In this document: positions 1-43,628 of the stretch, piece by piece
Layout: every line of letters starts with the position of its first letter
Position numbering within the stretch: the stretch's first letter is position 1
Virus record (IMG/VR): IMGVR_UViG_3300025195_000001
Source of the DNA: a virus
Strand: one strand, 5' to 3'
Length of the DNA: 43,628 bases
Notes under the pieces: generated by a model
The model's input: the letters and a program-made list of their open reading frames with translations, nothing else
Told to the model about the DNA's origin: nothing
Databases searched by the model: none
Translations under genes and position numbers: made by a program

Positions 1-127
1 GTAATGCCTTGTTTTCAGTTTTGATCTGAAAGATATAAGCGATAGATCCGATCAATCCAAAAATCAAAACAAGTGCGAAAATTGATGTTTTGTCTATTTT
101 CATATCTAACTATTTTCTGTTATCCCA
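1..127. repeat. Terminal direct repeat copy 1, identical to 43502..43628. This contig-end overlap implies a circular or terminally redundant 43,501-bp unit.
   Basis: The two ends were compared base by base and are identical over 127 bp. The minus-strand ORF 43245..43604 lies partly inside the repeat. Confidence 0.95.
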
Positions 128-502
128 ACGCGCTCTGGTTCCACGAATATCATAATGAACAAATGTGTTATATATGCCGACACCGCCTTGCTTCATTTCT
201 CCTTTTGAAATTAGGTTGTAAATTATTAAAGCTATTTCTGCAGATGAATAACCTTCGATTCTAATGTCTGCAGCTTGCCCAAAAATATGTCTGCTATCTT
301 TCACGCCACCTACTTTTGCATTATGAGTTGGTGATCTATAACCACTATTAATATGAATTGGCTTACCAATATGATCACGTAAGACTTGAAGGTTATCAGC
401 AAGTTCTAAGATATTCTCAAATACATTCTTTGGCATCTTTGATCCGTCGTGAGAATCAAACTCTTTAATATTAAAGTTCTCTGTTATTTTCATATTCTTC
501 AT
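110..502 (-). CDS. Endolysin, peptidase M15 family (zinc D-Ala-D-Ala carboxypeptidase-like cell-wall peptidase)
   Basis: 130 aa carrying SGYRSPTHN, SRHIFGQAADI and VHYD, the H/D/H zinc-ligand pattern of M15 peptidases. It overlaps the upstream holin-like gene. Confidence 0.8.
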   Translation of the reverse strand: MKNMKITENFNIKEFDSHDGSKMPKNVFENILELADNLQVLRDHIGKPIHINSGYRSPTHNAKVGGVKDSRHIFGQAADIRIEGYSSAEIALIIYNLISKGEMKQGGVGIYNTFVHYDIRGTRARWDNRK

Positions 503-1127
503 ATTTTGAATTGATACTTTCCTTTATTGGCTTCTTCTTTGTCTCTTTTCCGAACCAAGAAGTTATTCGATTGATTATTCCATCTTCAATAGTTTCTGCC
601 AACCTATCGAAGAAGCTGTAATATTTTGGCTTGTAACCATAAATCCGCTTGTGATTTTCACCGATTGAATGATACTCGTATAAGATTACCATTAGCATCA
701 CTGCAGGTATGGCAATCAAAAATGTGGTATAAAAAAACCGACTTTCAAAAACCGTCATCATTAACGAAAAAACGGTGAGAATTAGCAGAATAACGGAAAC
801 GCCAAAAAACTTCCAGAAGCTTCGCCATAGTTTTGAAGACTGAACAAAATCTTTTCGGTTCCTCAATGATGCTTCGATTTTTGAAGCTCGAAGTCCGGTC
901 AAAAAATCACCGATAAAAACAATTCCGTACAACACGAAACTTATGAATGACAAGAATAATGGTAGGATCAAATCTCTTTGATCTACATTTCTAAATATGG
1001 TATTAAAAACTTCGGTCATTGCTATAGCTATAGGTGTTGATATGAAGATTAGCGCTCCACTTGCGTAAGAGAATGTTTTCTTGAAAAACATTAATGCTGC
1101 TAACGGTATTTGATTATTGATTGTCAT
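471..1127 (-). CDS. Putative holin (four-TM membrane protein)
   Basis: 218 aa with four hydrophobic helices and a charged C-terminal tail. It has a GDFLTGLRASK motif after TM2, as in TcdE/phage_holin_4-type holins, and overlaps the endolysin start by 32 nt. Confidence 0.6.
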   Translation of the reverse strand: MTINNQIPLAALMFFKKTFSYASGALIFISTPIAIAMTEVFNTIFRNVDQRDLILPLFLSFISFVLYGIVFIGDFLTGLRASKIEASLRNRKDFVQSSKLWRSFWKFFGVSVILLILTVFSLMMTVFESRFFYTTFLIAIPAVMLMVILYEYHSIGENHKRIYGYKPKYYSFFDRLAETIEDGIINRITSWFGKETKKKPIKESINSKYEEYENNREL

Positions 1128-1208
1128 TACTCTTCTATTTCAAAATTTAAAATTGGTGTAACATCATAACCGCGACCGGTAAAGTTTTCGAAAGATGCAC
1201 CAACTTCA

Positions 1209-1439
1209 TTATTCTATTTGATTTTGATTAATTAGTTCTTGCTCATACTCGTTTATTTTTGTTAAGTCATAGCCATCATAAGATAGAGTTCTCTTTACTT
1301 TTGCAATAGGTCTTCTAATAAATTCTTGCATTATGGATATTCCTTTAATACCATTTGTATTTGGCTCTTGAACGTGTAAAATTTCATTTTCATTAAAAAT
1401 TACATCTATTACTCTATTATCTATTTCTTCTTGTGTCAT
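1209..1439 (-). CDS. Hypothetical protein
   Basis: 76-aa ORF lying 11 nt downstream of the LRR gene. No recognisable motif. Confidence 0.45.
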   Translation of the reverse strand: MTQEEIDNRVIDVIFNENEILHVQEPNTNGIKGISIMQEFIRRPIAKVKRTLSYDGYDLTKINEYEQELINQNQIE

Positions 1440-1450
1440 ATTACTTATTT

Positions 1451-2719
1451 TTATGCGTGGGATATTACGTGTCCATATTGATTTTGAAGAACATATACTT
1501 TTTCACCCTCATTGGCAGGTGTTCCATTTGAAACGCCTTGTATATAACCTTGTGGTGCTTGTTTTGTACCTGTAAATGCAAGTGAACTATGCCCCCAGCT
1601 TATATCTCGAAATCTAAGTGGGTACTCGCCACCAAAAGCGTTTGGGTCTTCTGTTATATTGGCTTCGTTGGTACAAAGGGTGTATAAAGCGTTTATAAAC
1701 TCGTCAAAGCGTGCGTTGGTAGTACAAATTCTATTTGTATTTATAATTTCTTTTAAACTTACAAGATGTCTGAATTTACTCGGAATTTGACTAAAATCTA
1801 AATTTGGGATAAGGAGCATTATATATTCTAAATTATTAAAACCTTGAAAATTTGGTAAATTAACATCATTAAAGGGTTGGTCATCTCCAATATAAAACCT
1901 ATTTAATTTAGTAAGGTTATCTATTTCTTCTGGAAACTCTCTTATAGGGTTGTTATGAACTCGAAAATCTTTTAAATTAATTAATTCTCCAATCTCGTTA
2001 AGTAAAATACTAATATTTGAACTATCTAAATATAAGCTTGTTAATGTATCCTTTAATTGGTTAATCTTAAAAAGATTGGAGCTAATCTTGTCGGACAAAT
2101 TAAAAGTATTTCCTATGTGAAGTGTTCTTAGTGGCTTGTTGAAAAAAGCATCAGGTATTTTATTTAATTTAGTTTGTGATATTGATGCTATTTGAAGAAC
2201 TTCAAGAGTTTTAATGTCAATAATAGATTCTGGAAACTCCTCTACATATCTAGAACTTGAAATACCAAATTCTTTTAATCCTCTTGCATAACCAATTTCA
2301 GAAGGTATTAATCCATACAATAGACAATGTATAGTATTAAAAACTATTATTTTACTCAAATCATCAAAAGTAAAAGTTATATTTCTTCTACCTGTATTAC
2401 CGTCTTGAAATATATGATTACCTGCAAAAGTACCATAATCTGGTGTACGGCTAGTTTCTAAATTATCATATTTCCATAAAACCCCATACGTTCCATATAT
2501 TGTAGGTGTTAGTGTGAAAGTTTCACTTGTACCATCACCGTAATTAACAATTACACTTTGCTCTACTTCGCTTTCAAAACGAAATATTCCCCACTCTGTT
2601 TCTCCTATAGAATTTTCAGGAAATTTATCTCCTTCATATTGAAAAGTCAAAGTGTCAACCACCTGCTTAAAATAGGTAGTACCCGACTTTATAAGGGTAT
2701 CTCCGCTTTTGTAATACAT
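1451..2719 (-). CDS. Leucine-rich-repeat (LRR) protein, candidate receptor-binding or tail-fibre accessory protein
   Basis: The C-terminal half of this 422-aa protein has tandem LxxLxLxxNxL-like units (LEVLQIASISQTKLNKIPDAFF, LRTLHIGNTFNL, LTSLYLDSSNISILLNEIGELINLKDFRVHNNPIREFPEEIDNLTKLNRFYI). Its ATG at 2717..2719 overlaps the tail-fibre gene end by 53 nt. Confidence 0.7.
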   Translation of the reverse strand: MYYKSGDTLIKSGTTYFKQVVDTLTFQYEGDKFPENSIGETEWGIFRFESEVEQSVIVNYGDGTSETFTLTPTIYGTYGVLWKYDNLETSRTPDYGTFAGNHIFQDGNTGRRNITFTFDDLSKIIVFNTIHCLLYGLIPSEIGYARGLKEFGISSSRYVEEFPESIIDIKTLEVLQIASISQTKLNKIPDAFFNKPLRTLHIGNTFNLSDKISSNLFKINQLKDTLTSLYLDSSNISILLNEIGELINLKDFRVHNNPIREFPEEIDNLTKLNRFYIGDDQPFNDVNLPNFQGFNNLEYIMLLIPNLDFSQIPSKFRHLVSLKEIINTNRICTTNARFDEFINALYTLCTNEANITEDPNAFGGEYPLRFRDISWGHSSLAFTGTKQAPQGYIQGVSNGTPANEGEKVYVLQNQYGHVISHA

Positions 2720-4565
2720 TTGCCTGAATTTCTAAATAAAAATTATATACTAACCCTTTTTTCAACATCGTGCTTACTTCTCCATTCACATTTACATTGA
2801 ACACTTGAGAGGTTCTATTGCTAATTGCCCCCACCACTCGGCAAGGCTGAGTAACTCTATATCCTGTGGGCATAACAAATGCAATAGCATCTCCGCTAGT
2901 TTCATCAACGGCTGAAACAAATGAGCCTGTAACAATTAATCTGTTATTTAGCTTTTTTACTTTAACGTCGCCGGCAGAAGTATTTGTGGGATCGAGAGTG
3001 CAATTAACATAACCACTATCGTATTCATCTACAAAGCCTTTAAGCCATTTACCTGTGCTTCCGTTCTCTAATTTTTGAGAAGCTTGTAATGTTTGTGGGC
3101 AAAAAACAAACTCACCTTTAATTGCATCTGGATAATCTGTATTTAACTCTGTATCTGAAGTATAAAGCGTTGTTTTTACAGCATTAGTATTAAATAAGTC
3201 TCGCGCTTCTCCTCGATATAAACCGCCTAATTGATCTACTTCTACAATAGTAGAATCGCTTCCCACAAGTTCTGGCTCGTAACCGCTGCCTTTTGAACCG
3301 ATAAATACCCATCGGTTATAAGTAGATGAATATTGCAACTCAATTACACTACCTTTGCCAAAAGGAAAAGAATCTGTAGGCATTAATATTTGACTGGTCG
3401 GCGAAACGGATGAACTTTCAGAAATAATTCTAACCGTTTCTGAATTAACAACCCTTATTTGTATTCTTTTCTCATAAGTCGGGGGTGTTAATCCTGTAAG
3501 TACTGCTTGTGAATTTGAATGATCGAAAATATAAATATCACGGTTAGAATCAAGATCGGGATAGTTACCACCGCTAGAAATTACCGTTTCTATTTTAGCT
3601 TTGTTTTCTTTTTCTGCAAGCTCTTCATTGATCTGCGTAATCGAAAGATCAAAATCTTCATTGATCTCATCTTGATTATTCCCGTCTGAATTTTCAAGAT
3701 TTGAAGGTCCTGCCGGTAGATCGTCTGCTGTGGCAATGATGTTTCCGTTCTCGTCCGGTTCGATGTCGTTCCAAGATTGCACGGTGCCTTCACCGCCACC
3801 GCCCGAAAACCAAACCGTAAATGGTTGCTTCGAGTTGAAATTAAAACTGTTAACAGGGATTTGACCTACTTCAAAAATATTGAAACCGTCAATAGTATCT
3901 TCGGGTGTAGAAAGTAAGTAACGTTCTTCGCCAGCTCGTAAGAATTTTACCTCAGAATTATCAAAACTTCTATGAAAGGTTTCTTTAACTCCGAAATAAA
4001 ACATTTCATCATCCTGGTCGTAAATTAATGCAAAATCATCTTGTAAATGCGCTATTTGAATTGATGAATAATTTTCAAAAGACACACTTTGGTGACGATC
4101 ATAATAGGAGTCGTTTGAGAGATTAATGCAGGCGTAATTATTATTCAACCACAAATAAAGAAGTCGAGTATCTTTTGCGAAATACAAAGTATCTACAACT
4201 CCAGGATTTGGGAATTGAGTTTTTGAGTTATAGCTTACAAATGCTTCGGTCCCGAAAATGAGCGTCCAGGCATTATTCTCCCATCGGTAAATTTGTTGGG
4301 GAATGTTTGAGCTATTTACGATAATTGCAAAAGCATTGTCCGGAGCAGTTGGGTAAGTGGCTTGTAAAAGTGATAAGCTACCATAATAGCCCACAAAATT
4401 TGCGTGATATAATTCGTTTTGAAGTTCATCAAGCCGGTCGGCGTGATCGTCAAAAATCTGTCCGATCTCTCCAAAATCTTCTGCAGTCGCTTCCGTCTGT
4501 CTATTTACTGACGGATTTACATTTGTTTTTTGCGCTAATTCTTGACTGGCTCTTGATGCACTCAT
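2667..4565 (-). CDS. Tail fibre protein
   Basis: 632 aa, rich in Ser/Thr/Asn/Gly. It sits in the late operon just upstream of the LRR gene and the lysis genes. The call rests on size, composition and position only. Confidence 0.55.
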   Translation of the reverse strand: MSASRASQELAQKTNVNPSVNRQTEATAEDFGEIGQIFDDHADRLDELQNELYHANFVGYYGSLSLLQATYPTAPDNAFAIIVNSSNIPQQIYRWENNAWTLIFGTEAFVSYNSKTQFPNPGVVDTLYFAKDTRLLYLWLNNNYACINLSNDSYYDRHQSVSFENYSSIQIAHLQDDFALIYDQDDEMFYFGVKETFHRSFDNSEVKFLRAGEERYLLSTPEDTIDGFNIFEVGQIPVNSFNFNSKQPFTVWFSGGGGEGTVQSWNDIEPDENGNIIATADDLPAGPSNLENSDGNNQDEINEDFDLSITQINEELAEKENKAKIETVISSGGNYPDLDSNRDIYIFDHSNSQAVLTGLTPPTYEKRIQIRVVNSETVRIISESSSVSPTSQILMPTDSFPFGKGSVIELQYSSTYNRWVFIGSKGSGYEPELVGSDSTIVEVDQLGGLYRGEARDLFNTNAVKTTLYTSDTELNTDYPDAIKGEFVFCPQTLQASQKLENGSTGKWLKGFVDEYDSGYVNCTLDPTNTSAGDVKVKKLNNRLIVTGSFVSAVDETSGDAIAFVMPTGYRVTQPCRVVGAISNRTSQVFNVNVNGEVSTMLKKGLVYNFYLEIQANVLQKRRYPYKVGYYLF

Positions 4566-4604
4566 TCTTATTAATTTTTATCGAATTTCAGTTTTGGGGT
4601 TACG

Positions 4605-4640
4605 TTAAAAAAGGACATCTCGACTACGCTCGATGCAGGC
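4605..4640 (-). promoter_or_regulatory. 36-bp conserved intergenic element, copy 1, containing the core TGTCCTTTTTTAA (minus-strand reading)
   Basis: The plus strand reads ttaaaaaaggacatctcgactacgctcgatgcaggc, near-identical to 11214..11249. It ends 40 nt upstream of the tail-fibre ATG at 4565. Confidence 0.5.
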
Positions 4641-4660
4641 TGATTTTAATTCGGTTTTAT

Positions 4661-5602
4661 TTAGAAGCTTACTGTACTTTTAGTATTGTAAACCGGGTTA
4701 ATTTTCTCTGTTTCTTCTTTTAAAGCGTATTGCACGAAAACCTCTGGGTTGTCTTTAAGGTAATTCACTAACTTTCTCAAATACTCATTACCGTCTTGCT
4801 GTTTTTTAAGACTGAAGTTTTCTCGCTCCTTTTGAGTTAATCCTTGCTTGCTTTCGCCCTGAACTTCATCGGAAACAATAAATAGTCCGCTGCGATCGAT
4901 GAGAAATAAACCTTCTTCAGCAACTTCTGCCAAGCAAAGCATTACTTGAGCCGATTGGCAAATTTCTAGGGCTTTGTTTTCTTCCGGAGTCGAGCCATTT
5001 TTAATTTGAAAAATGGTTTCGCTACCTAATAAGGCATTGAAATATTTATCTTCAACCTTCAATAAATGAGGTCGTAATTGCTGAAAGGTGAGACGGCTGT
5101 TATTGATGTTGTACCAACGTTGAAAGTTTTTAGTTTGCTGCGTAAATAGTTCTTTAAACTTAGTGTAGCTTTGAGTGTTTACCCATTCTTGAAAGTCGGT
5201 TTCTGAGGCTTCCATAATTTCAAGCGCTTCATCAATTGCATCAGTTCCAGATTTGAAAAGCTCTCGCTGCAAGTCTCGCACTTGCCACCATTCTGCAGGT
5301 TTAGAATTTTGGCTTTGTGAGATCATTAGTCCATTGTCACCAATGGTGATAATTGCCGTTTTACTGTAAGCTAACAAGGCGAGTTTTGTTGAAGCTTCTT
5401 CTAAAAGTTCGATAACATCTGCACGTAAACCTTCCGGAGTTTCTTCTGTAATTAAAGCTGAAAGTAATTCTCGGCTAACCGCAGGTTTTAAGTGCTTGCG
5501 TTCAGCCTGTTTGATGTAGGGTTCAAAAACATTCCAAGATGCGTTATAGCTTACCGTTGCGTGTTTTTGTACCGTTTGTATAGATTTTACGAGTGTTGCC
5601 AT
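4661..5602 (-). CDS. Hypothetical structural protein (possible head-tail connector or adaptor)
   Basis: 313 aa. Its start overlaps the stop of the upstream 448-aa gene (TAATG). No motif recognised. Confidence 0.5.
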   Translation of the reverse strand: MATLVKSIQTVQKHATVSYNASWNVFEPYIKQAERKHLKPAVSRELLSALITEETPEGLRADVIELLEEASTKLALLAYSKTAIITIGDNGLMISQSQNSKPAEWWQVRDLQRELFKSGTDAIDEALEIMEASETDFQEWVNTQSYTKFKELFTQQTKNFQRWYNINNSRLTFQQLRPHLLKVEDKYFNALLGSETIFQIKNGSTPEENKALEICQSAQVMLCLAEVAEEGLFLIDRSGLFIVSDEVQGESKQGLTQKERENFSLKKQQDGNEYLRKLVNYLKDNPEVFVQYALKEETEKINPVYNTKSTVSF

Positions 5603-6948
5603 TACATTTCTGTTTGAGTTCCTGTTGGGTTTTTATCTAGCGTAGTAAGATTATCGACAGCAAAATCACCTTCGAGCGTTGGATCCCATCCATTATAATC
5701 TCGAATAAGCCTCCAAATATCTAAAGTGATCTCTCGTTTAGATTTGAATAATGAGTTAAGAATGCTAAAGGCTTCACGTTTGTTTGAGCCTCCTTCACCC
5801 CCAAGTTTACTGCCGGGTATTCCCGTACCCATTAAATTTGGGTCGGTCCCGATGGCGTTCATGATTTCTTGGTTTCCGGTACCGGCATCGAGTAGGCCTT
5901 TGCCATCGCCATCGTTTTTGGTTTCAAGCGGTACCACTTCAATACCTTTTACCCATTTACCTTCACGGTCTTTAAAAACGGTGGTTTGTATCGATTTTCC
6001 TGCATTTTTATTTCCTGATAAATGATCATCAATCGAATCTGTTAAGTTCTGACGAATTTCTTTTTTCTTATCGAGTTTATATTTATCCCAGTCAGATCCG
6101 TAAGTGCGTAAAAAGTATTCTTCGCTGATGTACACCATATATTTGATGTTCAGCTGATTTTTAGAGAATGCTTTTTTGTATTCGGGAATGTTATTGACCA
6201 CTTCCATCCATCCATTTCGATAAGGCGAATGGTGATCGGGTTCGGGATAATAAACTTCATCCATCAACGGGTAAAAGATAGGCATCACGAATTTGTGGAT
6301 CTTCTTCGATTTGCAGTAGTCTTTAATTTCTTCCGCAGAAAAATAAGAGTCCATCACCGGGACTTTTCGAACATAGGTTTTATCGTCCGGATCGGTAGAC
6401 GTTTTCCAATTGTGACAGAAGTAAGCGTTTTCTATTAATCCTGATTTGGGATTGATTAATTCGAATCGCCATTTTGCAGTTGGTTGCCTTCTGACTGTGT
6501 AAATTTTATTAAAATCGTTTGACAATACGAATTCTGGATAACCAAGGTTAAAGGTTTCTAAATCGTGAATCGATTCAATCCACATTCTTTGCATTTTCGA
6601 ACGTTTAAAGAATTCGGCTATTTCAGGAATTGAAGATACCGGGACAATCTGTTTTTGCTCTTTGCCATCGTCTGAAGTATCTAAACGATGTAGTTTGAAT
6701 CCCTGGCCGTAATGCGTAGCTTTTAAAAAACGATAAGAAGCACCGGCAGCACCATTTTTTCGAACGGTGGCTAGAAAATTTTGAGGGTAGCGGTTATCGT
6801 CGCCCCACTTAGCAATTTTACCGCCTGAGTTCTCGCTTTTTTCTTCGGGTTTAATATAGGTATGGTCCTTCTTGCTATCTATTTGAAATGCAGCAGTGGT
6901 ACCCATTCCGTAACTTAGATGCTCGTTGATGTGCTTAACGTGTGTCAT
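5602..6948 (-). CDS. Probable portal protein
   Basis: At 448 aa it is the only ORF of portal size near the terminase and head genes, and it is divergent from the terminase cassette. No explicit motif was recognised, so this is a positional and size inference. Confidence 0.5.
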   Translation of the reverse strand: MTHVKHINEHLSYGMGTTAAFQIDSKKDHTYIKPEEKSENSGGKIAKWGDDNRYPQNFLATVRKNGAAGASYRFLKATHYGQGFKLHRLDTSDDGKEQKQIVPVSSIPEIAEFFKRSKMQRMWIESIHDLETFNLGYPEFVLSNDFNKIYTVRRQPTAKWRFELINPKSGLIENAYFCHNWKTSTDPDDKTYVRKVPVMDSYFSAEEIKDYCKSKKIHKFVMPIFYPLMDEVYYPEPDHHSPYRNGWMEVVNNIPEYKKAFSKNQLNIKYMVYISEEYFLRTYGSDWDKYKLDKKKEIRQNLTDSIDDHLSGNKNAGKSIQTTVFKDREGKWVKGIEVVPLETKNDGDGKGLLDAGTGNQEIMNAIGTDPNLMGTGIPGSKLGGEGGSNKREAFSILNSLFKSKREITLDIWRLIRDYNGWDPTLEGDFAVDNLTTLDKNPTGTQTEM

Positions 6949-7301
6949 TATGGTATTACGTGTTTGCCGTTGAACTCGATGATGTATTTGATGTTGATCT
7001 TTTTAATCTGGCCGTTTTCCAGTTTTATATTCCTGGTCTTATTGCTGAAGTGGTTAGGGTTCTTCTTGACGATTTCTCGCTTTTCTGAAGGCTTGAAATT
7101 TTGAAGTGCGTAAATACTGTCGGGATCGTTCCCTTTTTCATTCATCACCAATTTTGCATTCTCGTAGCGATAAAATTTACCACCTTCTTTACTGTATTTA
7201 TTGAAACTTCTAACGGCAATATCAAATTTAATGGCACGGCCTTCTTTGTTTGGCGTGCGCATTTCTTCTAATACATCTTTGAGGTAGACGGTTTCTTTCA
7301 T
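6948..7301 (-). CDS. Hypothetical protein
   Basis: The track ORF 6948..7322 begins at a TTG. The first ATG (MKETVYLK) is at 7301, 30 nt downstream of the TGTCCTTTTTT motif. Its stop overlaps the portal ATG. Confidence 0.5.
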   Translation of the reverse strand: MKETVYLKDVLEEMRTPNKEGRAIKFDIAVRSFNKYSKEGGKFYRYENAKLVMNEKGNDPDSIYALQNFKPSEKREIVKKNPNHFSNKTRNIKLENGQIKKINIKYIIEFNGKHVIP

Positions 7302-7330
7302 ATTACGAATATGCCACGGCAATAGTCATC

Positions 7331-7362
7331 AAAAAAGGACAGCAAAGCGTCTGTCCTTTTTT
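7331..7362. promoter_or_regulatory. Perfect hairpin aaaaaaggacag-N8-ctgtcctttttt between divergent operons. It contains the TGTCCTTTTTT core.
   Basis: A 6-bp GC core stem (ggacag/ctgtcc) is flanked by A6 and T6 tracts that could extend the pairing to 12 bp. It lies between the minus-strand start at 7301 and the plus-strand start at 7406. Confidence 0.5.
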
Positions 7363-7405
7363 AGCGCTCTTTAGCTATGCACTTTTACAGTAAAACCTGT
7401 GAAAA

Positions 7406-8014
7406 TTGGCGAATAACAACGAATTAAAACTCACATCGAGCGACACGCATTTTGAAAACATTCTCGCGTATTATATGGATGATAAAACGCCAGAAGAAGT
7501 TCGTCTGGCTCGTTTATCTGAAACCGATAAAAAATTAAAGAAGCGTTGGGAAGCTGCATTCACTATGCTCTTGGAATTTAGAAGCCCTGAAGATGCAGCA
7601 AAAAAACTTCAGGAGTTATTCAAAATAAGTAAAGCTACCGCTTATAGAGATGTGCAACGCTGTGAAATGTTGTTTGGCTCTTTTAAACGGTTTGATCGGG
7701 AAGCGTGGCGATATATTTCTATTGAACGTAAACACAAACTCTATCAAAATGCATTAAAGAAGGGAGACCTCGAACTGGCATATAAAGTCGATAAAGAAAT
7801 TGACAAATTACTAGGTCTTCACGAGGAAGAATCGCCTATCGACTTAGATAAAATAGCTGCTCAAGATTACAATATCATTATGAGCAATAAACAAGAACGC
7901 TTGATAAAACAAATTTTAGCAAGTGGAGGCGCTGTCAATATGAATGTTGATAATACTGTAGAGATTGATTTTGAAGAATTGAAAAATACCTCTGAAGATG
8001 GCGAAGAAGATTAG
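7406..8014 (+). CDS. Putative terminase small subunit
   Basis: 202 aa, immediately upstream of the large terminase and overlapping it by 17 nt. It has a helical, basic N-terminal half and an acidic C-terminus. The track start is a TTG and the first in-frame ATG is at 7475. Confidence 0.5.
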   Translation: MANNNELKLTSSDTHFENILAYYMDDKTPEEVRLARLSETDKKLKKRWEAAFTMLLEFRSPEDAAKKLQELFKISKATAYRDVQRCEMLFGSFKRFDREAWRYISIERKHKLYQNALKKGDLELAYKVDKEIDKLLGLHEEESPIDLDKIAAQDYNIIMSNKQERLIKQILASGGAVNMNVDNTVEIDFEELKNTSEDGEED

Positions 8015-9548
8015 AGGTAAACGCGGGAAGATCACTTTGAACTTTGCTCAAATGGTTGCCATTATGGCCAAAGCAAAAGTCAAATTTTTAGAGTGGGGAC
8101 GTGGTACCGGAAAAAGTACCATTCTCGCTTACTTTATGTTGATGATGGTAAAACATTTACCTCGTGCCACTTTTATTTTGGTTGGGAACACTTATGCTCA
8201 AGTGCTCTCGAATACCTTAAAATCTACCAAGGCAGCGCTTGAATTTTTCGGCATCTATGAAGATATAGATTATGTGGTTGGCTCAAGCCAAGGTAAACGA
8301 ATGGGGTTTAAAATGCCTTACGAAAAACCAAACCATTGGAAAAATATTATTCATTTTTCTAATGGGACCGTTTTTCAATTGGTGGGATTAGACAATCCTA
8401 ATAGTTCCAATGGTGGGCGTGGTATTAACTCTTCAGGGATTCTCGCAGATGAAGCTGCACTTCTTGATAATGAAAAACTTTCAATAAACGTAAAGAATAC
8501 CAACCGAGCATCTAAAAGTGGTATTTATGGTGATAGCCCTTGGTTATTATCTGAAACTTATGTGAGTTCAACTCCACTAACTAAAAAAGGGAAGTGGTTT
8601 ATTGATGGAGAAGAGTTGGCCAGAAAACAACCTGATAAGTATTTCTTTCACTCTGCAACGGCTCACTGGAATCTTGATAATGTACGTAGTGACTATTTCG
8701 AGTATATGCGCGACTCATATTCAAGTGAGTTGATTTACAACGCTGAGATGTTGAATAAACGTCCTAAAGAAATCGCAGACGGTTTCTACCCGCAGCTTAC
8801 GGAAGATCACTACTACACGAATAAAGACAACGATTATTTAGAGAGTATTCCTTTATGTGATATTAATGGCGATCCGCTTACCAATGATGATAAGCATTTT
8901 AATTCAAAACAGGATGCTGATGTAATTAAGTCTGAGCCTTTGATTATCTCTGTAGATTGGGGTGCAAACATTAACGCAATGACCGTGCACCAACTACAAG
9001 ATAATACTTGGTATGTATTGAAGGAATTCTTTGTGAAGTCTCCCAAGATCTTAGATCATTTATTTATTGAAGAGTTCCTGCCTTACTATTCAAGCCATCA
9101 AAATAGAACGGTTTATTTCTATTATGATCGCACTGGTAACAACCGTACAGCCAATAGTAAAATGACTTTTGCAGACCAAGCGAAAGAAATCATGGAAAAT
9201 CACGGATGGACCGTACACAATATGACTACTGGTTTGAACCCGAGTTACATCGATAAGTTTAGACTGCTGAATATTATGTTTAAAGATGATGGGCGCAAGC
9301 AGTTGCCCAAGATTAGAATCAATAAAACAAACTGCCCTAACCTAATCGTATCGATGGAACACGCTGAAGCATACGATCGTGGTCGTGGTCTTGAGAAAGA
9401 CAAACGATCTGAGCAACGCAAGGGAGTGGAGCAGGAACACGCTACCCACTTGAGTGATACCTTTGACTATCCCATCTTTGAAATGTTCTGGGATAAGTAC
9501 GTTGGTAATCACGTTAAATCTGAAGACCTCCCAATCTCGACATTCTAA
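7998..9548 (+). CDS. terL: Terminase large subunit
   Basis: 516 aa with Walker A-like WGRGTGKST near the N-terminus, ILADEAA (Walker B-like) and a C-terminal nuclease-sized domain. Confidence 0.85.
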   Translation: MAKKIRGKRGKITLNFAQMVAIMAKAKVKFLEWGRGTGKSTILAYFMLMMVKHLPRATFILVGNTYAQVLSNTLKSTKAALEFFGIYEDIDYVVGSSQGKRMGFKMPYEKPNHWKNIIHFSNGTVFQLVGLDNPNSSNGGRGINSSGILADEAALLDNEKLSINVKNTNRASKSGIYGDSPWLLSETYVSSTPLTKKGKWFIDGEELARKQPDKYFFHSATAHWNLDNVRSDYFEYMRDSYSSELIYNAEMLNKRPKEIADGFYPQLTEDHYYTNKDNDYLESIPLCDINGDPLTNDDKHFNSKQDADVIKSEPLIISVDWGANINAMTVHQLQDNTWYVLKEFFVKSPKILDHLFIEEFLPYYSSHQNRTVYFYYDRTGNNRTANSKMTFADQAKEIMENHGWTVHNMTTGLNPSYIDKFRLLNIMFKDDGRKQLPKIRINKTNCPNLIVSMEHAEAYDRGRGLEKDKRSEQRKGVEQEHATHLSDTFDYPIFEMFWDKYVGNHVKSEDLPISTF

Positions 9549-9739
9549 ACCCCGTTTCATATTTCCCTTAATTTTTAAACGGCAAAAGTCATACGAGTAT
9601 AGGTCACGGCGTGTTCAATGGGCGAATAAATGAAACTCTAAAAAAGTATCTTTAGGGTTAAAAAACTGAAAATCAATATTTTGATTTTTAAAATATGAGA
9701 ATGGTAAAATGAAAGCTAAATATAAATCTCACCACACTT

Positions 9740-10057
9740 ATGTCATTACCAAAATTAAACTGGGATCAGGAAATAAGAAATTTCTTGGGAACCTATTTTG
9801 AGCCTATTAGCTCACCGATCGAAGCCGACGAGGAAACTGAAAAACTTTCACTTTCTGTAGTTACTGATAGAATAAGAAGAATTTTACCGGGGCAATATAT
9901 CTACGAAGAGGACGTGTACGAAGCCTTACAGGAGTTAGGTTTTAAAATTTTCAGTTATACGACACCACCTAAAATTGATGAAGAAACTGGAAAAGAGATT
10001 TTTCCGGAGAAAACGGCGTATGCCTATTTTATGAATAAAAAAACAGCCGTTCTTTAA
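9740..10057 (+). CDS. Hypothetical protein
   Basis: 105-aa ORF that ends inside the bidirectional terminator hairpin. Confidence 0.5.
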   Translation: MSLPKLNWDQEIRNFLGTYFEPISSPIEADEETEKLSLSVVTDRIRRILPGQYIYEEDVYEALQELGFKIFSYTTPPKIDEETGKEIFPEKTAYAYFMNKKTAVL

Positions 10058-10072
10058 CGGCTGTTTTTTTTA
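10043..10072. terminator. Bidirectional intrinsic terminator between convergent genes
   Basis: acagccgtt-cttt-aacggctgt forms a 9-bp stem, flanked by an A-tract (10037..10042) and a T-tract (10065..10072). Confidence 0.75.
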
Positions 10073-10255
10073 TTAATCTTCTCTAGAAAAGAGTTTATCT
10101 TCTGCATTAATTCCAATCCATTTACCAGATAAATCTTCAATTTCTTCTAAATCGTAAATTTCCAAAAATTCAGAATTATCACCTCTAACTCCAACCTTGG
10201 TGTCTGCGGGATATTTCTTTAAAATATTTATTATTTGGTTTGCTGTCATATCCAA
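10073..10255 (-). CDS. Hypothetical protein
   Basis: 60-aa acidic ORF. No motif. Confidence 0.4.
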   Translation of the reverse strand: MDMTANQIINILKKYPADTKVGVRGDNSEFLEIYDLEEIEDLSGKWIGINAEDKLFSRED

Positions 10256-10301
10256 ATTTAAACATTTAATTTATATCCTATCTAATTTTAATATATTTGT
10301 A

Positions 10302-10395
10302 CGTCTCACTACAATAAATTAAAAAGCATACCTACAAGAAGGCTTTGCCCTCGAGTAGCAGGTATGCTTTTAATTCTTTAAATTGTGGTGAGACG
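10302..10395. other. Nested long stem-loop (candidate sRNA or complex terminator)
   Basis: The outer arms are cgtctcactacaat (10302..10315) and attgtggtgagacg (10382..10395). The inner arms are aaaagcatacct (10322..10333) and aggtatgctttt (10360..10371). A perfect plus-strand TATATTTG lies at 10292..10299. Confidence 0.4.
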
Positions 10396-10418
10396 CTTTT
10401 TATTGAGCTCGAGGGTTT

Positions 10419-11186
10419 TTATAGAAGATCCTCTATCTTCTGCAGGTCGATTTTATTTTGGTGTAGTTTCTTTTCTGTCCGGATTATTTGCTGATTAATT
10501 TTTCTAGCTTTCAGTTTATCGGTTTCTTTTTCTACATTATCTCGCCAAGCTTCCAAGCGTTTATTCATTTTATGGATCGAAGATTTTAAACTGGCTTTCT
10601 TCAATAAAAGCTTATGCGGATCCAATGCTGAAAAATCATTTTCCGTTTTTGTGGGCAGTAACGTTTTATGCGTTTGCCAATGGTCGAGTTCTTTCCAAAT
10701 GGTGGTTCTACGATCGTCTAAAGCTTCTATTTGTAACATTATCTCCAAAGCATCATCGTCGTATTTAGAATCTTCAGGAACTTCGAGTAGTGCGTAATGC
10801 AAATCGCACATATCATAGAATACATCTTTCAATAATCGAAACCTTATTTTAAGTTCCGGTGGTAGTTCACCGTATTTAATTTTCTGGAAGTAACTCTTCG
10901 CGCTATCTTCTTTTTGTTGCTTTCTGGTAAGCTCTAAATGAATAGCAGTATCGGTTTGCGGTAACTTTACCTTTTTAGGCTTGGTTTTAGTAGAAGTTGT
11001 GGTTTTTGTTAGCGGTAAATTTGCCTTTTTAAGCTTTCTTAGCTCACTAATCAATAAAGACATATTTCGATTGCTCTTGCCGCGTTTTAATTGCGTGAGC
11101 GTTCTATTTTTTGCATTTGGGGCGTTTTGGTAAAGTTCTACTCCCAAATTATAATCCATCGATGTGAACCAATCTTCTATTTTCAT
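10419..11186 (-). CDS. Hypothetical protein (basic, coiled-coil)
   Basis: 255-aa ORF preceded by the conserved 36-bp element. No motif recognised. Confidence 0.5.
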   Translation of the reverse strand: MKIEDWFTSMDYNLGVELYQNAPNAKNRTLTQLKRGKSNRNMSLLISELRKLKKANLPLTKTTTSTKTKPKKVKLPQTDTAIHLELTRKQQKEDSAKSYFQKIKYGELPPELKIRFRLLKDVFYDMCDLHYALLEVPEDSKYDDDALEIMLQIEALDDRRTTIWKELDHWQTHKTLLPTKTENDFSALDPHKLLLKKASLKSSIHKMNKRLEAWRDNVEKETDKLKARKINQQIIRTEKKLHQNKIDLQKIEDLL

Positions 11187-11213
11187 ATTACTAAACTCAG
11201 AAGATCGAGAGCC

Positions 11214-11249
11214 TTTAAAAAGGACATCTCGACTACGCTCGATACAGGC
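11214..11249 (-). promoter_or_regulatory. 36-bp conserved intergenic element, copy 2 (core TGTCCTTTTTAA)
   Basis: The plus strand reads tttaaaaaggacatctcgactacgctcgatacaggc. It ends 28 nt upstream of the ATG at 11186 and lies directly after a terminator hairpin. Confidence 0.5.
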
Positions 11250-11250
11250 A

Positions 11251-11280
11251 ATAAAAAAGCCACTACAAAATGCAGTGGCT
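11251..11280 (-). terminator. Intrinsic terminator after the 105-aa gene
   Basis: The stem agccact/agtggct (7 bp) has a 9-nt loop. On the minus strand it is followed by a T-tract (the plus-strand A-tract at 11253..11258). Confidence 0.6.
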
Positions 11281-11316
11281 TTTCCCTAACTAACCAATAA
11301 AACTTATGAAAAAAAA

Positions 11317-11634
11317 TTACGGGGTTTTTAAAGCATTCAACTTTGTCTCTTTTATTCGCTCTACAGTTTTAGTGTCGCTTAATTCAGAAAGTGTTTCCAC
11401 TTCTTCTACACTTCTTGCGTTCTGAATCATCTTGGCCACATCTTCGGCTACAAACTTTTGTTTTTTTAAATAGCCGAGTGACTCTTTATTCAATTTGATC
11501 CAAGGAAATATTTTTCTCGGAAGTCGATAAATAGCTAAAGCCTTTTCATCTGAAACTTCTTTGCTAAAGGTATTTACCTTACCAACTTTCGGGATATCAT
11601 ATTTCCCTGGTTCGATATCAAAATACTTACTCAT
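11317..11634 (-). CDS. Hypothetical protein
   Basis: 105-aa ORF in the late operon. No motif. Confidence 0.5.
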   Translation of the reverse strand: MSKYFDIEPGKYDIPKVGKVNTFSKEVSDEKALAIYRLPRKIFPWIKLNKESLGYLKKQKFVAEDVAKMIQNARSVEEVETLSELSDTKTVERIKETKLNALKTP

Positions 11635-11644
11635 TGCTTAATGA

Positions 11645-12223
11645 TTAAGTTTGAGGATCTGGCGCAGGGAATTCCTGAATGGTTCCTGCATATTCCGGAG
11701 CAGGATAGTTTTGGGTGTCCTGAAATTTAACTATTGTATTTTTGCTATCTCCCGCAGCTTGCCCAGAAGTTCCTGTAACCTCAATTAAATAAGCAGGTGA
11801 AAGTTCACTGCCTATTTGCTTCGTGTTACCACTGCGTTCTTTAACCATAATAATTAAAGGCATATTTTTATACTTTCTTAAAAATCCTGCCGTTTTTGCA
11901 CCAGTTCCCTGTAACGTACCGGTAAAAGAATTATTAAAGCTAATACTTCCTTTTTCTCCACCATGAGCAGTTTCTACCAAACCACTGTCGGGGTTTATAT
12001 ATACTTTAAAAAAGCCCCTGTCTAATTTAAAAACATGAGCGGCATCTATAGTCGCAATGTTTTCTAAATCTGTACCCGCAGTTAAATCGGCTGGTTTTTC
12101 TATAGTATCAAAATCTGCTACAGCAGCCACATACACACCTACTTCACTAACACCAGGTGCAAGTTCTGTATTGGGGCAGTAATCTAAATTTTCTAATGGT
12201 ATTGCATCTGTACAATCTGCCAT
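11645..12223 (-). CDS. Putative virion structural protein (major tail protein or head accessory)
   Basis: 192 aa, Gly/Thr/Ala-rich and beta-like in composition, two genes after the capsid gene. The function is inferred from position only. Confidence 0.4.
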   Translation of the reverse strand: MADCTDAIPLENLDYCPNTELAPGVSEVGVYVAAVADFDTIEKPADLTAGTDLENIATIDAAHVFKLDRGFFKVYINPDSGLVETAHGGEKGSISFNNSFTGTLQGTGAKTAGFLRKYKNMPLIIMVKERSGNTKQIGSELSPAYLIEVTGTSGQAAGDSKNTIVKFQDTQNYPAPEYAGTIQEFPAPDPQT

Positions 12224-12226
12224 ATC

Positions 12227-12640
12227 TTAATGTTTTTGAATTAAAAAATTTGAGTTACCATATACCAACTCGGCCATCACGTCTTTGGTTTGAAGAATTT
12301 CTTCTTGCGTCATCGGTTTGCCGTCGATGTTAATGGTTTTGGGAGCACTCTTTTTAAATTCCCACTTCAATCCGCGGTCGTCTTCAAATACGCTCGCAGC
12401 TTCTTTTTCTTTAGCTGAATTTTCTTCGTCCTCTTCACTTTCTTCTGAAGTTTCATTTACTGCTTCTTCTTCAGTTTCGGTTTCAGATTCAACTTCATTT
12501 TCTTCCGAAGCTTCTTCCTGTTTAGCGATCTCAGCTTCTTTAGTTTTTATTAAAGCTTTCAGCTCTTTATTGGTAAGATCTTCGGAGTAGTTTTCTACTC
12601 CGAGATCTTTACATTTTTCTAATAATTCTGCTTTTGTCAT
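12227..12640 (-). CDS. Acidic protein with an N-terminal HeH/Rho-N-like motif
   Basis: 137 aa. The N-terminus MTKAELLEKCKDLGV...NKELKALI resembles HeH/SAP-type helix-extension-helix motifs, and the central stretch is rich in Glu and Ser. Confidence 0.45.
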   Translation of the reverse strand: MTKAELLEKCKDLGVENYSEDLTNKELKALIKTKEAEIAKQEEASEENEVESETETEEEAVNETSEESEEDEENSAKEKEAASVFEDDRGLKWEFKKSAPKTINIDGKPMTQEEILQTKDVMAELVYGNSNFLIQKH

Positions 12641-12657
12641 CTAACTAGATTTTTAGA

Positions 12658-13683
12658 TTATGGTGCAGGAGTTACACCATCAATACCGTAGTAAAGTTGG
12701 TTCTTTTCTAACTTACCTAAACCGTAAGTGGTATCTGCATAGTTTGCAACACAAACTAATTCTTCGATTAAGAAATCGTAACCTTTCCAGAATTCCATAA
12801 AAGTTTTTACTTTATAGTCTTGCTTCTGTACATCGGTAATTTTTGGCTCATCAAAAACATCGATCAATCTACGGAAGTTGTTTTCGGTAGTTCCGAAAAG
12901 ATCATCAGTTTCCATATCTGGAATTGAAACAATCTCACGTTTTCCTAAACGAGTTTTTAAAACATCGCTTTGGAATTTATTTTGACCGAATTTCTCCTCG
13001 TAATCTAAAATGTAACGCTCTACGTTGTTTTCGCTCATAAAGACCTTTTTGATCTTTCTTTTTAATTTAGAAGGAATCTTTCTTTCCCAAGCCGTTACCT
13101 GATCAACAATGTTAGTATCGGTTAAGGCATTGATAGGAATTTTAAACGGAGTAGGAGTCTTCATGTCAGCATCAACCACGGCGGCTTTCATATCTGCAAG
13201 AAGTTTTACAATACCGTTCATAGAATATCCAAATTCATCTAAACGAGCAGGATCAAATACTCCATTTACACTTAACCAACCCATATTTTCGATCACTTTT
13301 GGTAAAAGTTCATTATCGATAATATATTTGGAAATCGGCATATCTTCCGGCTTCTTATCTTCTGCATATAATTCAGCAAAATAAGAGCTCAAGATTTCAG
13401 CAGGGATAATTGCAAAATTTACTTTTTGATGGTAATTCTGAAGAATTTTGTGTTTGATTCTCATTTCTCCCAACTCGTTCCACTCAGTACTAAAACCTTG
13501 CACTACATCTGTAAGCAAAGTATGCGCTTGAGGATATTTACCTTTTACCTTCGTTAAAGGTTTGGTGTGTTTGTCTAAAGGAATTTCTGCACGGTTAATC
13601 GCTGCAGAGATTAATTTAGGGTTGTTAACTAAGAATGTATTTAATTCTTTAACAACGTCGTCTATTAAAATAGTTTCTGCCAT
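12658..13683 (-). CDS. Major capsid protein
   Basis: 341 aa, immediately downstream of the protease/scaffold gene with a 1-nt gap. Size and position are typical. Any resemblance to P2 GpN-type capsids is unverified. Confidence 0.65.
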   Translation of the reverse strand: MAETILIDDVVKELNTFLVNNPKLISAAINRAEIPLDKHTKPLTKVKGKYPQAHTLLTDVVQGFSTEWNELGEMRIKHKILQNYHQKVNFAIIPAEILSSYFAELYAEDKKPEDMPISKYIIDNELLPKVIENMGWLSVNGVFDPARLDEFGYSMNGIVKLLADMKAAVVDADMKTPTPFKIPINALTDTNIVDQVTAWERKIPSKLKRKIKKVFMSENNVERYILDYEEKFGQNKFQSDVLKTRLGKREIVSIPDMETDDLFGTTENNFRRLIDVFDEPKITDVQKQDYKVKTFMEFWKGYDFLIEELVCVANYADTTYGLGKLEKNQLYYGIDGVTPAP

Positions 13684-13684
13684 T

Positions 13685-15007
13685 TTATTTTACGTCTTTA
13701 TAGATTGATGAATCAAGGTTTAGGTAAGCAAACTCACCTTCTTCGTCTTCCTGGGCTCCACCTGTGGTATGGGTTGCTCCCGGTTTACCATTAAGCACTT
13801 CAATTTGTGCGGTAAGTGCTGTGGCGATGTCTTCTGCAGAAGCGTCTTCTGCTAAATTTTCTACACCGGCTAAAGTGGCAGCATCACGTAAATTTTGAGT
13901 GGCTGCAGCAACTTTTGCCGTTTCTGCATCTACTGCTTTTTTACGCTCGTCTTTTTCTGTAGCCAGATTATCTTCTGCCTTTTTTTGCGCATCTTGTGCG
14001 GTTTTGATTTTTTCGGCATTTGGAGCAAGTGCAGCTTCTAAACTGTCTAACTGCTCGTCATTTAGATACGTGCCTTTTTCTGAGTTAGCTAAAGGGCTTT
14101 CTAAACCTAAAGCATTCTCAATATTAGGACGTGAGTTTTGTTTACTCATAGTATTAGTGGAATTTGAATTTGTTTTGTCTAATGCGAATACACGATCAAC
14201 GGCATCTTGTAGAGTTCCTAAAGAATCGACTAAACCTTTTTCTTTCGCTTCGGGACCAGGATAAGTTGCGCCTTTAAAAACTTCGTCTTTAATGTTTGGG
14301 CGAGTTTCTTTAATGTCGGCAATAAAATTGTCTACAAGCGGGTTAAGGTCTTCTTTGATGTAAGTTTTGTAATTACCTTCTAGAATGTCGCGGTAAGATT
14401 TGTTCTTTTCAGAACTTTGATCGGCGTAAAGCGTGTGCACTTTTGCACCTTTACTTTCGTAGAAACCGGTTAAATCTAAAAATTGAGCATACGCGCCAAT
14501 GCTACCAATTGCTTCAGCTCTTTTGTTGGCAATAATTTCTTTAGATCCTGAAGCAAAATAATATGCAGCAGAACAAAGTAAACCATCGGTATAAGTAACA
14601 ACCGGTTTTGGGTAGTTTAAAATATAATCTCTAAATTCTGGCGTTCCGTAAGCTTGGCCACCACCACTATCTACATCTAAAACAACACCTGCAACTTGAT
14701 CGTTAGTTTTTAAACGATCCATTACTTGCTGATGAAATTTAGTTCCTCGTGGTCCGCACTCTTGGCTGTATTTGTAAATAGGTGTTTTAATACTTATTAC
14801 AGATACAAATTTTTGAGCGCTTTCTTCTTCACCAGAATAAATACCCATCGAATTCATTTTTGTAAACTCTGGGCGTTTCTTATCGGTAGATTTTATTTCC
14901 AGACTTTTACCGTCTAGTATTCCAAACAAAAGCGGTAGATGACTCATACCGTAATTCTGTTCGATATACCAAGGTCGGTTAAAAAGACTGTGTAGATTAG
15001 AAATCAT
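13685..15007 (-). CDS. Prohead protease (peptidase S49/SppA-like) fused to a coiled-coil scaffold-like C-terminus
   Basis: 440 aa with GVVLDVDSGGGQAYG and LCSAAYYFASG (S49/ClpP-fold serine motif context). The C-terminal ~150 aa are Ala/Glu/Lys-rich and helical. Confidence 0.8.
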   Translation of the reverse strand: MISNLHSLFNRPWYIEQNYGMSHLPLLFGILDGKSLEIKSTDKKRPEFTKMNSMGIYSGEEESAQKFVSVISIKTPIYKYSQECGPRGTKFHQQVMDRLKTNDQVAGVVLDVDSGGGQAYGTPEFRDYILNYPKPVVTYTDGLLCSAAYYFASGSKEIIANKRAEAIGSIGAYAQFLDLTGFYESKGAKVHTLYADQSSEKNKSYRDILEGNYKTYIKEDLNPLVDNFIADIKETRPNIKDEVFKGATYPGPEAKEKGLVDSLGTLQDAVDRVFALDKTNSNSTNTMSKQNSRPNIENALGLESPLANSEKGTYLNDEQLDSLEAALAPNAEKIKTAQDAQKKAEDNLATEKDERKKAVDAETAKVAAATQNLRDAATLAGVENLAEDASAEDIATALTAQIEVLNGKPGATHTTGGAQEDEEGEFAYLNLDSSIYKDVK

Positions 15008-15067
15008 TAATTGCGATTCAATTAGATACTATTATTGAATCACAATATTATAAGTGAAGTAAGCGCG

Positions 15068-15078
15068 TTAAAAGGACA
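15068..15078 (-). promoter_or_regulatory. TGTCCTTTTAA core motif
   Basis: The plus strand reads ttaaaaggaca, 61 nt upstream of the protease ATG at 15007. Confidence 0.35.
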
Positions 15079-15642
15079 TTACAATGAACCGGCCAACGGG
15101 AAGGCAAGACCTTGAATAATTGGGTTGCTTCCAATTTCTTCGGGAGTAAAGTAAACAGGCGCTCCATAGGTGTCGCCGTCTAATTGTATGTTATAACCTT
15201 TTAGTCCGGCAGGGGTTGGGTTGTTCATTTCTTCAAAAGTAAAGAGTAGGGGTTGCATCGAGGTTCCGTACAATCTACCGGACCGGTATTTTCTTAAAAA
15301 GGCAATGACCAGTCTGTTGTTGTAGCTTTCTAACAATTGCAGCAAAGCTTCATCTTGTGGCAGTAAAGGGAAGTCTATTTTGTTTTGCCACGTTTTACGA
15401 TGGTTAGAAATACGTGTTTTTGCATCTACGCTATGTTTTTCAGGTATTAGCGGGATTCGCATTGCTTGAAAATCTTCGGGCAAGGAGTTGAGTATTTGCA
15501 GAATATTGGTGTTGCTGTCTAAGTGATTAAACTTCGGAAGTTGTGAAGCTTCGATAATATTTATATGATGAAAAGTATCAAAATTTTCATCGCTGTACAG
15601 GTTGCATAAATCGTAAATCATAAATAAATATTTTAGGGACAA
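15079..15642 (-). CDS. Hypothetical protein
   Basis: 187-aa ORF, second gene of the late operon. No motif. Confidence 0.5.
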   Translation of the reverse strand: MSLKYLFMIYDLCNLYSDENFDTFHHINIIEASQLPKFNHLDSNTNILQILNSLPEDFQAMRIPLIPEKHSVDAKTRISNHRKTWQNKIDFPLLPQDEALLQLLESYNNRLVIAFLRKYRSGRLYGTSMQPLLFTFEEMNNPTPAGLKGYNIQLDGDTYGAPVYFTPEEIGSNPIIQGLAFPLAGSL

Positions 15643-15675
15643 TTTTCGAGGGCTCGAAAATTGTCCCAGTTGGTT

Positions 15676-16140
15676 TTAAGCACTTAATTTTTCTTCGTAA
15701 TCGTCTTTTTTTCTCTTAAAATCTCGATGCAGCGTTTCTAATTTTATGTCTTCTTCGGTGATGTCGTAAATGGTAAGGAAGCTTTTTAAGCTTTTTAAAA
15801 AATGCTTTTTGTCTTGATCTTTATTAATAAGCATATGCACAAAAATTTCATCTCTAAATAGTTTGTCGATCTGGTCATTAAAAAGCTGAGCATTTACCTC
15901 ACTAATGTGTACTCCCGTTTTATCGTATAAACTGTAAGGAACTTTTACGCTAAAAATTTTAGAGTATTTTCTGGTCTTAGAATATTTTACATCGGTATTG
16001 CGACCGTGAAGCGATAATATTAAACTACCGATAAAGTTGGTGCGTGAAGCTTCAATAGCATCAGATCCGCAGCGTTTGAGTAGGAATTTGTACACGTGAT
16101 CTGCGACAGGAATGTGTTGCGTGATAGAGTAGTCTGCCAT
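15676..16140 (-). CDS. Hypothetical protein (first gene after the large non-coding hub)
   Basis: 154-aa ORF. A TATATTTA -7-like box (plus-strand taaatata, 16159..16166) lies about 20 nt upstream of its ATG. Confidence 0.5.
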   Translation of the reverse strand: MADYSITQHIPVADHVYKFLLKRCGSDAIEASRTNFIGSLILSLHGRNTDVKYSKTRKYSKIFSVKVPYSLYDKTGVHISEVNAQLFNDQIDKLFRDEIFVHMLINKDQDKKHFLKSLKSFLTIYDITEEDIKLETLHRDFKRKKDDYEEKLSA

Positions 16141-16270
16141 GTGATGAGAAATTACGTGTAAATATAAGTAAAAAATCCAATGACAAAATAAGAATTTATT
16201 AACGTTATTACTAGGGTTTTGAATTTTAAAGGTGGAATTTATATTCTTTTTTTTAAATAATTAAAAAACA

Positions 16271-16310
16271 TCAAATACCCTCAATAACCGTCAAAAACCC
16301 TCAATAACCG
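16271..16310. repeat. Tandem 20-bp direct repeat (iteron-like)
   Basis: tcaaataccctcaataaccg is followed by tcaaaaaccctcaataaccg (19/20 identical) and then a degenerate third unit. Confidence 0.85.
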
Positions 16311-16515
16311 CCAATTTCCCAAACTGTATTTGAGTATGTTGTATCATTGCTTTAAAATTTAACAGAAAAACCCGTAACAGTATTTGAGTAATTTCATTAT
16401 ATGAGTGTATGAACCTATTTTACAAACAATAAATGGTAGTTGTAAACATACAGATTGTTTATAACTAGTGACATATCTGGGAACCAAATCAAAAAAAGGG
16501 TAAACAATTTATTCT

Positions 16516-16695
16516 TAATTTTGAAGGATAGGTATGAGAATAAATTTTTAAGTGTGCATAACTCTTTAAAAACAGGGAGATGCTAAAAAATGAGTGCTTT
16601 GATTTTATTCTTAAATTTGAAATATGAAATCCTTGGTAATAGGATATCCAAGGTTGAAATAAAAAAGCCGAGAACGGGAATTCTCGACTTTCATT
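16516..16695 (+). ncRNA. Candidate plus-strand small RNA(s)
   Basis: Two perfect TAnnTTTG boxes sit inside a duplicated tttattcttaa(t/a)tttgaa motif (16516..16523 TAATTTTG, 16612..16619 TAAATTTG). They are followed by the hairpin ccttgg/ccaagg (16631..16653) and a weak terminator-like hairpin cgagaa/ttctcg (16669..16686) with T-rich sequence after it. No ORF longer than 15 codons. Confidence 0.3.
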
Positions 16696-16804
16696 TATTA
16701 ACTCCTGTAAATTTCTGGAAATATGGAGTCGGTTATAATTTTGATTCTATCATTGGCTTGCCTCCTTGACAAGCTAATCGAATTACGACAAAAGTAATTC
16801 TAAC

Positions 16805-16833
16805 AACCCATTTGCGATGCAGGTGGGTTTTTT
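16805..16833 (+). terminator. Terminator-like hairpin with a T-tract on the plus strand
   Basis: The stem aaccca/tgggtt has a 13-nt loop and is followed by ttttt. Confidence 0.35.
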
Positions 16834-16971
16834 ATGGTTTGTTCCATAGAACAAAAATATATAATTTTTTTTATATTATATAAAAATTCTTTTATCAAAA
16901 GCAAATAGAGTTTTGATTAAAAATTTATCCCATCGAACTTTTTCGTGGTTCTGGAGGTTTCTTCATTGATG

Positions 16972-17694
16972 TTATTTTGGCAAGATCACACTTTTAGAAT
17001 TGGTATCAATGTCTTGAGAGTAAAAGTTAGGAACGGTATGTTCTTTAAAATCTTCATTAATAAATGCGTGCGGAATAAACTCTTCGATTTGTTTTTGGGT
17101 AAGATTTGGGTTAAGCCATTCGCCTTCCACTTCTGGATCTAGAACTAAGGGCATTCGCTTTTTCTTATTGTGTACATATTTAAAAAAGTCGTTGGCTTCT
17201 GTGGTGAGCAGCGTTACCGAAAATTCGGTATCTCCATCCATATCGATATCGCCATTGCCAATTTTGTTGTAAAGACCGGCAAACGCAAATAATTGATGAT
17301 CGGGTAAATAACAATATTTTGGTTCTGCTTTTCCTTTAAAATTATTGTCTGGATAGTGCGGTTCAAAAAAACCATCGGCAATAATTAAACAACGTCTGTG
17401 TAGCGCAGGATCTTTATAGGTTTTCTTTTGAAATACTTCTTCGCCTTTAGCATTCCAAGTTTTGTATTTGGAGTTTCTAAACTTTTCGATGTTGTTTTCG
17501 CTCCACTTCGGTATTAAGCCCCATTCCATCGGGTAGATGTGTTGCGGGTCCTCCATCGGGATGCAATACAGATTTGGGTACATATAACCGGCAGCAAAAT
17601 AATAAGGTTCGTAAAGCTCCGGGATAAGCATCGTAGCTTCAAAACGCTCTACGATCTGTTTTTCGGGTTTGGTGTTGGATGCGATATAGCACAT
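16972..17694 (-). CDS. SOS-response-associated peptidase (SRAP/YedK/HMCES family, abasic-site-binding protein)
   Basis: 240 aa starting MC (catalytic Cys2), with RRCLIIADGFFEP, FAFAGLY and RMPLVL, which match the conserved SRAP blocks. Confidence 0.9.
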   Translation of the reverse strand: MCYIASNTKPEKQIVERFEATMLIPELYEPYYFAAGYMYPNLYCIPMEDPQHIYPMEWGLIPKWSENNIEKFRNSKYKTWNAKGEEVFQKKTYKDPALHRRCLIIADGFFEPHYPDNNFKGKAEPKYCYLPDHQLFAFAGLYNKIGNGDIDMDGDTEFSVTLLTTEANDFFKYVHNKKKRMPLVLDPEVEGEWLNPNLTQKQIEEFIPHAFINEDFKEHTVPNFYSQDIDTNSKSVILPK

Positions 17695-17734
17695 AAAAGT
17701 TAGTTTGTGCTAAATATAAAAAAAATGCTAACAT

Positions 17735-17792
17735 CGAATATCACAAATAAACGTATGTAAATGCTTACAAACTTTTTTACTTGTGATATTCG
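17735..17792. promoter_or_regulatory. 12-bp perfect inverted repeat upstream of the SRAP gene
   Basis: cgaatatcacaa (17735..17746) and ttgtgatattcg (17781..17792) are 34 bp apart. A TATATTTA box (plus-strand taaatata, 17711..17718) lies between the repeat and the ATG. Confidence 0.45.
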
Positions 17793-17795
17793 GTA

Positions 17796-17908
17796 GTTGT
17801 GTCGCAATATGCTTTTGCCTTTGCGCTTAAAGATAGATAAAAGCAGGGCGTATATCAGCACGCAGTCCGCCGCTATTTAAAAGCAAACTGCGCACAACAA
17901 TGTATAAC
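17796..17908. repeat. Intergenic cassette A (mosaic family)
   Basis: Its ends gttgtgtcgca and tgcgcacaac can pair. It shares gcctttgcgc with B and C, and gcttaaagataga and gcgtatatc with F. It ends with gtataac. Confidence 0.55.
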
Positions 17909-17953
17909 AACAATGCGTCTCCTGGATAAATGAAAATGCTAGTCTTTATTTTT

Positions 17954-18157
17954 TTAGCTAAATAAACATTTCCCTTCAAGCTTAGTTATTTTTTGAATAA
18001 TAGCTTTTCTTTTTTGTTTTTCTAAGACCTTATTTACTAATTCAGGTATTTTCTCTATATTTTCATCTGTATAAAAAACACCTCCACCTTGGTTAATATT
18101 TCCTGTAGTTCCGTCAGGCATAATAGCTAATTTAATGTAATCTACTTTGTAACTCAT
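17954..18157 (-). CDS. Hypothetical protein
   Basis: 67-aa ORF flanked by cassettes A and B. Confidence 0.45.
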   Translation of the reverse strand: MSYKVDYIKLAIMPDGTTGNINQGGGVFYTDENIEKIPELVNKVLEKQKRKAIIQKITKLEGKCLFS

Positions 18158-18231
18158 AATTTCTAGTTTTAAATCGCCAAAAAAATGTAATGGCTTTGTT
18201 ATTAATTTATTTTTCGTGCCGTAGCACAGTT

Positions 18232-18423
18232 GTTATACTTATTCGTTCTAAGTAATATTTTTTGCCTTTGCGCTCAATATGATTTCTTACTCAAACTCTT
18301 AGCGAACGCCCGCAGTACTTGTGTTTAGCTTATGCAACCCTCATCAATGCGGGTTGGTTAATCTCGAAGTTGGCTAACGCCATTTGCAAACGCTTTCAAA
18401 AATACTACAAAGAACTACATATA
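18232..18423. repeat. Intergenic cassette B (mosaic family)
   Basis: It starts with gttatacttattcgttctaagt (19 nt shared with E) and carries gcctttgcgc. It holds a 31-nt hairpin block at 18332..18362 that is also found at 42134..42164, and the hairpin tggc-taac-gcca at 18371..18382. On the minus strand it has TTTG-N22-TATTTTTG, with the -7 box at 18397..18404. Confidence 0.65.
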
Positions 18424-18475
18424 AATCAAATTATGGCTTCGTATCCTGCGGATACAGACGCTCACAAATTAAAAA

Positions 18476-18787
18476 TTATTCAAGTTCTTTAGGTATTTCA
18501 GGAGTTGTTTTGTATTCCCACCATTCAGAACCGTCATATTCTCCTCTTTCAATCCAAGATCCGTCCACAAACCACAATGTGCCAAAAAGTTCTTGACCAC
18601 CATATCCACTATCGTAGTTAAAATCTAAACTATTTATAAATCTATCGAGATCTTCTTTGCTGTGGTTACATTTCAGAAGATAGCTAGTTCTATCATCATC
18701 CCAATCATCGCCTTTATATATTTCGGCACATTTTACTTTTGGGTTATTTTTCAATTGATCTAATAATTCAATCTTTGCATTTGTCAT
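18476..18787 (-). CDS. Hypothetical protein (Trp/Asp/Gly-rich)
   Basis: 103-aa ORF with the C-terminal block YDSGYGGQELFGTLWFVDGSWIERGEYDGSEWWEY. The family was not identified. Confidence 0.5.
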   Translation of the reverse strand: MTNAKIELLDQLKNNPKVKCAEIYKGDDWDDDRTSYLLKCNHSKEDLDRFINSLDFNYDSGYGGQELFGTLWFVDGSWIERGEYDGSEWWEYKTTPEIPKELE

Positions 18788-18851
18788 AATTTTTAATTTT
18801 AAAATCGTTATTTCCTTTTAATTTCTTCTGTTTTTAATTCCCATAACTTAG

Positions 18852-19061
18852 GTTTATACTTTCCGTTGGTTGTAATTTCACAAAGCCTTTGCGCTAATTT
18901 TGAATTAGCAAGTTTACGTTATCACTCTGCTTCAGTTTTTGTACTTGCAACGTTTTAGATCAACCCAAGTTCATTATTTCAACGAGATAGCCTAACGGCT
19001 TATGCTTACGCTATTTTGTAAAACTACCAAGCCCTAAGGGGCAACCAACACTGCATAACAG
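18852..19061. repeat. Intergenic cassette C (mosaic family, close paralogue of D)
   Basis: It aligns with 19324..19528 over about 190 bp, including an identical 42-nt block cgctattttgtaaaactaccaagccctaaggggcaaccaaca. Its ends ttggttg and caaccaa can pair. Confidence 0.85.
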
Positions 19062-19067
19062 TAATAA

Positions 19068-19286
19068 CTACCTTAGTTTTTCTTTAATATATTCTTTTAA
19101 GTCATCAAGGTCAATCTCTGTAAAGTCTTTATCGTAAAAAACTTTAAAATTAAAATCATCTACATTGGTTTGTACTATTAAAACGTGGTAGTCATTTAAT
19201 TTATTTTCTAATACTTTTTGTGTGTTTACAAACTCTTCTTCTGTTTGCATCATTGGTGATTCTACTATAAATATTGGTTTTGCCAT
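19068..19286 (-). CDS. Hypothetical protein
   Basis: 72-aa acidic ORF flanked by cassettes C and D. Confidence 0.45.
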   Translation of the reverse strand: MAKPIFIVESPMMQTEEEFVNTQKVLENKLNDYHVLIVQTNVDDFNFKVFYDKDFTEIDLDDLKEYIKEKLR

Positions 19287-19323
19287 TTTATTTTAATTTT
19301 AAAGTTTATATTCCGTTACTACT

Positions 19324-19528
19324 GTTATACAAATCCGTTGGTTGTAATTTTGCAAAGCCTTTGCCCGCAATTAGATTTCTTACTCAAATGTTATCACTCT
19401 GTTTCAGTTTTTGTACTTGCTTAATCTTAGATCAATCAAAGATCATTATTTCAACGAAGTTGGCTACGCCATAAGCCTGCGCTATTTTGTAAAACTACCA
19501 AGCCCTAAGGGGCAACCAACAATGTATA
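19324..19528. repeat. Intergenic cassette D (mosaic family, close paralogue of C)
   Basis: See cassette C. It also shares gttatacaaatccgtt with F and cgaagttggcta with B. Confidence 0.85.
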
Positions 19529-19580
19529 TAAAAAATAAACAAATAGGGCGCTTACTCGGGCGGAATAAACGCCAAACTAT

Positions 19581-19682
19581 CTACTTTTTAAAGAACTCCT
19601 TTATTAGCCAAATAACTAATAAGTAAAACAAGATTAAGATAGGTATTCCAACAACTATCCATAAAGTGAATTTCATCCACAT
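19581..19682 (-). CDS. Putative 33-aa transmembrane peptide
   Basis: Own translation: MWMKFTLWIVVGIPILILFYLLVIWLIKEFFKK. Its ATG lies 2 nt after the lipoprotein stop. It is below the 60-aa threshold of the ORF track. Confidence 0.4.
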   Translation of the reverse strand: MWMKFTLWIVVGIPILILFYLLVIWLIKEFFKK

Positions 19683-19684
19683 AA

Positions 19685-20086
19685 TTACTTAGCTTCTAAG
19701 ATTGGAAGTCCTGCTTCTGTTGGTATATAAATTCTGTCGCCCTTACCTTCTTTTAAAGCAATAACCATTAAATATTTCAAATATTCATTGTTGCCTTTTA
19801 AGCTTTCCCCTATAATTTCATTTGCTTTAGCTACACCTTTTGCGCGTTCAATTTCGGCTTGTGCTTCAGCTTTAGCAATTTTAATTTTTGCTTCTGCCTG
19901 CAAGGTTGCGCTTTCGTTTTGCGCTTTAGCTTCTTCGATCATTGCTTTTTTAGAACTTTCAGCTTCTAAAAGAATTGCGCGACCTTGGCTTTCTGCGTCT
20001 AACTCGTTTTGTTTTCTGTTAAAGTCATAACAAGAAGTTAAACTCAACACTAATACTGTTAATAATAAAAATTTTACATTTTTCAT
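19685..20086 (-). CDS. Lipoprotein with an SPFH/band-7 C-terminal-like helical region
   Basis: 133 aa with a signal peptide and lipobox (LSLTSC). An Ala/Glu/Lys-rich helix (AEAKIKIAKAEAQAEIERAKGVAKANEII) and YLKYLMVIALKEGKGDRIYIP resemble the C-terminal part of HflC/prohibitin-type proteins. Confidence 0.5.
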   Translation of the reverse strand: MKNVKFLLLTVLVLSLTSCYDFNRKQNELDAESQGRAILLEAESSKKAMIEEAKAQNESATLQAEAKIKIAKAEAQAEIERAKGVAKANEIIGESLKGNNEYLKYLMVIALKEGKGDRIYIPTEAGLPILEAK

Positions 20087-20189
20087 TTTATAAAAATTTA
20101 ATTTTGTGCCTACTCTATTCAGTTTTCAGCTTCCCTGTGTTTCGTAGTTTGCCGGCTACCGCCGTCACGCCCTATTATTTATTACTTTT

Positions 20190-20310
20190 TATATACTTAT
20201 TCGTTCTAAGTCATTTGCATTTCCCAACGCTCAATTAAGATAGTGGGCGTTGCGGTGGGGTACGCAAGCCAACGCTCACAATGCAAACGTCAAAGAACAA
20301 CGTATAACAG
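20190..20310. repeat. Intergenic cassette E (mosaic family)
   Basis: It shares atacttattcgttctaagt and cgctcaat with B. Its ends tatacttattcgttct and agaacaacgtata can pair. Confidence 0.55.
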
Positions 20311-20350
20311 TAATTTGGCTACGTGATTATTTGGTTAGGTTTAGGCTACT

Positions 20351-20563
20351 TTATTTTTCTTCAATTTGATAAGATAAAACCCTATATGGATGTGTTTTTT
20401 TAGATTTCTTTATTGCTTTTTTAGCTGCTATAATGGTTTTAAATTCATCTGCATTTTCTCTTTTCAGAGTTCTGCCAGGATCTCCCGCCCAAGGAGCTAA
20501 GTAAAGCTCTTTTTCATTGTTTCCTATTCTAACTATATACATAATTTTGTTTTTTAATCCCAA
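20351..20563 (-). CDS. Hypothetical protein (basic)
   Basis: 70-aa ORF flanked by cassettes E and F. Confidence 0.45.
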   Translation of the reverse strand: MGLKNKIMYIVRIGNNEKELYLAPWAGDPGRTLKRENADEFKTIIAAKKAIKKSKKTHPYRVLSYQIEEK

Positions 20564-20624
20564 AAAATAAAGTGGGATGGTTAATGTTTATTTTTAAAAT
20601 TCTGTTCTTAATCGCCAAACTACG

Positions 20625-20751
20625 GTTATACAAATCCGTTATATGCAATTGCCAAAAATCCAACAGCTTAAAGATAGAGAGCAATTACGCGTATATCTGG
20701 AGCGCAACCAGCCGCCTAATTTTTTGGCAACAGTCTGCTTCGCCATATAAC
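20625..20751. repeat. Intergenic cassette F (mosaic family)
   Basis: It shares gttatacaaatccgtt with D, and gcttaaagataga and gcgtatatc with A. Its ends gttatatg and catataac can pair. Confidence 0.55.
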
Positions 20752-20828
20752 ACGTGGTATAGTGCATAGCTTTAGGTTCGTGTTTATTTCAAAGTTTTGT
20801 GCTTGTTTGCCCATAATTAAAATATTTT

Positions 20829-21161
20829 TTACCTCGGTATATTATAAACTCTTTCATTCCAATCCGCAAAAACAAGAGGCTTATCATATTCATTTGGTTT
20901 AGACATAACACATCTTTCACATTCCCTCGCACACCATTTATTTAGCCTTTCCGATTTATTAGTAGGTTTAGCTTGTCCGTCTTCGTATGTTCCTGGGTCT
21001 ATTGGCGCTTCCTTTAGTTCGTTATCAGATAAAAAACAGTAGTCATCTTCATCATCTGTTAGTTGTTCTTTTGGTCGTGAGTTATTTCCCCACGCTTTAT
21101 TACATTTTTCATCACAACCAATTTTTGCTTTTTGTCCGAAGAAGGTTATAGATTTTTCCAT
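20829..21161 (-). CDS. Hypothetical Cys-rich protein
   Basis: 110 aa with GCDEKCNKAWG and WCARECERC motifs. Function unknown. Confidence 0.5.
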   Translation of the reverse strand: MEKSITFFGQKAKIGCDEKCNKAWGNNSRPKEQLTDDEDDYCFLSDNELKEAPIDPGTYEDGQAKPTNKSERLNKWCARECERCVMSKPNEYDKPLVFADWNERVYNIPR

Positions 21162-21272
21162 TTATTAAAATATTTTAATTATTAATTCAGTTTTTAATTC
21201 AAAGTTTGTGCACTTCAAGGCTACGCACCATACCACTATCCGTTAGCATTGATTAAGCTACAACTGCGCGAA

Positions 21273-21461
21273 TTAAAATTTTATTCTAGGTTTAGGTTTT
21301 AGTGGTTTTTCTGCTTTTGTTGAGCAATTTTGGCACACGTCTTCCATTTTTGTACAATTTCCATCTTGAGGATTTATAAGTTTTTCGAGAAATAAAGTTT
21401 CGGTACCACATTGATAGCAATACTTTTTATGAAATCTCATCTTGATGATGTATTTGTTCAA
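21273..21461 (-). CDS. Hypothetical zinc-ribbon protein
   Basis: 62 aa with CYQCG ... CQNCS. Confidence 0.45.
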   Translation of the reverse strand: MNKYIIKMRFHKKYCYQCGTETLFLEKLINPQDGNCTKMEDVCQNCSTKAEKPLKPKPRIKF

Positions 21462-21747
21462 ATTTGTGATCGCAACGCTTAATCACTTTGTTTAAAGCTT
21501 CCAGATCATTAAAGTTTAATCGAATACGATCACCGTTTACTAACTCAATACAAAGCCAACCGTTTTCGATGTAAGATTTTTTTAGGTTGGGTAAATTATT
21601 GATGTTTGTTTTTTTTGGCGGCGGTGTTGGAGCTTTATAATCTGAGATTCCTTTTTTGCCTATAAAAGAACTATGAGCCAATCCCACGATGTAACCTAAA
21701 ATTCCAGAACAAAAGAAGATCCAGCCTATACTTAGAAATTCGCCCAT
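21427..21747 (-). CDS. Hypothetical membrane protein
   Basis: 106 aa with an N-terminal TM helix (LSIGWIFFCSGILGYIVGLA). Confidence 0.45.
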   Translation of the reverse strand: MGEFLSIGWIFFCSGILGYIVGLAHSSFIGKKGISDYKAPTPPPKKTNINNLPNLKKSYIENGWLCIELVNGDRIRLNFNDLEALNKVIKRCDHKFEQIHHQDEIS

Positions 21748-21750
21748 AGC

Positions 21751-22122
21751 TTAAAAATTTCGTTTTGCGGTTTCTTTATGAATACTTAAATCGAATATTG
21801 ACTTACCCACCTTTACAGCTTTAGCATTTTTATGGACTAACTCGTAGTAAGTAACTTCATTAATATTGGTGATCTTTCTCACCATTTTGGGCTGAGAACG
21901 TTTTATTAAATTATAAATGAGTGGCTGGTATTGCTTGAGTTCTTTTTCAATTTTAGAAACTTCTAGCAGAAATCGCTCTTCTTGTGTTAATCTTTTCCGC
22001 TGCGGATTGATTAAATGTTTCTTCTTAAAGATCTTGGCATATTTCTCCGGGATCAGTTTGATGTATTTCCCGTCGAGTAATACTTTTGTACGCTCATTTT
22101 GCGTGATAGATAACCGACTCAT
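21751..22122 (-). CDS. Hypothetical protein (basic)
   Basis: 123-aa ORF that overlaps the upstream gene by 4 nt (ATGA). Confidence 0.5.
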   Translation of the reverse strand: MSRLSITQNERTKVLLDGKYIKLIPEKYAKIFKKKHLINPQRKRLTQEERFLLEVSKIEKELKQYQPLIYNLIKRSQPKMVRKITNINEVTYYELVHKNAKAVKVGKSIFDLSIHKETAKRNF

Positions 22123-22448
22123 AGCTGCATATTTTCTTTAAGTTTCTCAAAACGATCGGTGTCGGCTAAAGTTTCACATTTTAAAACTTCGAAACCTCTT
22201 AATTTTAATTCTTCAATTAGCAGATGGGTTTCAAAAATGGTTGTGTCTTTTACTTTTTTAGATTCCTCTTCTACAACATCACAATTTTCGAGTGCATAAT
22301 CTTTAATGGTCTGGTCGTTTAAATGCTCAAGCACTAAATCTTCTAAAAATGGTTGATCTTCTGTAGTGTATTCTTTTTCAGTGGGAATAAATTCTTGTAT
22401 TTCAGAATCCCAAGAGTTTGTTTTAATGGTAATTTTAGTGATACTCAT
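22119..22448 (-). CDS. Hypothetical protein (acidic)
   Basis: 109-aa ORF. No motif. Confidence 0.5.
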   Translation of the reverse strand: MSITKITIKTNSWDSEIQEFIPTEKEYTTEDQPFLEDLVLEHLNDQTIKDYALENCDVVEEESKKVKDTTIFETHLLIEELKLRGFEVLKCETLADTDRFEKLKENMQL

Positions 22449-22585
22449 AGTTCCAGTCTTTTATGTAACAACTTTCCGCAGCTTTGGCATTTATTTGCGA
22501 GGACTTCAACGTTCACCGAGCCGCCAATCACTACGAGAGAGGTTTGCTTATGGCTGCAGAAGAGTTGTTTGAGTTTTAAAATCAT
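22445..22585 (-). CDS. Putative 46-aa protein
   Basis: Own translation: MILKLKQLFCSHKQTSLVVIGGSVNVEVLANKCQSCGKLLHKRLEL. Its stop overlaps the next ATG (ATGA). It is below the track threshold. Confidence 0.4.
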   Translation of the reverse strand: MILKLKQLFCSHKQTSLVVIGGSVNVEVLANKCQSCGKLLHKRLEL

Positions 22586-22587
22586 TT

Positions 22588-23637
22588 TTATTTTTCTTCC
22601 TTATTAAAGTAAACCAGGTAGTAATACATCTGGCGCTCATCGTCCCATCCTTTCTCGATAAACTTTTCGGCACTTTCAGGATTAATAAAGTTGAGCTTGA
22701 TCTGAATGTTGGTGTCTAGGTTTATGAGGCTTTTCAGCTTTTTTTGTACGGTAGTTACGGCGGTGTTAGAAATGGGGAACTCGGTTAGATCTTCAATTTT
22801 GTATTTTGCGCCTTTTTCAGCTTTATAATTGCTGAACTCCGGGACCAACTCGGGGTTTTCGAGTACTTCATTTAAAAATGAATCTTCCTGAAACTCATCG
22901 TGCGATGCAAAATGATTCACTGCGCGGTTCATAAACATAATTTCTTGCTGCTTGTCTTCTGCTGGACGCACGACATCTTTGGCAAAATTCTCACAAAACT
23001 TCAGGTACTTTTTGGTATGAAAATCGCTGTCTTCCATTTCTTCTACACCTAGAAAATCTTCAATCCAATATTTGGTGTCGTAGCGGTTAGAATCGATAAA
23101 TAATACACGAGGTTCTTCTTCCAAAGTAATAATCGCACCTTTGTCTAATTTATTCAGGTTAACACCTTCCTTTAAGATGGCATCCAGACGGGTTTCTTTT
23201 TGCTCAAACTGAATAAACTCTTGCTTCACTTCACTTTTGAAAATGCCAATAGCAAAAACCTTTTCATTATTGATAAGTATATTTTCAATTTTACAGATAT
23301 AGAGTTCTCCGGTTTTTATATGCGGATGATTTCCGCAGCTATATAAGTGATATGCAATAGCTTCGTGTATTTTATTTGGTGGTACAAAATCACCTTCATC
23401 TTCAAAAATTTGTCTTTTACCAAATAATGATTGAATTGTTGATTCTTCAGAAAATTTATGAAACTGTAAGTCTTTCTCACGAAATGGTTTTAAGAAGAAT
23501 TCTTTTAACAGTGGTCTAATCTCGTCGTTAAGCTCGTAAGGTTCTTGGCTTAAAAACAATTGCTCGTTGCGAGCGCGGTTGCCTACCTTATGGATGTAAA
23601 GGTTCTCTAATTGGGCATTGTACAAATTGATGTTCAT
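22588..23637 (-). CDS. Nucleoid-associated protein (NdpA/YejK-like, NA37 family)
   Basis: 349 aa. The N-terminal LENLYIHKVGNR block is typical of Bacteroidetes members of this family, and the size fits. Confidence 0.55.
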   Translation of the reverse strand: MNINLYNAQLENLYIHKVGNRARNEQLFLSQEPYELNDEIRPLLKEFFLKPFREKDLQFHKFSEESTIQSLFGKRQIFEDEGDFVPPNKIHEAIAYHLYSCGNHPHIKTGELYICKIENILINNEKVFAIGIFKSEVKQEFIQFEQKETRLDAILKEGVNLNKLDKGAIITLEEEPRVLFIDSNRYDTKYWIEDFLGVEEMEDSDFHTKKYLKFCENFAKDVVRPAEDKQQEIMFMNRAVNHFASHDEFQEDSFLNEVLENPELVPEFSNYKAEKGAKYKIEDLTEFPISNTAVTTVQKKLKSLINLDTNIQIKLNFINPESAEKFIEKGWDDERQMYYYLVYFNKEEK

Positions 23638-23654
23638 AGTAAATAGTATATAAT

Positions 23655-23665
23655 TTAAGCGTTAA
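23655..23665 (-). promoter_or_regulatory. TTAACGCTTAA motif (minus-strand reading), copy 1
   Basis: The plus strand reads ttaagcgttaa, 18 nt upstream of the NAP ATG at 23637. It includes the stop of the 53-aa ORF. Confidence 0.4.
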
Positions 23666-23816
23666 TAATGTTGTCTAATTCATCTTCGATATCTTCATAA
23701 AACGGAGAGAATGAAATTGTTTTCCAGTACTTAATAAATAGAAACGATCTTTGAACTTGAAGGTTCCAGATCGGTCCTTGAAGACCAATTCTGTATTTTG
23801 ATTTTTTATTTTTCAT
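23655..23816 (-). CDS. Putative 53-aa protein
   Basis: Own translation: MKNKKSKYRIGLQGPIWNLQVQRSFLFIKYWKTISFSPFYEDIEDELDNIINA. It fills the gap between the ParB-like and NAP genes. Confidence 0.4.
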   Translation of the reverse strand: MKNKKSKYRIGLQGPIWNLQVQRSFLFIKYWKTISFSPFYEDIEDELDNIINA

Positions 23817-23824
23817 ATTCAAGT

Positions 23825-24559
23825 TTAGAAAATTACTTTTCTGTTCGTGTTTTTATGGTTGTAAACTCTCTCGATATTAAAGATGTAATCTTTGGTAGAT
23901 CCTTGCCGATCCATTAACATTGGTGCTTGTTTGATTTTTTCCTTTAAAACATCAAAATCACAAAGCCCTTTTTTCTTAATTTCCTGTGTTGCGGAAATTA
24001 AATTTCTATCTTTAAAAAAAACATAACGATCAAATAATGAGTGGTTAAGCTTTAAAAGCTCGATGGTTTCATCATAATAGTTTATTTTAAAATCTCCGGA
24101 TCTAAATTCTTCACCAATATTTTTGCTTCCTCTTACTTTTCCTGAAGCTAATAACTCTGTTGTGGTAGAAATACCTGTATGAAATTCTTTCATTACTTTG
24201 TGAAGCGTTTCATAATCTTCAATACCAAGTTTTTCGTAACATCTTAAAAAATCCATTTGTGTCCATTTATCTTGGCGACTATTTAGTGTTGCTATTTGTT
24301 TTAAATCTAACTCTTCACTAATTACATAGTAAACAGGATTTTCTGAAATTACAGAAGCTTCAAAGCGGTGTTGACCATCAATAATATTTAATTTTTCATT
24401 TTTTGAATACACTATAATCGGGCATAATGGAAGAAGGTTTAATCCATTTTTTATATCCTGAACTATCTTTTGGATTTTCTTTTTATTCAGGTTTCTATTA
24501 CCATTAATGTTTTCAAAATCATCGTAGTTTGTTGAACTTTTAATCTGTAAATTTTCCAT
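23825..24559 (-). CDS. ParB N-terminal-domain-like protein (DGQHR motif)
   Basis: 244 aa with IIDGQHRFEA preceded by a beta-strand-like IIVY. This pattern occurs in ParB/sulfiredoxin-fold and DndB-like DGQHR proteins. Confidence 0.6.
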   Translation of the reverse strand: MENLQIKSSTNYDDFENINGNRNLNKKKIQKIVQDIKNGLNLLPLCPIIVYSKNEKLNIIDGQHRFEASVISENPVYYVISEELDLKQIATLNSRQDKWTQMDFLRCYEKLGIEDYETLHKVMKEFHTGISTTTELLASGKVRGSKNIGEEFRSGDFKINYYDETIELLKLNHSLFDRYVFFKDRNLISATQEIKKKGLCDFDVLKEKIKQAPMLMDRQGSTKDYIFNIERVYNHKNTNRKVIF

Positions 24560-24570
24560 AGTTATAAATA

Positions 24571-24581
24571 TTAAGCGTTAA
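24571..24581 (-). promoter_or_regulatory. TTAACGCTTAA motif, copy 2
   Basis: The plus strand reads ttaagcgttaa, 12 nt upstream of the ATG at 24559. It includes the stop of the 132-aa gene. Confidence 0.4.
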
Positions 24582-24969
24582 AATTTAGTTTTGAATGGAT
24601 ACTCAGCTCTTTTTTATCTGAAGTATTGGGGAGTTTTGAGAATAGCTCCATTTTCATCTGGCCAAGGCGTGAACTATCTAACGGATTTGAAACGTAGTTT
24701 TCAAAATTTTGAATTGCATCGAAAACAATGAAAGCACTCGATATTTCAAATTTTATCGTGCTGTGCATCGGCGGATCTCGTCGCATCAACTTTTTTGTTA
24801 ACTCAAAGTGTTGCAAATTCGCCAAGTTGAGATGGATGTGTTGCTGACTTAAGTTATCGCGATCGGTAATTTCGCTTAGAATGGTGATGTACTTTTCAAT
24901 AGCCTGGTTAAGCAACAAGATCTTATCTGTCGTTAACTCGGTGAGCGATATTTTTTCAAGTTTTATCAT
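24571..24969 (-). CDS. Hypothetical protein
   Basis: 132-aa ORF. No motif. Confidence 0.5.
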   Translation of the reverse strand: MIKLEKISLTELTTDKILLLNQAIEKYITILSEITDRDNLSQQHIHLNLANLQHFELTKKLMRRDPPMHSTIKFEISSAFIVFDAIQNFENYVSNPLDSSRLGQMKMELFSKLPNTSDKKELSIHSKLNFNA

Positions 24970-25274
24970 AATTGTACTTTGTGTATGTAGTTAGATCTGT
25001 TGCCGGTTAAGTAAAACAGCAGCACGTTTGCCGCTTGGCCATATTCGGGATGTAGTCTTACTTTTTCTTCCATTTTTTTACAAATGGTCATCATATCTTT
25101 GCGGTTGTCTTTTAGAAAGTTGTACCAAACCGGGTTGTATTTATTGCCGTTAGCTGCGGTAAGCTTTAAGTTTTCGTGACCGTTTTTTAAGCAAATGATC
25201 ATTCGTATTTTGCTGCAGTTAGGGCAGTACACTTTTTTACTTCTTCCGCAGGTGCAGTTCTTAGCATTACTCAT
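24966..25274 (-). CDS. Hypothetical Cys-rich (zinc-finger-like) protein
   Basis: 102 aa with CTCG ... CPNC near the N-terminus. Confidence 0.5.
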   Translation of the reverse strand: MSNAKNCTCGRSKKVYCPNCSKIRMIICLKNGHENLKLTAANGNKYNPVWYNFLKDNRKDMMTICKKMEEKVRLHPEYGQAANVLLFYLTGNRSNYIHKVQL

Positions 25275-25464
25275 AAGGGAAGATCAATTGTTGGTTAATA
25301 CCTTCTCTTACTCGAATTTTATGGTCCTCGACCAATTGCGATAAATGCTGAAAGGTTTCTTTAATCGAAAAGCCCGAAGCCTTCGCCAATTTTACCAAGC
25401 TAATGCCACATCGATTTCCAGTCCGTTCGGCATTTTGTTGAATGAGTTTTAATAGTGTTTCCAT
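25267..25464 (-). CDS. Small putative DNA-binding (winged-helix-like) protein
   Basis: 65 aa. ISLVKLAKASGFSIKETFQHLSQL resembles a helix-turn-helix. Confidence 0.4.
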   Translation of the reverse strand: METLLKLIQQNAERTGNRCGISLVKLAKASGFSIKETFQHLSQLVEDHKIRVREGINQQLIFPYE

Positions 25465-25466
25465 AA

Positions 25467-25476
25467 TTAAGCGTTA
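25467..25476 (-). promoter_or_regulatory. TAACGCTTAA motif, copy 3 (non-coding context)
   Basis: The plus strand reads ttaagcgtta, 3 nt upstream of the ATG at 25464. Here it is not part of any ORF end. Confidence 0.4.
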
Positions 25477-25480
25477 TTTT

Positions 25481-25726
25481 TTATTTACTTTTTAGATTTT
25501 CTCGAAGCTCTTTCATTCGTCTTGCCACACATTTCTGACAACAGAGAAACTCACCATTGTAAATTTGAACCGGTTTTTCAAACCTTTCTCCGCAGTTCAT
25601 ACAGTGGTTGATATAAATTTTATCAGGCTTCTGCTGCTTTTCCTTTTTTTCTTCATACTTATCAATTTCTTTAAAACCCCATTTGATGAAGAGAAATCCT
25701 AGAAATAAGAGTGCGATTACTTCCAT
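25481..25726 (-). CDS. Membrane-anchored zinc-ribbon protein
   Basis: 81 aa with an N-terminal TM helix, then CMNCGERF ... CCQKC. Confidence 0.45.
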   Translation of the reverse strand: MEVIALLFLGFLFIKWGFKEIDKYEEKKEKQQKPDKIYINHCMNCGERFEKPVQIYNGEFLCCQKCVARRMKELRENLKSK

Positions 25727-25728
25727 AA

Positions 25729-27390
25729 TTATACATTTTGAATTTTCTCAAACTCCTTTTTAATCAGTTCGTTAAGGTTATCTTGCACCTGCTTGTTGCA
25801 GTTAAAATTCACATATTCATACACCTGATCTAAGCTGATGCGGCCAATGAGGTAATCTTTAATTTTATCTTGTGCTTTCTTTACATCGGTTTTTGCTCTC
25901 AGGCTTTTTTCTGCCCAAATTTTACGGCGGGAGAAACTTTCTACCTTTTCATCATCGAGCCTAAAGAAGCGATAAGCGTATTCAAAACTGTTATTTTCCT
26001 TGAAGGATCGGGCAGGATCAAAATATTTACTAGGGTAGACCGGTTGCCATTCTGGGTGATTCTTTTTCCATTTTTTCACTTCCTTAAGGACCTGGAGACA
26101 CTTCATCCAACGTTCGAAAGTGTTCGGCTTGCTTAATCTTTGCCCGTTAAAGTTGATAAACTTATCATTCATCCAAAGCTTATAAGCATTTACCCAAGTA
26201 CCGGGATGGCAATCGAGATCTGAAAAGATGCTCGCAGCATATTTAAAAATATCTTGGATGGCCAGTTCTTTAAAATCGTCGGGATGCAAAGCGCCGTAGT
26301 AAGCTTCGTGTCTGGCAATTTGCTCGGCAATCGGTTGGTATTTGTCGTGTTTACCGGCAGAAAGTTCGCGGCCCAGTGTGGCTTTTTCTACTAGATTGCA
26401 CGCTAAAACCTCGCTGAGCTCGTATTTTTTCGCGGCATTGCCCGAAATTTTTTCGGCATCCTTAAATTTTTTCGGCACCTTGCCTTTGGGTTTTTTGGTA
26501 GTATTTTTAGTAGCAATATAATCTGATGGCGCGTTAGCGACATCTCCTTTATCCCTTATCTTATACTTATCTAACAGATTCTTTCTACTAGATACATTGT
26601 TATGTTGAACTTTGTTGGTTCTCTCTTGGGTAACTGCCTGATTTTCAGTAGTACGATTTTTCGAACTTCCGTTGTCAGTAACGACTAGAATTTCAGCATT
26701 GAAAGCAATTTTAATGGCTCTGTTGGCTCCGCGAAATTGATAACCTACTAACACGCCACATTCTTCTAAACGTTCTCTATGGTGTCTTATCGTCTCTACA
26801 GTAACGGGTAAATTTCGGCATCCGTTACGTTCAGCTTCGACGATCTTGTTCGGGTATAGATCCATCTTGGGTAAATCACCCAAAACTTCAACGCCAAGTT
26901 TTTTGCGCACTTGCTTGCGCTTAAAAAGCTGCATGTTGTATTGGTGTAGAAAAGCGAGAAAGTATTTCTCGGTGTCGGGTTTTACTTCCTGGCGTAAATT
27001 ACGCTTGCGAAGTTGCGGGCCGTGTTTGGAGTTGTATTTCTCGACTGCTTCATTAAAAGCTTCCGGGGCGAGGTGTTTGTGTTGTTCTTTCCAGACTTGT
27101 TCTTGTATTTTTTGTTCGAGTGGAATGGAAGCCTGGCGACGGTGCCGGATCACTTCTTTGTTAAACTTGCGCACTTCAGCATTCTCGATCCAAACCTGCA
27201 TATTGTACTTTTTAATATGTTGGTTGTAATTGGCGAGCGTGGCCTTAAAATCTTGATTAGTAAGAATAGGGAAGATAAACTGTTGGCTTTCGCTCCGGTT
27301 TTCTTCTGAAGTGGTTGCGGGTTGTTTTTGCAAACCGTTAAGCTGCAAAATACTATTGGTAATACTACCAAGGGATCTAGGCGTGCTCAT
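25729..27390 (-). CDS. Large early protein with a wHTH-like segment (possible replication initiator or organiser)
   Basis: 553 aa, basic. VTVETIRHHRERLEECGVLVGY resembles a winged helix. No helicase, primase or polymerase motifs were seen. The function is inferred only from size and position. Confidence 0.35.
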   Translation of the reverse strand: MSTPRSLGSITNSILQLNGLQKQPATTSEENRSESQQFIFPILTNQDFKATLANYNQHIKKYNMQVWIENAEVRKFNKEVIRHRRQASIPLEQKIQEQVWKEQHKHLAPEAFNEAVEKYNSKHGPQLRKRNLRQEVKPDTEKYFLAFLHQYNMQLFKRKQVRKKLGVEVLGDLPKMDLYPNKIVEAERNGCRNLPVTVETIRHHRERLEECGVLVGYQFRGANRAIKIAFNAEILVVTDNGSSKNRTTENQAVTQERTNKVQHNNVSSRKNLLDKYKIRDKGDVANAPSDYIATKNTTKKPKGKVPKKFKDAEKISGNAAKKYELSEVLACNLVEKATLGRELSAGKHDKYQPIAEQIARHEAYYGALHPDDFKELAIQDIFKYAASIFSDLDCHPGTWVNAYKLWMNDKFINFNGQRLSKPNTFERWMKCLQVLKEVKKWKKNHPEWQPVYPSKYFDPARSFKENNSFEYAYRFFRLDDEKVESFSRRKIWAEKSLRAKTDVKKAQDKIKDYLIGRISLDQVYEYVNFNCNKQVQDNLNELIKKEFEKIQNV

Positions 27391-27391
27391 A

Positions 27392-27571
27392 TCAATGAAT
27401 TATTAATACGTTTCTAGAATTTTCAGTCTCGTCTTTTTCAATGATGAGCCTTTCTTCTATAAATGCATTTTCCGCATAGATAATTTCAAAGCTTCCAGAT
27501 CTGTCCGGAATGAAAACATCTAAGTTTTCATCTACTTTTTCAAAAAACTTTTTCAACTCTTTTACCTTCAT
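27392..27571 (-). CDS. Putative 59-aa protein
   Basis: Own translation begins MKVKELKKFFEKVDENLDVF. Its stop lies 1 nt before the 553-aa ATG. Confidence 0.4.
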   Translation of the reverse strand: MKVKELKKFFEKVDENLDVFIPDRSGSFEIIYAENAFIEERLIIEKDETENSRNVLIIH

Positions 27572-27634
27572 AACTCTTCATTTTAGATTATAAAATCCCT
27601 TACCCGCTAATGCGGGGTAAATTTTTAATATGGT

Positions 27635-27675
27635 TAATCGGGCGGGGAGTTATTTTTACTCGATTCGCCCGATTA
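27635..27675. promoter_or_regulatory. 10-bp perfect inverted repeat in a 177-bp non-coding gap
   Basis: taatcgggcg (27635..27644) and cgcccgatta (27666..27675) are separated by 21 nt. The adjacent GC-rich hairpin tacccgc/gcggggta lies at about 27599..27620. Confidence 0.45.
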
Positions 27676-27748
27676 TCGGCGTTTTGCCTCTGGGTGTGAA
27701 ACAATCAGGGAACGATCCTGAAATTAAATGCGCCAACCGCTGTTCCTT

Positions 27749-27952
27749 TTACTTTCCGTGCATAATCTCTGCGATAAGTTGCTCTTTGTTATCGGGGTGC
27801 CAAATGGCAGGCATATCATCGTAGATCGTTTTCTTTTTCTTTTTTGGTTTTGGTTGTACGAGTTCTTGTAATCGCTGCAATAGCACTTCTTGCTCCTTCT
27901 TAGGTAAAGAAGAAACAATCGGCATCACGCTATTTGCAGTGAGTTGACTCAT
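27749..27952 (-). CDS. Hypothetical protein
   Basis: 67-aa ORF with a Lys-rich centre. Confidence 0.45.
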   Translation of the reverse strand: MSQLTANSVMPIVSSLPKKEQEVLLQRLQELVQPKPKKKKKTIYDDMPAIWHPDNKEQLIAEIMHGK

Positions 27953-28176
27953 TACTGTGCTAGTTTAAGTTTAGGTTGATTAATTTGATGCAGATCGAAC
28001 TGGATCTCGTTGGCGATCACACAAAATTTTCTACCTGTTTTTTCCATCTCTTTAAAAAAAGTACTACCTAATGGTGCCACTAAAGTTTCTACACAAATTT
28101 TATCTTCGGTTACTCGAAGTTCATCTTCCAGAAAATCGCACCGCAGTAAAAATTCTATTAATTGATAATCTTTCAT
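27952..28176 (-). CDS. Hypothetical protein
   Basis: 74-aa ORF that overlaps the downstream gene by 1 nt. Confidence 0.45.
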   Translation of the reverse strand: MKDYQLIEFLLRCDFLEDELRVTEDKICVETLVAPLGSTFFKEMEKTGRKFCVIANEIQFDLHQINQPKLKLAQ

Positions 28177-28201
28177 TACAAAGGTTTTATAGTTAGGTAT
28201 T

Positions 28202-28375
28202 TTAAAAAAGGACGCGCATTTCTTGGGTATAAAGCTTTAACTGTCGCTTATAGATCTGCTGCAGTTCTTCCTTCTGTTGTGGGGTAACATTATAAAGTTT
28301 ATCTAGCCTTGTGAGGTTAGCTTTTAAGCGGGCAATTGCCGTTTTATAGAATATGCGGTCCTTCTTTACTTTCAT
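28202..28375 (-). CDS. Hypothetical protein
   Basis: The track ORF extends to 28405. The ATG at 28375 (MKVKKDRIF) overlaps the LuxR-type gene stop (TAATG) and is the likelier start. Confidence 0.45.
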   Translation of the reverse strand: MKVKKDRIFYKTAIARLKANLTRLDKLYNVTPQQKEELQQIYKRQLKLYTQEMRVLF

Positions 28376-28995
28376 TAGTTTATTACATTTGCGCGCATCG
28401 CACACATTAATAATCCGGTTTTGCTAAACACGTTCGCTTTTCTAAAAAATGAACGCTTATGTTGGTTAAAGGTTGAAACGGCAACACCAAGCTCCATCGC
28501 TACTACTTCATCTTTATAGTCTTCTGCAAATAAGTCTAGCATTTTCAATTCTCTAGGCTTTAAGGGGCTGCCGTTAAGTTTTATCGTTTTAAAGTTGAGT
28601 GAAACGCAATCTGTAGAATGCCGGTAGTTTTCCGGTTCTTGCAGATCACCGTTAATTATGTCTGGCGTATCGTCGAGGCCACCGTACATAAAATACGTGT
28701 ATAATTCTACTCGTCTGGTAAAAGAGAGGGGTTGGTGGTTATGTTGTAAAGCATTAATATGCTTTTGTGCTTCTTTGTTGGAGTTGAAGGCATTGGCAAG
28801 CAACGTAAAGTCTTTTTTATCGAGTTCTTTAAACTCGTGTGTTTTGCCGTTTTGTATAAATTGTACCTCCATCGTTTCTGGGCGACCAAAAAATTCTATT
28901 CTGGTGTCGTTTTGTAGCAACCCCGCAATTAGGTGTTGCACTTGTTGGTTGTTTGTTGTAAGTTTGTCCATAAGATGTTTTATTGATTCGTTCAT
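28375..28995 (-). CDS. LuxR/GerE-type HTH transcriptional regulator
   Basis: The C-terminus LKPRELKMLDLFAEDYKDEVVAMELGVAVSTFNQHKRSFFRKANV fits the LuxR-type HTH pattern. The start was moved to the ATG at 28995 (MNESIKHL) because the upstream 75 nt form a perfect 11-bp hairpin plus the TAACGCTTAA motif. Confidence 0.6.
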   Translation of the reverse strand: MNESIKHLMDKLTTNNQQVQHLIAGLLQNDTRIEFFGRPETMEVQFIQNGKTHEFKELDKKDFTLLANAFNSNKEAQKHINALQHNHQPLSFTRRVELYTYFMYGGLDDTPDIINGDLQEPENYRHSTDCVSLNFKTIKLNGSPLKPRELKMLDLFAEDYKDEVVAMELGVAVSTFNQHKRSFFRKANVFSKTGLLMCAMRANVIN

Positions 28996-29002
28996 TAAAA
29001 TA

Positions 29003-29013
29003 TTAAGCGTTAA
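29003..29013 (-). promoter_or_regulatory. TTAACGCTTAA motif, copy 4
   Basis: The plus strand reads ttaagcgttaa, 8 nt upstream of the ATG at 28995. Confidence 0.4.
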
Positions 29014-29054
29014 GTCCTGAAGGGAGTTCCAGTCCAACTTCAGGACTTTTTTTT
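29012..29054. terminator. Perfect 11-bp stem hairpin between the first two early genes and the LuxR-type gene
   Basis: aagtcctgaag (29012..29022) pairs with cttcaggactt (29038..29048). A T-tract follows on the plus strand, which is an A-tract preceding the hairpin on the minus strand. Confidence 0.5.
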
Positions 29055-29099
29055 GTGCTGTTATCTCCAACAGCGATGAGCAGGGTTTGCTCGAGTAAC

Positions 29100-29300
29100 C
29101 TACGGTTCATTAAATATGTGGTGAGAAACATTATTTTTATTTTTTGGTGTCGTATCGCGAAATGCCATAATGCCTAAAGCTATGATCACTACTAAAACGA
29201 ACCATAAAAAACGGTTGCCGGCGCGATACGCTGCTTTTTCTGCCTTGAGCTCGCGAGCGCGGTCTAAGGCTTTTTGGTGTTTAACTTGCTTCTTGTACAT
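29100..29300 (-). CDS. Small membrane protein
   Basis: 66 aa with a central TM helix (FLWFVLVVIIALGIMAF). Confidence 0.45.
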   Translation of the reverse strand: MYKKQVKHQKALDRARELKAEKAAYRAGNRFLWFVLVVIIALGIMAFRDTTPKNKNNVSHHIFNEP

Positions 29301-29571
29301 TGGTAAGGTTTTTAGCTTTATCGAATAATGAATTTCGCGCTTGGCTTTGGCGAGTTTTACGCTCTACCAATTCTGAGATAAATGCCCAGATTCCTTTTTC
29401 TACTTTCTCGTGTCGAACTTTACCGTGAAATACATTTGAGATAAATGGCTGAGAAAACGGGTTTTTCCATTGGTTTAAATAACCATGCTCAGTGAGATAA
29501 TTTCTAATCTTGGTAATATGCTGTGCACCAATTAGATCGATATACACTTTTTTTTGCTCCTCCGACATCAT
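29281..29571 (-). CDS. First early-leftward gene (Cro-position protein)
   Basis: 96 aa, divergent from the cI-like gene across a 149-bp operator region. The functional analogy to Cro is positional only. Confidence 0.45.
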   Translation of the reverse strand: MMSEEQKKVYIDLIGAQHITKIRNYLTEHGYLNQWKNPFSQPFISNVFHGKVRHEKVEKGIWAFISELVERKTRQSQARNSLFDKAKNLTNVQEAS

Positions 29572-29642
29572 AGTATTCTGCTATTGCTCAAACAAATACA
29601 ATATTATATATTTGCTAGTAGTTAATTAATTGCTTGTTAAGG

Positions 29643-29650
29643 CAAATATA
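29643..29650 (-). promoter_or_regulatory. -7 box TATATTTG of the early-leftward promoter
   Basis: A perfect TAnnTTTG on the minus strand (plus-strand caaatata). The operator palindrome lies immediately upstream of it. Confidence 0.5.
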
Positions 29651-29657
29651 AAACAAT

Positions 29658-29676
29658 GTTGCAGAATATTGCAAGT
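29658..29676. promoter_or_regulatory. Operator-like palindrome, copy 1 (TTGCA-N6-TGCAA)
   Basis: gttgcagaatattgcaagt. Further TTGCAA half-sites occur at 29681..29686 and 29704..29709. Confidence 0.6.
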
Positions 29677-29720
29677 AAAATTGCAAAAAACTGCTATAAA
29701 TATTTGCAATATTTTGCTTT

Positions 29721-30149
29721 ATGCTGAAAATCAAAGAGATAAGAGAGAATAAGAATATATCACAAGATAAGCTTGTTGAACTTACTGGAATTCCTAAACG
29801 AACCTACGTAAATTACGAAAATGGGAAATCCGATATACCATTCTCAAAGTTGCAGAATATTGCAAGTGCTTTGAATGTAAGAGTACAGGATTTTATTGAG
29901 GAGAAAAAAGTGGATAAAGTAAATGAAACTCCTCCACCTTATGAAGATGAAGTAAATCTCTTGAGTTTAAAAAAAGACCTTAAAACAATTTATCAAGGTT
30001 TGACCACTAATTTTAATACCATTAGTGAAGGTGTGTTTCACGTTCTGCAGGACACACAAGAAATAAAAAGATTTATTGGTGAGCTAGACCCCAAAGCCAT
30101 TAATAATGCAAGTGAAGGATTGAATAAATTTTTAGAAGAACATAAATAA
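29721..30149 (+). CDS. XRE-family HTH repressor (cI-like), without a peptidase S24 domain
   Basis: 142 aa. The N-terminus KEIRENKNISQDKLVELTGIPKRTYVNYENGKSDIPFSKLQNIASAL is a classic XRE HTH. The C-terminal 80 aa lack a Ser/Lys autoprotease pattern. Confidence 0.8.
   Translation: MLKIKEIRENKNISQDKLVELTGIPKRTYVNYENGKSDIPFSKLQNIASALNVRVQDFIEEKKVDKVNETPPPYEDEVNLLSLKKDLKTIYQGLTTNFNTISEGVFHVLQDTQEIKRFIGELDPKAINNASEGLNKFLEEHK
29849..29867. promoter_or_regulatory. Operator-like palindrome, copy 2, inside the repressor coding sequence
   Basis: An exact 19-bp copy of 29658..29676. It encodes KLQNIAS of the HTH recognition region. Confidence 0.5.
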
Positions 30150-30155
30150 TGGGGT

Positions 30156-31064
30156 ATGGAAACTAACCAAGATTTAAATTACCGCGCTTTTACAGGTAAG
30201 GCCGAATATGACAAAGCCATCAATTCATTAAAAGGAATCCTTCACGGAATCCGGCTTGATGATGAAATAAATTTTAAAGAGTTACAGGAACTTGATCGAT
30301 GGGCAGAAATTCATTCTGAATTGGTTCATCAAAATCCATTTTATGAATTTATCCAGACAATTAGAACATCTATACGTGATGAAGAAATTCCTGTTAGAGA
30401 AGCAATCGAAGATTTATATTGGTTAACTCAGAAATACGATAAAGAAAACGTGTTTTATGATACTGTATCATCAGATCTACAGATATTGCAGGGAATTTGT
30501 CATGGTATTTTAGCAGACGGTATTATTAAAGACAAAGAAGTTACAGAATTGCAAAAATGGCTAGATAATAATCTGCATTTATCTAGTTATTACCCTTATG
30601 ATGAACTTCGAACTGTCTTAAGTAAAATTCTTGCAGATGGAATTGTCGATGAAGAAGAGAAAATTTTACTGAAAGCTTATTTTAATCAGTTTGTTCAACT
30701 TACCGATAAAGAATTAACCACTAAAATAAAGGATGAAGTCAAAGCCACTAAAATTTCAGGACTATGTGCATTAGATCCTGAAATAAGTTTTGAAAATAAT
30801 CTATTCTGTATTACAGGAAAGCTACAACGGGAAACCAGAAAAGTACTTTCTGAAAAAATTGTCGAGCTTGGCGGCACCTTTAAAAATGGTATTACAAAAT
30901 CTACCAATTACTTAGTGGTTGGTGACAACGGTAATCCCGCCTGGGCATTTGCCTGTTATGGTAGAAAAGTTGAGGAAGCTTTAAAAATGAGAAGGGATGG
31001 TGCGAATATCACCATCGTACATGAGCTTGATTTGTGGGATTATATTGATGAAATGAATAGTTAA
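30156..31064 (+). CDS. Protein with two TerB-like repeats and a C-terminal BRCT domain
   Basis: 302 aa. The repeated units LKGILHGIRLDDEINFKELQEL and LQGICHGILADGIIKDKEVTEL / ILADGIVDEEEKILL show the TerB-like ADG...E...L pattern. The C-terminus LFCITGKL...RKVLSEKIVELGG...STNYLVVGDNG fits the LigA-type BRCT pattern. It starts 7 nt after the cI stop. Confidence 0.7.
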   Translation: METNQDLNYRAFTGKAEYDKAINSLKGILHGIRLDDEINFKELQELDRWAEIHSELVHQNPFYEFIQTIRTSIRDEEIPVREAIEDLYWLTQKYDKENVFYDTVSSDLQILQGICHGILADGIIKDKEVTELQKWLDNNLHLSSYYPYDELRTVLSKILADGIVDEEEKILLKAYFNQFVQLTDKELTTKIKDEVKATKISGLCALDPEISFENNLFCITGKLQRETRKVLSEKIVELGGTFKNGITKSTNYLVVGDNGNPAWAFACYGRKVEEALKMRRDGANITIVHELDLWDYIDEMNS

Positions 31065-31066
31065 TT

Positions 31067-31672
31067 ATGAAGGGTCTTTATATAGTATTGTTTCTATTAC
31101 CAAGTTTTTGTTTTGCGCAGTTAACCTATAATTCTGATCGTACTTTCTCCTACGAAGAAGTTGTCGAGATCGATAGTCTTTCAAAAAATGAAATTCATCA
31201 AAAGGTAATGAGTTGGTTTCAGAAAAAATATAATAGCACCAATTCTGAAGTTAGAATAAACTCACCCGAAGAAATACTTTTCAATTTAGTGGAGTCCATA
31301 GATTATAAAGTAAACGGTGTGCCTTATCCCGCAACTGTCGATTTCACCATGAATATTAAACTGAAAGATGGTAAATATAAATTGACAATAGAAGATTTAT
31401 ATAGCAACATCAATGACTTTAGAAGAAAAGTTAGTGATCAACAAATGACTTTTGAAGAATATAAAATTTTCTATAAATCTCAAATTGAAGAAATGGAAGG
31501 CTACACGAAAGAAGCTGCTTTAAAAATGCTGAAAAACGATAAGCAAATGATAACTGTTTACAATGTAGCTATGAAATCTAATAAAGATATTTTCGAGAAT
31601 AGTAAGGCAACAATTATAGAGACAGTAAATAGCTTGAAAGAAAACCTTGAAGGCTCAGATGAAGATTGGTAA
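31067..31672 (+). CDS. Secreted protein (signal peptide, possibly DUF4468-like)
   Basis: 201 aa with the N-terminus MKGLYIVLFLLPSFCFAQ. It starts 3 nt after the BRCT gene stop. The family assignment comes from memory of Bacteroidetes proteins and is unverified. Confidence 0.5.
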   Translation: MKGLYIVLFLLPSFCFAQLTYNSDRTFSYEEVVEIDSLSKNEIHQKVMSWFQKKYNSTNSEVRINSPEEILFNLVESIDYKVNGVPYPATVDFTMNIKLKDGKYKLTIEDLYSNINDFRRKVSDQQMTFEEYKIFYKSQIEEMEGYTKEAALKMLKNDKQMITVYNVAMKSNKDIFENSKATIIETVNSLKENLEGSDEDW

Positions 31673-31849
31673 CTAATCCTCTGTAAAGGCTTTTTCTAAT
31701 TGGATTTGTTCCTGTTTTGTGTATAAATGTTTGTTTTCTAAGTAGATGAGATAAGCCTGTAATTTTTCTTGACTTGACAAGCCTGACGGTACTTTAAATG
31801 TGGTGAGAACATCTAAAATAGTAAATATTTATTCGTTTTTACCTTGGAT

Positions 31850-31866
31850 ATAGAAACGGACATAGA
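31850..31866 (+). promoter_or_regulatory. Candidate integrase arm-type site (P arm)
   Basis: atagaaacggacataga matches 32093..32109 at 16 of 17 positions. Each copy contains two ATAGA(A) units. Confidence 0.5.
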
Positions 31867-31948
31867 AATTTTTAAGAATTACAATTTTGATAAAATAAGT
31901 ATAACTGAAAATCAATAGGTTAGGGGTTAAAAAAGTATAGGTGCAGAA

Positions 31949-32003
31949 CTTAAAATCCAATGAACATTAGTTCGTACGGGTTCAAGTCCCGTCCCGAGTA
32001 CCA
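31949..32003 (+). other. attP core: 3' portion of a tRNA-Leu(UAA)-like gene, from the anticodon loop to CCA
   Basis: It contains the anticodon loop cttaaaa, tccaa, a long variable arm gaac-atta-gttc, the T arm acggg-ttcaagt-cccgt, the acceptor 3' strand cccgagt, a discriminator a and cca. The 5' half is absent: the upstream cagaa cannot pair with tccaa. Confidence 0.75.
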
Positions 32004-32007
32004 AGCG

Positions 32008-32034
32008 CAAAACCCCTGTTTTTACAGGGGTTTT
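32008..32034 (+). terminator. Terminator hairpin following the tRNA fragment
   Basis: aaaacccctg-ttttta-caggggtttt. Confidence 0.7.
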
Positions 32035-32092
32035 CGTGTTTTTAGCCTCGACTTTTTCAATATGAAAAAAGACGAGAACACAACAAATGAGC

Positions 32093-32109
32093 ATAGAAAC
32101 GGCCATAGA
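32093..32109 (+). promoter_or_regulatory. Candidate integrase arm-type site (P' arm)
   Basis: atagaaacggccataga, a direct repeat of 31850..31866 on the other side of the core. Confidence 0.5.
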
Positions 32110-32124
32110 TTTTTTGAGTTTTCT

Positions 32125-33354
32125 ATGAATAAAAAACGCTATTCTAATCCGAAAATTTATATTCCTCGTAAGAATGGAAGGCCGTCGGTAAGTGCAAAAA
32201 GTAGATGGCACGTTTATTTTTATTGGCGAACCGAAAAAGATGGTCCGCTAGATAAATTATTTACCTTTAGAAAAGACATCAACCGATTAAAAACTCCTGC
32301 AGAAAGAAATGCTGCAGCAAAGTCTCTTCAATCAGCCTTACAAGTTGCGCTTGATCGTGGTTGGAATCCGTTAACCAATACGACCATCGATGAAAGGAAT
32401 TCTCGCGATTCGATGTTATTGAAAGAAGCACTCGAATTTTCTTATAAAATATTAGAACGCACCAAATCGACTGCTACGCTAAACGGTTATAATTTTCATC
32501 TGAACAAATTTTTAGAGTGGGCAAAGATTAACGGTTATATTGGGATGGACGTGCGAAAATTTGGAGTAGATGAGTTTTACCAATTTTTCGATTACTTAAG
32601 GTTTGAATATGTAAACCCGAAAACCGGAGACAGTTTAAGCGGTACTTCTATCAATAACACCAAACGATCGCTTTCATCTTTATTCGGGACCTTAAAGAAA
32701 GAACGCATCATCGCTGAAAACTTTGTAAAAGACATTCCGAAGGTTGACCAGGAACCTGTCAACAATAAAGCGTTTACTTTAAAGGAACTGGAGCAGATCA
32801 AAAAAGCGGTACTTAAAGAAGATCCTTACCTGATCCATATCATTCGGTTTATGATGTACCCATTACTTCGCGTTAGAGAAATTTGCCGTTTGCAAGTGAA
32901 AGATATTGATGCCGAACTTTCGATGTTGAAGGTAAAAACCAAAACCGAAGTTTTGAGTTACCGCAGGATCATTAAAAAGCTTGAACCTTCTATTAAAGAA
33001 CTTAAGCTTGAAAATGAACCGCCAAATTTTCATGTTTTCACGAATCTAGATCAACCCAAAGATTGGAGCGATGCGACTTTAAAAAGTAGAACCGATCATT
33101 TTGGGAAACGCTTTAAGAAGATTAAAGACAAACTTGGCTTCGGGCGAGAATATGGATTGTATTCTTTTCGGCATACCGCAATATTAGACCTTTACAATTC
33201 TAAAGTTGATGCAGGATTGCCGGAGCAACAAATACTATTTGAGTTAATGCCCATCACCGGGCATAAATCTGTCGCCGGGATTAAAAATTATTTGCGCCAT
33301 CATAAAAAATCGATCCCTGCAGATCATTCAGATATTTATACGATTGATATTTAA
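32125..33354 (+). CDS. int: Tyrosine recombinase / phage integrase
   Basis: It carries LLRVREICRLQVKDI (Arg I region), YSFRHTAI (HxxR) and GHKSVAGIKNYL (catalytic Tyr). The track ORF starts at 31960 inside the tRNA fragment. The plausible starts are the ATG at 32125 (MNKKRYSN, after the P' arm repeat) or the ATG at 32062. Confidence 0.9.
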   Translation: MNKKRYSNPKIYIPRKNGRPSVSAKSRWHVYFYWRTEKDGPLDKLFTFRKDINRLKTPAERNAAAKSLQSALQVALDRGWNPLTNTTIDERNSRDSMLLKEALEFSYKILERTKSTATLNGYNFHLNKFLEWAKINGYIGMDVRKFGVDEFYQFFDYLRFEYVNPKTGDSLSGTSINNTKRSLSSLFGTLKKERIIAENFVKDIPKVDQEPVNNKAFTLKELEQIKKAVLKEDPYLIHIIRFMMYPLLRVREICRLQVKDIDAELSMLKVKTKTEVLSYRRIIKKLEPSIKELKLENEPPNFHVFTNLDQPKDWSDATLKSRTDHFGKRFKKIKDKLGFGREYGLYSFRHTAILDLYNSKVDAGLPEQQILFELMPITGHKSVAGIKNYLRHHKKSIPADHSDIYTIDI

Positions 33355-35147
33355 AAAGTCTCACTTTCGATATCGACTTTCATTCGAGTTTCTGAAATAA
33401 ACTTCTTATCGAGTTTTCTAAAGATGTGGAGCTCGTTGTATTTTTTGCTGTATTCATCTGTAAAAATTTCTTCAAAAACAGAACATTCAAAAACCTCTTT
33501 TAAGGTTTTGGAATGTACTCGAAAATAAAGCCATTGGCTCCAAAAGTTATCTTTTACGTTTTGCAAGCTTAATAAATTAGCAATTTCAGGTTTGCAAGTT
33601 GGTCGAAGTCCAGATAAGCCATCAAATAAACAGAAATCAATTTTTGCAGCATCTTCCGGGGCGACTGCAGTAATAATATTTTTATTGCTTTCTACCAATG
33701 CCGGTTGCAAATCCATATCGATCGTGATCGTTTCGCTTTTTCCCTGTTCAAGTTCAGAATATACCTGGCCATCGATACCGTAATACACCGTTTCATCATT
33801 TTTATAGGTAAGTTTATAAAAGCGCGTGCGATTACTTTTCCATCGAGGGTTTGGGATCTGCAAATGCTCGTGATCTTTACGAGGTTTATTGAAAAGTGTA
33901 TTTTCAACAAAATCTATTTTCACCAATCGATCTTGGTGTTTTATATCGAGATTGAGCCAGTTCTTTAATTCATTCACAAACTCTCCAAATTTCATATCCG
34001 GCATAAAATCGGCTAAAGAAAAAACATTCGGGAATACATTTAACTGACCTCCGGAAAATGAAAACTCAAAATTGTTATAAGAAGAAATATCGGTTTGTTG
34101 ATATCGCAGACGCATTCTAATAATGATCGGGTCGTAATTATCGCCATTTTCTACATTCACCGTTATTTTCTCTTCAATCTGTACGCGCGTATCGTTAGAA
34201 GCGTAACTTCTAATCACGGTTTCATCTTGCGAAAGCGCATCTTGGCGAATCACTTGTAAGAAGAAAAGTTCAGCAATACCGGGAGGCATATTCACATTAA
34301 GATTTACATTGTAACTTCCTACGGTGGTCGGGGTGAACGATGTTTCGTAAATATTATACAATAAGCCACCAATGCTTTGCGCAGATGTACGTTGGTTAAA
34401 CGATATTTGTTGGTTTTCGCTTGCATCAAATCTTTCCAGGTAATTACCGGGAATGTAAAGTGCCTTTTTAAAATCGGGATGCGTGAAAATTTCGCCAATC
34501 GCTTGTTTGCCGGCTTGTGAAAAGCCAAACTTTAAAATTTCTAATAAATACGGGAACGGCGCCATTACATTACGATTTACATAAACATCTTCTAAATCGC
34601 CATCATCGTTTTCTTCTTGAATTACTTCGTTGGTTAAAAAATTACCACCTTCATAATTATTTACAAAACCCAAGTAGCGATCATAATCATTACCGTCTGG
34701 TAATTCCGGATGATAAACCATCGGGAAGTTAAACCCGGTTTGTGGCCAAGCTTGTGAGATCGTAGTTTTAGCCAATTGTGTAAGATTCTGTGTGATAATT
34801 GTGGGCCAACCTAAATCTTTTAGAGGCGTTTCATAGATCGGTAAAATATCGCTGCCGTATCTTAAATTAAATTCGACCACCGTATTTTCATATTCTTCAA
34901 CGTATAAAACGGCTTCAAAATGTCTGTTTTGAAGAAGAAGGCGACCTTCAATCTTTACTTGCTTATCGATCACATTATCTAATGTAACCAGATCGAGCTT
35001 TTCTTTTAACTCATCGTCAAGCTTTGCCGAAAAGGGCAACGAATAGCTTTGATGAATATTATCGGTAAACAAGGAGTTTTCTTCCTTTAAAGAAACTCCG
35101 TAAGCGCTAAGATCAAGTTGAAATAATTTAGTCTGAAATACAATCAT
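33351..35147 (-). CDS. Large tail/baseplate-associated protein
   Basis: 598 aa, the last gene of the tail operon, overlapping the upstream gene by 4 nt. No motif recognised. Confidence 0.5.
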   Translation of the reverse strand: MIVFQTKLFQLDLSAYGVSLKEENSLFTDNIHQSYSLPFSAKLDDELKEKLDLVTLDNVIDKQVKIEGRLLLQNRHFEAVLYVEEYENTVVEFNLRYGSDILPIYETPLKDLGWPTIITQNLTQLAKTTISQAWPQTGFNFPMVYHPELPDGNDYDRYLGFVNNYEGGNFLTNEVIQEENDDGDLEDVYVNRNVMAPFPYLLEILKFGFSQAGKQAIGEIFTHPDFKKALYIPGNYLERFDASENQQISFNQRTSAQSIGGLLYNIYETSFTPTTVGSYNVNLNVNMPPGIAELFFLQVIRQDALSQDETVIRSYASNDTRVQIEEKITVNVENGDNYDPIIIRMRLRYQQTDISSYNNFEFSFSGGQLNVFPNVFSLADFMPDMKFGEFVNELKNWLNLDIKHQDRLVKIDFVENTLFNKPRKDHEHLQIPNPRWKSNRTRFYKLTYKNDETVYYGIDGQVYSELEQGKSETITIDMDLQPALVESNKNIITAVAPEDAAKIDFCLFDGLSGLRPTCKPEIANLLSLQNVKDNFWSQWLYFRVHSKTLKEVFECSVFEEIFTDEYSKKYNELHIFRKLDKKFISETRMKVDIESETF

Positions 35148-37144
35148 CGGGTAGCAGCATCAAATTTTAAATCATACTCTTTTATAAATCTTCGGCTTTC
35201 AAAAGTTGAAATACCTCTAAAGTTTTTGATCACTTCATAACGTTGGTTACCAAGTTGGATCCAGATTTTCTTGGCACGAATAATACTTGCCAAGTGATTT
35301 ACTTCTTCATCGGTATAAATTTCGCCTGTGTTGATCGAGAATGATCTTGGTTCTTTTACTTCGATGGTTTTGGTATATTCTTTACCATCTACCTGATAGG
35401 TAGTTTCATCATTACCATCGTCGAGACCTAACTCGATAGGACCGGTGCAATTAAAAACTTCGGGACAATCCCATTGGTTTAACCAAATGAGTTGCTGCGT
35501 AGGTAATTGCGAATCTTTTATAATTACTTCTGAAGTAATAATACCGCAGTTAATACTTACTTTGTCACCAATTGACAAGTCGTAATCTGCCAGATTTATA
35601 AAGGCTGTGTAAATATTTGTATTTTCTAAATTTACATTTACTAGATAGTTAACCCCATTAATAAGCACAACTGCATTTTGTAATGTATTAGCACTGTATA
35701 AAGAAAATGAAACGATAGCGTCTTTGGGTAAATATTGTTTTTTTGGCAAAAAACTCAATCGATAAAAATGATTTCCATTTGCTAGTGACCGCTCGATATC
35801 GTTAGTAGTAAAAAATTCTTCTAACGCTACATTCGGGTTTTTACCATTAATCCATTTTAAACCAAAATACTCCTCTAATAAAGTAGTAGATTGATTACCA
35901 ATCACTTTATTATACACTTTTAAAACCATCGTGATCGGAATAATAGGTTTAAAAAAGTGAGTAAACAGCAAGGGTAGTTCTTGCGGTTTTAATAAGCTTT
36001 CGGTTTCTAAACCTATTACTGCAGATAATGCATTTTGATAGTATGGTATTTTCTTTTTGTACTGTTTTTGCCCGGCAGTAGCCTGTGTAACATAATCGAG
36101 AATTACTTCTGCATTTGGCGTGCCGTTGGTTAAATTTAATCGGTTACGGGCGTGCGCGAAGTAAAACCCGAAGTTTTCTAAGCCGGAAGAAGTTTCTTCA
36201 ACAATAATTAATAATACATCGATGGTAAAGCTTACTGAGTTACCCGATAAGGTAATTTCTGCCGGATAACTGCCAACCTCTAAAGGTTGTGTGTTTGCGG
36301 TTGAAATTGTAAATGTTGAAGCTCCCGAAGCTAAATTGGATTCTGAAATCGTTAACCAAGCAACACTTGTTTCTATGGTTAAACTTTCGCTAGTATCGAC
36401 CGTAATGGTTTGATTGCTTTGCGGAGCTTCGCCTTGAGCTTCTGAAAATAAAAGTTGCTCGGGAGTTACTGAAATATAATCTTCTTCGCTGCCGTCGCCT
36501 ATAACCACTAAAACAACCGTACCTGTTTTGGTTGAATTACCATCATCTACAATAAAGTTAGCCGTGTAATTACCCGGTGCTAAACCTGAGGGATTTACGT
36601 TTAAACTAATCGTTTGACTTCCCGAGCCGTTGGTTTGGCTAAAACTTAACCACGATTGATTGGAAGCTATCGACCAGTTTTGACTCGTGGTAATTTGTAA
36701 ATATTCTTGTGCCGGTGCTGCACTGCCAATAGTGTAATTAAAACTATAATTTTGAGGAGTAATCGAAAGTGGAGTTGCCTCGGTAACTTGTAATGTTACC
36801 TGAAGAGGTACCGATGTAAAATTGCCAAAAGGAAATACAGCCTGCTTTGACTTTATAACCACATTTTCTTGGTATAATCCAACCGCTAGATTATTCCCTT
36901 GGTTTTGATTAATTGAAAATCTATAATTGACAAACTGAACCATTCCACCGGCATACACATATTCATCTACTATTACATCAAGCCATTGTGGTTTTTGATG
37001 AACATATACACTTCCCGGTTCCATCGAAGAAGTAAAAGCAAAAAACATCTCTTCTTCCGGAAGGACACCCGAATATTTTTGATAGTTTAAGTAAAGGGTA
37101 GGATTAGGATTCCAACCCGCAACTGGATTGCTATAATCTGGCAT
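35144..37144 (-). CDS. Distal tail protein with two BACON/Ig-like repeats
   Basis: 666 aa, directly after the tape measure. Two ~90-aa units (ITTSQNWSIASNQSWLSFSQTNGSGSQTISLNVNPSGLAPGNYTANFIV and TIETSVAWLTISESNLASGASTFTISTANTQPLEVGSYPAEITL) follow the W..s..WL..s...G.G...i.v.......R/Y.a.i pattern of BACON domains. Confidence 0.55.
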   Translation of the reverse strand: MPDYSNPVAGWNPNPTLYLNYQKYSGVLPEEEMFFAFTSSMEPGSVYVHQKPQWLDVIVDEYVYAGGMVQFVNYRFSINQNQGNNLAVGLYQENVVIKSKQAVFPFGNFTSVPLQVTLQVTEATPLSITPQNYSFNYTIGSAAPAQEYLQITTSQNWSIASNQSWLSFSQTNGSGSQTISLNVNPSGLAPGNYTANFIVDDGNSTKTGTVVLVVIGDGSEEDYISVTPEQLLFSEAQGEAPQSNQTITVDTSESLTIETSVAWLTISESNLASGASTFTISTANTQPLEVGSYPAEITLSGNSVSFTIDVLLIIVEETSSGLENFGFYFAHARNRLNLTNGTPNAEVILDYVTQATAGQKQYKKKIPYYQNALSAVIGLETESLLKPQELPLLFTHFFKPIIPITMVLKVYNKVIGNQSTTLLEEYFGLKWINGKNPNVALEEFFTTNDIERSLANGNHFYRLSFLPKKQYLPKDAIVSFSLYSANTLQNAVVLINGVNYLVNVNLENTNIYTAFINLADYDLSIGDKVSINCGIITSEVIIKDSQLPTQQLIWLNQWDCPEVFNCTGPIELGLDDGNDETTYQVDGKEYTKTIEVKEPRSFSINTGEIYTDEEVNHLASIIRAKKIWIQLGNQRYEVIKNFRGISTFESRRFIKEYDLKFDAATR

Positions 37145-37147
37145 AAT

Positions 37148-39937
37148 TTACTTTATTTGAGTGCTTTCTTTTAATTTGTCGAGTTTCTTTTGTTGCTCCT
37201 GGCGTTTGAGTTCTTCTTCGGGACCAAAGTAAATTGGAGCTTCAAGCGGTTGATCTAGTTTTTGCATAAACGCTTGCATCATATCCATCATCATTTGGTT
37301 TGAAGAACTTGAGGCAGAACCAGATCCCGAACTTGAGTATTCGTTTGCCGTGTCGCCACCTGTAGCATATAGACCGAGTTTCTTTTTACGTTTGGTTTCC
37401 AGATAATCTAAAATCTGAGGAACTTCGGGGTCGCGTCTTACAATCTCCGGTACTACATATTCATTGGTATGTACCACTCCCGCCACTTCGTGACCAGACC
37501 CATCTTTATAACCCTGCCCGAATAGATCGGTATAACCACCACCACTAAAGCCTTGTATGGTTGCAGCACCAATTGATGCTAATTGAGTAGCAGCTGTAAT
37601 TTTGGTAGCTAAAATATTCTTTGCGGTTGTAGCAGCAGCAATAGCATACATAGGGTTTGGTAATATAGTTCCAGGTATAGCAATTGGAACTGTCGCTAAA
37701 TTAGCTTTTGCCGCTGCAATACCTTTTGCTGCTGAAGTTATTACTTCGCCGGCTGCTAGACCTTTTTCTAAAAGAAATAAGGCGTGATATATTCCGCTAG
37801 ATTCATCAAAGAAGCCTTGTAATGAATTAATACCGCTTGCCAAGGCATTGCTTTTGGCTGCTTGCAAGTTTTCTTCCGCTGCAATTAATTCATCATAAAA
37901 CTTTTTATTTTCTTTTGCACGCTCCTCGTTATATTTAGATTCAATATCTAAAAGCCGTTGTTTATGGTTTTGCTCCATTAACTCCAAAAGCTCTTCTTTT
38001 TCGGCTTTTGTGAGTTGCATTTGTTCTAATGCAGCTTCTTCTTTTTCTAAACGTTGCTCTTCTTCGAGCTCTTCCTTTTCCTGATCGGTTTCAGCTTTCG
38101 CTAATTCAAGTTCGTTTAAAAGTTCACGTTTGCGCTCTTCGAATGCTTGTAAGCGTTCAAGTTCTTTTTCTTCTTCTTCCTTTTTAGCTTCGTCGATTTT
38201 AATTTTGTATTCATCACGAATAGCTTGTCTTAATTCTTCACCGGCTCGAAGTGCTTCCGCTTTATCGAGTTCGCGTTGCATTTCTAGCTCTAGTTCTTTT
38301 ACTCTAGAATTTGCTAATCGATCTTCTTTTTTACGGAGGTATTCTTCTTCTAAAGCTGCAATAGCATCAAGTCTTTTCTTTTCTGCTTCTAGGGCTTTTT
38401 GATCTACTTCTAAATTATTGGGATTATTTTTTTGGGCTTGCTTCTCTTTTTCCTTTTGGCGTTTTTGTTCTTCTTCTTTTTGTTTTGCAGCAGCTTCTTC
38501 AATTTTACGTTGTTGTTCGTCAAATTCTTTACCGAGTGCTTCCCAGTCTGCATCTGCGCCAATGGTAAATGCATCTTTTACATATTGAACCGATTGAAAT
38601 ACAAATCGTCTAAATGCGGTATCTGCATCGACTAAACCTTCTGCGATCGCATTTATAAACTGATAAAAATCTGCTTTTGCTTTTATCCAGGTAACTTCTA
38701 ATTCATTTACAAAAGCATTATAACTGTCAGATTTTAAGGCATCATTTTGGGCTTCTTCTAATTCTCGATTTGCATCTGCAACATCTTTTAAATGTTGTTG
38801 TAATGGAGTAAGCGCATCGGCTTGATCCTTTAGTGCATCGTTAACGGCTTCAAAAATTACCAATGCACCACCGGCATCTTCTCCTGCACCTCTAAAAAGG
38901 TCGGCAGTAAGTTGTTGCGCTTGTTGTGAGTTTAAACCAATATTTTCTGCTTCTGTAGCAACTAAACCCAATGCATCTTTTACCGTAATAGATCCTGACT
39001 TTAAATCTTTGAAAAGTTTATCTGTAAATTGTTTACCGAAGGCATTTTCAAGTGCTTCTCGAGAAGCTGTAGTTTCTTCCATTACAGAAAGCGAAAACTC
39101 TTTAATTGCATCGGGAAGTTTATCGCTGTAAATACCTAAGTCGATACCTTCATTTACGATACGTTGAAAATCTTCGACCGTAAACCCTGCTTGTGCAAAA
39201 AGACGAGGATATTCTTTTAAGCTGTCTAAAAACTCACCATTCTGCGAACCACCTCGAACTAAGCCATCTTCAATACGATCAAAAGCTTCTTCGTAGGTAA
39301 TGCCAAAAGCATTCACCAGATTTTTAGCAACGTTAAGCGTTTCTTTAAAATCGGTACCAAATGTATTTTCTATTGCAGTAGCTCTAATGCGAGCTTCGTC
39401 TAATGTATCACCACTTAGTTGAGTAATTTGTTGAGTTATTGCATTTGCTTCACGTGCAGCTTCATTGTATTTAACCCATTCTTTCGCAGCAAGCACAATA
39501 CCGGTTAAACCAACCATTATTAAACCGAATGGAGTTTTTGCAAATTGCCAAGCTGCATTTGCAGCAGATTTAATACCTCCGGCTACACCGTGCATACCCT
39601 CACGAAAACCGACTAAATCGCCACTTTTAAGTGCAGAAAACATTTGGCTTACGTTACCGCCAAACTCATTAAGCGTGGCGTTATGGTCTTCTTGAGCTGC
39701 AATATTTTTTTTAGTATCGTTTAGAAGTTCACGCTGATTTTTTTTCATATCATCGTAAATCTTCTCGGTTTTGGCGAGTTCTTTATTGGCTCGGTGCCAT
39801 TCTTCGGTACCTTCGGTTAAATTTTTGGTACGCGCACGTAGTGATCGCAGTTCTTTACCAACGCCGTTAAGTGTATTTTTTACTTCTTTACCATTAATTT
39901 TGATAAGAAGGTTGAATTGTGTATCTCTAATTGCCAT
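37148..39937 (-). CDS. Tail tape measure protein
   Basis: 929 aa with a long Glu/Lys/Ala-rich coiled-coil centre and hydrophobic Gly/Ala-rich segments (AATTAKNILATKITAATQLASIGAATIQG). It is the largest ORF and lies upstream of the distal tail genes. Confidence 0.85.
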   Translation of the reverse strand: MAIRDTQFNLLIKINGKEVKNTLNGVGKELRSLRARTKNLTEGTEEWHRANKELAKTEKIYDDMKKNQRELLNDTKKNIAAQEDHNATLNEFGGNVSQMFSALKSGDLVGFREGMHGVAGGIKSAANAAWQFAKTPFGLIMVGLTGIVLAAKEWVKYNEAAREANAITQQITQLSGDTLDEARIRATAIENTFGTDFKETLNVAKNLVNAFGITYEEAFDRIEDGLVRGGSQNGEFLDSLKEYPRLFAQAGFTVEDFQRIVNEGIDLGIYSDKLPDAIKEFSLSVMEETTASREALENAFGKQFTDKLFKDLKSGSITVKDALGLVATEAENIGLNSQQAQQLTADLFRGAGEDAGGALVIFEAVNDALKDQADALTPLQQHLKDVADANRELEEAQNDALKSDSYNAFVNELEVTWIKAKADFYQFINAIAEGLVDADTAFRRFVFQSVQYVKDAFTIGADADWEALGKEFDEQQRKIEEAAAKQKEEEQKRQKEKEKQAQKNNPNNLEVDQKALEAEKKRLDAIAALEEEYLRKKEDRLANSRVKELELEMQRELDKAEALRAGEELRQAIRDEYKIKIDEAKKEEEEKELERLQAFEERKRELLNELELAKAETDQEKEELEEEQRLEKEEAALEQMQLTKAEKEELLELMEQNHKQRLLDIESKYNEERAKENKKFYDELIAAEENLQAAKSNALASGINSLQGFFDESSGIYHALFLLEKGLAAGEVITSAAKGIAAAKANLATVPIAIPGTILPNPMYAIAAATTAKNILATKITAATQLASIGAATIQGFSGGGYTDLFGQGYKDGSGHEVAGVVHTNEYVVPEIVRRDPEVPQILDYLETKRKKKLGLYATGGDTANEYSSSGSGSASSSSNQMMMDMMQAFMQKLDQPLEAPIYFGPEEELKRQEQQKKLDKLKESTQIK

Positions 39938-40412
39938 TCTTATCGTTGCTTATATTAATGACTAAATTGCTAACTGTAACCTTGATTGCATTAGTTCTCG
40001 TTTCACCTAACGCTTTTATGAGGTAATCAAAAGCACCACTTTTTTGATAGATATCTTCAAAAATTTTATATGCAGGTAAATCAAACTCATGAGATTTTCT
40101 TTGAGTGGCGTTTTTATGATATCGCTCTGCTTTTAAAAAAACTGTTGTAGCACCTCTCACTCCTGAAAATCCATGATGAAGAATGTATCCGTGTCTTGAA
40201 GATTTTAAGTTTAAGCCTAGCAACCGGTAATCGCCCATTTTGGCTTTTACGGATAATCCTTCTAATAGAGGTTCTTCTGGCATACCAACTCCACGATCGT
40301 GAAGCCTTGCTTTCATTCGCTGCAATACATAATCCTGAGCCATTTTTGCAGCTTTGCGCCCAATGTAGCGTTCTTTATTGTAGATTTTTTGTTGCTCAGC
40401 GTTTCTGGCCAT
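39927..40412 (-). CDS. Hypothetical tail-module protein (tape-measure chaperone position)
   Basis: 161 aa, overlapping the tape-measure start by 11 nt. No frameshift signal recognised. Confidence 0.45.
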   Translation of the reverse strand: MARNAEQQKIYNKERYIGRKAAKMAQDYVLQRMKARLHDRGVGMPEEPLLEGLSVKAKMGDYRLLGLNLKSSRHGYILHHGFSGVRGATTVFLKAERYHKNATQRKSHEFDLPAYKIFEDIYQKSGAFDYLIKALGETRTNAIKVTVSNLVINISNDKNGN

Positions 40413-40427
40413 TGCTCAATTTTTTTT

Positions 40428-40469
40428 ACCACCCCGACCTACGGTCACCCCTCCTAAAACAGGAGGGGA
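40428..40469. repeat. 43-bp GC-rich hairpin element, copy 1
   Basis: accaccccgacctacggtcacccctcctaaaacaggagggga, with the stem cccctcct/aggagggg. Confidence 0.85.
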
Positions 40470-40507
40470 TTTTTTAGGTTAGGCTAAATTGAGAAAGTTA
40501 GCAAGCG

Positions 40508-40519
40508 TAAAAAAGGACA
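40508..40519 (-). promoter_or_regulatory. TGTCCTTTTTTA core motif
   Basis: The plus strand reads taaaaaaggaca, between the two GC-rich hairpin copies. Confidence 0.35.
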
Positions 40520-40527
40520 TCTTAATA

Positions 40528-40570
40528 ACCACCCCGACCTGCGGTCACCCCTCCTAAAATTAGGAGGGGA
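40528..40570. repeat. 43-bp GC-rich hairpin element, copy 2
   Basis: accaccccgacctgcggtcacccctcctaaaattaggagggga, exactly 100 bp from copy 1. Confidence 0.85.
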
Positions 40571-40574
40571 AGTT

Positions 40575-41081
40575 TTAACAGACGGTATCGAGGTCGCTCC
40601 AATCTTCTGCTTTTACTTTTAGCGGCTCGTTGTCTTTAAACTCGCCAGAGAAACGATAGCCGTACAAATTTTCTGTAAAGACGGGACCAACTTTTACCCA
40701 CTTTACGGAGGCAGCTTTAAATTTATTGTAAACAAGATGCTCAGGGTTTCGAGCATCTAATCGCATTCGAGAAACTATTTTTAAACCAATTCGCTCACAT
40801 TCATCAAGCATTTGGTTTTGTTCCTGTGTATTTCCACGTTCGGGATTTTGGTAAATGGTAAACGCCCAGAAACGACCAATGACAGAATTTTGAATTGTAC
40901 TTTCTGAAGCATCACCTTCGGGTGATTCTGTCGTCATACAAGGGAAAGTTATACCCGATCGAAAAGCCCCGAATAATTCATCTAGATCCATACGGAAGAA
41001 TGAGTTTTCGTTAAAATCGATCAGGTTTTCGTTTAGGCTTTCAAAATAATCGACAATAGGTTTGTGGGTTAGAATTTCCAT
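40575..41081 (-). CDS. Hypothetical tail/neck-module protein
   Basis: 168 aa. Its start overlaps the upstream stop by 1 nt. Confidence 0.5.
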   Translation of the reverse strand: MEILTHKPIVDYFESLNENLIDFNENSFFRMDLDELFGAFRSGITFPCMTTESPEGDASESTIQNSVIGRFWAFTIYQNPERGNTQEQNQMLDECERIGLKIVSRMRLDARNPEHLVYNKFKAASVKWVKVGPVFTENLYGYRFSGEFKDNEPLKVKAEDWSDLDTVC

Positions 41082-41887
41082 TATTTCTTTTGTTTTTCGA
41101 TTTCGACTAATTCATTTTCATAAACGCTCAAGAACTCATTGATCGTTAGCTCTTCGGTTTCTCGTAATTTGGAAGGATCGAAGTTTACTTTGTGATGCAG
41201 CAGCTTACCAAATGGGGTGTAAGTAGGTTTTACCGGTTGGGTTTTTGGTTGCTCCGGATCTTGTGCAGCTTCGATTGGTTTTGGGAAAACGTGCGGATAT
41301 AAACCAATAATGTAATTTCTTGAACCTTCGTAAGCGTAAGCAATCGCTAACTTTTGTCGGTAACTTAGTTTCGAGAAGTTTTTGAGCTCATTTTGCACGA
41401 CGATTTTATGAAATGGCTTGCGCTGATCAATTTCACTATCGCTTCCTTTTTGGCGGTAAAGTGTTACACAAAGTAAATCGAGGTAGTTTTTGTTGCCGGT
41501 TTCTCGCCAGTGATAAAAAACTGAATCTGCAAATGAGAATTCTTTCATTTTTACATTCTGTAATCGAATGGCAGGAGGGAAGTAAGTCTCACCTTTTATC
41601 TTGAACGCTTTCGGGAATTGGTGGCGTTTATTTTCATTGAGTAAAAACTGAAGATGATCTAAATAGGTCGCCGGTGGTATTTGTCGCAATGCTATTCTTA
41701 CTTTGAACCAACTGTTCTCGCGCAGTAAATTCTTGATGAAGTGTAAATAAAGCTTCTGGATGAATTTTGGTTGGGCTTGTTTTTCTTCGGGGAGTTTTCT
41801 AAAATATTCTAAACCTTCTGCAATGTGTTGCAATTGCTTTTCTGAAAGCTCGTTCCAAGATTTGGGAAGTTTGATATTTAATTTCAT
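41081..41887 (-). CDS. Hypothetical tail/neck-module protein
   Basis: The track ORF starts at the TTG at 41905. The first ATG (MKLNIKLPK) is at 41887, 28 nt after the TGTCCTTTTTTAA motif. Confidence 0.5.
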   Translation of the reverse strand: MKLNIKLPKSWNELSEKQLQHIAEGLEYFRKLPEEKQAQPKFIQKLYLHFIKNLLRENSWFKVRIALRQIPPATYLDHLQFLLNENKRHQFPKAFKIKGETYFPPAIRLQNVKMKEFSFADSVFYHWRETGNKNYLDLLCVTLYRQKGSDSEIDQRKPFHKIVVQNELKNFSKLSYRQKLAIAYAYEGSRNYIIGLYPHVFPKPIEAAQDPEQPKTQPVKPTYTPFGKLLHHKVNFDPSKLRETEELTINEFLSVYENELVEIEKQKK

Positions 41888-41914
41888 ATTGCTAAATTGT
41901 AGCAATCGAAAAAT

Positions 41915-41927
41915 TTAAAAAAGGACA
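41915..41927 (-). promoter_or_regulatory. TGTCCTTTTTTAA core motif
   Basis: The plus strand reads ttaaaaaaggaca. Confidence 0.4.
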
Positions 41928-41932
41928 GGAAG

Positions 41933-42031
41933 ATGAGTAAAGACAAATGGACTTGTGAAGAAATACAAATTGCAACTTCGGTGTTGCTTGCTATAATAAT
42001 AGGAATTTTTATGTTGTATCATTTTACATGA
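41933..42031 (+). CDS. Putative 32-aa hydrophobic peptide
   Basis: Own translation: MSKDKWTCEEIQIATSVLLAIIIGIFMLYHFT. Its stop overlaps the next ATG (ATGA). Confidence 0.25.
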   Translation: MSKDKWTCEEIQIATSVLLAIIIGIFMLYHFT

Positions 42032-42132
42032 AGAAACCCACTTTCGTAAATAAAGACACTCAAGCGCTAAAAGAAACACTTCAAAAATTAGGAAAGCCAC
42101 TAATTAAAGAAGCGCTCAAAGGTCGTGATTAA
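42028..42132 (+). CDS. Putative 34-aa basic peptide
   Basis: Own translation: MKKPTFVNKDTQALKETLQKLGKPLIKEALKGRD. It ends 4 nt before a perfect hairpin that has a plus-strand T-rich tail. Confidence 0.25.
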   Translation: MKKPTFVNKDTQALKETLQKLGKPLIKEALKGRD

Positions 42133-42136
42133 GATG

Positions 42137-42158
42137 CAACCCGCATCGATGCGGGTTG
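42137..42158. terminator. Perfect 22-nt palindrome hairpin between convergent units
   Basis: caacccgcatcgatgcgggttg. On the plus strand it is followed by gttaattttt. The 31-nt block 42134..42164 recurs with 2 mismatches at 18332..18362. Confidence 0.65.
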
Positions 42159-42159
42159 G

Positions 42160-42465
42160 TTAATTTTTAGGCAAGTTATTTGGTCGCCTACCAAGCTCAG
42201 TCATTGCTTTTTCAAATAACTGGTTAAGATCTGTTTCAGAATTTCTACTTTCAAAAAAGATATTCAATTCCAAAGCGTGAACTATTTTTAGAATTACATC
42301 AAATTTTAACGGAAAATCTAAATCGAAAAATCTCTTTAAAGTCGAGCGATGCACACCTATTTTCTCAGCTAATTGTGAGCTGTTCATTTCTTTTTCTTTC
42401 ATTGCTTCTTGAAAGAAAAGAGCGAACACTTTCCAATGTTCGCTCGGTTGATTTTTGTTATTCAT
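42160..42465 (-). CDS. XRE-type HTH protein
   Basis: The HTH reads MNSSQLAEKIGVHRSTLKRFF. The ATG at 42465 (MNNKNQ) lies 1 nt after the upstream stop, and the longer track ORF (to 42531) overlaps that gene. Confidence 0.65.
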   Translation of the reverse strand: MNNKNQPSEHWKVFALFFQEAMKEKEMNSSQLAEKIGVHRSTLKRFFDLDFPLKFDVILKIVHALELNIFFESRNSETDLNQLFEKAMTELGRRPNNLPKN

Positions 42466-42466
42466 A

Positions 42467-42814
42467 TTATAAAGTATAATCGTTATCAGCTCCCCATTCT
42501 GCTGTATATTCCTCATTCCAAGATTTAGCAACTTCTAAGATTCTTTGTAAGTTATTTCTAAAACCTAAAAACTCGCCTCCAGTTACTCTTCTGTTACTTG
42601 TAACGCCGTGATCGCTTATTCTAACTTTCATCACTTCAGCAAAATCCTTATCTAAGAATTTAAAATAAAAGGTTTCGCCATTTGAATAACAAGAAGATGT
42701 TATAAAGTTGTGAATGTTATTTTCTTTTAAAATTTCAATAAAATCTAAAGCTTCTTTTTTAGTTTGAGTTGCTTTTTCTTTTAATCCCGAGTAATCTACT
42801 TTTTGAAATTTCAT
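42467..42814 (-). CDS. Hypothetical 115-aa protein, co-transcribed with the HTH gene
   Basis: The ORF is preceded by its own promoter-like motifs. No motif recognised in the protein. Confidence 0.55.
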   Translation of the reverse strand: MKFQKVDYSGLKEKATQTKKEALDFIEILKENNIHNFITSSCYSNGETFYFKFLDKDFAEVMKVRISDHGVTSNRRVTGGEFLGFRNNLQRILEVAKSWNEEYTAEWGADNDYTL

Positions 42815-42873
42815 AATGCTTTGCCGTATTGTGCTGTTGCCGCCAGCGTTTAAATTAGTAATTGTTTCTGTTA

Positions 42874-42906
42874 CAAATATAATACTTTGTTGCGTTCCTG
42901 CAACAA
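42874..42906 (-). promoter_or_regulatory. Promoter with an overlapping palindrome for the 115-aa/HTH pair
   Basis: The minus strand reads TTGTTGC-aggaac-GCAACAA (42906..42887), then 5 nt, then a perfect TATATTTG (42881..42874). The TTG-N19-TAnnTTTG spacing fits the Bacteroidetes consensus. Confidence 0.55.
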
Positions 42907-42961
42907 TTAAAATGTTAAAGTTTTAATTTTAAACAAAAAAATAGTGTCGAATTCGAAACCT

Positions 42962-43345
42962 TTAAAAACTCCCAAGCATAAAACCAAGACCAAAAGCACT
43001 CAGACCAATTAAAACATATTCCCACCATTTTGATTTTGGTTTAATCGCTTTCTCGGCTTCGTATTGCGTTTCGAGAATGTTATAATTTTCTTGGAGTAGA
43101 TTAAATTTCATTTGCTCGGTGTCGAGTGCTTCTTGCATTAAGCGTAGATGATCTTCAAGATTTGCATAGCCGGATTCTAACATCATCAACTTTTTGTTAA
43201 GTGTTAGGTTTTGCTGTTTGGTTACAATTGCATCTTTGGCCTGCTCAATCGTGATCTGGATAGTATCTTGAGAATAGCTGCTGAATGCTATCAGCATCAC
43301 GCATATTGCGAATAACTTTTTCATCTTGAGTTTGTTTTTTGTCAA
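42962..43345 (-). CDS. Lysis-accessory candidate: N-terminal signal/anchor, coiled coil and C-terminal TM helix
   Basis: The likely start is the ATG at 43324 (MKKLFAICVMLIAFSSYSQ). The C-terminus is WWEYVLIGLSAFGLGFMLGSF. It overlaps the upstream ORF by about 80 nt in another frame. Confidence 0.5.
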   Translation of the reverse strand: MTKNKLKMKKLFAICVMLIAFSSYSQDTIQITIEQAKDAIVTKQQNLTLNKKLMMLESGYANLEDHLRLMQEALDTEQMKFNLLQENYNILETQYEAEKAIKPKSKWWEYVLIGLSAFGLGFMLGSF

Positions 43346-43604
43346 GGATTGACAAGTTGTTTTTCAGACTTTCTTTTTCAGCTCTCAAAATTTCGATGCT
43401 GTCGAGTATCTTTACTTTCACTTCATCAAGGCTATCGATATTAATGAAGTTAGCTTCCTTCTTTTCTTCAAGCTGCTCATCTACGATTGATTTGCTTTTT
43501 TGTAATGCCTTGTTTTCAGTTTTGATCTGAAAGATATAAGCGATAGATCCGATCAATCCAAAAATCAAAACAAGTGCGAAAATTGATGTTTTGTCTATTT
43601 TCAT
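43245..43604 (-). CDS. Lysis-accessory candidate: N-terminal TM anchor plus coiled coil (i-spanin-like topology)
   Basis: 119 aa. MKIDKTSIFALVLIFGLIGSIAYIF is followed by a heptad-rich helical region. On the circular map its ATG lies 6 nt downstream of the endolysin stop. Confidence 0.5.
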   Translation of the reverse strand: MKIDKTSIFALVLIFGLIGSIAYIFQIKTENKALQKSKSIVDEQLEEKKEANFINIDSLDEVKVKILDSIEILRAEKESLKNNLSILDKKQTQDEKVIRNMRDADSIQQLFSRYYPDHD

Positions 43605-43628
43605 ATCTAACTATTTTCTGTTATCCCA
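43502..43628. repeat. Terminal direct repeat copy 2 (identical to 1..127)
   Basis: Base-by-base identity with 1..127. Confidence 0.95.

Follow-up and report, generated by a model that had tools for sequence, protein, structure and literature searches.

The spacers A-F, which separate the small genes of a minus-strand array in a temperate phage of marine Flavobacteriaceae (genome size about 43 kb), form a single mosaic family of non-coding elements. The array lies at 17954-21161 of the window, i.e. of the whole stretch of 43,628 nt that was analysed, and contains seven small genes with spacers of 111-398 nt. We speculate that every spacer serves as a portable cassette for intercistronic control and insulation, similar to the PeSL elements of T4-type phages, that works through a fold at the RNA level and is specific to this phage lineage. 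This is a tentative explanation that we consider quite possible but somewhat short of likely.

The array stands out by its layout, as a sequence-only reading of this DNA had already pointed out: the median intergenic gap in the window is 15.5 nt (greedy ORF map) whereas the consecutive gaps of the array are 259, 318, 280, 398, 264, 265 and 111 nt, the 398-nt gap shrinking to 294 nt if a 33-aa ORF is real. All fetched public copies of exactly the same phage are 100% identical. The locus and its cargo genes are the following.

16300..21270, minus strand: hypervariable accessory locus (cassette array, SRAP gene and part of a long non-coding stretch), delimited by the loss of homology between the window and the related phage L100
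20829..21161, minus strand: cargo gene g110, 110 aa, no family
20351..20563, minus strand: cargo gene g70, TTG start; public gene calls use an ATG that gives 63 aa
19685..20086, minus strand: cargo gene g133, predicted lipoprotein (phrog_11227)
19581-19682, minus strand: possible 33-aa membrane ORF, 3' of g133
19068..19286, minus strand: cargo gene g72, no family
18476..18787, minus strand: cargo gene g103 (phrog_3972), nucleotide identity 74-76% with a gene of T5-like enterobacterial phages
17954..18157, minus strand: cargo gene g67, no family

The kinship of the spacers proposed in the sequence-only reading is borne out by pairwise blocks and by profile links. C and D align over 133 nt (85.7% identity, E 2e-25) and over a further 31 nt (93.5%), and share an exact 42-nt block (19009-19050 and 19480-19521). 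The other shared blocks named there were also recovered, namely an exact 20-mer of B and E (E 1e-5), 22 nt of D and F (95%) and gcttaaagataga...gcgtatatc of A and F, and A and B have an exact 15-mer in common that includes gcctttgc. A terminator-like hairpin inside element B (18332-18362) recurs, as claimed, at 42134-42164 (93.5% over 31 nt, E 2e-7). In profile searches B matched D across about 200 nt (E 5e-7), an element of a Mesonia prophage matched F (E 3e-5) and A matched E weakly (E 0.01).

The elements are 124-212 nt long and have the same order on the gene strand: X', P2, a core of 58-133 nt, P2' and a conserved 3' block, X, downstream of which a small GC hairpin and an A-rich leader precede the next ATG. 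X' reads GTTATAC-nn-GTTnnnnn and X reads ATTR-N5-6-AAC-G-nAnnn-GTATAAC-n-GTAG. The individual elements and the signals next to them are listed below.

21228..21264, minus strand: minimal element of spacer G, by sequence reading a mini-hairpin GTT(G)TAGC / GCTAAC, then the X variant GGATAG-TGGTATGG
20623..20754, minus strand: element F, type-1 core; P1 GTTATATG/CATATAAC, P2 TTGCCAAAAA/TTTTTGGCAA, X core 20627-20640
20188..20311, minus strand: element E, short core; P1 GTTCT/AGAAC, P2 CGTTTGCATT/AATGCAAATG, X core 20192-20205
20107..20139, minus strand: DUF805b-like RNA motif in the leader of g133 (RF02914, 35.5 bits, E 1.5e-7, just under the gathering threshold of 35.6)
19547..19573, minus strand: intrinsic-terminator-like hairpin (11 bp and a T-run) within spacer D, upstream of element D
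19322..19532, minus strand: element D, type 2, long core; P1 GTTGGTTG/CAACCAAC, P2 TAGTTTTACAAA/TTTGCAAAATTA, X core 19326-19339
18851..19062, minus strand: element C, type 2, paralogue of D; X core 18855-18867
18229..18427, minus strand: element B, type 2; P1 GTTCT/AGAAC, P2 GTAGTATTTTT/AAAAATATTAC, X core 18234-18247
17783..17910, minus strand: element A, type 1, the last of the array; helix GTTGTGCGCAGT-TGCTTTT / AAAAGCA-ATTGCG-CACAAC, variant X AAC-TACCGA-ATATCAC
17735..17792, minus strand: inverted repeat of 17 bp with a 24-nt loop and 94% complementarity; it lies between element A and the start codon of the SRAP gene

The AATGCTAACGGA block of spacer G is also present in L100 at the same backbone junction, the P2 of element F is identical to that of element S4 of phage L060, and RF02914 (DUF805b) scores 46.3 bits at L009 6197-6229. 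The terminal module of element A resembles the final element of the L007 array (7504-7695).

Comparison of the copies argues strongly that the helices closing the elements covary. The pairs of P1 are Watson-Crick in 51 out of 51 cases over 7 arm haplotypes, with 3-4 pair types at positions 4-7, and P2 (9 haplotypes) has 100 standard pairs out of 108, cognate arms pairing at 93% and non-cognate arms at 46%; since the underlying arm alignment was hand-curated to fit the structure, these counts lean towards it. The flanks used for duplex energies were delimited by independent landmarks, and here the mean was -17.2 kcal/mol for cognate 5'/3' flanks as opposed to -9.7 +/- 3.7 for non-cognate ones. 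The inverted ends noted earlier do therefore pair beyond chance, but the outer pair, P0 (gttatac...gtataac), is the weakest helix (48/63 standard pairs) and the inner P1 and P2 are better supported; that the outer ends are the least conserved pairing had escaped the sequence-only reading. The compensatory changes it described in a small hairpin of B, C and D (U-A to A-U, G-C to C-G) were found as stated. An asymmetric internal loop of 3 x 6 nt separates two short helices, and P0, P1 and P2 together make up an interrupted helix of 20-25 bp.

The predicted folding is strand-specific. In minimum-free-energy predictions for the gene strand, A-F all show the closing helix; this strand folds more stably than the opposite one in six out of seven spacers (F is tied) and, for the flank duplexes, in 9 out of 10 elements. 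G.U pairs outnumber A.C pairs 15:4 overall (p 0.02) and 11:1 in P2, an excess that favours folding of the gene strand. Whole-spacer folding z-scores are modest (-2.3 to +1.2) except for A (-4.8). An interrupted helix of 20-25 bp that is predicted to fold preferentially on the mRNA strand would be consistent with RNase III-type processing, one of the three roles suggested earlier.

The interior of the elements consists of one weakly conserved hairpin and a CU-rich single-stranded tract, and it is here that a different explanation has to be discussed: the cores may be small RNA genes, and the closing helices processing stems as in rRNA and tRNA precursors. Cleavage would then free P2-closed RNAs of 60-150 nt that act in trans or bind protein, and the array would amount to paralogous phage sRNAs alternating with small genes. 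Besides the gene-strand-specific fold, this would account for the core motifs GCGTGCTGATATACG and CTCTATCTTTAAG, which are kept between phages (window A/F, L007 7112/7504, L060 S3) and which, together with the AGCG..GGC boxes, the insulator model leaves unexplained. Predicted folds retain the central hairpin and the unpaired CU-rich tract in 6 out of 6 type-1 copies, and a swap of the hairpin arms (ACGC...GCGT in S4, GCGT...ACGC in A) is suggestive of covariation. However, no part of the element is more variable or more dispensable than the core, which is absent in G, L060 S6 and L100 4809 and swapped for unrelated sequence in L099; the consensus energy from RNAalifold is weak (-5.4 kcal/mol, six copies), and a search of the phage for a complementary target of the CU tract found none. 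No Rfam family matches the cassettes, in line with the earlier failure to recognise a named RNA family. We consider small RNA genes unlikely, although not negligibly so; of the structured RNA or leader role suggested earlier, the closing helix is strongly supported by covariation while the interior offers one weak hairpin and no Rfam family.

Block X is kept even in copies that lack the 5' arm and core (window G, L060 S2/S6, L100 4809, L042 3688). A strict X motif was searched in the window and in loci anchored on the major capsid protein (MCP) gene, giving 22 matches on the gene strand versus 0 on the opposite strand; 20 out of 21 upstream matches are intergenic, 34-182 nt ahead of the next ATG. 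That X keeps a constant place ahead of the next start codon points to an expression signal. X matches neither sigma-70 nor the Bacteroidetes -33/-7 consensus. The block and its strand-specificity are not mentioned in the sequence-only reading.

The promoter matches reported there are present in B, C and D, but are not conserved in A, E and F. The 5' arm of B carries the Bacteroidetes -33/-7 consensus with a perfect -7 box and a spacer of 22 (TTTG-N22-TATTTTTG), and C and D carry near-matches (TTG-N19-TAGTTTTA in the 5' arm of D). Such matches were not seen in the copies of L060, L007 and L100 inspected by eye. Sigma-70 enrichment was not seen, and a search for a phage sigma factor identified none. 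The terminator-like hairpin at 19547-19573 precedes element D, whose 5' arm provides the best match to a host-type promoter on the downstream side of the hairpin. A classical terminator is excluded for the closing helix itself, since no U-tract follows it on the 3' side.

Could the cassettes act purely at the level of DNA? X and the AGCG..GGC boxes would then be parts of promoters or sites bound by a phage regulator, much as operators are, or the 'stoperators' of Cluster A mycobacteriophages, which are likewise strand-oriented, and the complementarity of the arms would be functionless in RNA. The sequence of X is indeed kept with or without a pairing partner, its orientation follows transcription (22:0) at a promoter-like distance from start codons, and LuxR-type, ParB-like and NA37 DNA-binding proteins are encoded just upstream of the array; the GerE/LuxR-type protein (231 aa) is a generic regulator only. 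Yet the sequence of P2 differs from copy to copy and remains complementary, and binding sites give no account of why G.U outnumbers A.C on the gene strand. Arms 60-190 nt apart are not known to extrude as a cruciform in duplex DNA. On balance we find a purely DNA-level role improbable, slightly more so than small RNA genes.

The cassette family is found in at least 10 related phages and prophages, including Mesonia L007, L060, L100, L099 and L013, a recurrence not noticed in the sequence-only reading; L007 is a prophage of Mesonia sp. HuA40. The same cassettes flank unrelated genes, as that reading would lead one to expect: the cargo proteins of the window, L007 and L060 are unrelated with the exception of one pair, and L100, L007 and L060 have 'empty' slots X...X' with no ORF. 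A covariance model built on four seed copies found further copies on the gene strand only (L060 S3 4e-13, S6 2e-4, L017/L084 4e-3); element A matches with E 0.1, and F (20620-20743) matches by construction, being one of the four seeds. The backbones of the window and L100 are 85-97% identical and homology ends exactly at the first X: identity is 97% as far as the stop codon of g62 (window 21271) and returns, at 95.6%, from window 16299 downwards, with nothing alignable in between. Among the three roles suggested earlier, PeSL-like mobile cassettes are the best supported by these comparisons, albeit partly: unrelated cargo, empty slots and the breakpoint at the first cassette speak for them while the promoter half is weak.

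The cassettes might also be recombination sites that fold as single strands, like integron attC, the attP hairpin of CTX phage or the pdif/dif modules of Acinetobacter (PMC13141974), at which a tyrosine recombinase or HUH enzyme would insert or excise cargo. In both cases small same-orientation genes (ORFans here) have structured imperfect inverted repeats in between, structure is kept more than sequence and site orientation alternates (X' and X along our array); the 3 x 6 nt internal loop, the empty slots, the breakpoint of near-identical phages and small tyrosine recombinases (266 and 301 aa) within the same locus of L099 and L100 can be added. Nevertheless, the GTT...AAC order around the covarying helices is the reverse of attC (RYYYAAC...GTTRRRY), the spacers of X' (3 nt) and X (6 nt) are unequal and not equivalent to 11-6-11 Xer sites, 124-212 nt exceeds the usual attC range, no integron integrase (IntI) is present, the sole recombinase encoded in the window being a 464-aa phage integrase 12 kb from the array, and the fixed distance to the next start codon indicates an expression signal, so we hold this explanation to be very unlikely. 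Least probable are MITE-like selfish elements spreading inside the accessory region: terminal inverted repeats, the length of 124-212 nt, several copies per genome in several phages and the MITEs reported in phages, among them phages assigned to Flavobacterium hosts (PMC11602168), would fit, but no copy has a visible target-site duplication, all have one orientation relative to genes and occur in this locus only, the inner repeats vary yet covary, unlike transposase-recognised termini, and truncated forms retain the 3' block alone.

It is instructive to compare the cassettes to PeSLs (Arbiol et al. 2010, PMC2839356; Comeau et al. 2014, PMC4122927), whose definition and overlap of stem-loop and promoter are given in the former paper. 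Both are repeated composite non-coding cassettes that run between two consecutive ORFans, from stop codon to start codon, concentrate in a hypervariable region, have conserved blocks common to copies and phages, and bound indels or replacements between close relatives; in both the stem overlaps a gene-proximal expression signal, a putative one here. The cassettes do not belong to the PeSL family of T4-type phages, and tests of membership among attC sites, dif modules, MITEs and PeSLs in the strict sense gave no positive result. Our phage is a temperate 43-kb phage of a Bacteroidota host rather than a T4-type myovirus, and its cassettes lack a sigma-70 promoter and a Shine-Dalgarno sequence. 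They are 124-212 nt instead of about 100 nt long, have a long-range interrupted helix around a conserved core instead of a simple G/C-rich stem-loop, and show covarying, gene-strand-specific pairing; promoter activity, terminator activity and mini-circles would be putative features here.

The early genes of phage T7 are separated by RNase III processing sites, which are local hairpins of 50-60 nt. Here too, related irregular structures, predicted to be double-stranded RNA with internal loops and a helix of about two turns, lie between consecutive cistrons of one presumed transcription unit. In contrast to T7, the strands are 60-190 nt apart, cleavage is only putative, and the single-stranded block X and the core motifs have no T7 counterpart. 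Lineage-specific, strand-oriented short intergenic motifs upstream of many genes, sometimes with inverted repeats alongside, are also known as the start-associated sequences (SAS) and extended SAS of Cluster K mycobacteriophages (PMC3203893) and the stoperators of Cluster A, but those are 13-17 bp long and genome-wide while ours, about 30-45 nt in length, is restricted to the accessory array and embedded in a far larger covarying fold.

Returning to the control and insulator cassettes, we propose that X, the small GC hairpin and the A-rich leader would form a sequence-specific expression signal for the downstream cargo gene, X being most likely a phage-factor-dependent promoter or a determinant of mRNA 5' ends. 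Upstream of X, the transcript of the preceding gene would fold on the mRNA strand into the interrupted P0-P1-P2 helix, whose 3' strand is X itself and which would enclose the core. In read-through RNA this fold would hide X and mark the cistron boundary, and attenuation or cleavage by a dsRNA-specific RNase, e.g. RNase III, might insulate each accessory gene. If X is a promoter, the helix would form solely in read-through RNA, and if B, C and D initiate in their 5' arms, those transcripts could not form it. As the same blocks are repeated on either side of every cargo gene and are common to several phages, they may double as crossover points by which ORFan genes are gained, lost and swapped. 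Given their recurrence around unrelated genes in at least 10 related phages, the cassettes are probably portable signals for expression and insulation and crossover points for the shuffling of accessory genes in this phage lineage.

The spacers between the small genes of the array fit a description as composite, portable intercistronic cassettes, a proposal drawn from sequence comparison and predicted folding. All genes of 16972-22448 are on the minus strand. The median intergenic gap of the window is 15.5 nt, and the consecutive gaps of 17695-21272 measure 259, 318, 280, 398 (294), 264, 265 and 111 nt. Six large elements (A to F) and a minimal one (G) lie in these gaps:

Spacer elements of the array
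17783-17910, minus strand, element A, type 1
18229-18427, minus strand, element B, type 2
18851-19062, minus strand, element C, type 2
19322-19532, minus strand, element D, type 2
20188-20311, minus strand, element E, type 1
20623-20754, minus strand, element F, type 1
21228-21264, minus strand, element G, minimal form (mini-hairpin plus block X)

Read on the gene strand, A to F have one common order of parts. The 5' part consists of block X' (GTTATAC-nn-GTTnnnnn), an optional linker, the 5' arm of the inner closing helix P2, a WWAGCG..GGC box and the core; the 3' part contains a second AGCG..GGC box, the 3' arm of P2, the conserved gene-proximal block X (ATTR-N5-6-AAC-G-nAnnn-GTATAAC-n-GTAG), a small GC hairpin, an A-rich leader and the ATG of the next gene. 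With both boxes counted, the core is 58-62 nt long in the type-1 elements A, E and F and 130-133 nt long in B, C and D, which are of type 2; the boxes and the core motifs are conserved. Two arm orders coexist, X'...core...X and X...empty...X'. The sequence blocks which the sequence-only reading had described as shared between spacers were all recovered and have a low chance expectation, and profile searches gave matches for B-D over ~200 nt (E 5e-7) and for C-D (E 1e-32) as well as a weak one for A-E. The reported second copy of a hairpin of element B, at 42134-42164, was also found: it has a perfect 9-bp stem directly past the stop codon (42160) of a 123-aa gene and, since it faces an apparent small plus-strand ORF, may terminate transcription in both directions. 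In L007, the prophage of Mesonia sp. HuA40, a comparable hairpin at about 6170-6200 is oriented the other way round with respect to the genes. Positions 17735-17792, just upstream of the SRAP gene, form a separate inverted repeat of 17 bp (94% complementary, 24-nt loop), the main source of the strong folding z-score (-4.8) of spacer A; a related hairpin, TTGTAAGCnTTTRCA, comes after the final element of L007's array.

The window is the genome of a temperate phage or prophage, with the following landmarks:

Landmarks of the phage genome
12658-13683, major capsid protein (MCP), head module, left of the array
13685-15007, S49 protease, head module, left of the array
28375-29070, LuxR-type regulator (231 aa)
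29721-30149, plus strand, CI-like HTH repressor, which with the integrase faces the leftward early operon
31960-33354, plus strand, tyrosine integrase (464 aa), the sole recombinase found in the window

Its capsid homologues (56-88% identical) belong to prophages of Mesonia, Zunongwangia, Aequorivita, Galbibacter, Tenacibaculum and related Flavobacteriaceae; INPHARED holds no cultured phage resembling the window at the DNA level, and the window has no tRNA or tmRNA. Two queried window proteins were listed by index in 42 collection blocks. Six public contigs were fetched, from five public samples (ENA, JGI, Logan) that are unrelated to one another; each matches the window at 100% identity over 12-21 kb, so that they offer no polymorphisms usable for testing. 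Such identity points to a prophage carried by a strain that has been sequenced widely, or to a contaminant that recurs. Perfect Bacteroidetes-type promoters (TTG-N19-21-TAnnTTTG) stand back to back at 29614 (+) and 29643 (-). The pair, within 29584-29650 (TATATTTG -7 boxes on both strands), separates the CI-like repressor gene from the early genes that run leftward and is probably the genetic switch. Genes for a ParB-like protein (phrog_12305; 23825-24559) and an NA37 nucleoid-associated protein (22588-23637), both on the minus strand, are located just upstream of the array. On the late side, an 831-nt non-coding stretch upstream of g154, the first conserved gene there, carries a tandem direct repeat, GGTTATTGAGGGT (x2), at about 16285-16335 (-); it is conserved at 7540-7575 of the related locus L100, within a 95.6% identical block, and is a candidate signal for late regulation or packaging.

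The most consistent part of the cassettes is block X. Across the window and the MCP-anchored loci, the strict X pattern has 22 matches on the gene strand and 0 on the other, where by our own estimate chance would give about 1-2 per strand. Nearly all upstream matches (20/21) are intergenic, 34-182 nt ahead of the next ATG. The block is found in at least 10 related phages with capsid identities to the window down to 56%, is retained where the 5' arm and the core are absent and, within the window, is limited to the array. We propose that X would act as a lineage- and strand-specific signal serving the downstream gene.

The cassettes recur in related phages. L007 (capsid protein identity 88%) is laid out alike, with gaps of 125-275 nt between the small genes of 4702-7503, and has elements homologous to A and F, with a different closing P2 (GTACAAAAAA/TTTTTTGTAT). 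The IMG/VR contig 2593339303_000001 (L060) has six consecutive spacers of the family: S3 is a full element with P2 TTTAAAAT/ATTTTAAA, S4 is of the F type and shares its P2 with F of the window, and S2 and S6 are truncated to the AGCG box and X. Another locus, L013, contains an F-like element in which P1 has two compensatory changes and P2 is different, and additional copies are present in L099 and L100. A covariance model built from four copies matched L060 S3 (4e-13), L060 S6 (2e-4), L017/L084 (4e-3) and element A of the window (0.1), always on the gene strand. Relatives were found neither by an SRAP-anchored IMG/VR search nor with an exact 22-mer from the block shared by C and D; collection scans with short X words gave mostly chance matches in coding DNA, those in L060, L056, L066, L121, L126 and L132 being the only apparently genuine ones, and an nhmmer search with a 28-nt X profile was too insensitive. 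No element of the window, L007, L060, L100, L013, L099, L009 or L042 matched Rfam at or above the gathering threshold. The only Rfam match, separate from the cassettes, is a DUF805b motif (RF02914) at 20107-20139 (-), in the leader of g133, a lipoprotein gene; its 35.5 bits fall just below the gathering threshold (35.6). The motif also occurs in the related prophage L009 at 6197-6229 (+) with 46.3 bits, and according to Pfam the genes downstream of these motifs do not encode DUF805 proteins.

Minimum-free-energy folds placed a long closing helix in each of A to F. When 34-nt flanks were set by the AGCG landmarks without using pairing, cognate flanks had a mean duplex energy of -17.2 kcal/mol as opposed to -9.7 +/- 3.7 for non-cognate ones; this energy matrix is independent of the alignment used for counting pairs. 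The sequence-only reading had proposed that the spacer ends can pair, and the inner helices P1 and P2 do covary, while the outer P0 (GTTATAC/GTATAAC) is the weakest, with standard pairs at 48/63. Seven haplotypes of P1 were seen: GTTGTG/CACAAC, GTTCT/AGAAC, GTTGGTTG/CAACCAAC, GTTATATG/CATATAAC, GTTACC/GGTAAC, GTTGTAGG/CCTACAAC and GTTGTGCGTA/TACGCACAAC. With the arms registered by hand, i.e. in an alignment fitted to the structure, all 51 of 51 pairs of P1 are Watson-Crick, positions 4-7 showing 3-4 pair types, and the nine haplotypes of P2 give 100/108 standard pairs (93% paired for cognate and 46% for non-cognate arms). Such registration was required for the analysis of arm pairing: RNAalifold found no structure in eight type-1 elements aligned simply with MAFFT, since their arms did not fall into register. 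An X-anchored best-duplex search over 230 nt was uninformative owing to its background of -14 +/- 4 kcal/mol. The GTT/AAC ends of P1 are invariant and adjoin an asymmetric loop of 3 x 6 nt. The small hairpin of B, C and D, for which compensatory change had been reported, is indeed kept through two double substitutions. There are more G.U pairs than A.C mismatches, 15:4 overall and 11:1 within P2, and the more stable duplex is on the gene strand in 9/10 elements, from which we infer that what folds is one strand with the polarity of the genes, in the simplest case the transcript. In a read-through RNA, the mRNA-strand fold with X as its 3' strand would sequester X and mark the cistron boundary.

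The same fold bears on RNase III-type processing of the kind that takes place between T7 early genes, which may be its function as far as the structural model goes. T7-type signals are ~20-bp irregular dsRNA between cistrons of one transcript, and the predicted P0, P1 and P2 together comprise 20-27 pairs, likewise with internal loops and on the mRNA strand. The product of interest may also be an excised core RNA. In the type-1 cores a single central hairpin is retained and a CU-rich tract, CTCTATCTTTAAG, stays unpaired; no convincing structure was seen in the remaining core, and a phage-wide search for mRNA targets of the tract found none. The tract agrees at 7/9 positions with the E. coli boxA; a boxA-like reading was dropped.

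Purely DNA-level operator or promoter arrays may likewise account for the repeats. The promoter matches claimed for B, C and D do exist and sit in the 5' arms of P2: B has a perfect Bacteroidetes consensus (TATTTTTG) with a spacer of 22, and C and D match at 7/8 positions (TTG-N19-TAGTTTTA). A, E and F have none, and none was seen by eye in the copies of L060, L007 and L100. A predicted intrinsic terminator at 19547-19573, just upstream of element D, means that the downstream genes probably need a restart, which fits a promoter in D. A sigma-70 scan showed no enrichment (18 sites, 23.9 +/- 4.8 expected from shuffles), and X fits none of the testable promoter consensuses. An ECF-sigma promoter was rejected for X, the AAC-N13-16-GTAG spacing being unsuitable; sigma-54 and lac operator resemblances were considered and dropped, as were CRISPR-repeat or RNA anti-CRISPR mimicry (the likeness is limited to GTTG...CAAC ends) and iterons, pac sites and parS sites (wrong distribution).

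The cargo changes from phage to phage. Cargo proteins are unrelated among the window, L007 and L060 except for L060 g80 and L007 g79b, a pair that has the same type of upstream element as well. L100 and the window have a backbone 85-97% identical; homology ends at the stop codon of g62 (21271) and resumes at 16299, and in both the variable segment starts with AATGCTAACGGA, the first X. Several spacers that contain X, ~100 nt without an ORF, and X' (L100 4358-4500, L007 5517-5650 and 6142-6290, L060 S1) are empty gene slots. The repeated conserved blocks could serve as crossover points. In L099 and L100 the locus corresponding to the array instead encodes small tyrosine recombinases (266 and 301 aa; L099 6846-7646, L100 5550-6455) and DNA methyltransferases. 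Within the window array, g103 (18476-18787; phrog_3972) resembles a gene of T5-like phages of Escherichia, Salmonella and Klebsiella: the nucleotide identity at 18485-18663 is 74-76%, and about 200 records contain matches, an unusually high cross-phylum DNA similarity for a Flavobacteriaceae phage.

It is useful to compare the cassettes with known systems. The PeSLs (promoter-early stem-loops) of T4-type phages are portable intercistronic cassettes whose stem-loop often overlaps the promoter boxes (PMC2839356). The suggested analogy holds for the layout, as seen in the gene map, the gap survey and the locus that varies between the window and L100, but not for the sigma-70 promoter, which is absent. 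PeSL stem-loops are terminators or attenuators that overlap or adjoin a promoter; here we see a covarying helix with X as its 3' strand and no U-tract after it. PeSL cassettes bound indels and replacements among close relatives and form mini-circles; the window/L100 breakpoint at the first X and the empty slots may be counterparts of the former. Given the missing sigma-70 promoter, the other phage type and the other structure, the cassettes are placed outside the PeSL family. MITEs are a poor match, as no copy has a target-site duplication and all copies are on the gene strand at one locus (the scan covered phage loci).

A hairpin-dependent recombination system may also be considered, in which the hairpin would be two short helices around an asymmetric bubble, adjoining the invariant AAC|G...GTATAAC block. 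The covarying helices read 5'-GTTnnnnn...nnnnnAAC-3' rather than in the attC order (RYYYAAC...GTTRRRY), which appears only in the ORF-less X...X' arrangements, and the 464-aa phage integrase is the window's only recombinase, with no integron integrase. The Xer dif (pdif) geometry of 11 + 6 + 11 bp (28 bp) is not reproduced either, the same two arms being separated by 6 nt in X and 3 nt in X', although the alternating orientation of pdif sites is present here. We regard it as very improbable that the cassettes are the recombination sites of an integron- or dif-module-like, phage-borne gene-cassette system, in which a tyrosine recombinase or HUH nuclease would recognise the gene-strand hairpin in single-stranded DNA and ORFan genes would be inserted, excised and exchanged at a fixed hotspot separating the early module from the late one.

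It is only partly understood how temperate phages can take up small accessory genes (morons, ORFans, candidate anti-defence genes), express them and exchange them while their core programme stays undisturbed, and to our knowledge dedicated non-coding 'linker' cassettes are almost unknown outside T4-type phages. In this phage lineage of marine Flavobacteriaceae, a conserved, strand-specific and structurally constrained cassette stands at every cargo-gene boundary. The existence of a cultured lysogen, Mesonia sp. HuA40, makes it a tractable test case for distinguishing RNA processing, transcription insulation and recombination. If the proposal of intercistronic cassettes is true, X together with the covarying helices would be a searchable signature for accessory-gene hotspots in Bacteroidota phages and, in a phylum with atypical promoters and translation signals, a candidate for a phage-specific expression signal.

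What the first reader, a model, noticed from the sequence alone, without database searches (positions are those of the whole stretch)
29721..31064. cI-like repressor lacking an autocleavage domain is co-transcribed with a TerB-like/BRCT protein
The 142-aa XRE repressor has only an HTH plus a short helical tail, with no S24/LexA-like Ser-Lys domain. Seven nucleotides downstream on the same strand is a 302-aa protein with two TerB-like repeats (ADG...E...L pattern) and a C-terminal LigA-type BRCT domain. BRCT domains bind DNA ends or nicks, or phosphorylated and ADP-ribosylated partners.

The gene pair sits in the classic lysogeny-expressed moron slot between the repressor and attP/int. Two hypotheses follow from that position. 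The protein could be a DNA-damage or infection sensor that couples to the non-cleavable repressor, acting as an induction or anti-repressor partner. Alternatively it could be a prophage-encoded superinfection-exclusion or abortive-infection factor. I know of no characterised phage function for this domain combination.
Basis: partly seen in the sequence, partly recalled or inferred. Interest (0 to 1): 0.75.

Follow-up and report, generated by a model that had tools for sequence, protein, structure and literature searches.

The report
Prophage repressor-operon BRCT/TerB-like protein
A temperate flavobacterial phage carries, in the same operon as its repressor, an uncharacterised 302-aa protein with two TerB-like repeats and a DNA-ligase-type BRCT domain; its family sits next to repressors in many unrelated phages and next to Shango and other anti-phage systems in bacterial chromosomes, which makes it a good candidate immunity gene.

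Summary
A 142-aa XRE repressor with no S24 domain (29721-30149) is followed after 6 nt by a 302-aa protein (30156-31064). Two nt later comes a secreted DUF4468 protein, then a tRNA-3'-end-like attP and the integrase.

The 302-aa protein has two homologous TerB-like repeats (hhalign E 3.6e-16) and an RFC1/LigA-class BRCT domain with its phosphate pocket conserved. It belongs to a large uncharacterised family, PHROG 3989, with 706 clusters at E<=1e-30.

Vibrio phage K139 orf2 is a full-length homologue in the same order: cI-orf2-glo-int, annotated as transcribed from promoter PL.

In 71 viral contigs the gene lies downstream of a repressor and upstream of a recombinase. The repressors include S24 self-cleaving ones, so an induction partner for a non-cleavable repressor is not favoured.

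In 30 of 80 Bacteroidota chromosomal loci the gene is adjacent to a Shango system (SngABC). Others sit by Hhe-like or OLD-like genes. Ten of 149 family representatives are fused to a DEDDh exonuclease.

Best reading (about 0.45): a lysogen-expressed, DNA-end- or nick-binding immunity or exclusion factor. I found no paper on its function.

The parts
29281..29571 (-). 96-aa ORF in the cro position, divergent from the repressor
   Evidence: ORF list. No Pfam or PHROG hit. Homologues (cluster c34) occupy the same divergent position next to the XRE gene in L001 and L003.
29572..29720 (.). Divergent control region with operator-like inverted repeats built on TTGCAA / GCAAATAT cores
   Evidence: the repeat finder: I1 29661-29677 / 29701-29717 is 88% complementary; I2 29598-29615 / 29642-29659 is 83%. 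Sequence. The operator role is inferred.
29721..30149 (+). XRE/cI-type repressor, 142 aa: HTH at aa 4-58 plus a helical tail, no S24 and no M78 partner
   Evidence: Pfam HTH_3 8e-13 with no S24 hit. PHROG transcriptional repressor families phrog_8 and phrog_3. Nearest solved HTH domains are C.BclI, PezA and P2 C. No M78 peptidase anywhere in the window.
30156..31064 (+). K139 Orf2-family protein (PHROG 3989), 302 aa: two TerB-like repeats plus a C-terminal BRCT
   Evidence: phrog_3989 1.6e-75, full length. Identical to a protein named 'BRCT domain-containing protein [Mesonia mobilis]'. BLASTP to K139 Orf2: 31% identity, E 7e-33. AF2 pLDDT 84.3.
30219..30407 (+). TerB-like repeat 1 (aa 22-84), with D35, E42 and W49 invariant
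   Evidence: hhalign internal repeat E 3.6e-16. TerB Pfam hit over the equivalent region of homologue P0142, aa 27-125, 25.7 bits, above the gathering score. Residue conservation.
30477..30662 (+). TerB-like repeat 2 (aa 108-169), with D121, E128 and W135 invariant
   Evidence: hhalign. Sub-threshold Pfam TerB hit at aa 159-193. Residue conservation.
30768..31058 (+). BRCT domain of the RFC1/LigA (DNA-binding) class, aa ~205-301; putative phosphate pocket T220-G221, R228, K248
   Evidence: Pfam BRCT 32.7 bits, above the gathering score. PDB profile hits: RFC1 3e-8, LigA 2e-6. Foldseek probability 1.0. RFC1 alignment. T220, G221 and R228 are near-invariant across 151 loci.
31067..31672 (+). Secreted DUF4468 protein, 201 aa, third gene of the operon
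   Evidence: Pfam DUF4468 3e-11. The N-terminus MKGLYIVLFLLPSFCFAQ looks like a signal peptide. It starts 2 nt after the BRCT stop. It occupies the position that Glo holds in K139 but shows no sequence similarity to it.
31976..32003 (+). attP core: tRNA/tmRNA 3'-end-like fragment (T-arm ACGGG-TTCAAGT-CCCGT, acceptor 3' strand, A, CCA)
   Evidence: Read directly from the sequence. Weak Rfam tmRNA 3'-end match, E 0.086. ARAGORN finds no complete tRNA, as expected for a fragment. The attP role is inferred.
32009..32034 (+). Terminator-like hairpin AAAACCCCTGTTTTTACAGGGGTTTT plus a T-run, directly after the tRNA-like fragment
   Evidence: scan_promoters_terminators.
32063..33354 (+). Tyrosine integrase; the longest ORF starts at 31960, but the likely start is the ATG at 32063, downstream of attP
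   Evidence: Pfam Phage_integrase 3.4e-10. phrog_1 4.6e-29. Sequence.

Best explanation
The 302-aa gene is a stand-alone member of the K139 Orf2 / PHROG 3989 family.

Shown:
- It is a two-part protein. The N-terminal part is a duplicated TerB-like helical module. The C-terminal part is a single BRCT of the RFC1/LigA class, with the residues that align to the RFC1 phosphate pocket conserved.
- It lies in a + strand block (repressor, this gene, secreted DUF4468 protein, then attP and int) opposite to most of the other large ORFs; the terminase block is the other + strand set.
- Spacers inside the block are 6 nt and 2 nt, and no internal terminator is predicted.
- In many unrelated temperate phages the family occupies the same interval between repressor and recombinase.
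- In bacterial chromosomes the family is built into Shango operons and sits beside other DNA-targeting defence genes.
- In some relatives the whole module is fused to a DnaQ-type 3'-5' exonuclease.

Inferred:
- It is transcribed with the repressor in lysogens, as lambda rexAB is with cI.
- Its BRCT binds 5'-phosphorylated DNA ends or nicks of an incoming or replicating foreign genome.
- The TerB-like repeats couple that recognition to a partner. The partner could be a host helicase/ATPase or nuclease such as Shango. Alternatively the repeats simply occlude the DNA end, blocking circularisation, ligation or replication.
- The net effect would be lysogen-protective immunity against other phages or mobile elements, alongside the envelope protein encoded next to it.
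For: Architecture:
- BRCT evidence.
- TerB-like repeat evidence.

Operon:
- Spacers and absence of + strand terminators.
- The K139 GenBank record annotates promoter PL ('transcription of lysogenic operon') and a lysogenic transcription start site upstream of cI-orf2(BRCT)-glo-int, with glo noted as a periplasmic phage-exclusion protein.

Recurrent slot in phages:
- Of 71 viral loci, 36 have an XRE gene on the same strand at position -1 or -2, and 31 have a recombinase downstream.
- XRE-cluster genes occur 83 times upstream against 3 times downstream among the commonest positions listed for the 90-member cluster.
- The same layout occurs in Pseudomonas phage Marin, and pneumophage IPP43 has a DEDDh exonuclease-BRCT fusion in that slot.

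Defence association in chromosomes:
- Of 80 Bacteroidota genomic loci, 30 carry SngA/B/C within 4 genes. In 24 the gene is directly upstream of SngA, and in 4 it lies one or two genes downstream of SngC.
- Nine loci have Hhe-like genes and 7 have OLD-like genes; 39 of 80 have at least one of the three.
- A Pseudomonadota copy sits divergently next to a canonical Shango.
- Remaining contexts include PLD nucleases, restriction-modification, MkoB, Nhi, AbiO and PDC-S46.

Fusions and adjacency:
- Ten of 149 family representatives are fused to a DEDDh exonuclease, in both domain orders.
- A DEDDh gene is adjacent in 12 loci.
- There is a weak match to the PADLOC candidate PDC-S48.

Conservation:
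- The same key residues are conserved in phage, Shango-linked and other copies.
Against: - No phenotype exists for any member. All functional evidence is guilt by association.
- The window phage carries no partner enzyme: no SngABC, DEDDh, Hhe, OLD or M78 homologue. A stand-alone mechanism therefore has to be assumed.
- Some chromosomal copies lie among housekeeping genes.
- The TerB assignment is sub-threshold in this protein. No solved TerB structure was retrieved by Foldseek.
- The locus sets were retrieved with two conserved peptide patterns. The census therefore covers the conserved core of the family only. The genomic set is the best 80 of 226 hits.
- DNA binding by the BRCT is inferred from alignment to RFC1 and LigA, not tested.
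Confidence: 0.45

Rival explanations
1. Anti-defence decoy. The phage carries only the sensor or adaptor part of a host defence (Shango, or exonuclease-BRCT systems). It uses this part to occupy the DNA ends or the partner-binding site, protecting its own genome during establishment of lysogeny or after induction.
For: Chromosomal homologues are integral to Shango operons or fused to exonucleases, whereas the window copy is solo. All conserved residues are retained, as a competitive binder would need.
Against: - The gene is on the lysogenic strand in the repressor operon, not among the early lytic genes on the other strand.
- Ten viral loci carry the DEDDh partner next to it.
- The family shows no homology to SngA itself (hhalign E 0.67).
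- The family is common in phages of taxa where no Shango linkage was seen. In the NJ tree the Shango-linked copies are a derived Bacteroidota group.
Confidence: 0.17
2. Induction sensor or anti-repressor partner. The BRCT detects DNA damage and relays it to a repressor that cannot cleave itself.
For: - The gene is adjacent to, and likely co-transcribed with, a repressor that lacks S24.
- BRCT proteins act in damage signalling elsewhere (general knowledge).
- In 22 of 71 viral loci an M78 (ImmA/IrrE-type) peptidase gene is in the same module.
Against: - The same family follows S24 self-cleaving repressors and a P2/186-type CI.
- Adjacency to the repressor is broken by another gene in the closest relatives L001 and L003.
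- About half of the genomic copies sit in defence operons with no repressor, and some are isolated among housekeeping genes.
Confidence: 0.1
3. Helper for the prophage's own DNA transactions, such as integration, excision, nick sealing or replication restart, for example by recruiting host LigA-like activities to nicks.
For: The gene lies between repressor and integrase/attP. The BRCT is the type found in LigA, RFC1 and the PR1 phage DNA ligase B subunit. Some records annotate relatives as 'NAD-dependent DNA ligase'.
Against: - There is no ligase, adenylation or OB domain.
- The family sits next to both tyrosine and serine recombinases. From general knowledge, neither class needs a ligase.
- The Shango and defence-island contexts have no recombinase.
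Confidence: 0.1

Closest known systems
Vibrio cholerae phage K139 (kappa family) orf2 in the cI-orf2-glo-int lysogenic operon
   Same: - Full-length homologue: 301 aa, 31% identity, E 7e-33.
- Same gene order: repressor, BRCT protein, exported protein, integrase, with attP next to int on the far side in K139 rather than between the exported-protein gene and int as here.
- The K139 record annotates the lysogenic promoter PL and a lysogenic transcription start site upstream of cI.
   Different: - The K139 repressor is a P2/186-type CI, not a short XRE.
- Glo and the DUF4468 protein are unrelated in sequence.
- K139 Orf2 has SHGRKIE where this protein has CYGRKVE.
- K139 orf2 is itself uncharacterised in every source I could read. 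Nesper et al. 1999 is not held.
Shango anti-phage system (SngA TerB protein, SngB BrxD-like ATPase, SngC Lhr-like helicase)
   Same: - In 30 of 80 Bacteroidota loci a close homologue (about 50-55% identity) is within 4 genes of SngABC, usually directly upstream on the same strand.
- Both contain TerB-type helical modules.
   Different: - The window has no SngA, SngB or SngC.
- The protein is not homologous to SngA.
- Published Shango is described as a three-gene system with no BRCT component.
- The 17 Bacteroidota SngA proteins next to this gene hit only TerB_C, not TerB or TerB_N.
Lambda rexAB, lactic-acid-bacteria phage Ltp and K139 glo: exclusion genes in the lysogeny module
   Same: The position and orientation match: in the lysogeny module, on the repressor's strand, between the repressor and the integrase. 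For glo this layout is shown; for rexAB and Ltp it rests on general knowledge.
   Different: There is no sequence or domain similarity. No exclusion phenotype has been shown for this family.
PADLOC candidate PDC-S48 and pneumophage 'exonuclease' genes (DEDDh exonuclease + BRCT)
   Same: - The C-terminal helical segment plus BRCT matches: aa 151-258 against PDC-S48 positions 274-378, E 6.5e-6.
- In pneumophages the gene is next to the integrase.
- In 10 family representatives the full module is fused to the same kind of exonuclease.
   Different: The window protein has no exonuclease domain. PDC-S48 is only a candidate system.
BRCT domains of RFC1 p140 and bacterial LigA
   Same: These are the best sequence and fold matches. 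The T-G...R...K pocket aligns.
   Different: Those BRCT domains are parts of a clamp-loader subunit or a ligase. Here the BRCT is attached to TerB-like repeats, with an extra loop (DNGNPAWAFACY) before the GRKVE helix.

Membership tests
BRCT domain (Pfam PF00533), RFC1/LigA DNA-binding class | Profile match above the curated threshold | tested here: met
   32.7 bits against a gathering score of 21.3, aa 212-267. 49 of the 51 aligned sequences hit BRCT.
BRCT domain (Pfam PF00533), RFC1/LigA DNA-binding class | BRCT alpha/beta fold | tested here: met
   AF2 model with strands and helices at aa 216-301. Foldseek probability 1.0 to the RFC1, XRCC1, PARP4 and Rev1 BRCT domains.
BRCT domain (Pfam PF00533), RFC1/LigA DNA-binding class | Conserved phosphate-binding pocket (T/S-G, R, K) | tested here: met
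   T220-G221, R228 and K248 align with the RFC1 pocket positions (which RFC1 residues form the pocket is from my own knowledge). T220, G221 and R228 are near-invariant across 151 loci; K248 is less so.
BRCT domain (Pfam PF00533), RFC1/LigA DNA-binding class | Binding of 5'-phosphorylated DNA ends or nicks | not testable with these tools
   Needs EMSA or fluorescence anisotropy with 5'-P and 5'-OH substrates.
TerB (Pfam PF05099, TerB-like clan) | Profile match above the curated threshold in this protein | tested here: not met
   15.2 bits against 24.4, aa 159-193.
TerB (Pfam PF05099, TerB-like clan) | Profile match in full-length homologues (transitive homology) | tested here: met
   15 of the 51 aligned sequences hit TerB (best 2.8e-6) and 15 of 51 hit DUF533. 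P0142 scores 25.7 bits, above the gathering score, at aa 27-125.
TerB (Pfam PF05099, TerB-like clan) | Structural match to a solved TerB | tested here: inconclusive
   The N-terminal model (pLDDT 87.9) found nothing better than E 0.41 in PDB and 0.57 in BFVD. Small helical repeats are hard for Foldseek.
K139 Orf2 / PHROG 3989 family | Full-length homology | tested here: met
   phrog_3989 1.6e-75 over aa 8-298. K139 Orf2 E 7e-33.
K139 Orf2 / PHROG 3989 family | Location between prophage repressor and recombinase on the lysogenic strand | tested here: met
   Window layout. K139, Marin and IPP43. Census of viral loci.
Shango defence system | SngA + SngB + SngC encoded together | tested here: not met
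   No window ORF matches HMMs built from the SngA, SngB and SngC neighbours at E <= 1. The window gene is a relative of a Shango-associated gene, not part of a Shango system.
ImmR/ImmA-type immunity module | M78 (ImmA/IrrE) metallopeptidase next to the XRE repressor | tested here: not met
   No M78 HMM hit and no HExxH motif in window ORFs of 80 aa or more.
LexA/lambda-cI-type self-cleaving repressor | Peptidase_S24 domain | tested here: not met
   Only HTH families hit the 142-aa protein.
PADLOC PDC-S48 | DEDDh exonuclease domain fused to the BRCT region | tested here: not met
   Only aa 151-258 match the C-terminal part of the profile. There is no exonuclease domain.
Superinfection-exclusion or prophage-encoded defence genes (functional class) | Protection of the lysogen from other phages | not testable with these tools
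   Needs plaque assays on lysogens with and without the gene.

The most novel reading that the evidence does not exclude
The two-TerB-like-repeats-plus-BRCT module is a portable sensor of foreign DNA ends or nicks. Bacteria plug it into different effectors: Shango SngABC, DnaQ-type exonucleases, Hhe-like helicase-nucleases and OLD-family nucleases. Temperate phages from several phyla carry it solo in the repressor operon as an immunity gene.

This reading would define a four-gene Shango subtype in Bacteroidota, in which SngA lacks a detectable TerB domain and the BRCT protein supplies the TerB-like module in trans. It would also give Shango its first proposed trigger-recognition component.
Probability: 0.3. 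Interest if true: 0.8.

Novelty: new member of a known kind. Interest (0 to 1): 0.6.

Why it matters
The mechanism of Shango is not described in the papers I read, and the role of TerB domains in defence is stated there to be unclear. A conserved BRCT/TerB-like gene built into Shango operons suggests how the system might recognise DNA.

The same family lies in the lysogenic operon of the experimentally studied cholera phage K139. A single orf2 deletion there could therefore test whether this is a widespread, overlooked class of prophage immunity gene.

If instead it proves to be an anti-defence or induction factor, that would also fill a gap. The family has 706 clusters (50% identity) at E<=1e-30 and no assigned function.

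Tried and rejected
- hhalign of the family against 17 Bacteroidota SngA proteins gave no homology (E 0.67). The protein is not a copy of SngA.
- Foldseek with the N-terminal domain against PDB and BFVD gave nothing significant.
- HMMs for M78 peptidase, DEDDh, Hhe, OLD and SngABC found nothing in the window ORFs.
- ARAGORN found no tRNA in the window. Rfam gave only a weak tmRNA 3'-end match at the attP fragment.
- The attP fragment is not present in related prophage loci. tRNA scans of 7 related loci gave no att information.
- DUF4468 protein against K139 Glo: no similarity.
- NCBIfam gave only BRCT-region matches to LigA and a DnaQ-BRCT model.
- A crude signal-peptide count around the gene showed only a weak excess of exported proteins at positions ±1 and ±2.
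- Literature searches (Shango/TerB/BRCT, BRCT/prophage/anti-phage, K139/BRCT, SngA/B/C) found no paper on this family.
- Nesper et al. 1999 (PMC93736) and Anantharaman et al. 2012 are not held.
Full report
**What is in the window**

- The 142-aa protein (29721-30149, +) matches HTH_3 at aa 4-58 (E 8e-13). It has no Peptidase_S24 match. Its nearest solved HTH relatives are C.BclI, PezA and the P2 C repressor.
- It is divergent from a 96-aa ORF across a 149-bp region. That region holds several imperfect inverted repeats built on TTGCAA / GCAAATAT cores.
- Six nucleotides after its stop codon the 302-aa ORF starts.
- Two nucleotides after that ORF's stop, a 201-aa DUF4468 protein with a signal-peptide-like N-terminus starts.
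- No + strand terminator is predicted inside this three-gene block.
- Downstream lies a fragment with the form of a tRNA or tmRNA 3' end, at 31976-32003: T-arm ACGGG-TTCAAGT-CCCGT, acceptor strand, then A and CCA. A strong hairpin with a T-run follows, then a tyrosine integrase whose likely start is 32063.
- I read this fragment as attP. This confirms that the block lies between the repressor and attP/int.

Most of the other large ORFs are on the - strand, apart from the terminase block. Identical copies of the locus occur on circularly permuted contigs of about 43.5 kb in many assemblies, never on longer contigs. The window is therefore a complete temperate phage genome. The source name attached to the identical protein is Mesonia mobilis.

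**What the 302-aa protein is**

The BRCT domain is well supported.
- It is above Pfam's gathering score.
- The family profile hits the RFC1 BRCT (3e-8) and the LigA BRCT (2e-6) in PDB.
- A confident AF2 model (pLDDT 84.3) matches BRCT structures at probability 1.0.
- The residues that align with the RFC1 phosphate pocket (T220-G221, R228, K248) are conserved.

The TerB part needs more care.
- In this protein the Pfam TerB hit is sub-threshold.
- Foldseek retrieved no solved structure for the well-predicted nine-helix N-terminal domain.
- However, 15 of the 51 aligned sequences hit TerB and 15 hit DUF533. One homologue is above threshold over aa 27-125.
- A profile of aa 10-100 aligns to a profile of aa 98-198 at E 3.6e-16.

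The N-terminal half is therefore a tandem duplication of a TerB-like unit. Each copy carries an invariant D-x6-E-x6-W motif.

**How widespread the family is**

- The protein matches PHROG 3989 (function unknown) at 1.6e-75.
- It has 857 and 2094 homologues in two word-indexed searches, the second seeded from a Methylocystis prophage copy.
- A profile search of 1.84 billion representatives gives 706 clusters at E<=1e-30.
- Nearly all members are about 300 aa long.

**Context in phages**

Among 71 IMG/VR loci, the gene sits downstream of an XRE gene on the same strand at -1 or -2 in 36 loci. It sits upstream of a tyrosine or serine recombinase in 31. M78 peptidases are nearby in 22 loci and DEDDh exonucleases in 10. 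These counts are lower bounds, because some upstream HTH and M78 proteins fell outside the clusters.

The asymmetry is a useful internal control. XRE-cluster genes lie upstream 83 times and downstream 3 times among the commonest positions listed for the 90-member cluster.

Annotated GenBank phages show the same layout.
- Vibrio phage K139 and its relatives have cI, orf2, glo and int. The record annotates promoter PL ('transcription of lysogenic operon') and a lysogenic transcription start site upstream of cI, and notes glo as a periplasmic phage-exclusion protein.
- K139 Orf2 is a full-length homologue of the window protein (E 7e-33).
- Pseudomonas phage Marin has cro | CI followed by a shorter BRCT protein.
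- Pneumophage IPP43 has a DEDDh-BRCT fusion next to int.

The repressors upstream belong to several mechanistic classes. They include S24 self-cleaving repressors (Marin, L118, L100), a P2/186-type CI (K139), repressors with an M78 peptidase gene nearby, and short XRE proteins. In the two closest relatives of the window gene (L001, 66% identity; L003), a lipoprotein or secreted-protein gene lies between the repressor and the BRCT gene.

The gene is thus a recurrent resident of the interval between repressor and integrase. It is not a fixed partner of non-cleavable repressors.

**Context in chromosomes**

Among the best 80 of 226 genomic loci, all Bacteroidota, 30 have at least two of SngA, SngB and SngC within four genes.
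- In 24 the BRCT gene is directly upstream of SngA on the same strand.
- In 4 it lies one or two genes downstream of SngC.
- The PADLOC matches for the neighbours are strong: SngB 4e-168 and SngC 2e-210.

Nine loci have an Hhe/PDC-S37-like helicase-nuclease and seven an OLD/GajA-like ATPase. In all, 39 of 80 have at least one of the three. The rest show a scatter of other defence-type genes and border housekeeping genes.

A Pseudomonadota homologue lies divergently beside a canonical Shango whose SngA has TerB_N, TerB and TerB_C. Two other Pseudomonadota copies are isolated among housekeeping genes.

The 17 Bacteroidota SngA proteins next to the gene hit only TerB_C. This raises the idea that the BRCT protein supplies the TerB-like part in trans. 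The Pseudomonadota case shows this is not the whole story.

The published descriptions of Shango that I could read give three genes and no BRCT component.

**Fusions**

Ten of the 149 best family representatives carry a DnaQ/PolC-type DEDDh exonuclease fused to the complete module. Nine fusions are N-terminal and one is C-terminal. The PADLOC candidate PDC-S48 is a related exonuclease-BRCT architecture.

All recurrent partners are therefore DNA-acting enzymes typical of defence loci.

**Phylogeny and conservation**

- In a neighbour-joining tree, the window protein groups with L001 and L003, which have an XRE repressor two genes upstream, and with L011, which has an integrase nearby. This group lies near the base of the Bacteroidota clade.
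- The rest of that clade is mostly chromosomal, with Shango-linked copies in several subclades.
- The non-Bacteroidota viral copies are mostly in repressor/recombinase contexts. The tree is only a distance tree with midpoint rooting.
- Key residues are equally conserved in all context classes. The CYGRKVE and HLxxYYPYD motifs were the search patterns, so their conservation is by construction.

**Interpretation**

The best-supported reading is a lysogen-expressed immunity or exclusion factor. It would recognise DNA ends or nicks through its BRCT, then either recruit a host effector or block end processing. The steps that are shown and those that are inferred are listed under the best explanation.

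The rivals are:
- an anti-defence decoy;
- a helper for the prophage's own DNA transactions.

The induction idea is weakened by the variety of repressor classes and by the repressor-free chromosomal contexts. The decoy idea is weakened by the lysogenic-strand position and by phage loci that carry the exonuclease partner. Neither is excluded.

**Novelty**

The locus is a new member of a kind already sequenced: the K139-type lysogenic operon with an Orf2-family gene. The family has no assigned function.

The links to Shango, to other defence genes and to exonuclease fusions were not found in any paper I could search. The key 1999 K139 paper and the 2012 TerB survey were not readable here, so prior mention cannot be ruled out.

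Noticed in passing
window 31976-32034: A tRNA/tmRNA 3'-end-like fragment (T-arm, acceptor strand, CCA) followed by a strong terminator hairpin lies just upstream of the integrase. It looks like an attP that would rebuild the 3' end of a host tRNA or tmRNA gene. The integrase's longest ORF (from 31960) overlaps it, so the real start is probably 32063.
   Followed up: partly
window 31067-31672: The third gene of the repressor operon encodes a secreted DUF4468 (TBP-like fold) protein. Exported or lipoprotein genes also flank the BRCT gene in L001, L003 and K139 (Glo) without being homologous. This suggests a shared slot for envelope-acting exclusion proteins.
   Followed up: partly
L006, L007, L018, L019, L022, L028, L036, L038, L039, L042, L048, L063, L065, L067-L069, L072-L075, L077-L080 (gene at about 8000-8900, SngA from about 8900): In Bacteroidota a four-gene arrangement recurs: BRCT/TerB-like, SngA, SngB, SngC. 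The SngA proteins hit only TerB_C (17 of 17), not TerB or TerB_N. This may be an undescribed Shango subtype.
   Followed up: partly
P0243, P0250, P0254, P0255, P0281, P0317, P0328, P0380, P0383 (N-terminal) and P0248 (C-terminal): The whole two-TerB-like-plus-BRCT module is fused to a DnaQ/PolC-type DEDDh 3'-5' exonuclease in either order. Other variants carry N-terminal transmembrane segments (P0263, P0326) or a second BRCT (P0244).
   Followed up: partly
window 16972-17694 (-): The phage encodes an SRAP (SOS-response-associated peptidase, YedK/HMCES-like) protein, Pfam E 2.3e-38.
   Followed up: no
L153-L155: The same phage appears as circularly permuted contigs of about 43.5 kb in 41 blocks of public assemblies and never inside a contig longer than 50 kb. 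It is mostly seen as a free or episomal genome rather than integrated.
   Followed up: no
window 28375-29070 (-) and 22588-23637 (-): The strand opposite the repressor block carries a LuxR/GerE-type regulator (a cluster shared with L003, L081 and L082) and an NA37 nucleoid-associated-protein homologue. The 553-aa ORF at 25729-27390 has no Pfam or PHROG match.
   Followed up: no
L164 6001-8462: A copy assigned to Pseudomonas shirazensis is 55% identical to the flavobacterial protein. It is followed by a DUF3010 gene and a Ser/Thr protein kinase gene. This suggests either recent transfer or a mis-assigned contig.
   Followed up: no
L159 4544-5722 and L160 2532-3710: A conserved 392-aa protein with no Pfam hit lies between the canonical Shango SngA and the divergently oriented BRCT gene in a Pseudomonadota genome and a metagenome contig.
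   Followed up: no

Follow-up and report, generated by a model that had tools for sequence, protein, structure and literature searches.

A presumed self-repressing cassette with an exchangeable accessory gene in a marine Flavobacteria phage

Introduction

A marine Flavobacteria phage (IMG/VR record IMGVR_UViG_3300025195_000001) carries two small genes between its lysis and tail genes. What kind of unit do they form? In the initial annotation, a gene for a 115-aa protein of unknown function and a gene for an XRE-type HTH protein were described as a cassette with its own promoter, an operator palindrome and a terminal hairpin. The cassette was read as an acr-aca-like or HigBA-like toxin–antitoxin unit, and horizontal insertion was suggested. 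The locus was therefore re-examined within the window, i.e. the whole stretch of 43 628 nucleotides, and compared with related loci. Comparative data all came from metagenome contigs. The contigs cited most often are L022 (a sister phage), L026 (a contig unrelated outside the shared frame), and L014 and L021 (more distant loci with related HTH genes).

Results

Every feature described in the initial annotation was found in the sequence at the stated coordinates. Two further elements, a conserved leader and a terminator-like hairpin inside the HTH gene, had been missed. The features are as follows.

42934..42960 (–): weak terminator-like hairpin (GGTTTCGAATTCGACAC) plus T-run, inferred to close the upstream lysis genes
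42809..42926 (–): left part of the conserved frame (promoter, operator, leader and first two codons)
42887..42906 (no strand): operator candidate, palindrome TTGTTGC-N6-GCAACAA covering the –33 TTG (42901..42903)
42874..42881 (–): Bacteroidota-type –7 promoter box TATATTTG, with TTG 19 nt upstream
42822..42847 (–): 26-nt 5′ leader motif GCTGGCGGCAACAGCACAATACGGCA, ending 7 nt before the cargo ATG
42467..42814 (–): cargo gene, 115-aa protein of an undescribed 'RISDH' domain family
42410..42445 (–): terminator-like hairpin (GAGCGAACA-N8-TGTTCGCTC) plus TTTTCTTTC, inside codons 8–19 of the HTH gene
42160..42465 (–): XRE-type HTH regulator, 101 aa, presumed autorepressor
42133..42163 (no strand): 31-nt block holding the perfect 22-nt palindrome (42137..42158), a bidirectional terminator-like hairpin

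The two ORFs are on the same strand and are separated by 1 nt. Homologues of the HTH protein begin at the same MNNKNQ N-terminus, and ATG 42465 was therefore retained as the real start rather than the longer 118/123-aa calls. The protein is of the XRE/Cro type (HTH_26 at E 2.5e-6, above the Pfam cut-off, and HTH_3 at E 1e-4). Upstream are the endolysin (110..502, adjacent across the join of the circular genome), a 119-aa membrane protein and a 111-aa lipoprotein-like protein. Downstream are three unknown genes and the tape-measure gene. The hairpin at 42934..42960 corresponds to an inverted repeat, and L022 has GTGTC-N6-GACAC plus a T-run at the same place.

The promoter is one of only two full TTG-N17-21-TATATTTG sites on the coding (–) strand of the window. 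The other is at the divergent control region near 29.6 kb. The palindrome over the –33 region is unique in the window. A 7-bp-arm repeat alone is not beyond chance, as 21 inverted repeats occur in 1.2 kb. However, the palindrome is conserved with a different spacer in L022 and is identical in L026. Equivalent palindromes sit at the same place in about 20 related loci, always abutting the –7 box, and co-vary with the HTH recognition helix across six specificity classes. This is sequence evidence only. A scan of IMG/VR with the promoter-plus-operator pattern gave no hit, and a search of 50 697 deposited phage records with the region found nothing.

The perfect 22-nt palindrome at the end of the cassette has a folding energy of –15 kcal/mol. 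Its T-run is better on the + strand and poor on the coding strand, so it acts as a bidirectional terminator at best. As the initial annotation had noted, the surrounding block recurs elsewhere in the genome (18331..18361, 29/31 identity). It is absent from L022 and is not part of the frame shared with L026.

Comparison of loci showed a conserved frame (promoter, operator, leader and HTH gene) around an exchangeable cargo gene. The HTH protein is 95% identical in L026, 74% in L022, 68% in L021 and 38% in L014. Between the window and L022, the flanks are 83–89% identical (89% for 42809..42926), but the cargo of L022 is an unrelated 65-aa protein at the same position. Between the window and L026, only 42926..42809 (97.5% identical) and 42462..42160 are shared, and the cargo of L026 is a 119-aa acidic protein. 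In both, homology on the left side stops at 42809, just inside the cargo ORF. Between the window and L014, only the cargo gene is shared, at 78%. Across 25 loci, the first genes fall into 21 unrelated BLASTP clusters. Six of their products have a pI below 5 and four carry a net charge of –19 to –25. Three cargo families occur with both HTH subfamilies (A and B). The HTH family has at least 123 clusters, including Tenacibaculum and Flavobacteriales genomes.

No match to the 115-aa protein (pI 5.7) was found in Pfam, PHROGs, NCBIfam or PADLOC. Other cargos gave no match either (10 scanned against Pfam and PHROGs, and a partly different set of 10 against PADLOC). The 115-aa protein has 22 relatives in 5.8 billion clusters and 6 real ones among 1.84 billion representatives. 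Hit P0007 (1160 aa, nine stretches) was dropped as a low-complexity repeat hit, and P0006 is a chimeric scaffold. Invariant residues of the family are G46, Y50, R65, S67, D68, H69, V71 and R76. The AlphaFold model (pLDDT 72–73) has a predicted alpha-beta3-loop-alpha topology. Two models were searched three times with Foldseek against PDB and BFVD, and no match reached E below 0.01. The best hits were at E 0.2–0.3 with TM below 0.45. The recurring weak resemblance to T7 gp1.2, Acb4 and HigB2 is not significant and was not used. A PDB sequence search with the family profile gave only noise and weak HipB matches. With the HTH protein, the same search returned no match at E up to 1 other than HipB (E 0.1); from the literature, this database should hold Aca1, Aca2 and Aca10. 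Neither the HTH nor any cargo could be tied by these searches to a known Aca or Acr family.

Two observations link the locus to anti-restriction. One cargo behind the same leader matches the ArdC N-terminal domain (ArdcN), but exactly at its Pfam cut-off. The RISDH domain also occurs inside a 709-aa multidomain protein whose N-terminus matches a DarB-like antirestriction PHROG, but that match covers a different part of the protein.

The leader is unique in the window. It is identical in L021, L026 and 12 IMG/VR contigs, apart from one substitution in contig L058, and has a 1-nt insertion in L022. The flanks are otherwise unrelated, with a G+C content of 0.29–0.48, and the leader is essentially invariant in at least 10 otherwise unrelated phage promoter contexts. 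It always ends 7–9 nt before an ATG and lies 13–31 nt after a –7 box (TATATTTG or TATCTTTG in 12 viral contigs). A second leader anchor returned the same 12 contigs, so no diverged copies were found. No Rfam match was obtained at E up to 10. Searches of deposited phage records gave only chance hits, PLSDB plasmids gave nothing and the searched literature held no description of it. The leader folds weakly, no better than shuffled sequences, which led to rejection of a structured RNA. An Aca2-style RNA copy of the operator was also rejected, because loci with different operators share the same leader. No resemblance to rRNA, ops or CRISPR repeats is claimed.

The hairpin inside the HTH gene has an energy of –17.2 kcal/mol (z = –5.35), matched by 0 of 200 shuffles, and was flagged by the terminator scan. 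A hairpin centred on the same Trp codon and followed by a U-rich tract is present in all eight HTH genes of subfamily A, with different arm sequences. Five of 11 pairs show compensatory changes. A terminator also separates cargo and HTH in five subfamily-B loci, including a Tenacibaculum singaporense prophage. In Rfam, only a sub-threshold chance match to STnc240 was obtained (26.7 bits against a gathering score of 55).

Discussion

The interpretation given in the initial annotation was partly supported: comparison strongly supports the acr-aca-like architecture, including its horizontal mobility, whereas the toxin–antitoxin alternative was not supported. The explanation preferred here, with no more than moderate confidence, is a horizontally exchanged, self-repressing accessory-gene cassette of the acr-aca type. 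In this view, host RNA polymerase would fire the consensus Bacteroidota promoter as soon as the phage DNA is available. The leader, which sits where a ribosome-binding element would sit, would promote expression of the cargo gene. Most transcripts would stop at the hairpin and U-tract in the first codons of the HTH gene, and only read-through transcripts would yield the HTH protein. This protein, as a dimer, would bind the palindrome over –33 and shut the promoter. As the operator is unique in the genome, the HTH would be a local regulator. The cargo slot would hold interchangeable small proteins, in this phage most likely an early counter-defence or host-takeover factor. The anatomy, the cargo exchange, the co-variation of operator and helix, and the conservation of leader and hairpin are shown by the sequences themselves. 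Operator binding and repression by the HTH, attenuation at the hairpin, the role of the leader and any inhibition of CRISPR-Cas or other defences by the cargo are inferences. No cargo, including the 115-aa protein, resembles any characterized anti-defence protein in sequence or fold in the searches made.

A prophage-expressed moron is the likeliest rival, although unlikely. The cargo would be a lysogenic-conversion, superinfection-exclusion or small defence protein whose level is set by the HTH. The phage is temperate, with an integrase at 31960..33354, and the cassette has its own host-type promoter and terminators. In several phages it lies after the lysis genes, a classic moron position, and cargo variability also fits prophage defence hotspots. 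However, the cargos are single small soluble proteins, several strongly acidic, and those scanned have no PADLOC match. A tightly self-repressed strong promoter with an attenuator before the repressor would suit a burst on entry better than steady expression in a lysogen. The same leader also heads early replication-type operons (SNF2 helicase, PAPS reductase).

An antirepressor module like P22 immI, with a cargo that inactivates a prophage repressor and an HTH that keeps it off, is less likely still. The immI region also lies within the late region, between lysis and tail genes, and antirepressors are small, diverse and tightly repressed. In L014 and in another related locus, L020, the cassette abuts the lysogeny and early control region or the integrase. 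However, a 95%-identical HTH frame carries unrelated cargos in genomes with different backbones. The RISDH domain also occurs in the polyvalent, DarB-like protein and in arrays of small genes in other phage contigs. No similarity to known Ant families was found in Pfam or PHROGs.

A toxin-first HigBA-like pair is very unlikely. Gene order, sizes and layout fit, the HTH has weak sub-threshold similarity to HipB, HigA and other addiction-module antidote models, and very distant HTH relatives sit behind Gp49/HigB-like toxins (loci L033, L034, L042, L044 and L045). However, a nearly identical HTH next to unrelated, often strongly acidic proteins argues against specific protein–protein neutralization and a cognate, co-evolving pair. 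No toxin family was hit in Pfam, NCBIfam or PADLOC and no RelE/HigB fold was found (HigB2 structures at E 0.36–1.0, TM 0.24–0.29). In L005 and L007, two contigs carrying the 115-aa gene, a terminator follows it directly rather than an overlapping antitoxin; the next ORF, of which only 44 residues are visible, is not recognizably the HTH. Equally unlikely is a regulator of the late genes with a structural or assembly accessory: the cassette lies just upstream of the tail genes here and in L022, and directly upstream of a tape-measure-like gene in contig L052, but the operator occurs once in the genome, the first gene is not conserved even in the sister phage, and the frame occurs in L026 without tail or lysis neighbours.

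A more speculative and doubtful possibility is that the leader is a previously unrecognized cis-acting element used by Bacteroidota phages to launch their first-expressed operons. It could be a Shine–Dalgarno-independent ribosome-recruiting or mRNA-protecting signal matched to a conserved host component, or an ops/nut-like site that lets RNA polymerase read through the internal terminator. It would then mark a large reservoir of unexplored early and counter-defence genes, with at least 20 ORFan families here. A leader that stays essentially identical across otherwise unrelated phages, at a fixed distance from the start codon, is unusual in a phylum whose mRNAs largely lack Shine–Dalgarno sequences, and could expose how these phages secure early expression.

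Few anti-defence genes or Aca-type regulators are characterized for marine Flavobacteriia and their phages. The HTH family, with its operator, leader and frame, gives a guilt-by-association handle that already points to about 20 unrelated candidate families, including the RISDH domain. The related cassette in the prophage of the cultured strain T. singaporense makes experiments feasible.

Comparison with known systems

HigBA-type modules likewise have a small first gene followed closely by an XRE-type HTH, with a palindrome at the promoter. Here, the first gene is interchangeable next to the same HTH. Phage morons and the P22 immI region are likewise autonomous promoter-to-terminator units inserted between late-gene blocks of a temperate phage, next to the lysis genes. 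The present unit has a dedicated downstream HTH, presumed to be an autoregulator, and its frame is conserved across unrelated phages while the payload changes. With polyvalent (DarB-like) proteins of phages and conjugative elements the locus shares the RISDH domain, which here is a stand-alone protein. Its subfamily has lost the second conserved His of the family motif (E-x-H becomes E-F-L).

In acr-aca operons with Aca1/Aca2-type autorepressors, a strong promoter with an inverted-repeat operator is followed by one or more small variable ORFan genes and then a short HTH gene on the same strand, on phages and prophages. Free recombination between aca and acr genes and repression at promoter inverted repeats are documented for them (PMC9765179, PMC6765145, PMC13551039). 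The present locus fulfils the short-gene-operon criteria of AcaFinder, i.e. same strand, gaps under 250 bp, proteins under 200 aa and an HTH protein under 150 aa (PMC9765179). Its inverted repeat overlaps the promoter, and its regulator family is found with many different small upstream genes on mobile elements. It differs in its marine Flavobacteriia hosts with a –33/–7 promoter, and in the conserved terminator-like hairpin inside the regulator's coding sequence, which suggests a way of setting the cargo-to-repressor ratio that differs from the RNA-binding mechanism described for Aca1 and Aca2. The leader is a weakly structured 26-mer shared by loci with different operators, whereas the Aca1 and Aca2 RNA motifs are inverted-repeat hairpins (PMC13551039).

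Genome and genomic context

The window was found to be a complete, circularly permuted genome of about 43.6 kb, belonging to a temperate tailed phage. The 115-aa protein is on record on contigs of 43.5-43.6 kb that begin at different points and come from marine and other metagenomes, including Tara, JGI and ENA assemblies. It is listed for 27 contigs and in 43 index blocks. The genome itself is recovered almost unchanged as permuted contigs of about 43.5 kb (L001-L004) from metagenomes of several projects (JGI and ENA assemblies), so this uncultured phage looks widespread. The following features lie outside the cassette.

110..502 (-), M15-type endolysin
29571..29721, divergent pair of full-consensus promoters, TATATTTG at 29607 (+) and 29650 (-), each with TTG at N20-21
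31960..33354, integrase
37148..39937 (-), tape-measure protein
41933..42132 (+), two overlapping mini-ORFs

On the minus strand the gene order is: endolysin, 119-aa membrane protein, 111-aa lipoprotein-like protein, the cassette, three unknown genes and tape measure. Promoters follow the Bacteroidota TTG / TAnnTTTG pattern. Relatives of the HTH gene occur in Tenacibaculum and other Flavobacteriales genomes. The host is therefore very probably a marine member of the Flavobacteriaceae. The divergent promoters at 29571..29721 lie between a 96-aa and a 142-aa ORF and are probably the lysis-lysogeny switch. The two mini-ORFs at 41933..42132 overlap (ATGA) and converge on the terminator of the cassette. 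One encodes 32 aa with a single transmembrane helix and the other a basic peptide of 34 aa. The 32-aa peptide is identical in the sister phage L022, where the 34-aa one is truncated. The 34-aa ORF was also called by a metagenome gene caller.

Anatomy of the cassette

The observation made in the initial annotation was confirmed. Both ORFs, their 1-nt spacing, the -7 box with TTG at N19, the palindrome with 7-bp arms and the perfect 22-nt palindrome were all found where it had placed them. The second protein is an XRE/Cro-type HTH protein. The promoter is one of only two full-consensus sites on the coding strand. The palindrome alone is not statistically remarkable and its significance comes from comparison with related loci. 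The 31-nt block around the terminal hairpin recurs at 18331..18361 with 29 of 31 positions identical. This second copy, in which the hairpin is imperfect, lies downstream of a 103-aa ORF (18476..18787).

The 115-aa protein

Searches of Pfam, PHROGs, NCBIfam and PADLOC with the 115-aa protein returned no match. The protein is rare: it has five close homologues at 74-82% identity and about 16 distant relatives in 5.8 billion clusters, and an exhaustive HMMER pass over 1.84 billion representatives found six real matches. The family shares the motif K-[IV]-R-[IV]-S-D-H-[SG]-V...R...E-x-H, with G46, Y50, R65, S67, D68, H69, V71 and R76 as invariant residues. The second His has been lost in the subfamily of the window. 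Distant members occur as small stand-alone proteins in arrays of small genes of unknown function on other phage contigs, as a 143-aa member overlapping an HTH gene (locus L028), and as one domain inside a 709-aa protein whose N-terminus matches a DarB-like antirestriction PHROG. A 199-aa protein on the Tara scaffold L006 (P0006) fuses a PNPOx-like N-terminus to the C-terminal half of the 115-aa protein. The scaffold diverges again inside the HTH gene, and it is almost certainly an assembly chimera. AlphaFold gave a moderately confident alpha-beta3-loop-alpha model (pLDDT 72-73), in which the motif sits at the end of strand 3 and is followed by a low-confidence loop. No significant relative was found with Foldseek in PDB or BFVD.

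A conserved frame with an exchangeable cargo gene

The exchange was defined by four comparisons. The sister phage L022 has the same neighbours on both sides of the cassette. Homology runs to window position 42809, six bases into the ORF, and resumes at 42470, and an unrelated 65-aa gene lies between these points. The 46-kb contig L026 has a different backbone and shares only 42926..42809 (97%: promoter, operator, leader) and 42462..42160 (94%: HTH). Its cargo is a 119-aa protein with a net charge of -20. Locus L021 keeps the leader and a 68%-identical HTH around a 146-aa acidic protein. Conversely, L014, a different phage, shares only the cargo gene, at 78% nucleotide identity. Its promoter, operator and HTH differ (the HTH is 38% identical), and the pair again follows the lysis genes.

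Twenty-five first genes located downstream of these HTH frames or of the leader were collected and were found to fall into 21 BLASTP clusters. Six of the products have a pI below 5. Three cargo families occur with both HTH subfamilies. Among them, a recurrent acidic family (L026, L021 and locus L017) of 109-146 aa, with a net charge of about -20 and the motif (L/S)PSG(Y/H)GH(Y/W), is a good second candidate for a functional study. None of the cargos scanned matched Pfam or PHROGs (one set of ten) or PADLOC (a partly different set of ten). The HTH family is far larger than any cargo family, with at least 123 clusters. Very distant HTH relatives (about 40% identity over 50 aa; loci L033, L034, L042, L044 and L045) overlap Gp49/HigB-like toxin genes by 14 nt. 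By eye these look like toxin-antitoxin pairs, in a different HTH clade.

Co-variation of the operator and the recognition helix

The palindromes found at the promoters were compared with the recognition helices of the adjacent HTH proteins, and the two were found to change together. Every one of these palindromes abuts the -7 box. The operator of the window has no second copy in the genome. This is the signature of a local autorepressor, binding being inferred from sequence alone.

Recognition helices and promoter palindromes of the loci compared (recognition helix; palindrome at the promoter; loci, with L numbers denoting the related loci compared with the window)
HRST(L/I)(K/N)RFF; TTGTTGC-N6-GCAACAA; window, L022, L026
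HSSTIKRFF; TTTGCGTACACGCAAA; L056
MQSAVSRFF; ATAACACAAATGTTAT; L052
(Q/M)RSNV(S/N)R; GTATCA-N4-TGATAC; L057, and an imperfect version in L060
NESTLIRNF; ACTTGCA-N4-TGCAAGT; seven or more loci with different cargos
GVTTLIRYF; TTTTCATATATGAAAA; L017

A conserved terminator-like hairpin between cargo and regulator

A perfect 9-bp GC-rich stem starts 20 nt into the HTH ORF, extends to 11 pairs with G-U pairs and is followed by TTTTCTTTC. Its energy is -17.2 kcal/mol, with z = -5.35. All eight HTH genes of this 101-107-aa subfamily carry a hairpin centred on the same Trp codon and followed by a U-rich tract. The arm sequences differ, and so do the amino acids that they encode (SEH..VFA against NEQ..LLV). 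RNAalifold found 11 pairs, five of them with compensatory double changes. In the 88-aa subfamily, five loci have a classic intrinsic terminator in the cargo-HTH spacer. One of them (L061) is a prophage of the cultured strain Tenacibaculum singaporense (GCA_003937815.1, RSFU01000001.1, about 531-545 kb), which shares the DUF6712 structural module. Its cassette is arranged in the order operator ATTTGCATATATGCAAAT, 66-aa cargo, intrinsic terminator, HTH and terminator, and offers an experimental handle. A leaky terminator keeping regulator output low relative to cargo is inferred. Terminators or attenuation are not mentioned in the papers on acr-aca operons that were read.

An invariant leader

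The 26-mer GCTGGCGGCAACAGCACAATACGGCA lies at 42847..42822. It is identical in L021 and L026 and carries a 1-nt insertion in L022. A scan of IMG/VR with an exact 19-mer returned 12 contigs, which all carry the full motif, with one terminal substitution in L058. Their G+C ranges from 0.29 to 0.48 and their flanks are otherwise unrelated. The motif always lies 13-31 nt after a -7 box that is preceded by a different palindrome, and it always ends 7-9 nt before an ATG, often ATGAAAAC.

Three kinds of operon follow the leader. In the first, a variable first gene is followed by the same HTH subfamily. In the second (IMG/VR contigs L050, L053, L054 and L058), a variable ORFan is followed by an operon with a conserved 107-aa protein, an SNF2-type helicase and a PAPS-reductase-like protein. 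There is no adjacent HTH in these contigs, but GTATCA-N4-TGATAC-type palindromes lie at the promoter. In the third (IMG/VR contigs L049, L051 and L055), the leader heads an operon of an ArdC-N-like protein (Pfam hit exactly at the cut-off), a SymE/AbrB-like 64-aa protein, a 47-aa protein and a different HTH, a 76-aa HTH_3 protein.

The motif was not found in Rfam 15, in 50 697 deposited phage records or in PLSDB plasmids, and no searchable paper was found to print it. It is only weakly structured and is unrelated to the operators. Its fixed distance to the start codon, against a variable distance to the promoter, suggests a role in translation initiation or mRNA fate. Alternatively, it may act as a recombination boundary for cargo exchange.

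Interpretation and comparison with known systems

The anatomy of the cassette, the exchange of its cargo, the co-variation of operator and recognition helix, and the conservation of the hairpin and of the leader were established by sequence comparison, whereas repression by the HTH protein, leaky termination, the role of the leader and the function of the cargo are inferred. For the cargo, an anti-defence or host-takeover role is the best-supported inference, based on the architecture, the acidic ORFan cargos and the links to ArdC-N-like and DarB-like proteins. An anti-CRISPR activity specifically is only one option among several. A prophage-expressed moron or an antirepressor module remains possible. 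A toxin-antitoxin pair is effectively excluded, since the same HTH accompanies unrelated, often acidic, proteins and the first gene has no toxin features.

The interpretation given in the initial annotation, which had proposed an acr-aca-like or a toxin-antitoxin-like cassette, was supported in part: the better-known, acr-aca-like reading is the right frame. The anatomy and evolutionary behaviour of the locus are those documented for acr-aca loci, namely a small variable gene upstream, a short HTH downstream, an inverted repeat at the promoter and free recombination between regulator and cargo (PMC9765179, PMC6765145, PMC13551039). Within this frame, the locus is regarded as a variant rather than as a member of a named family. 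It uses a new HTH family in marine Flavobacteriia phages and a new cargo domain, and it has two unreported cis elements, of which the invariant leader is the more surprising.
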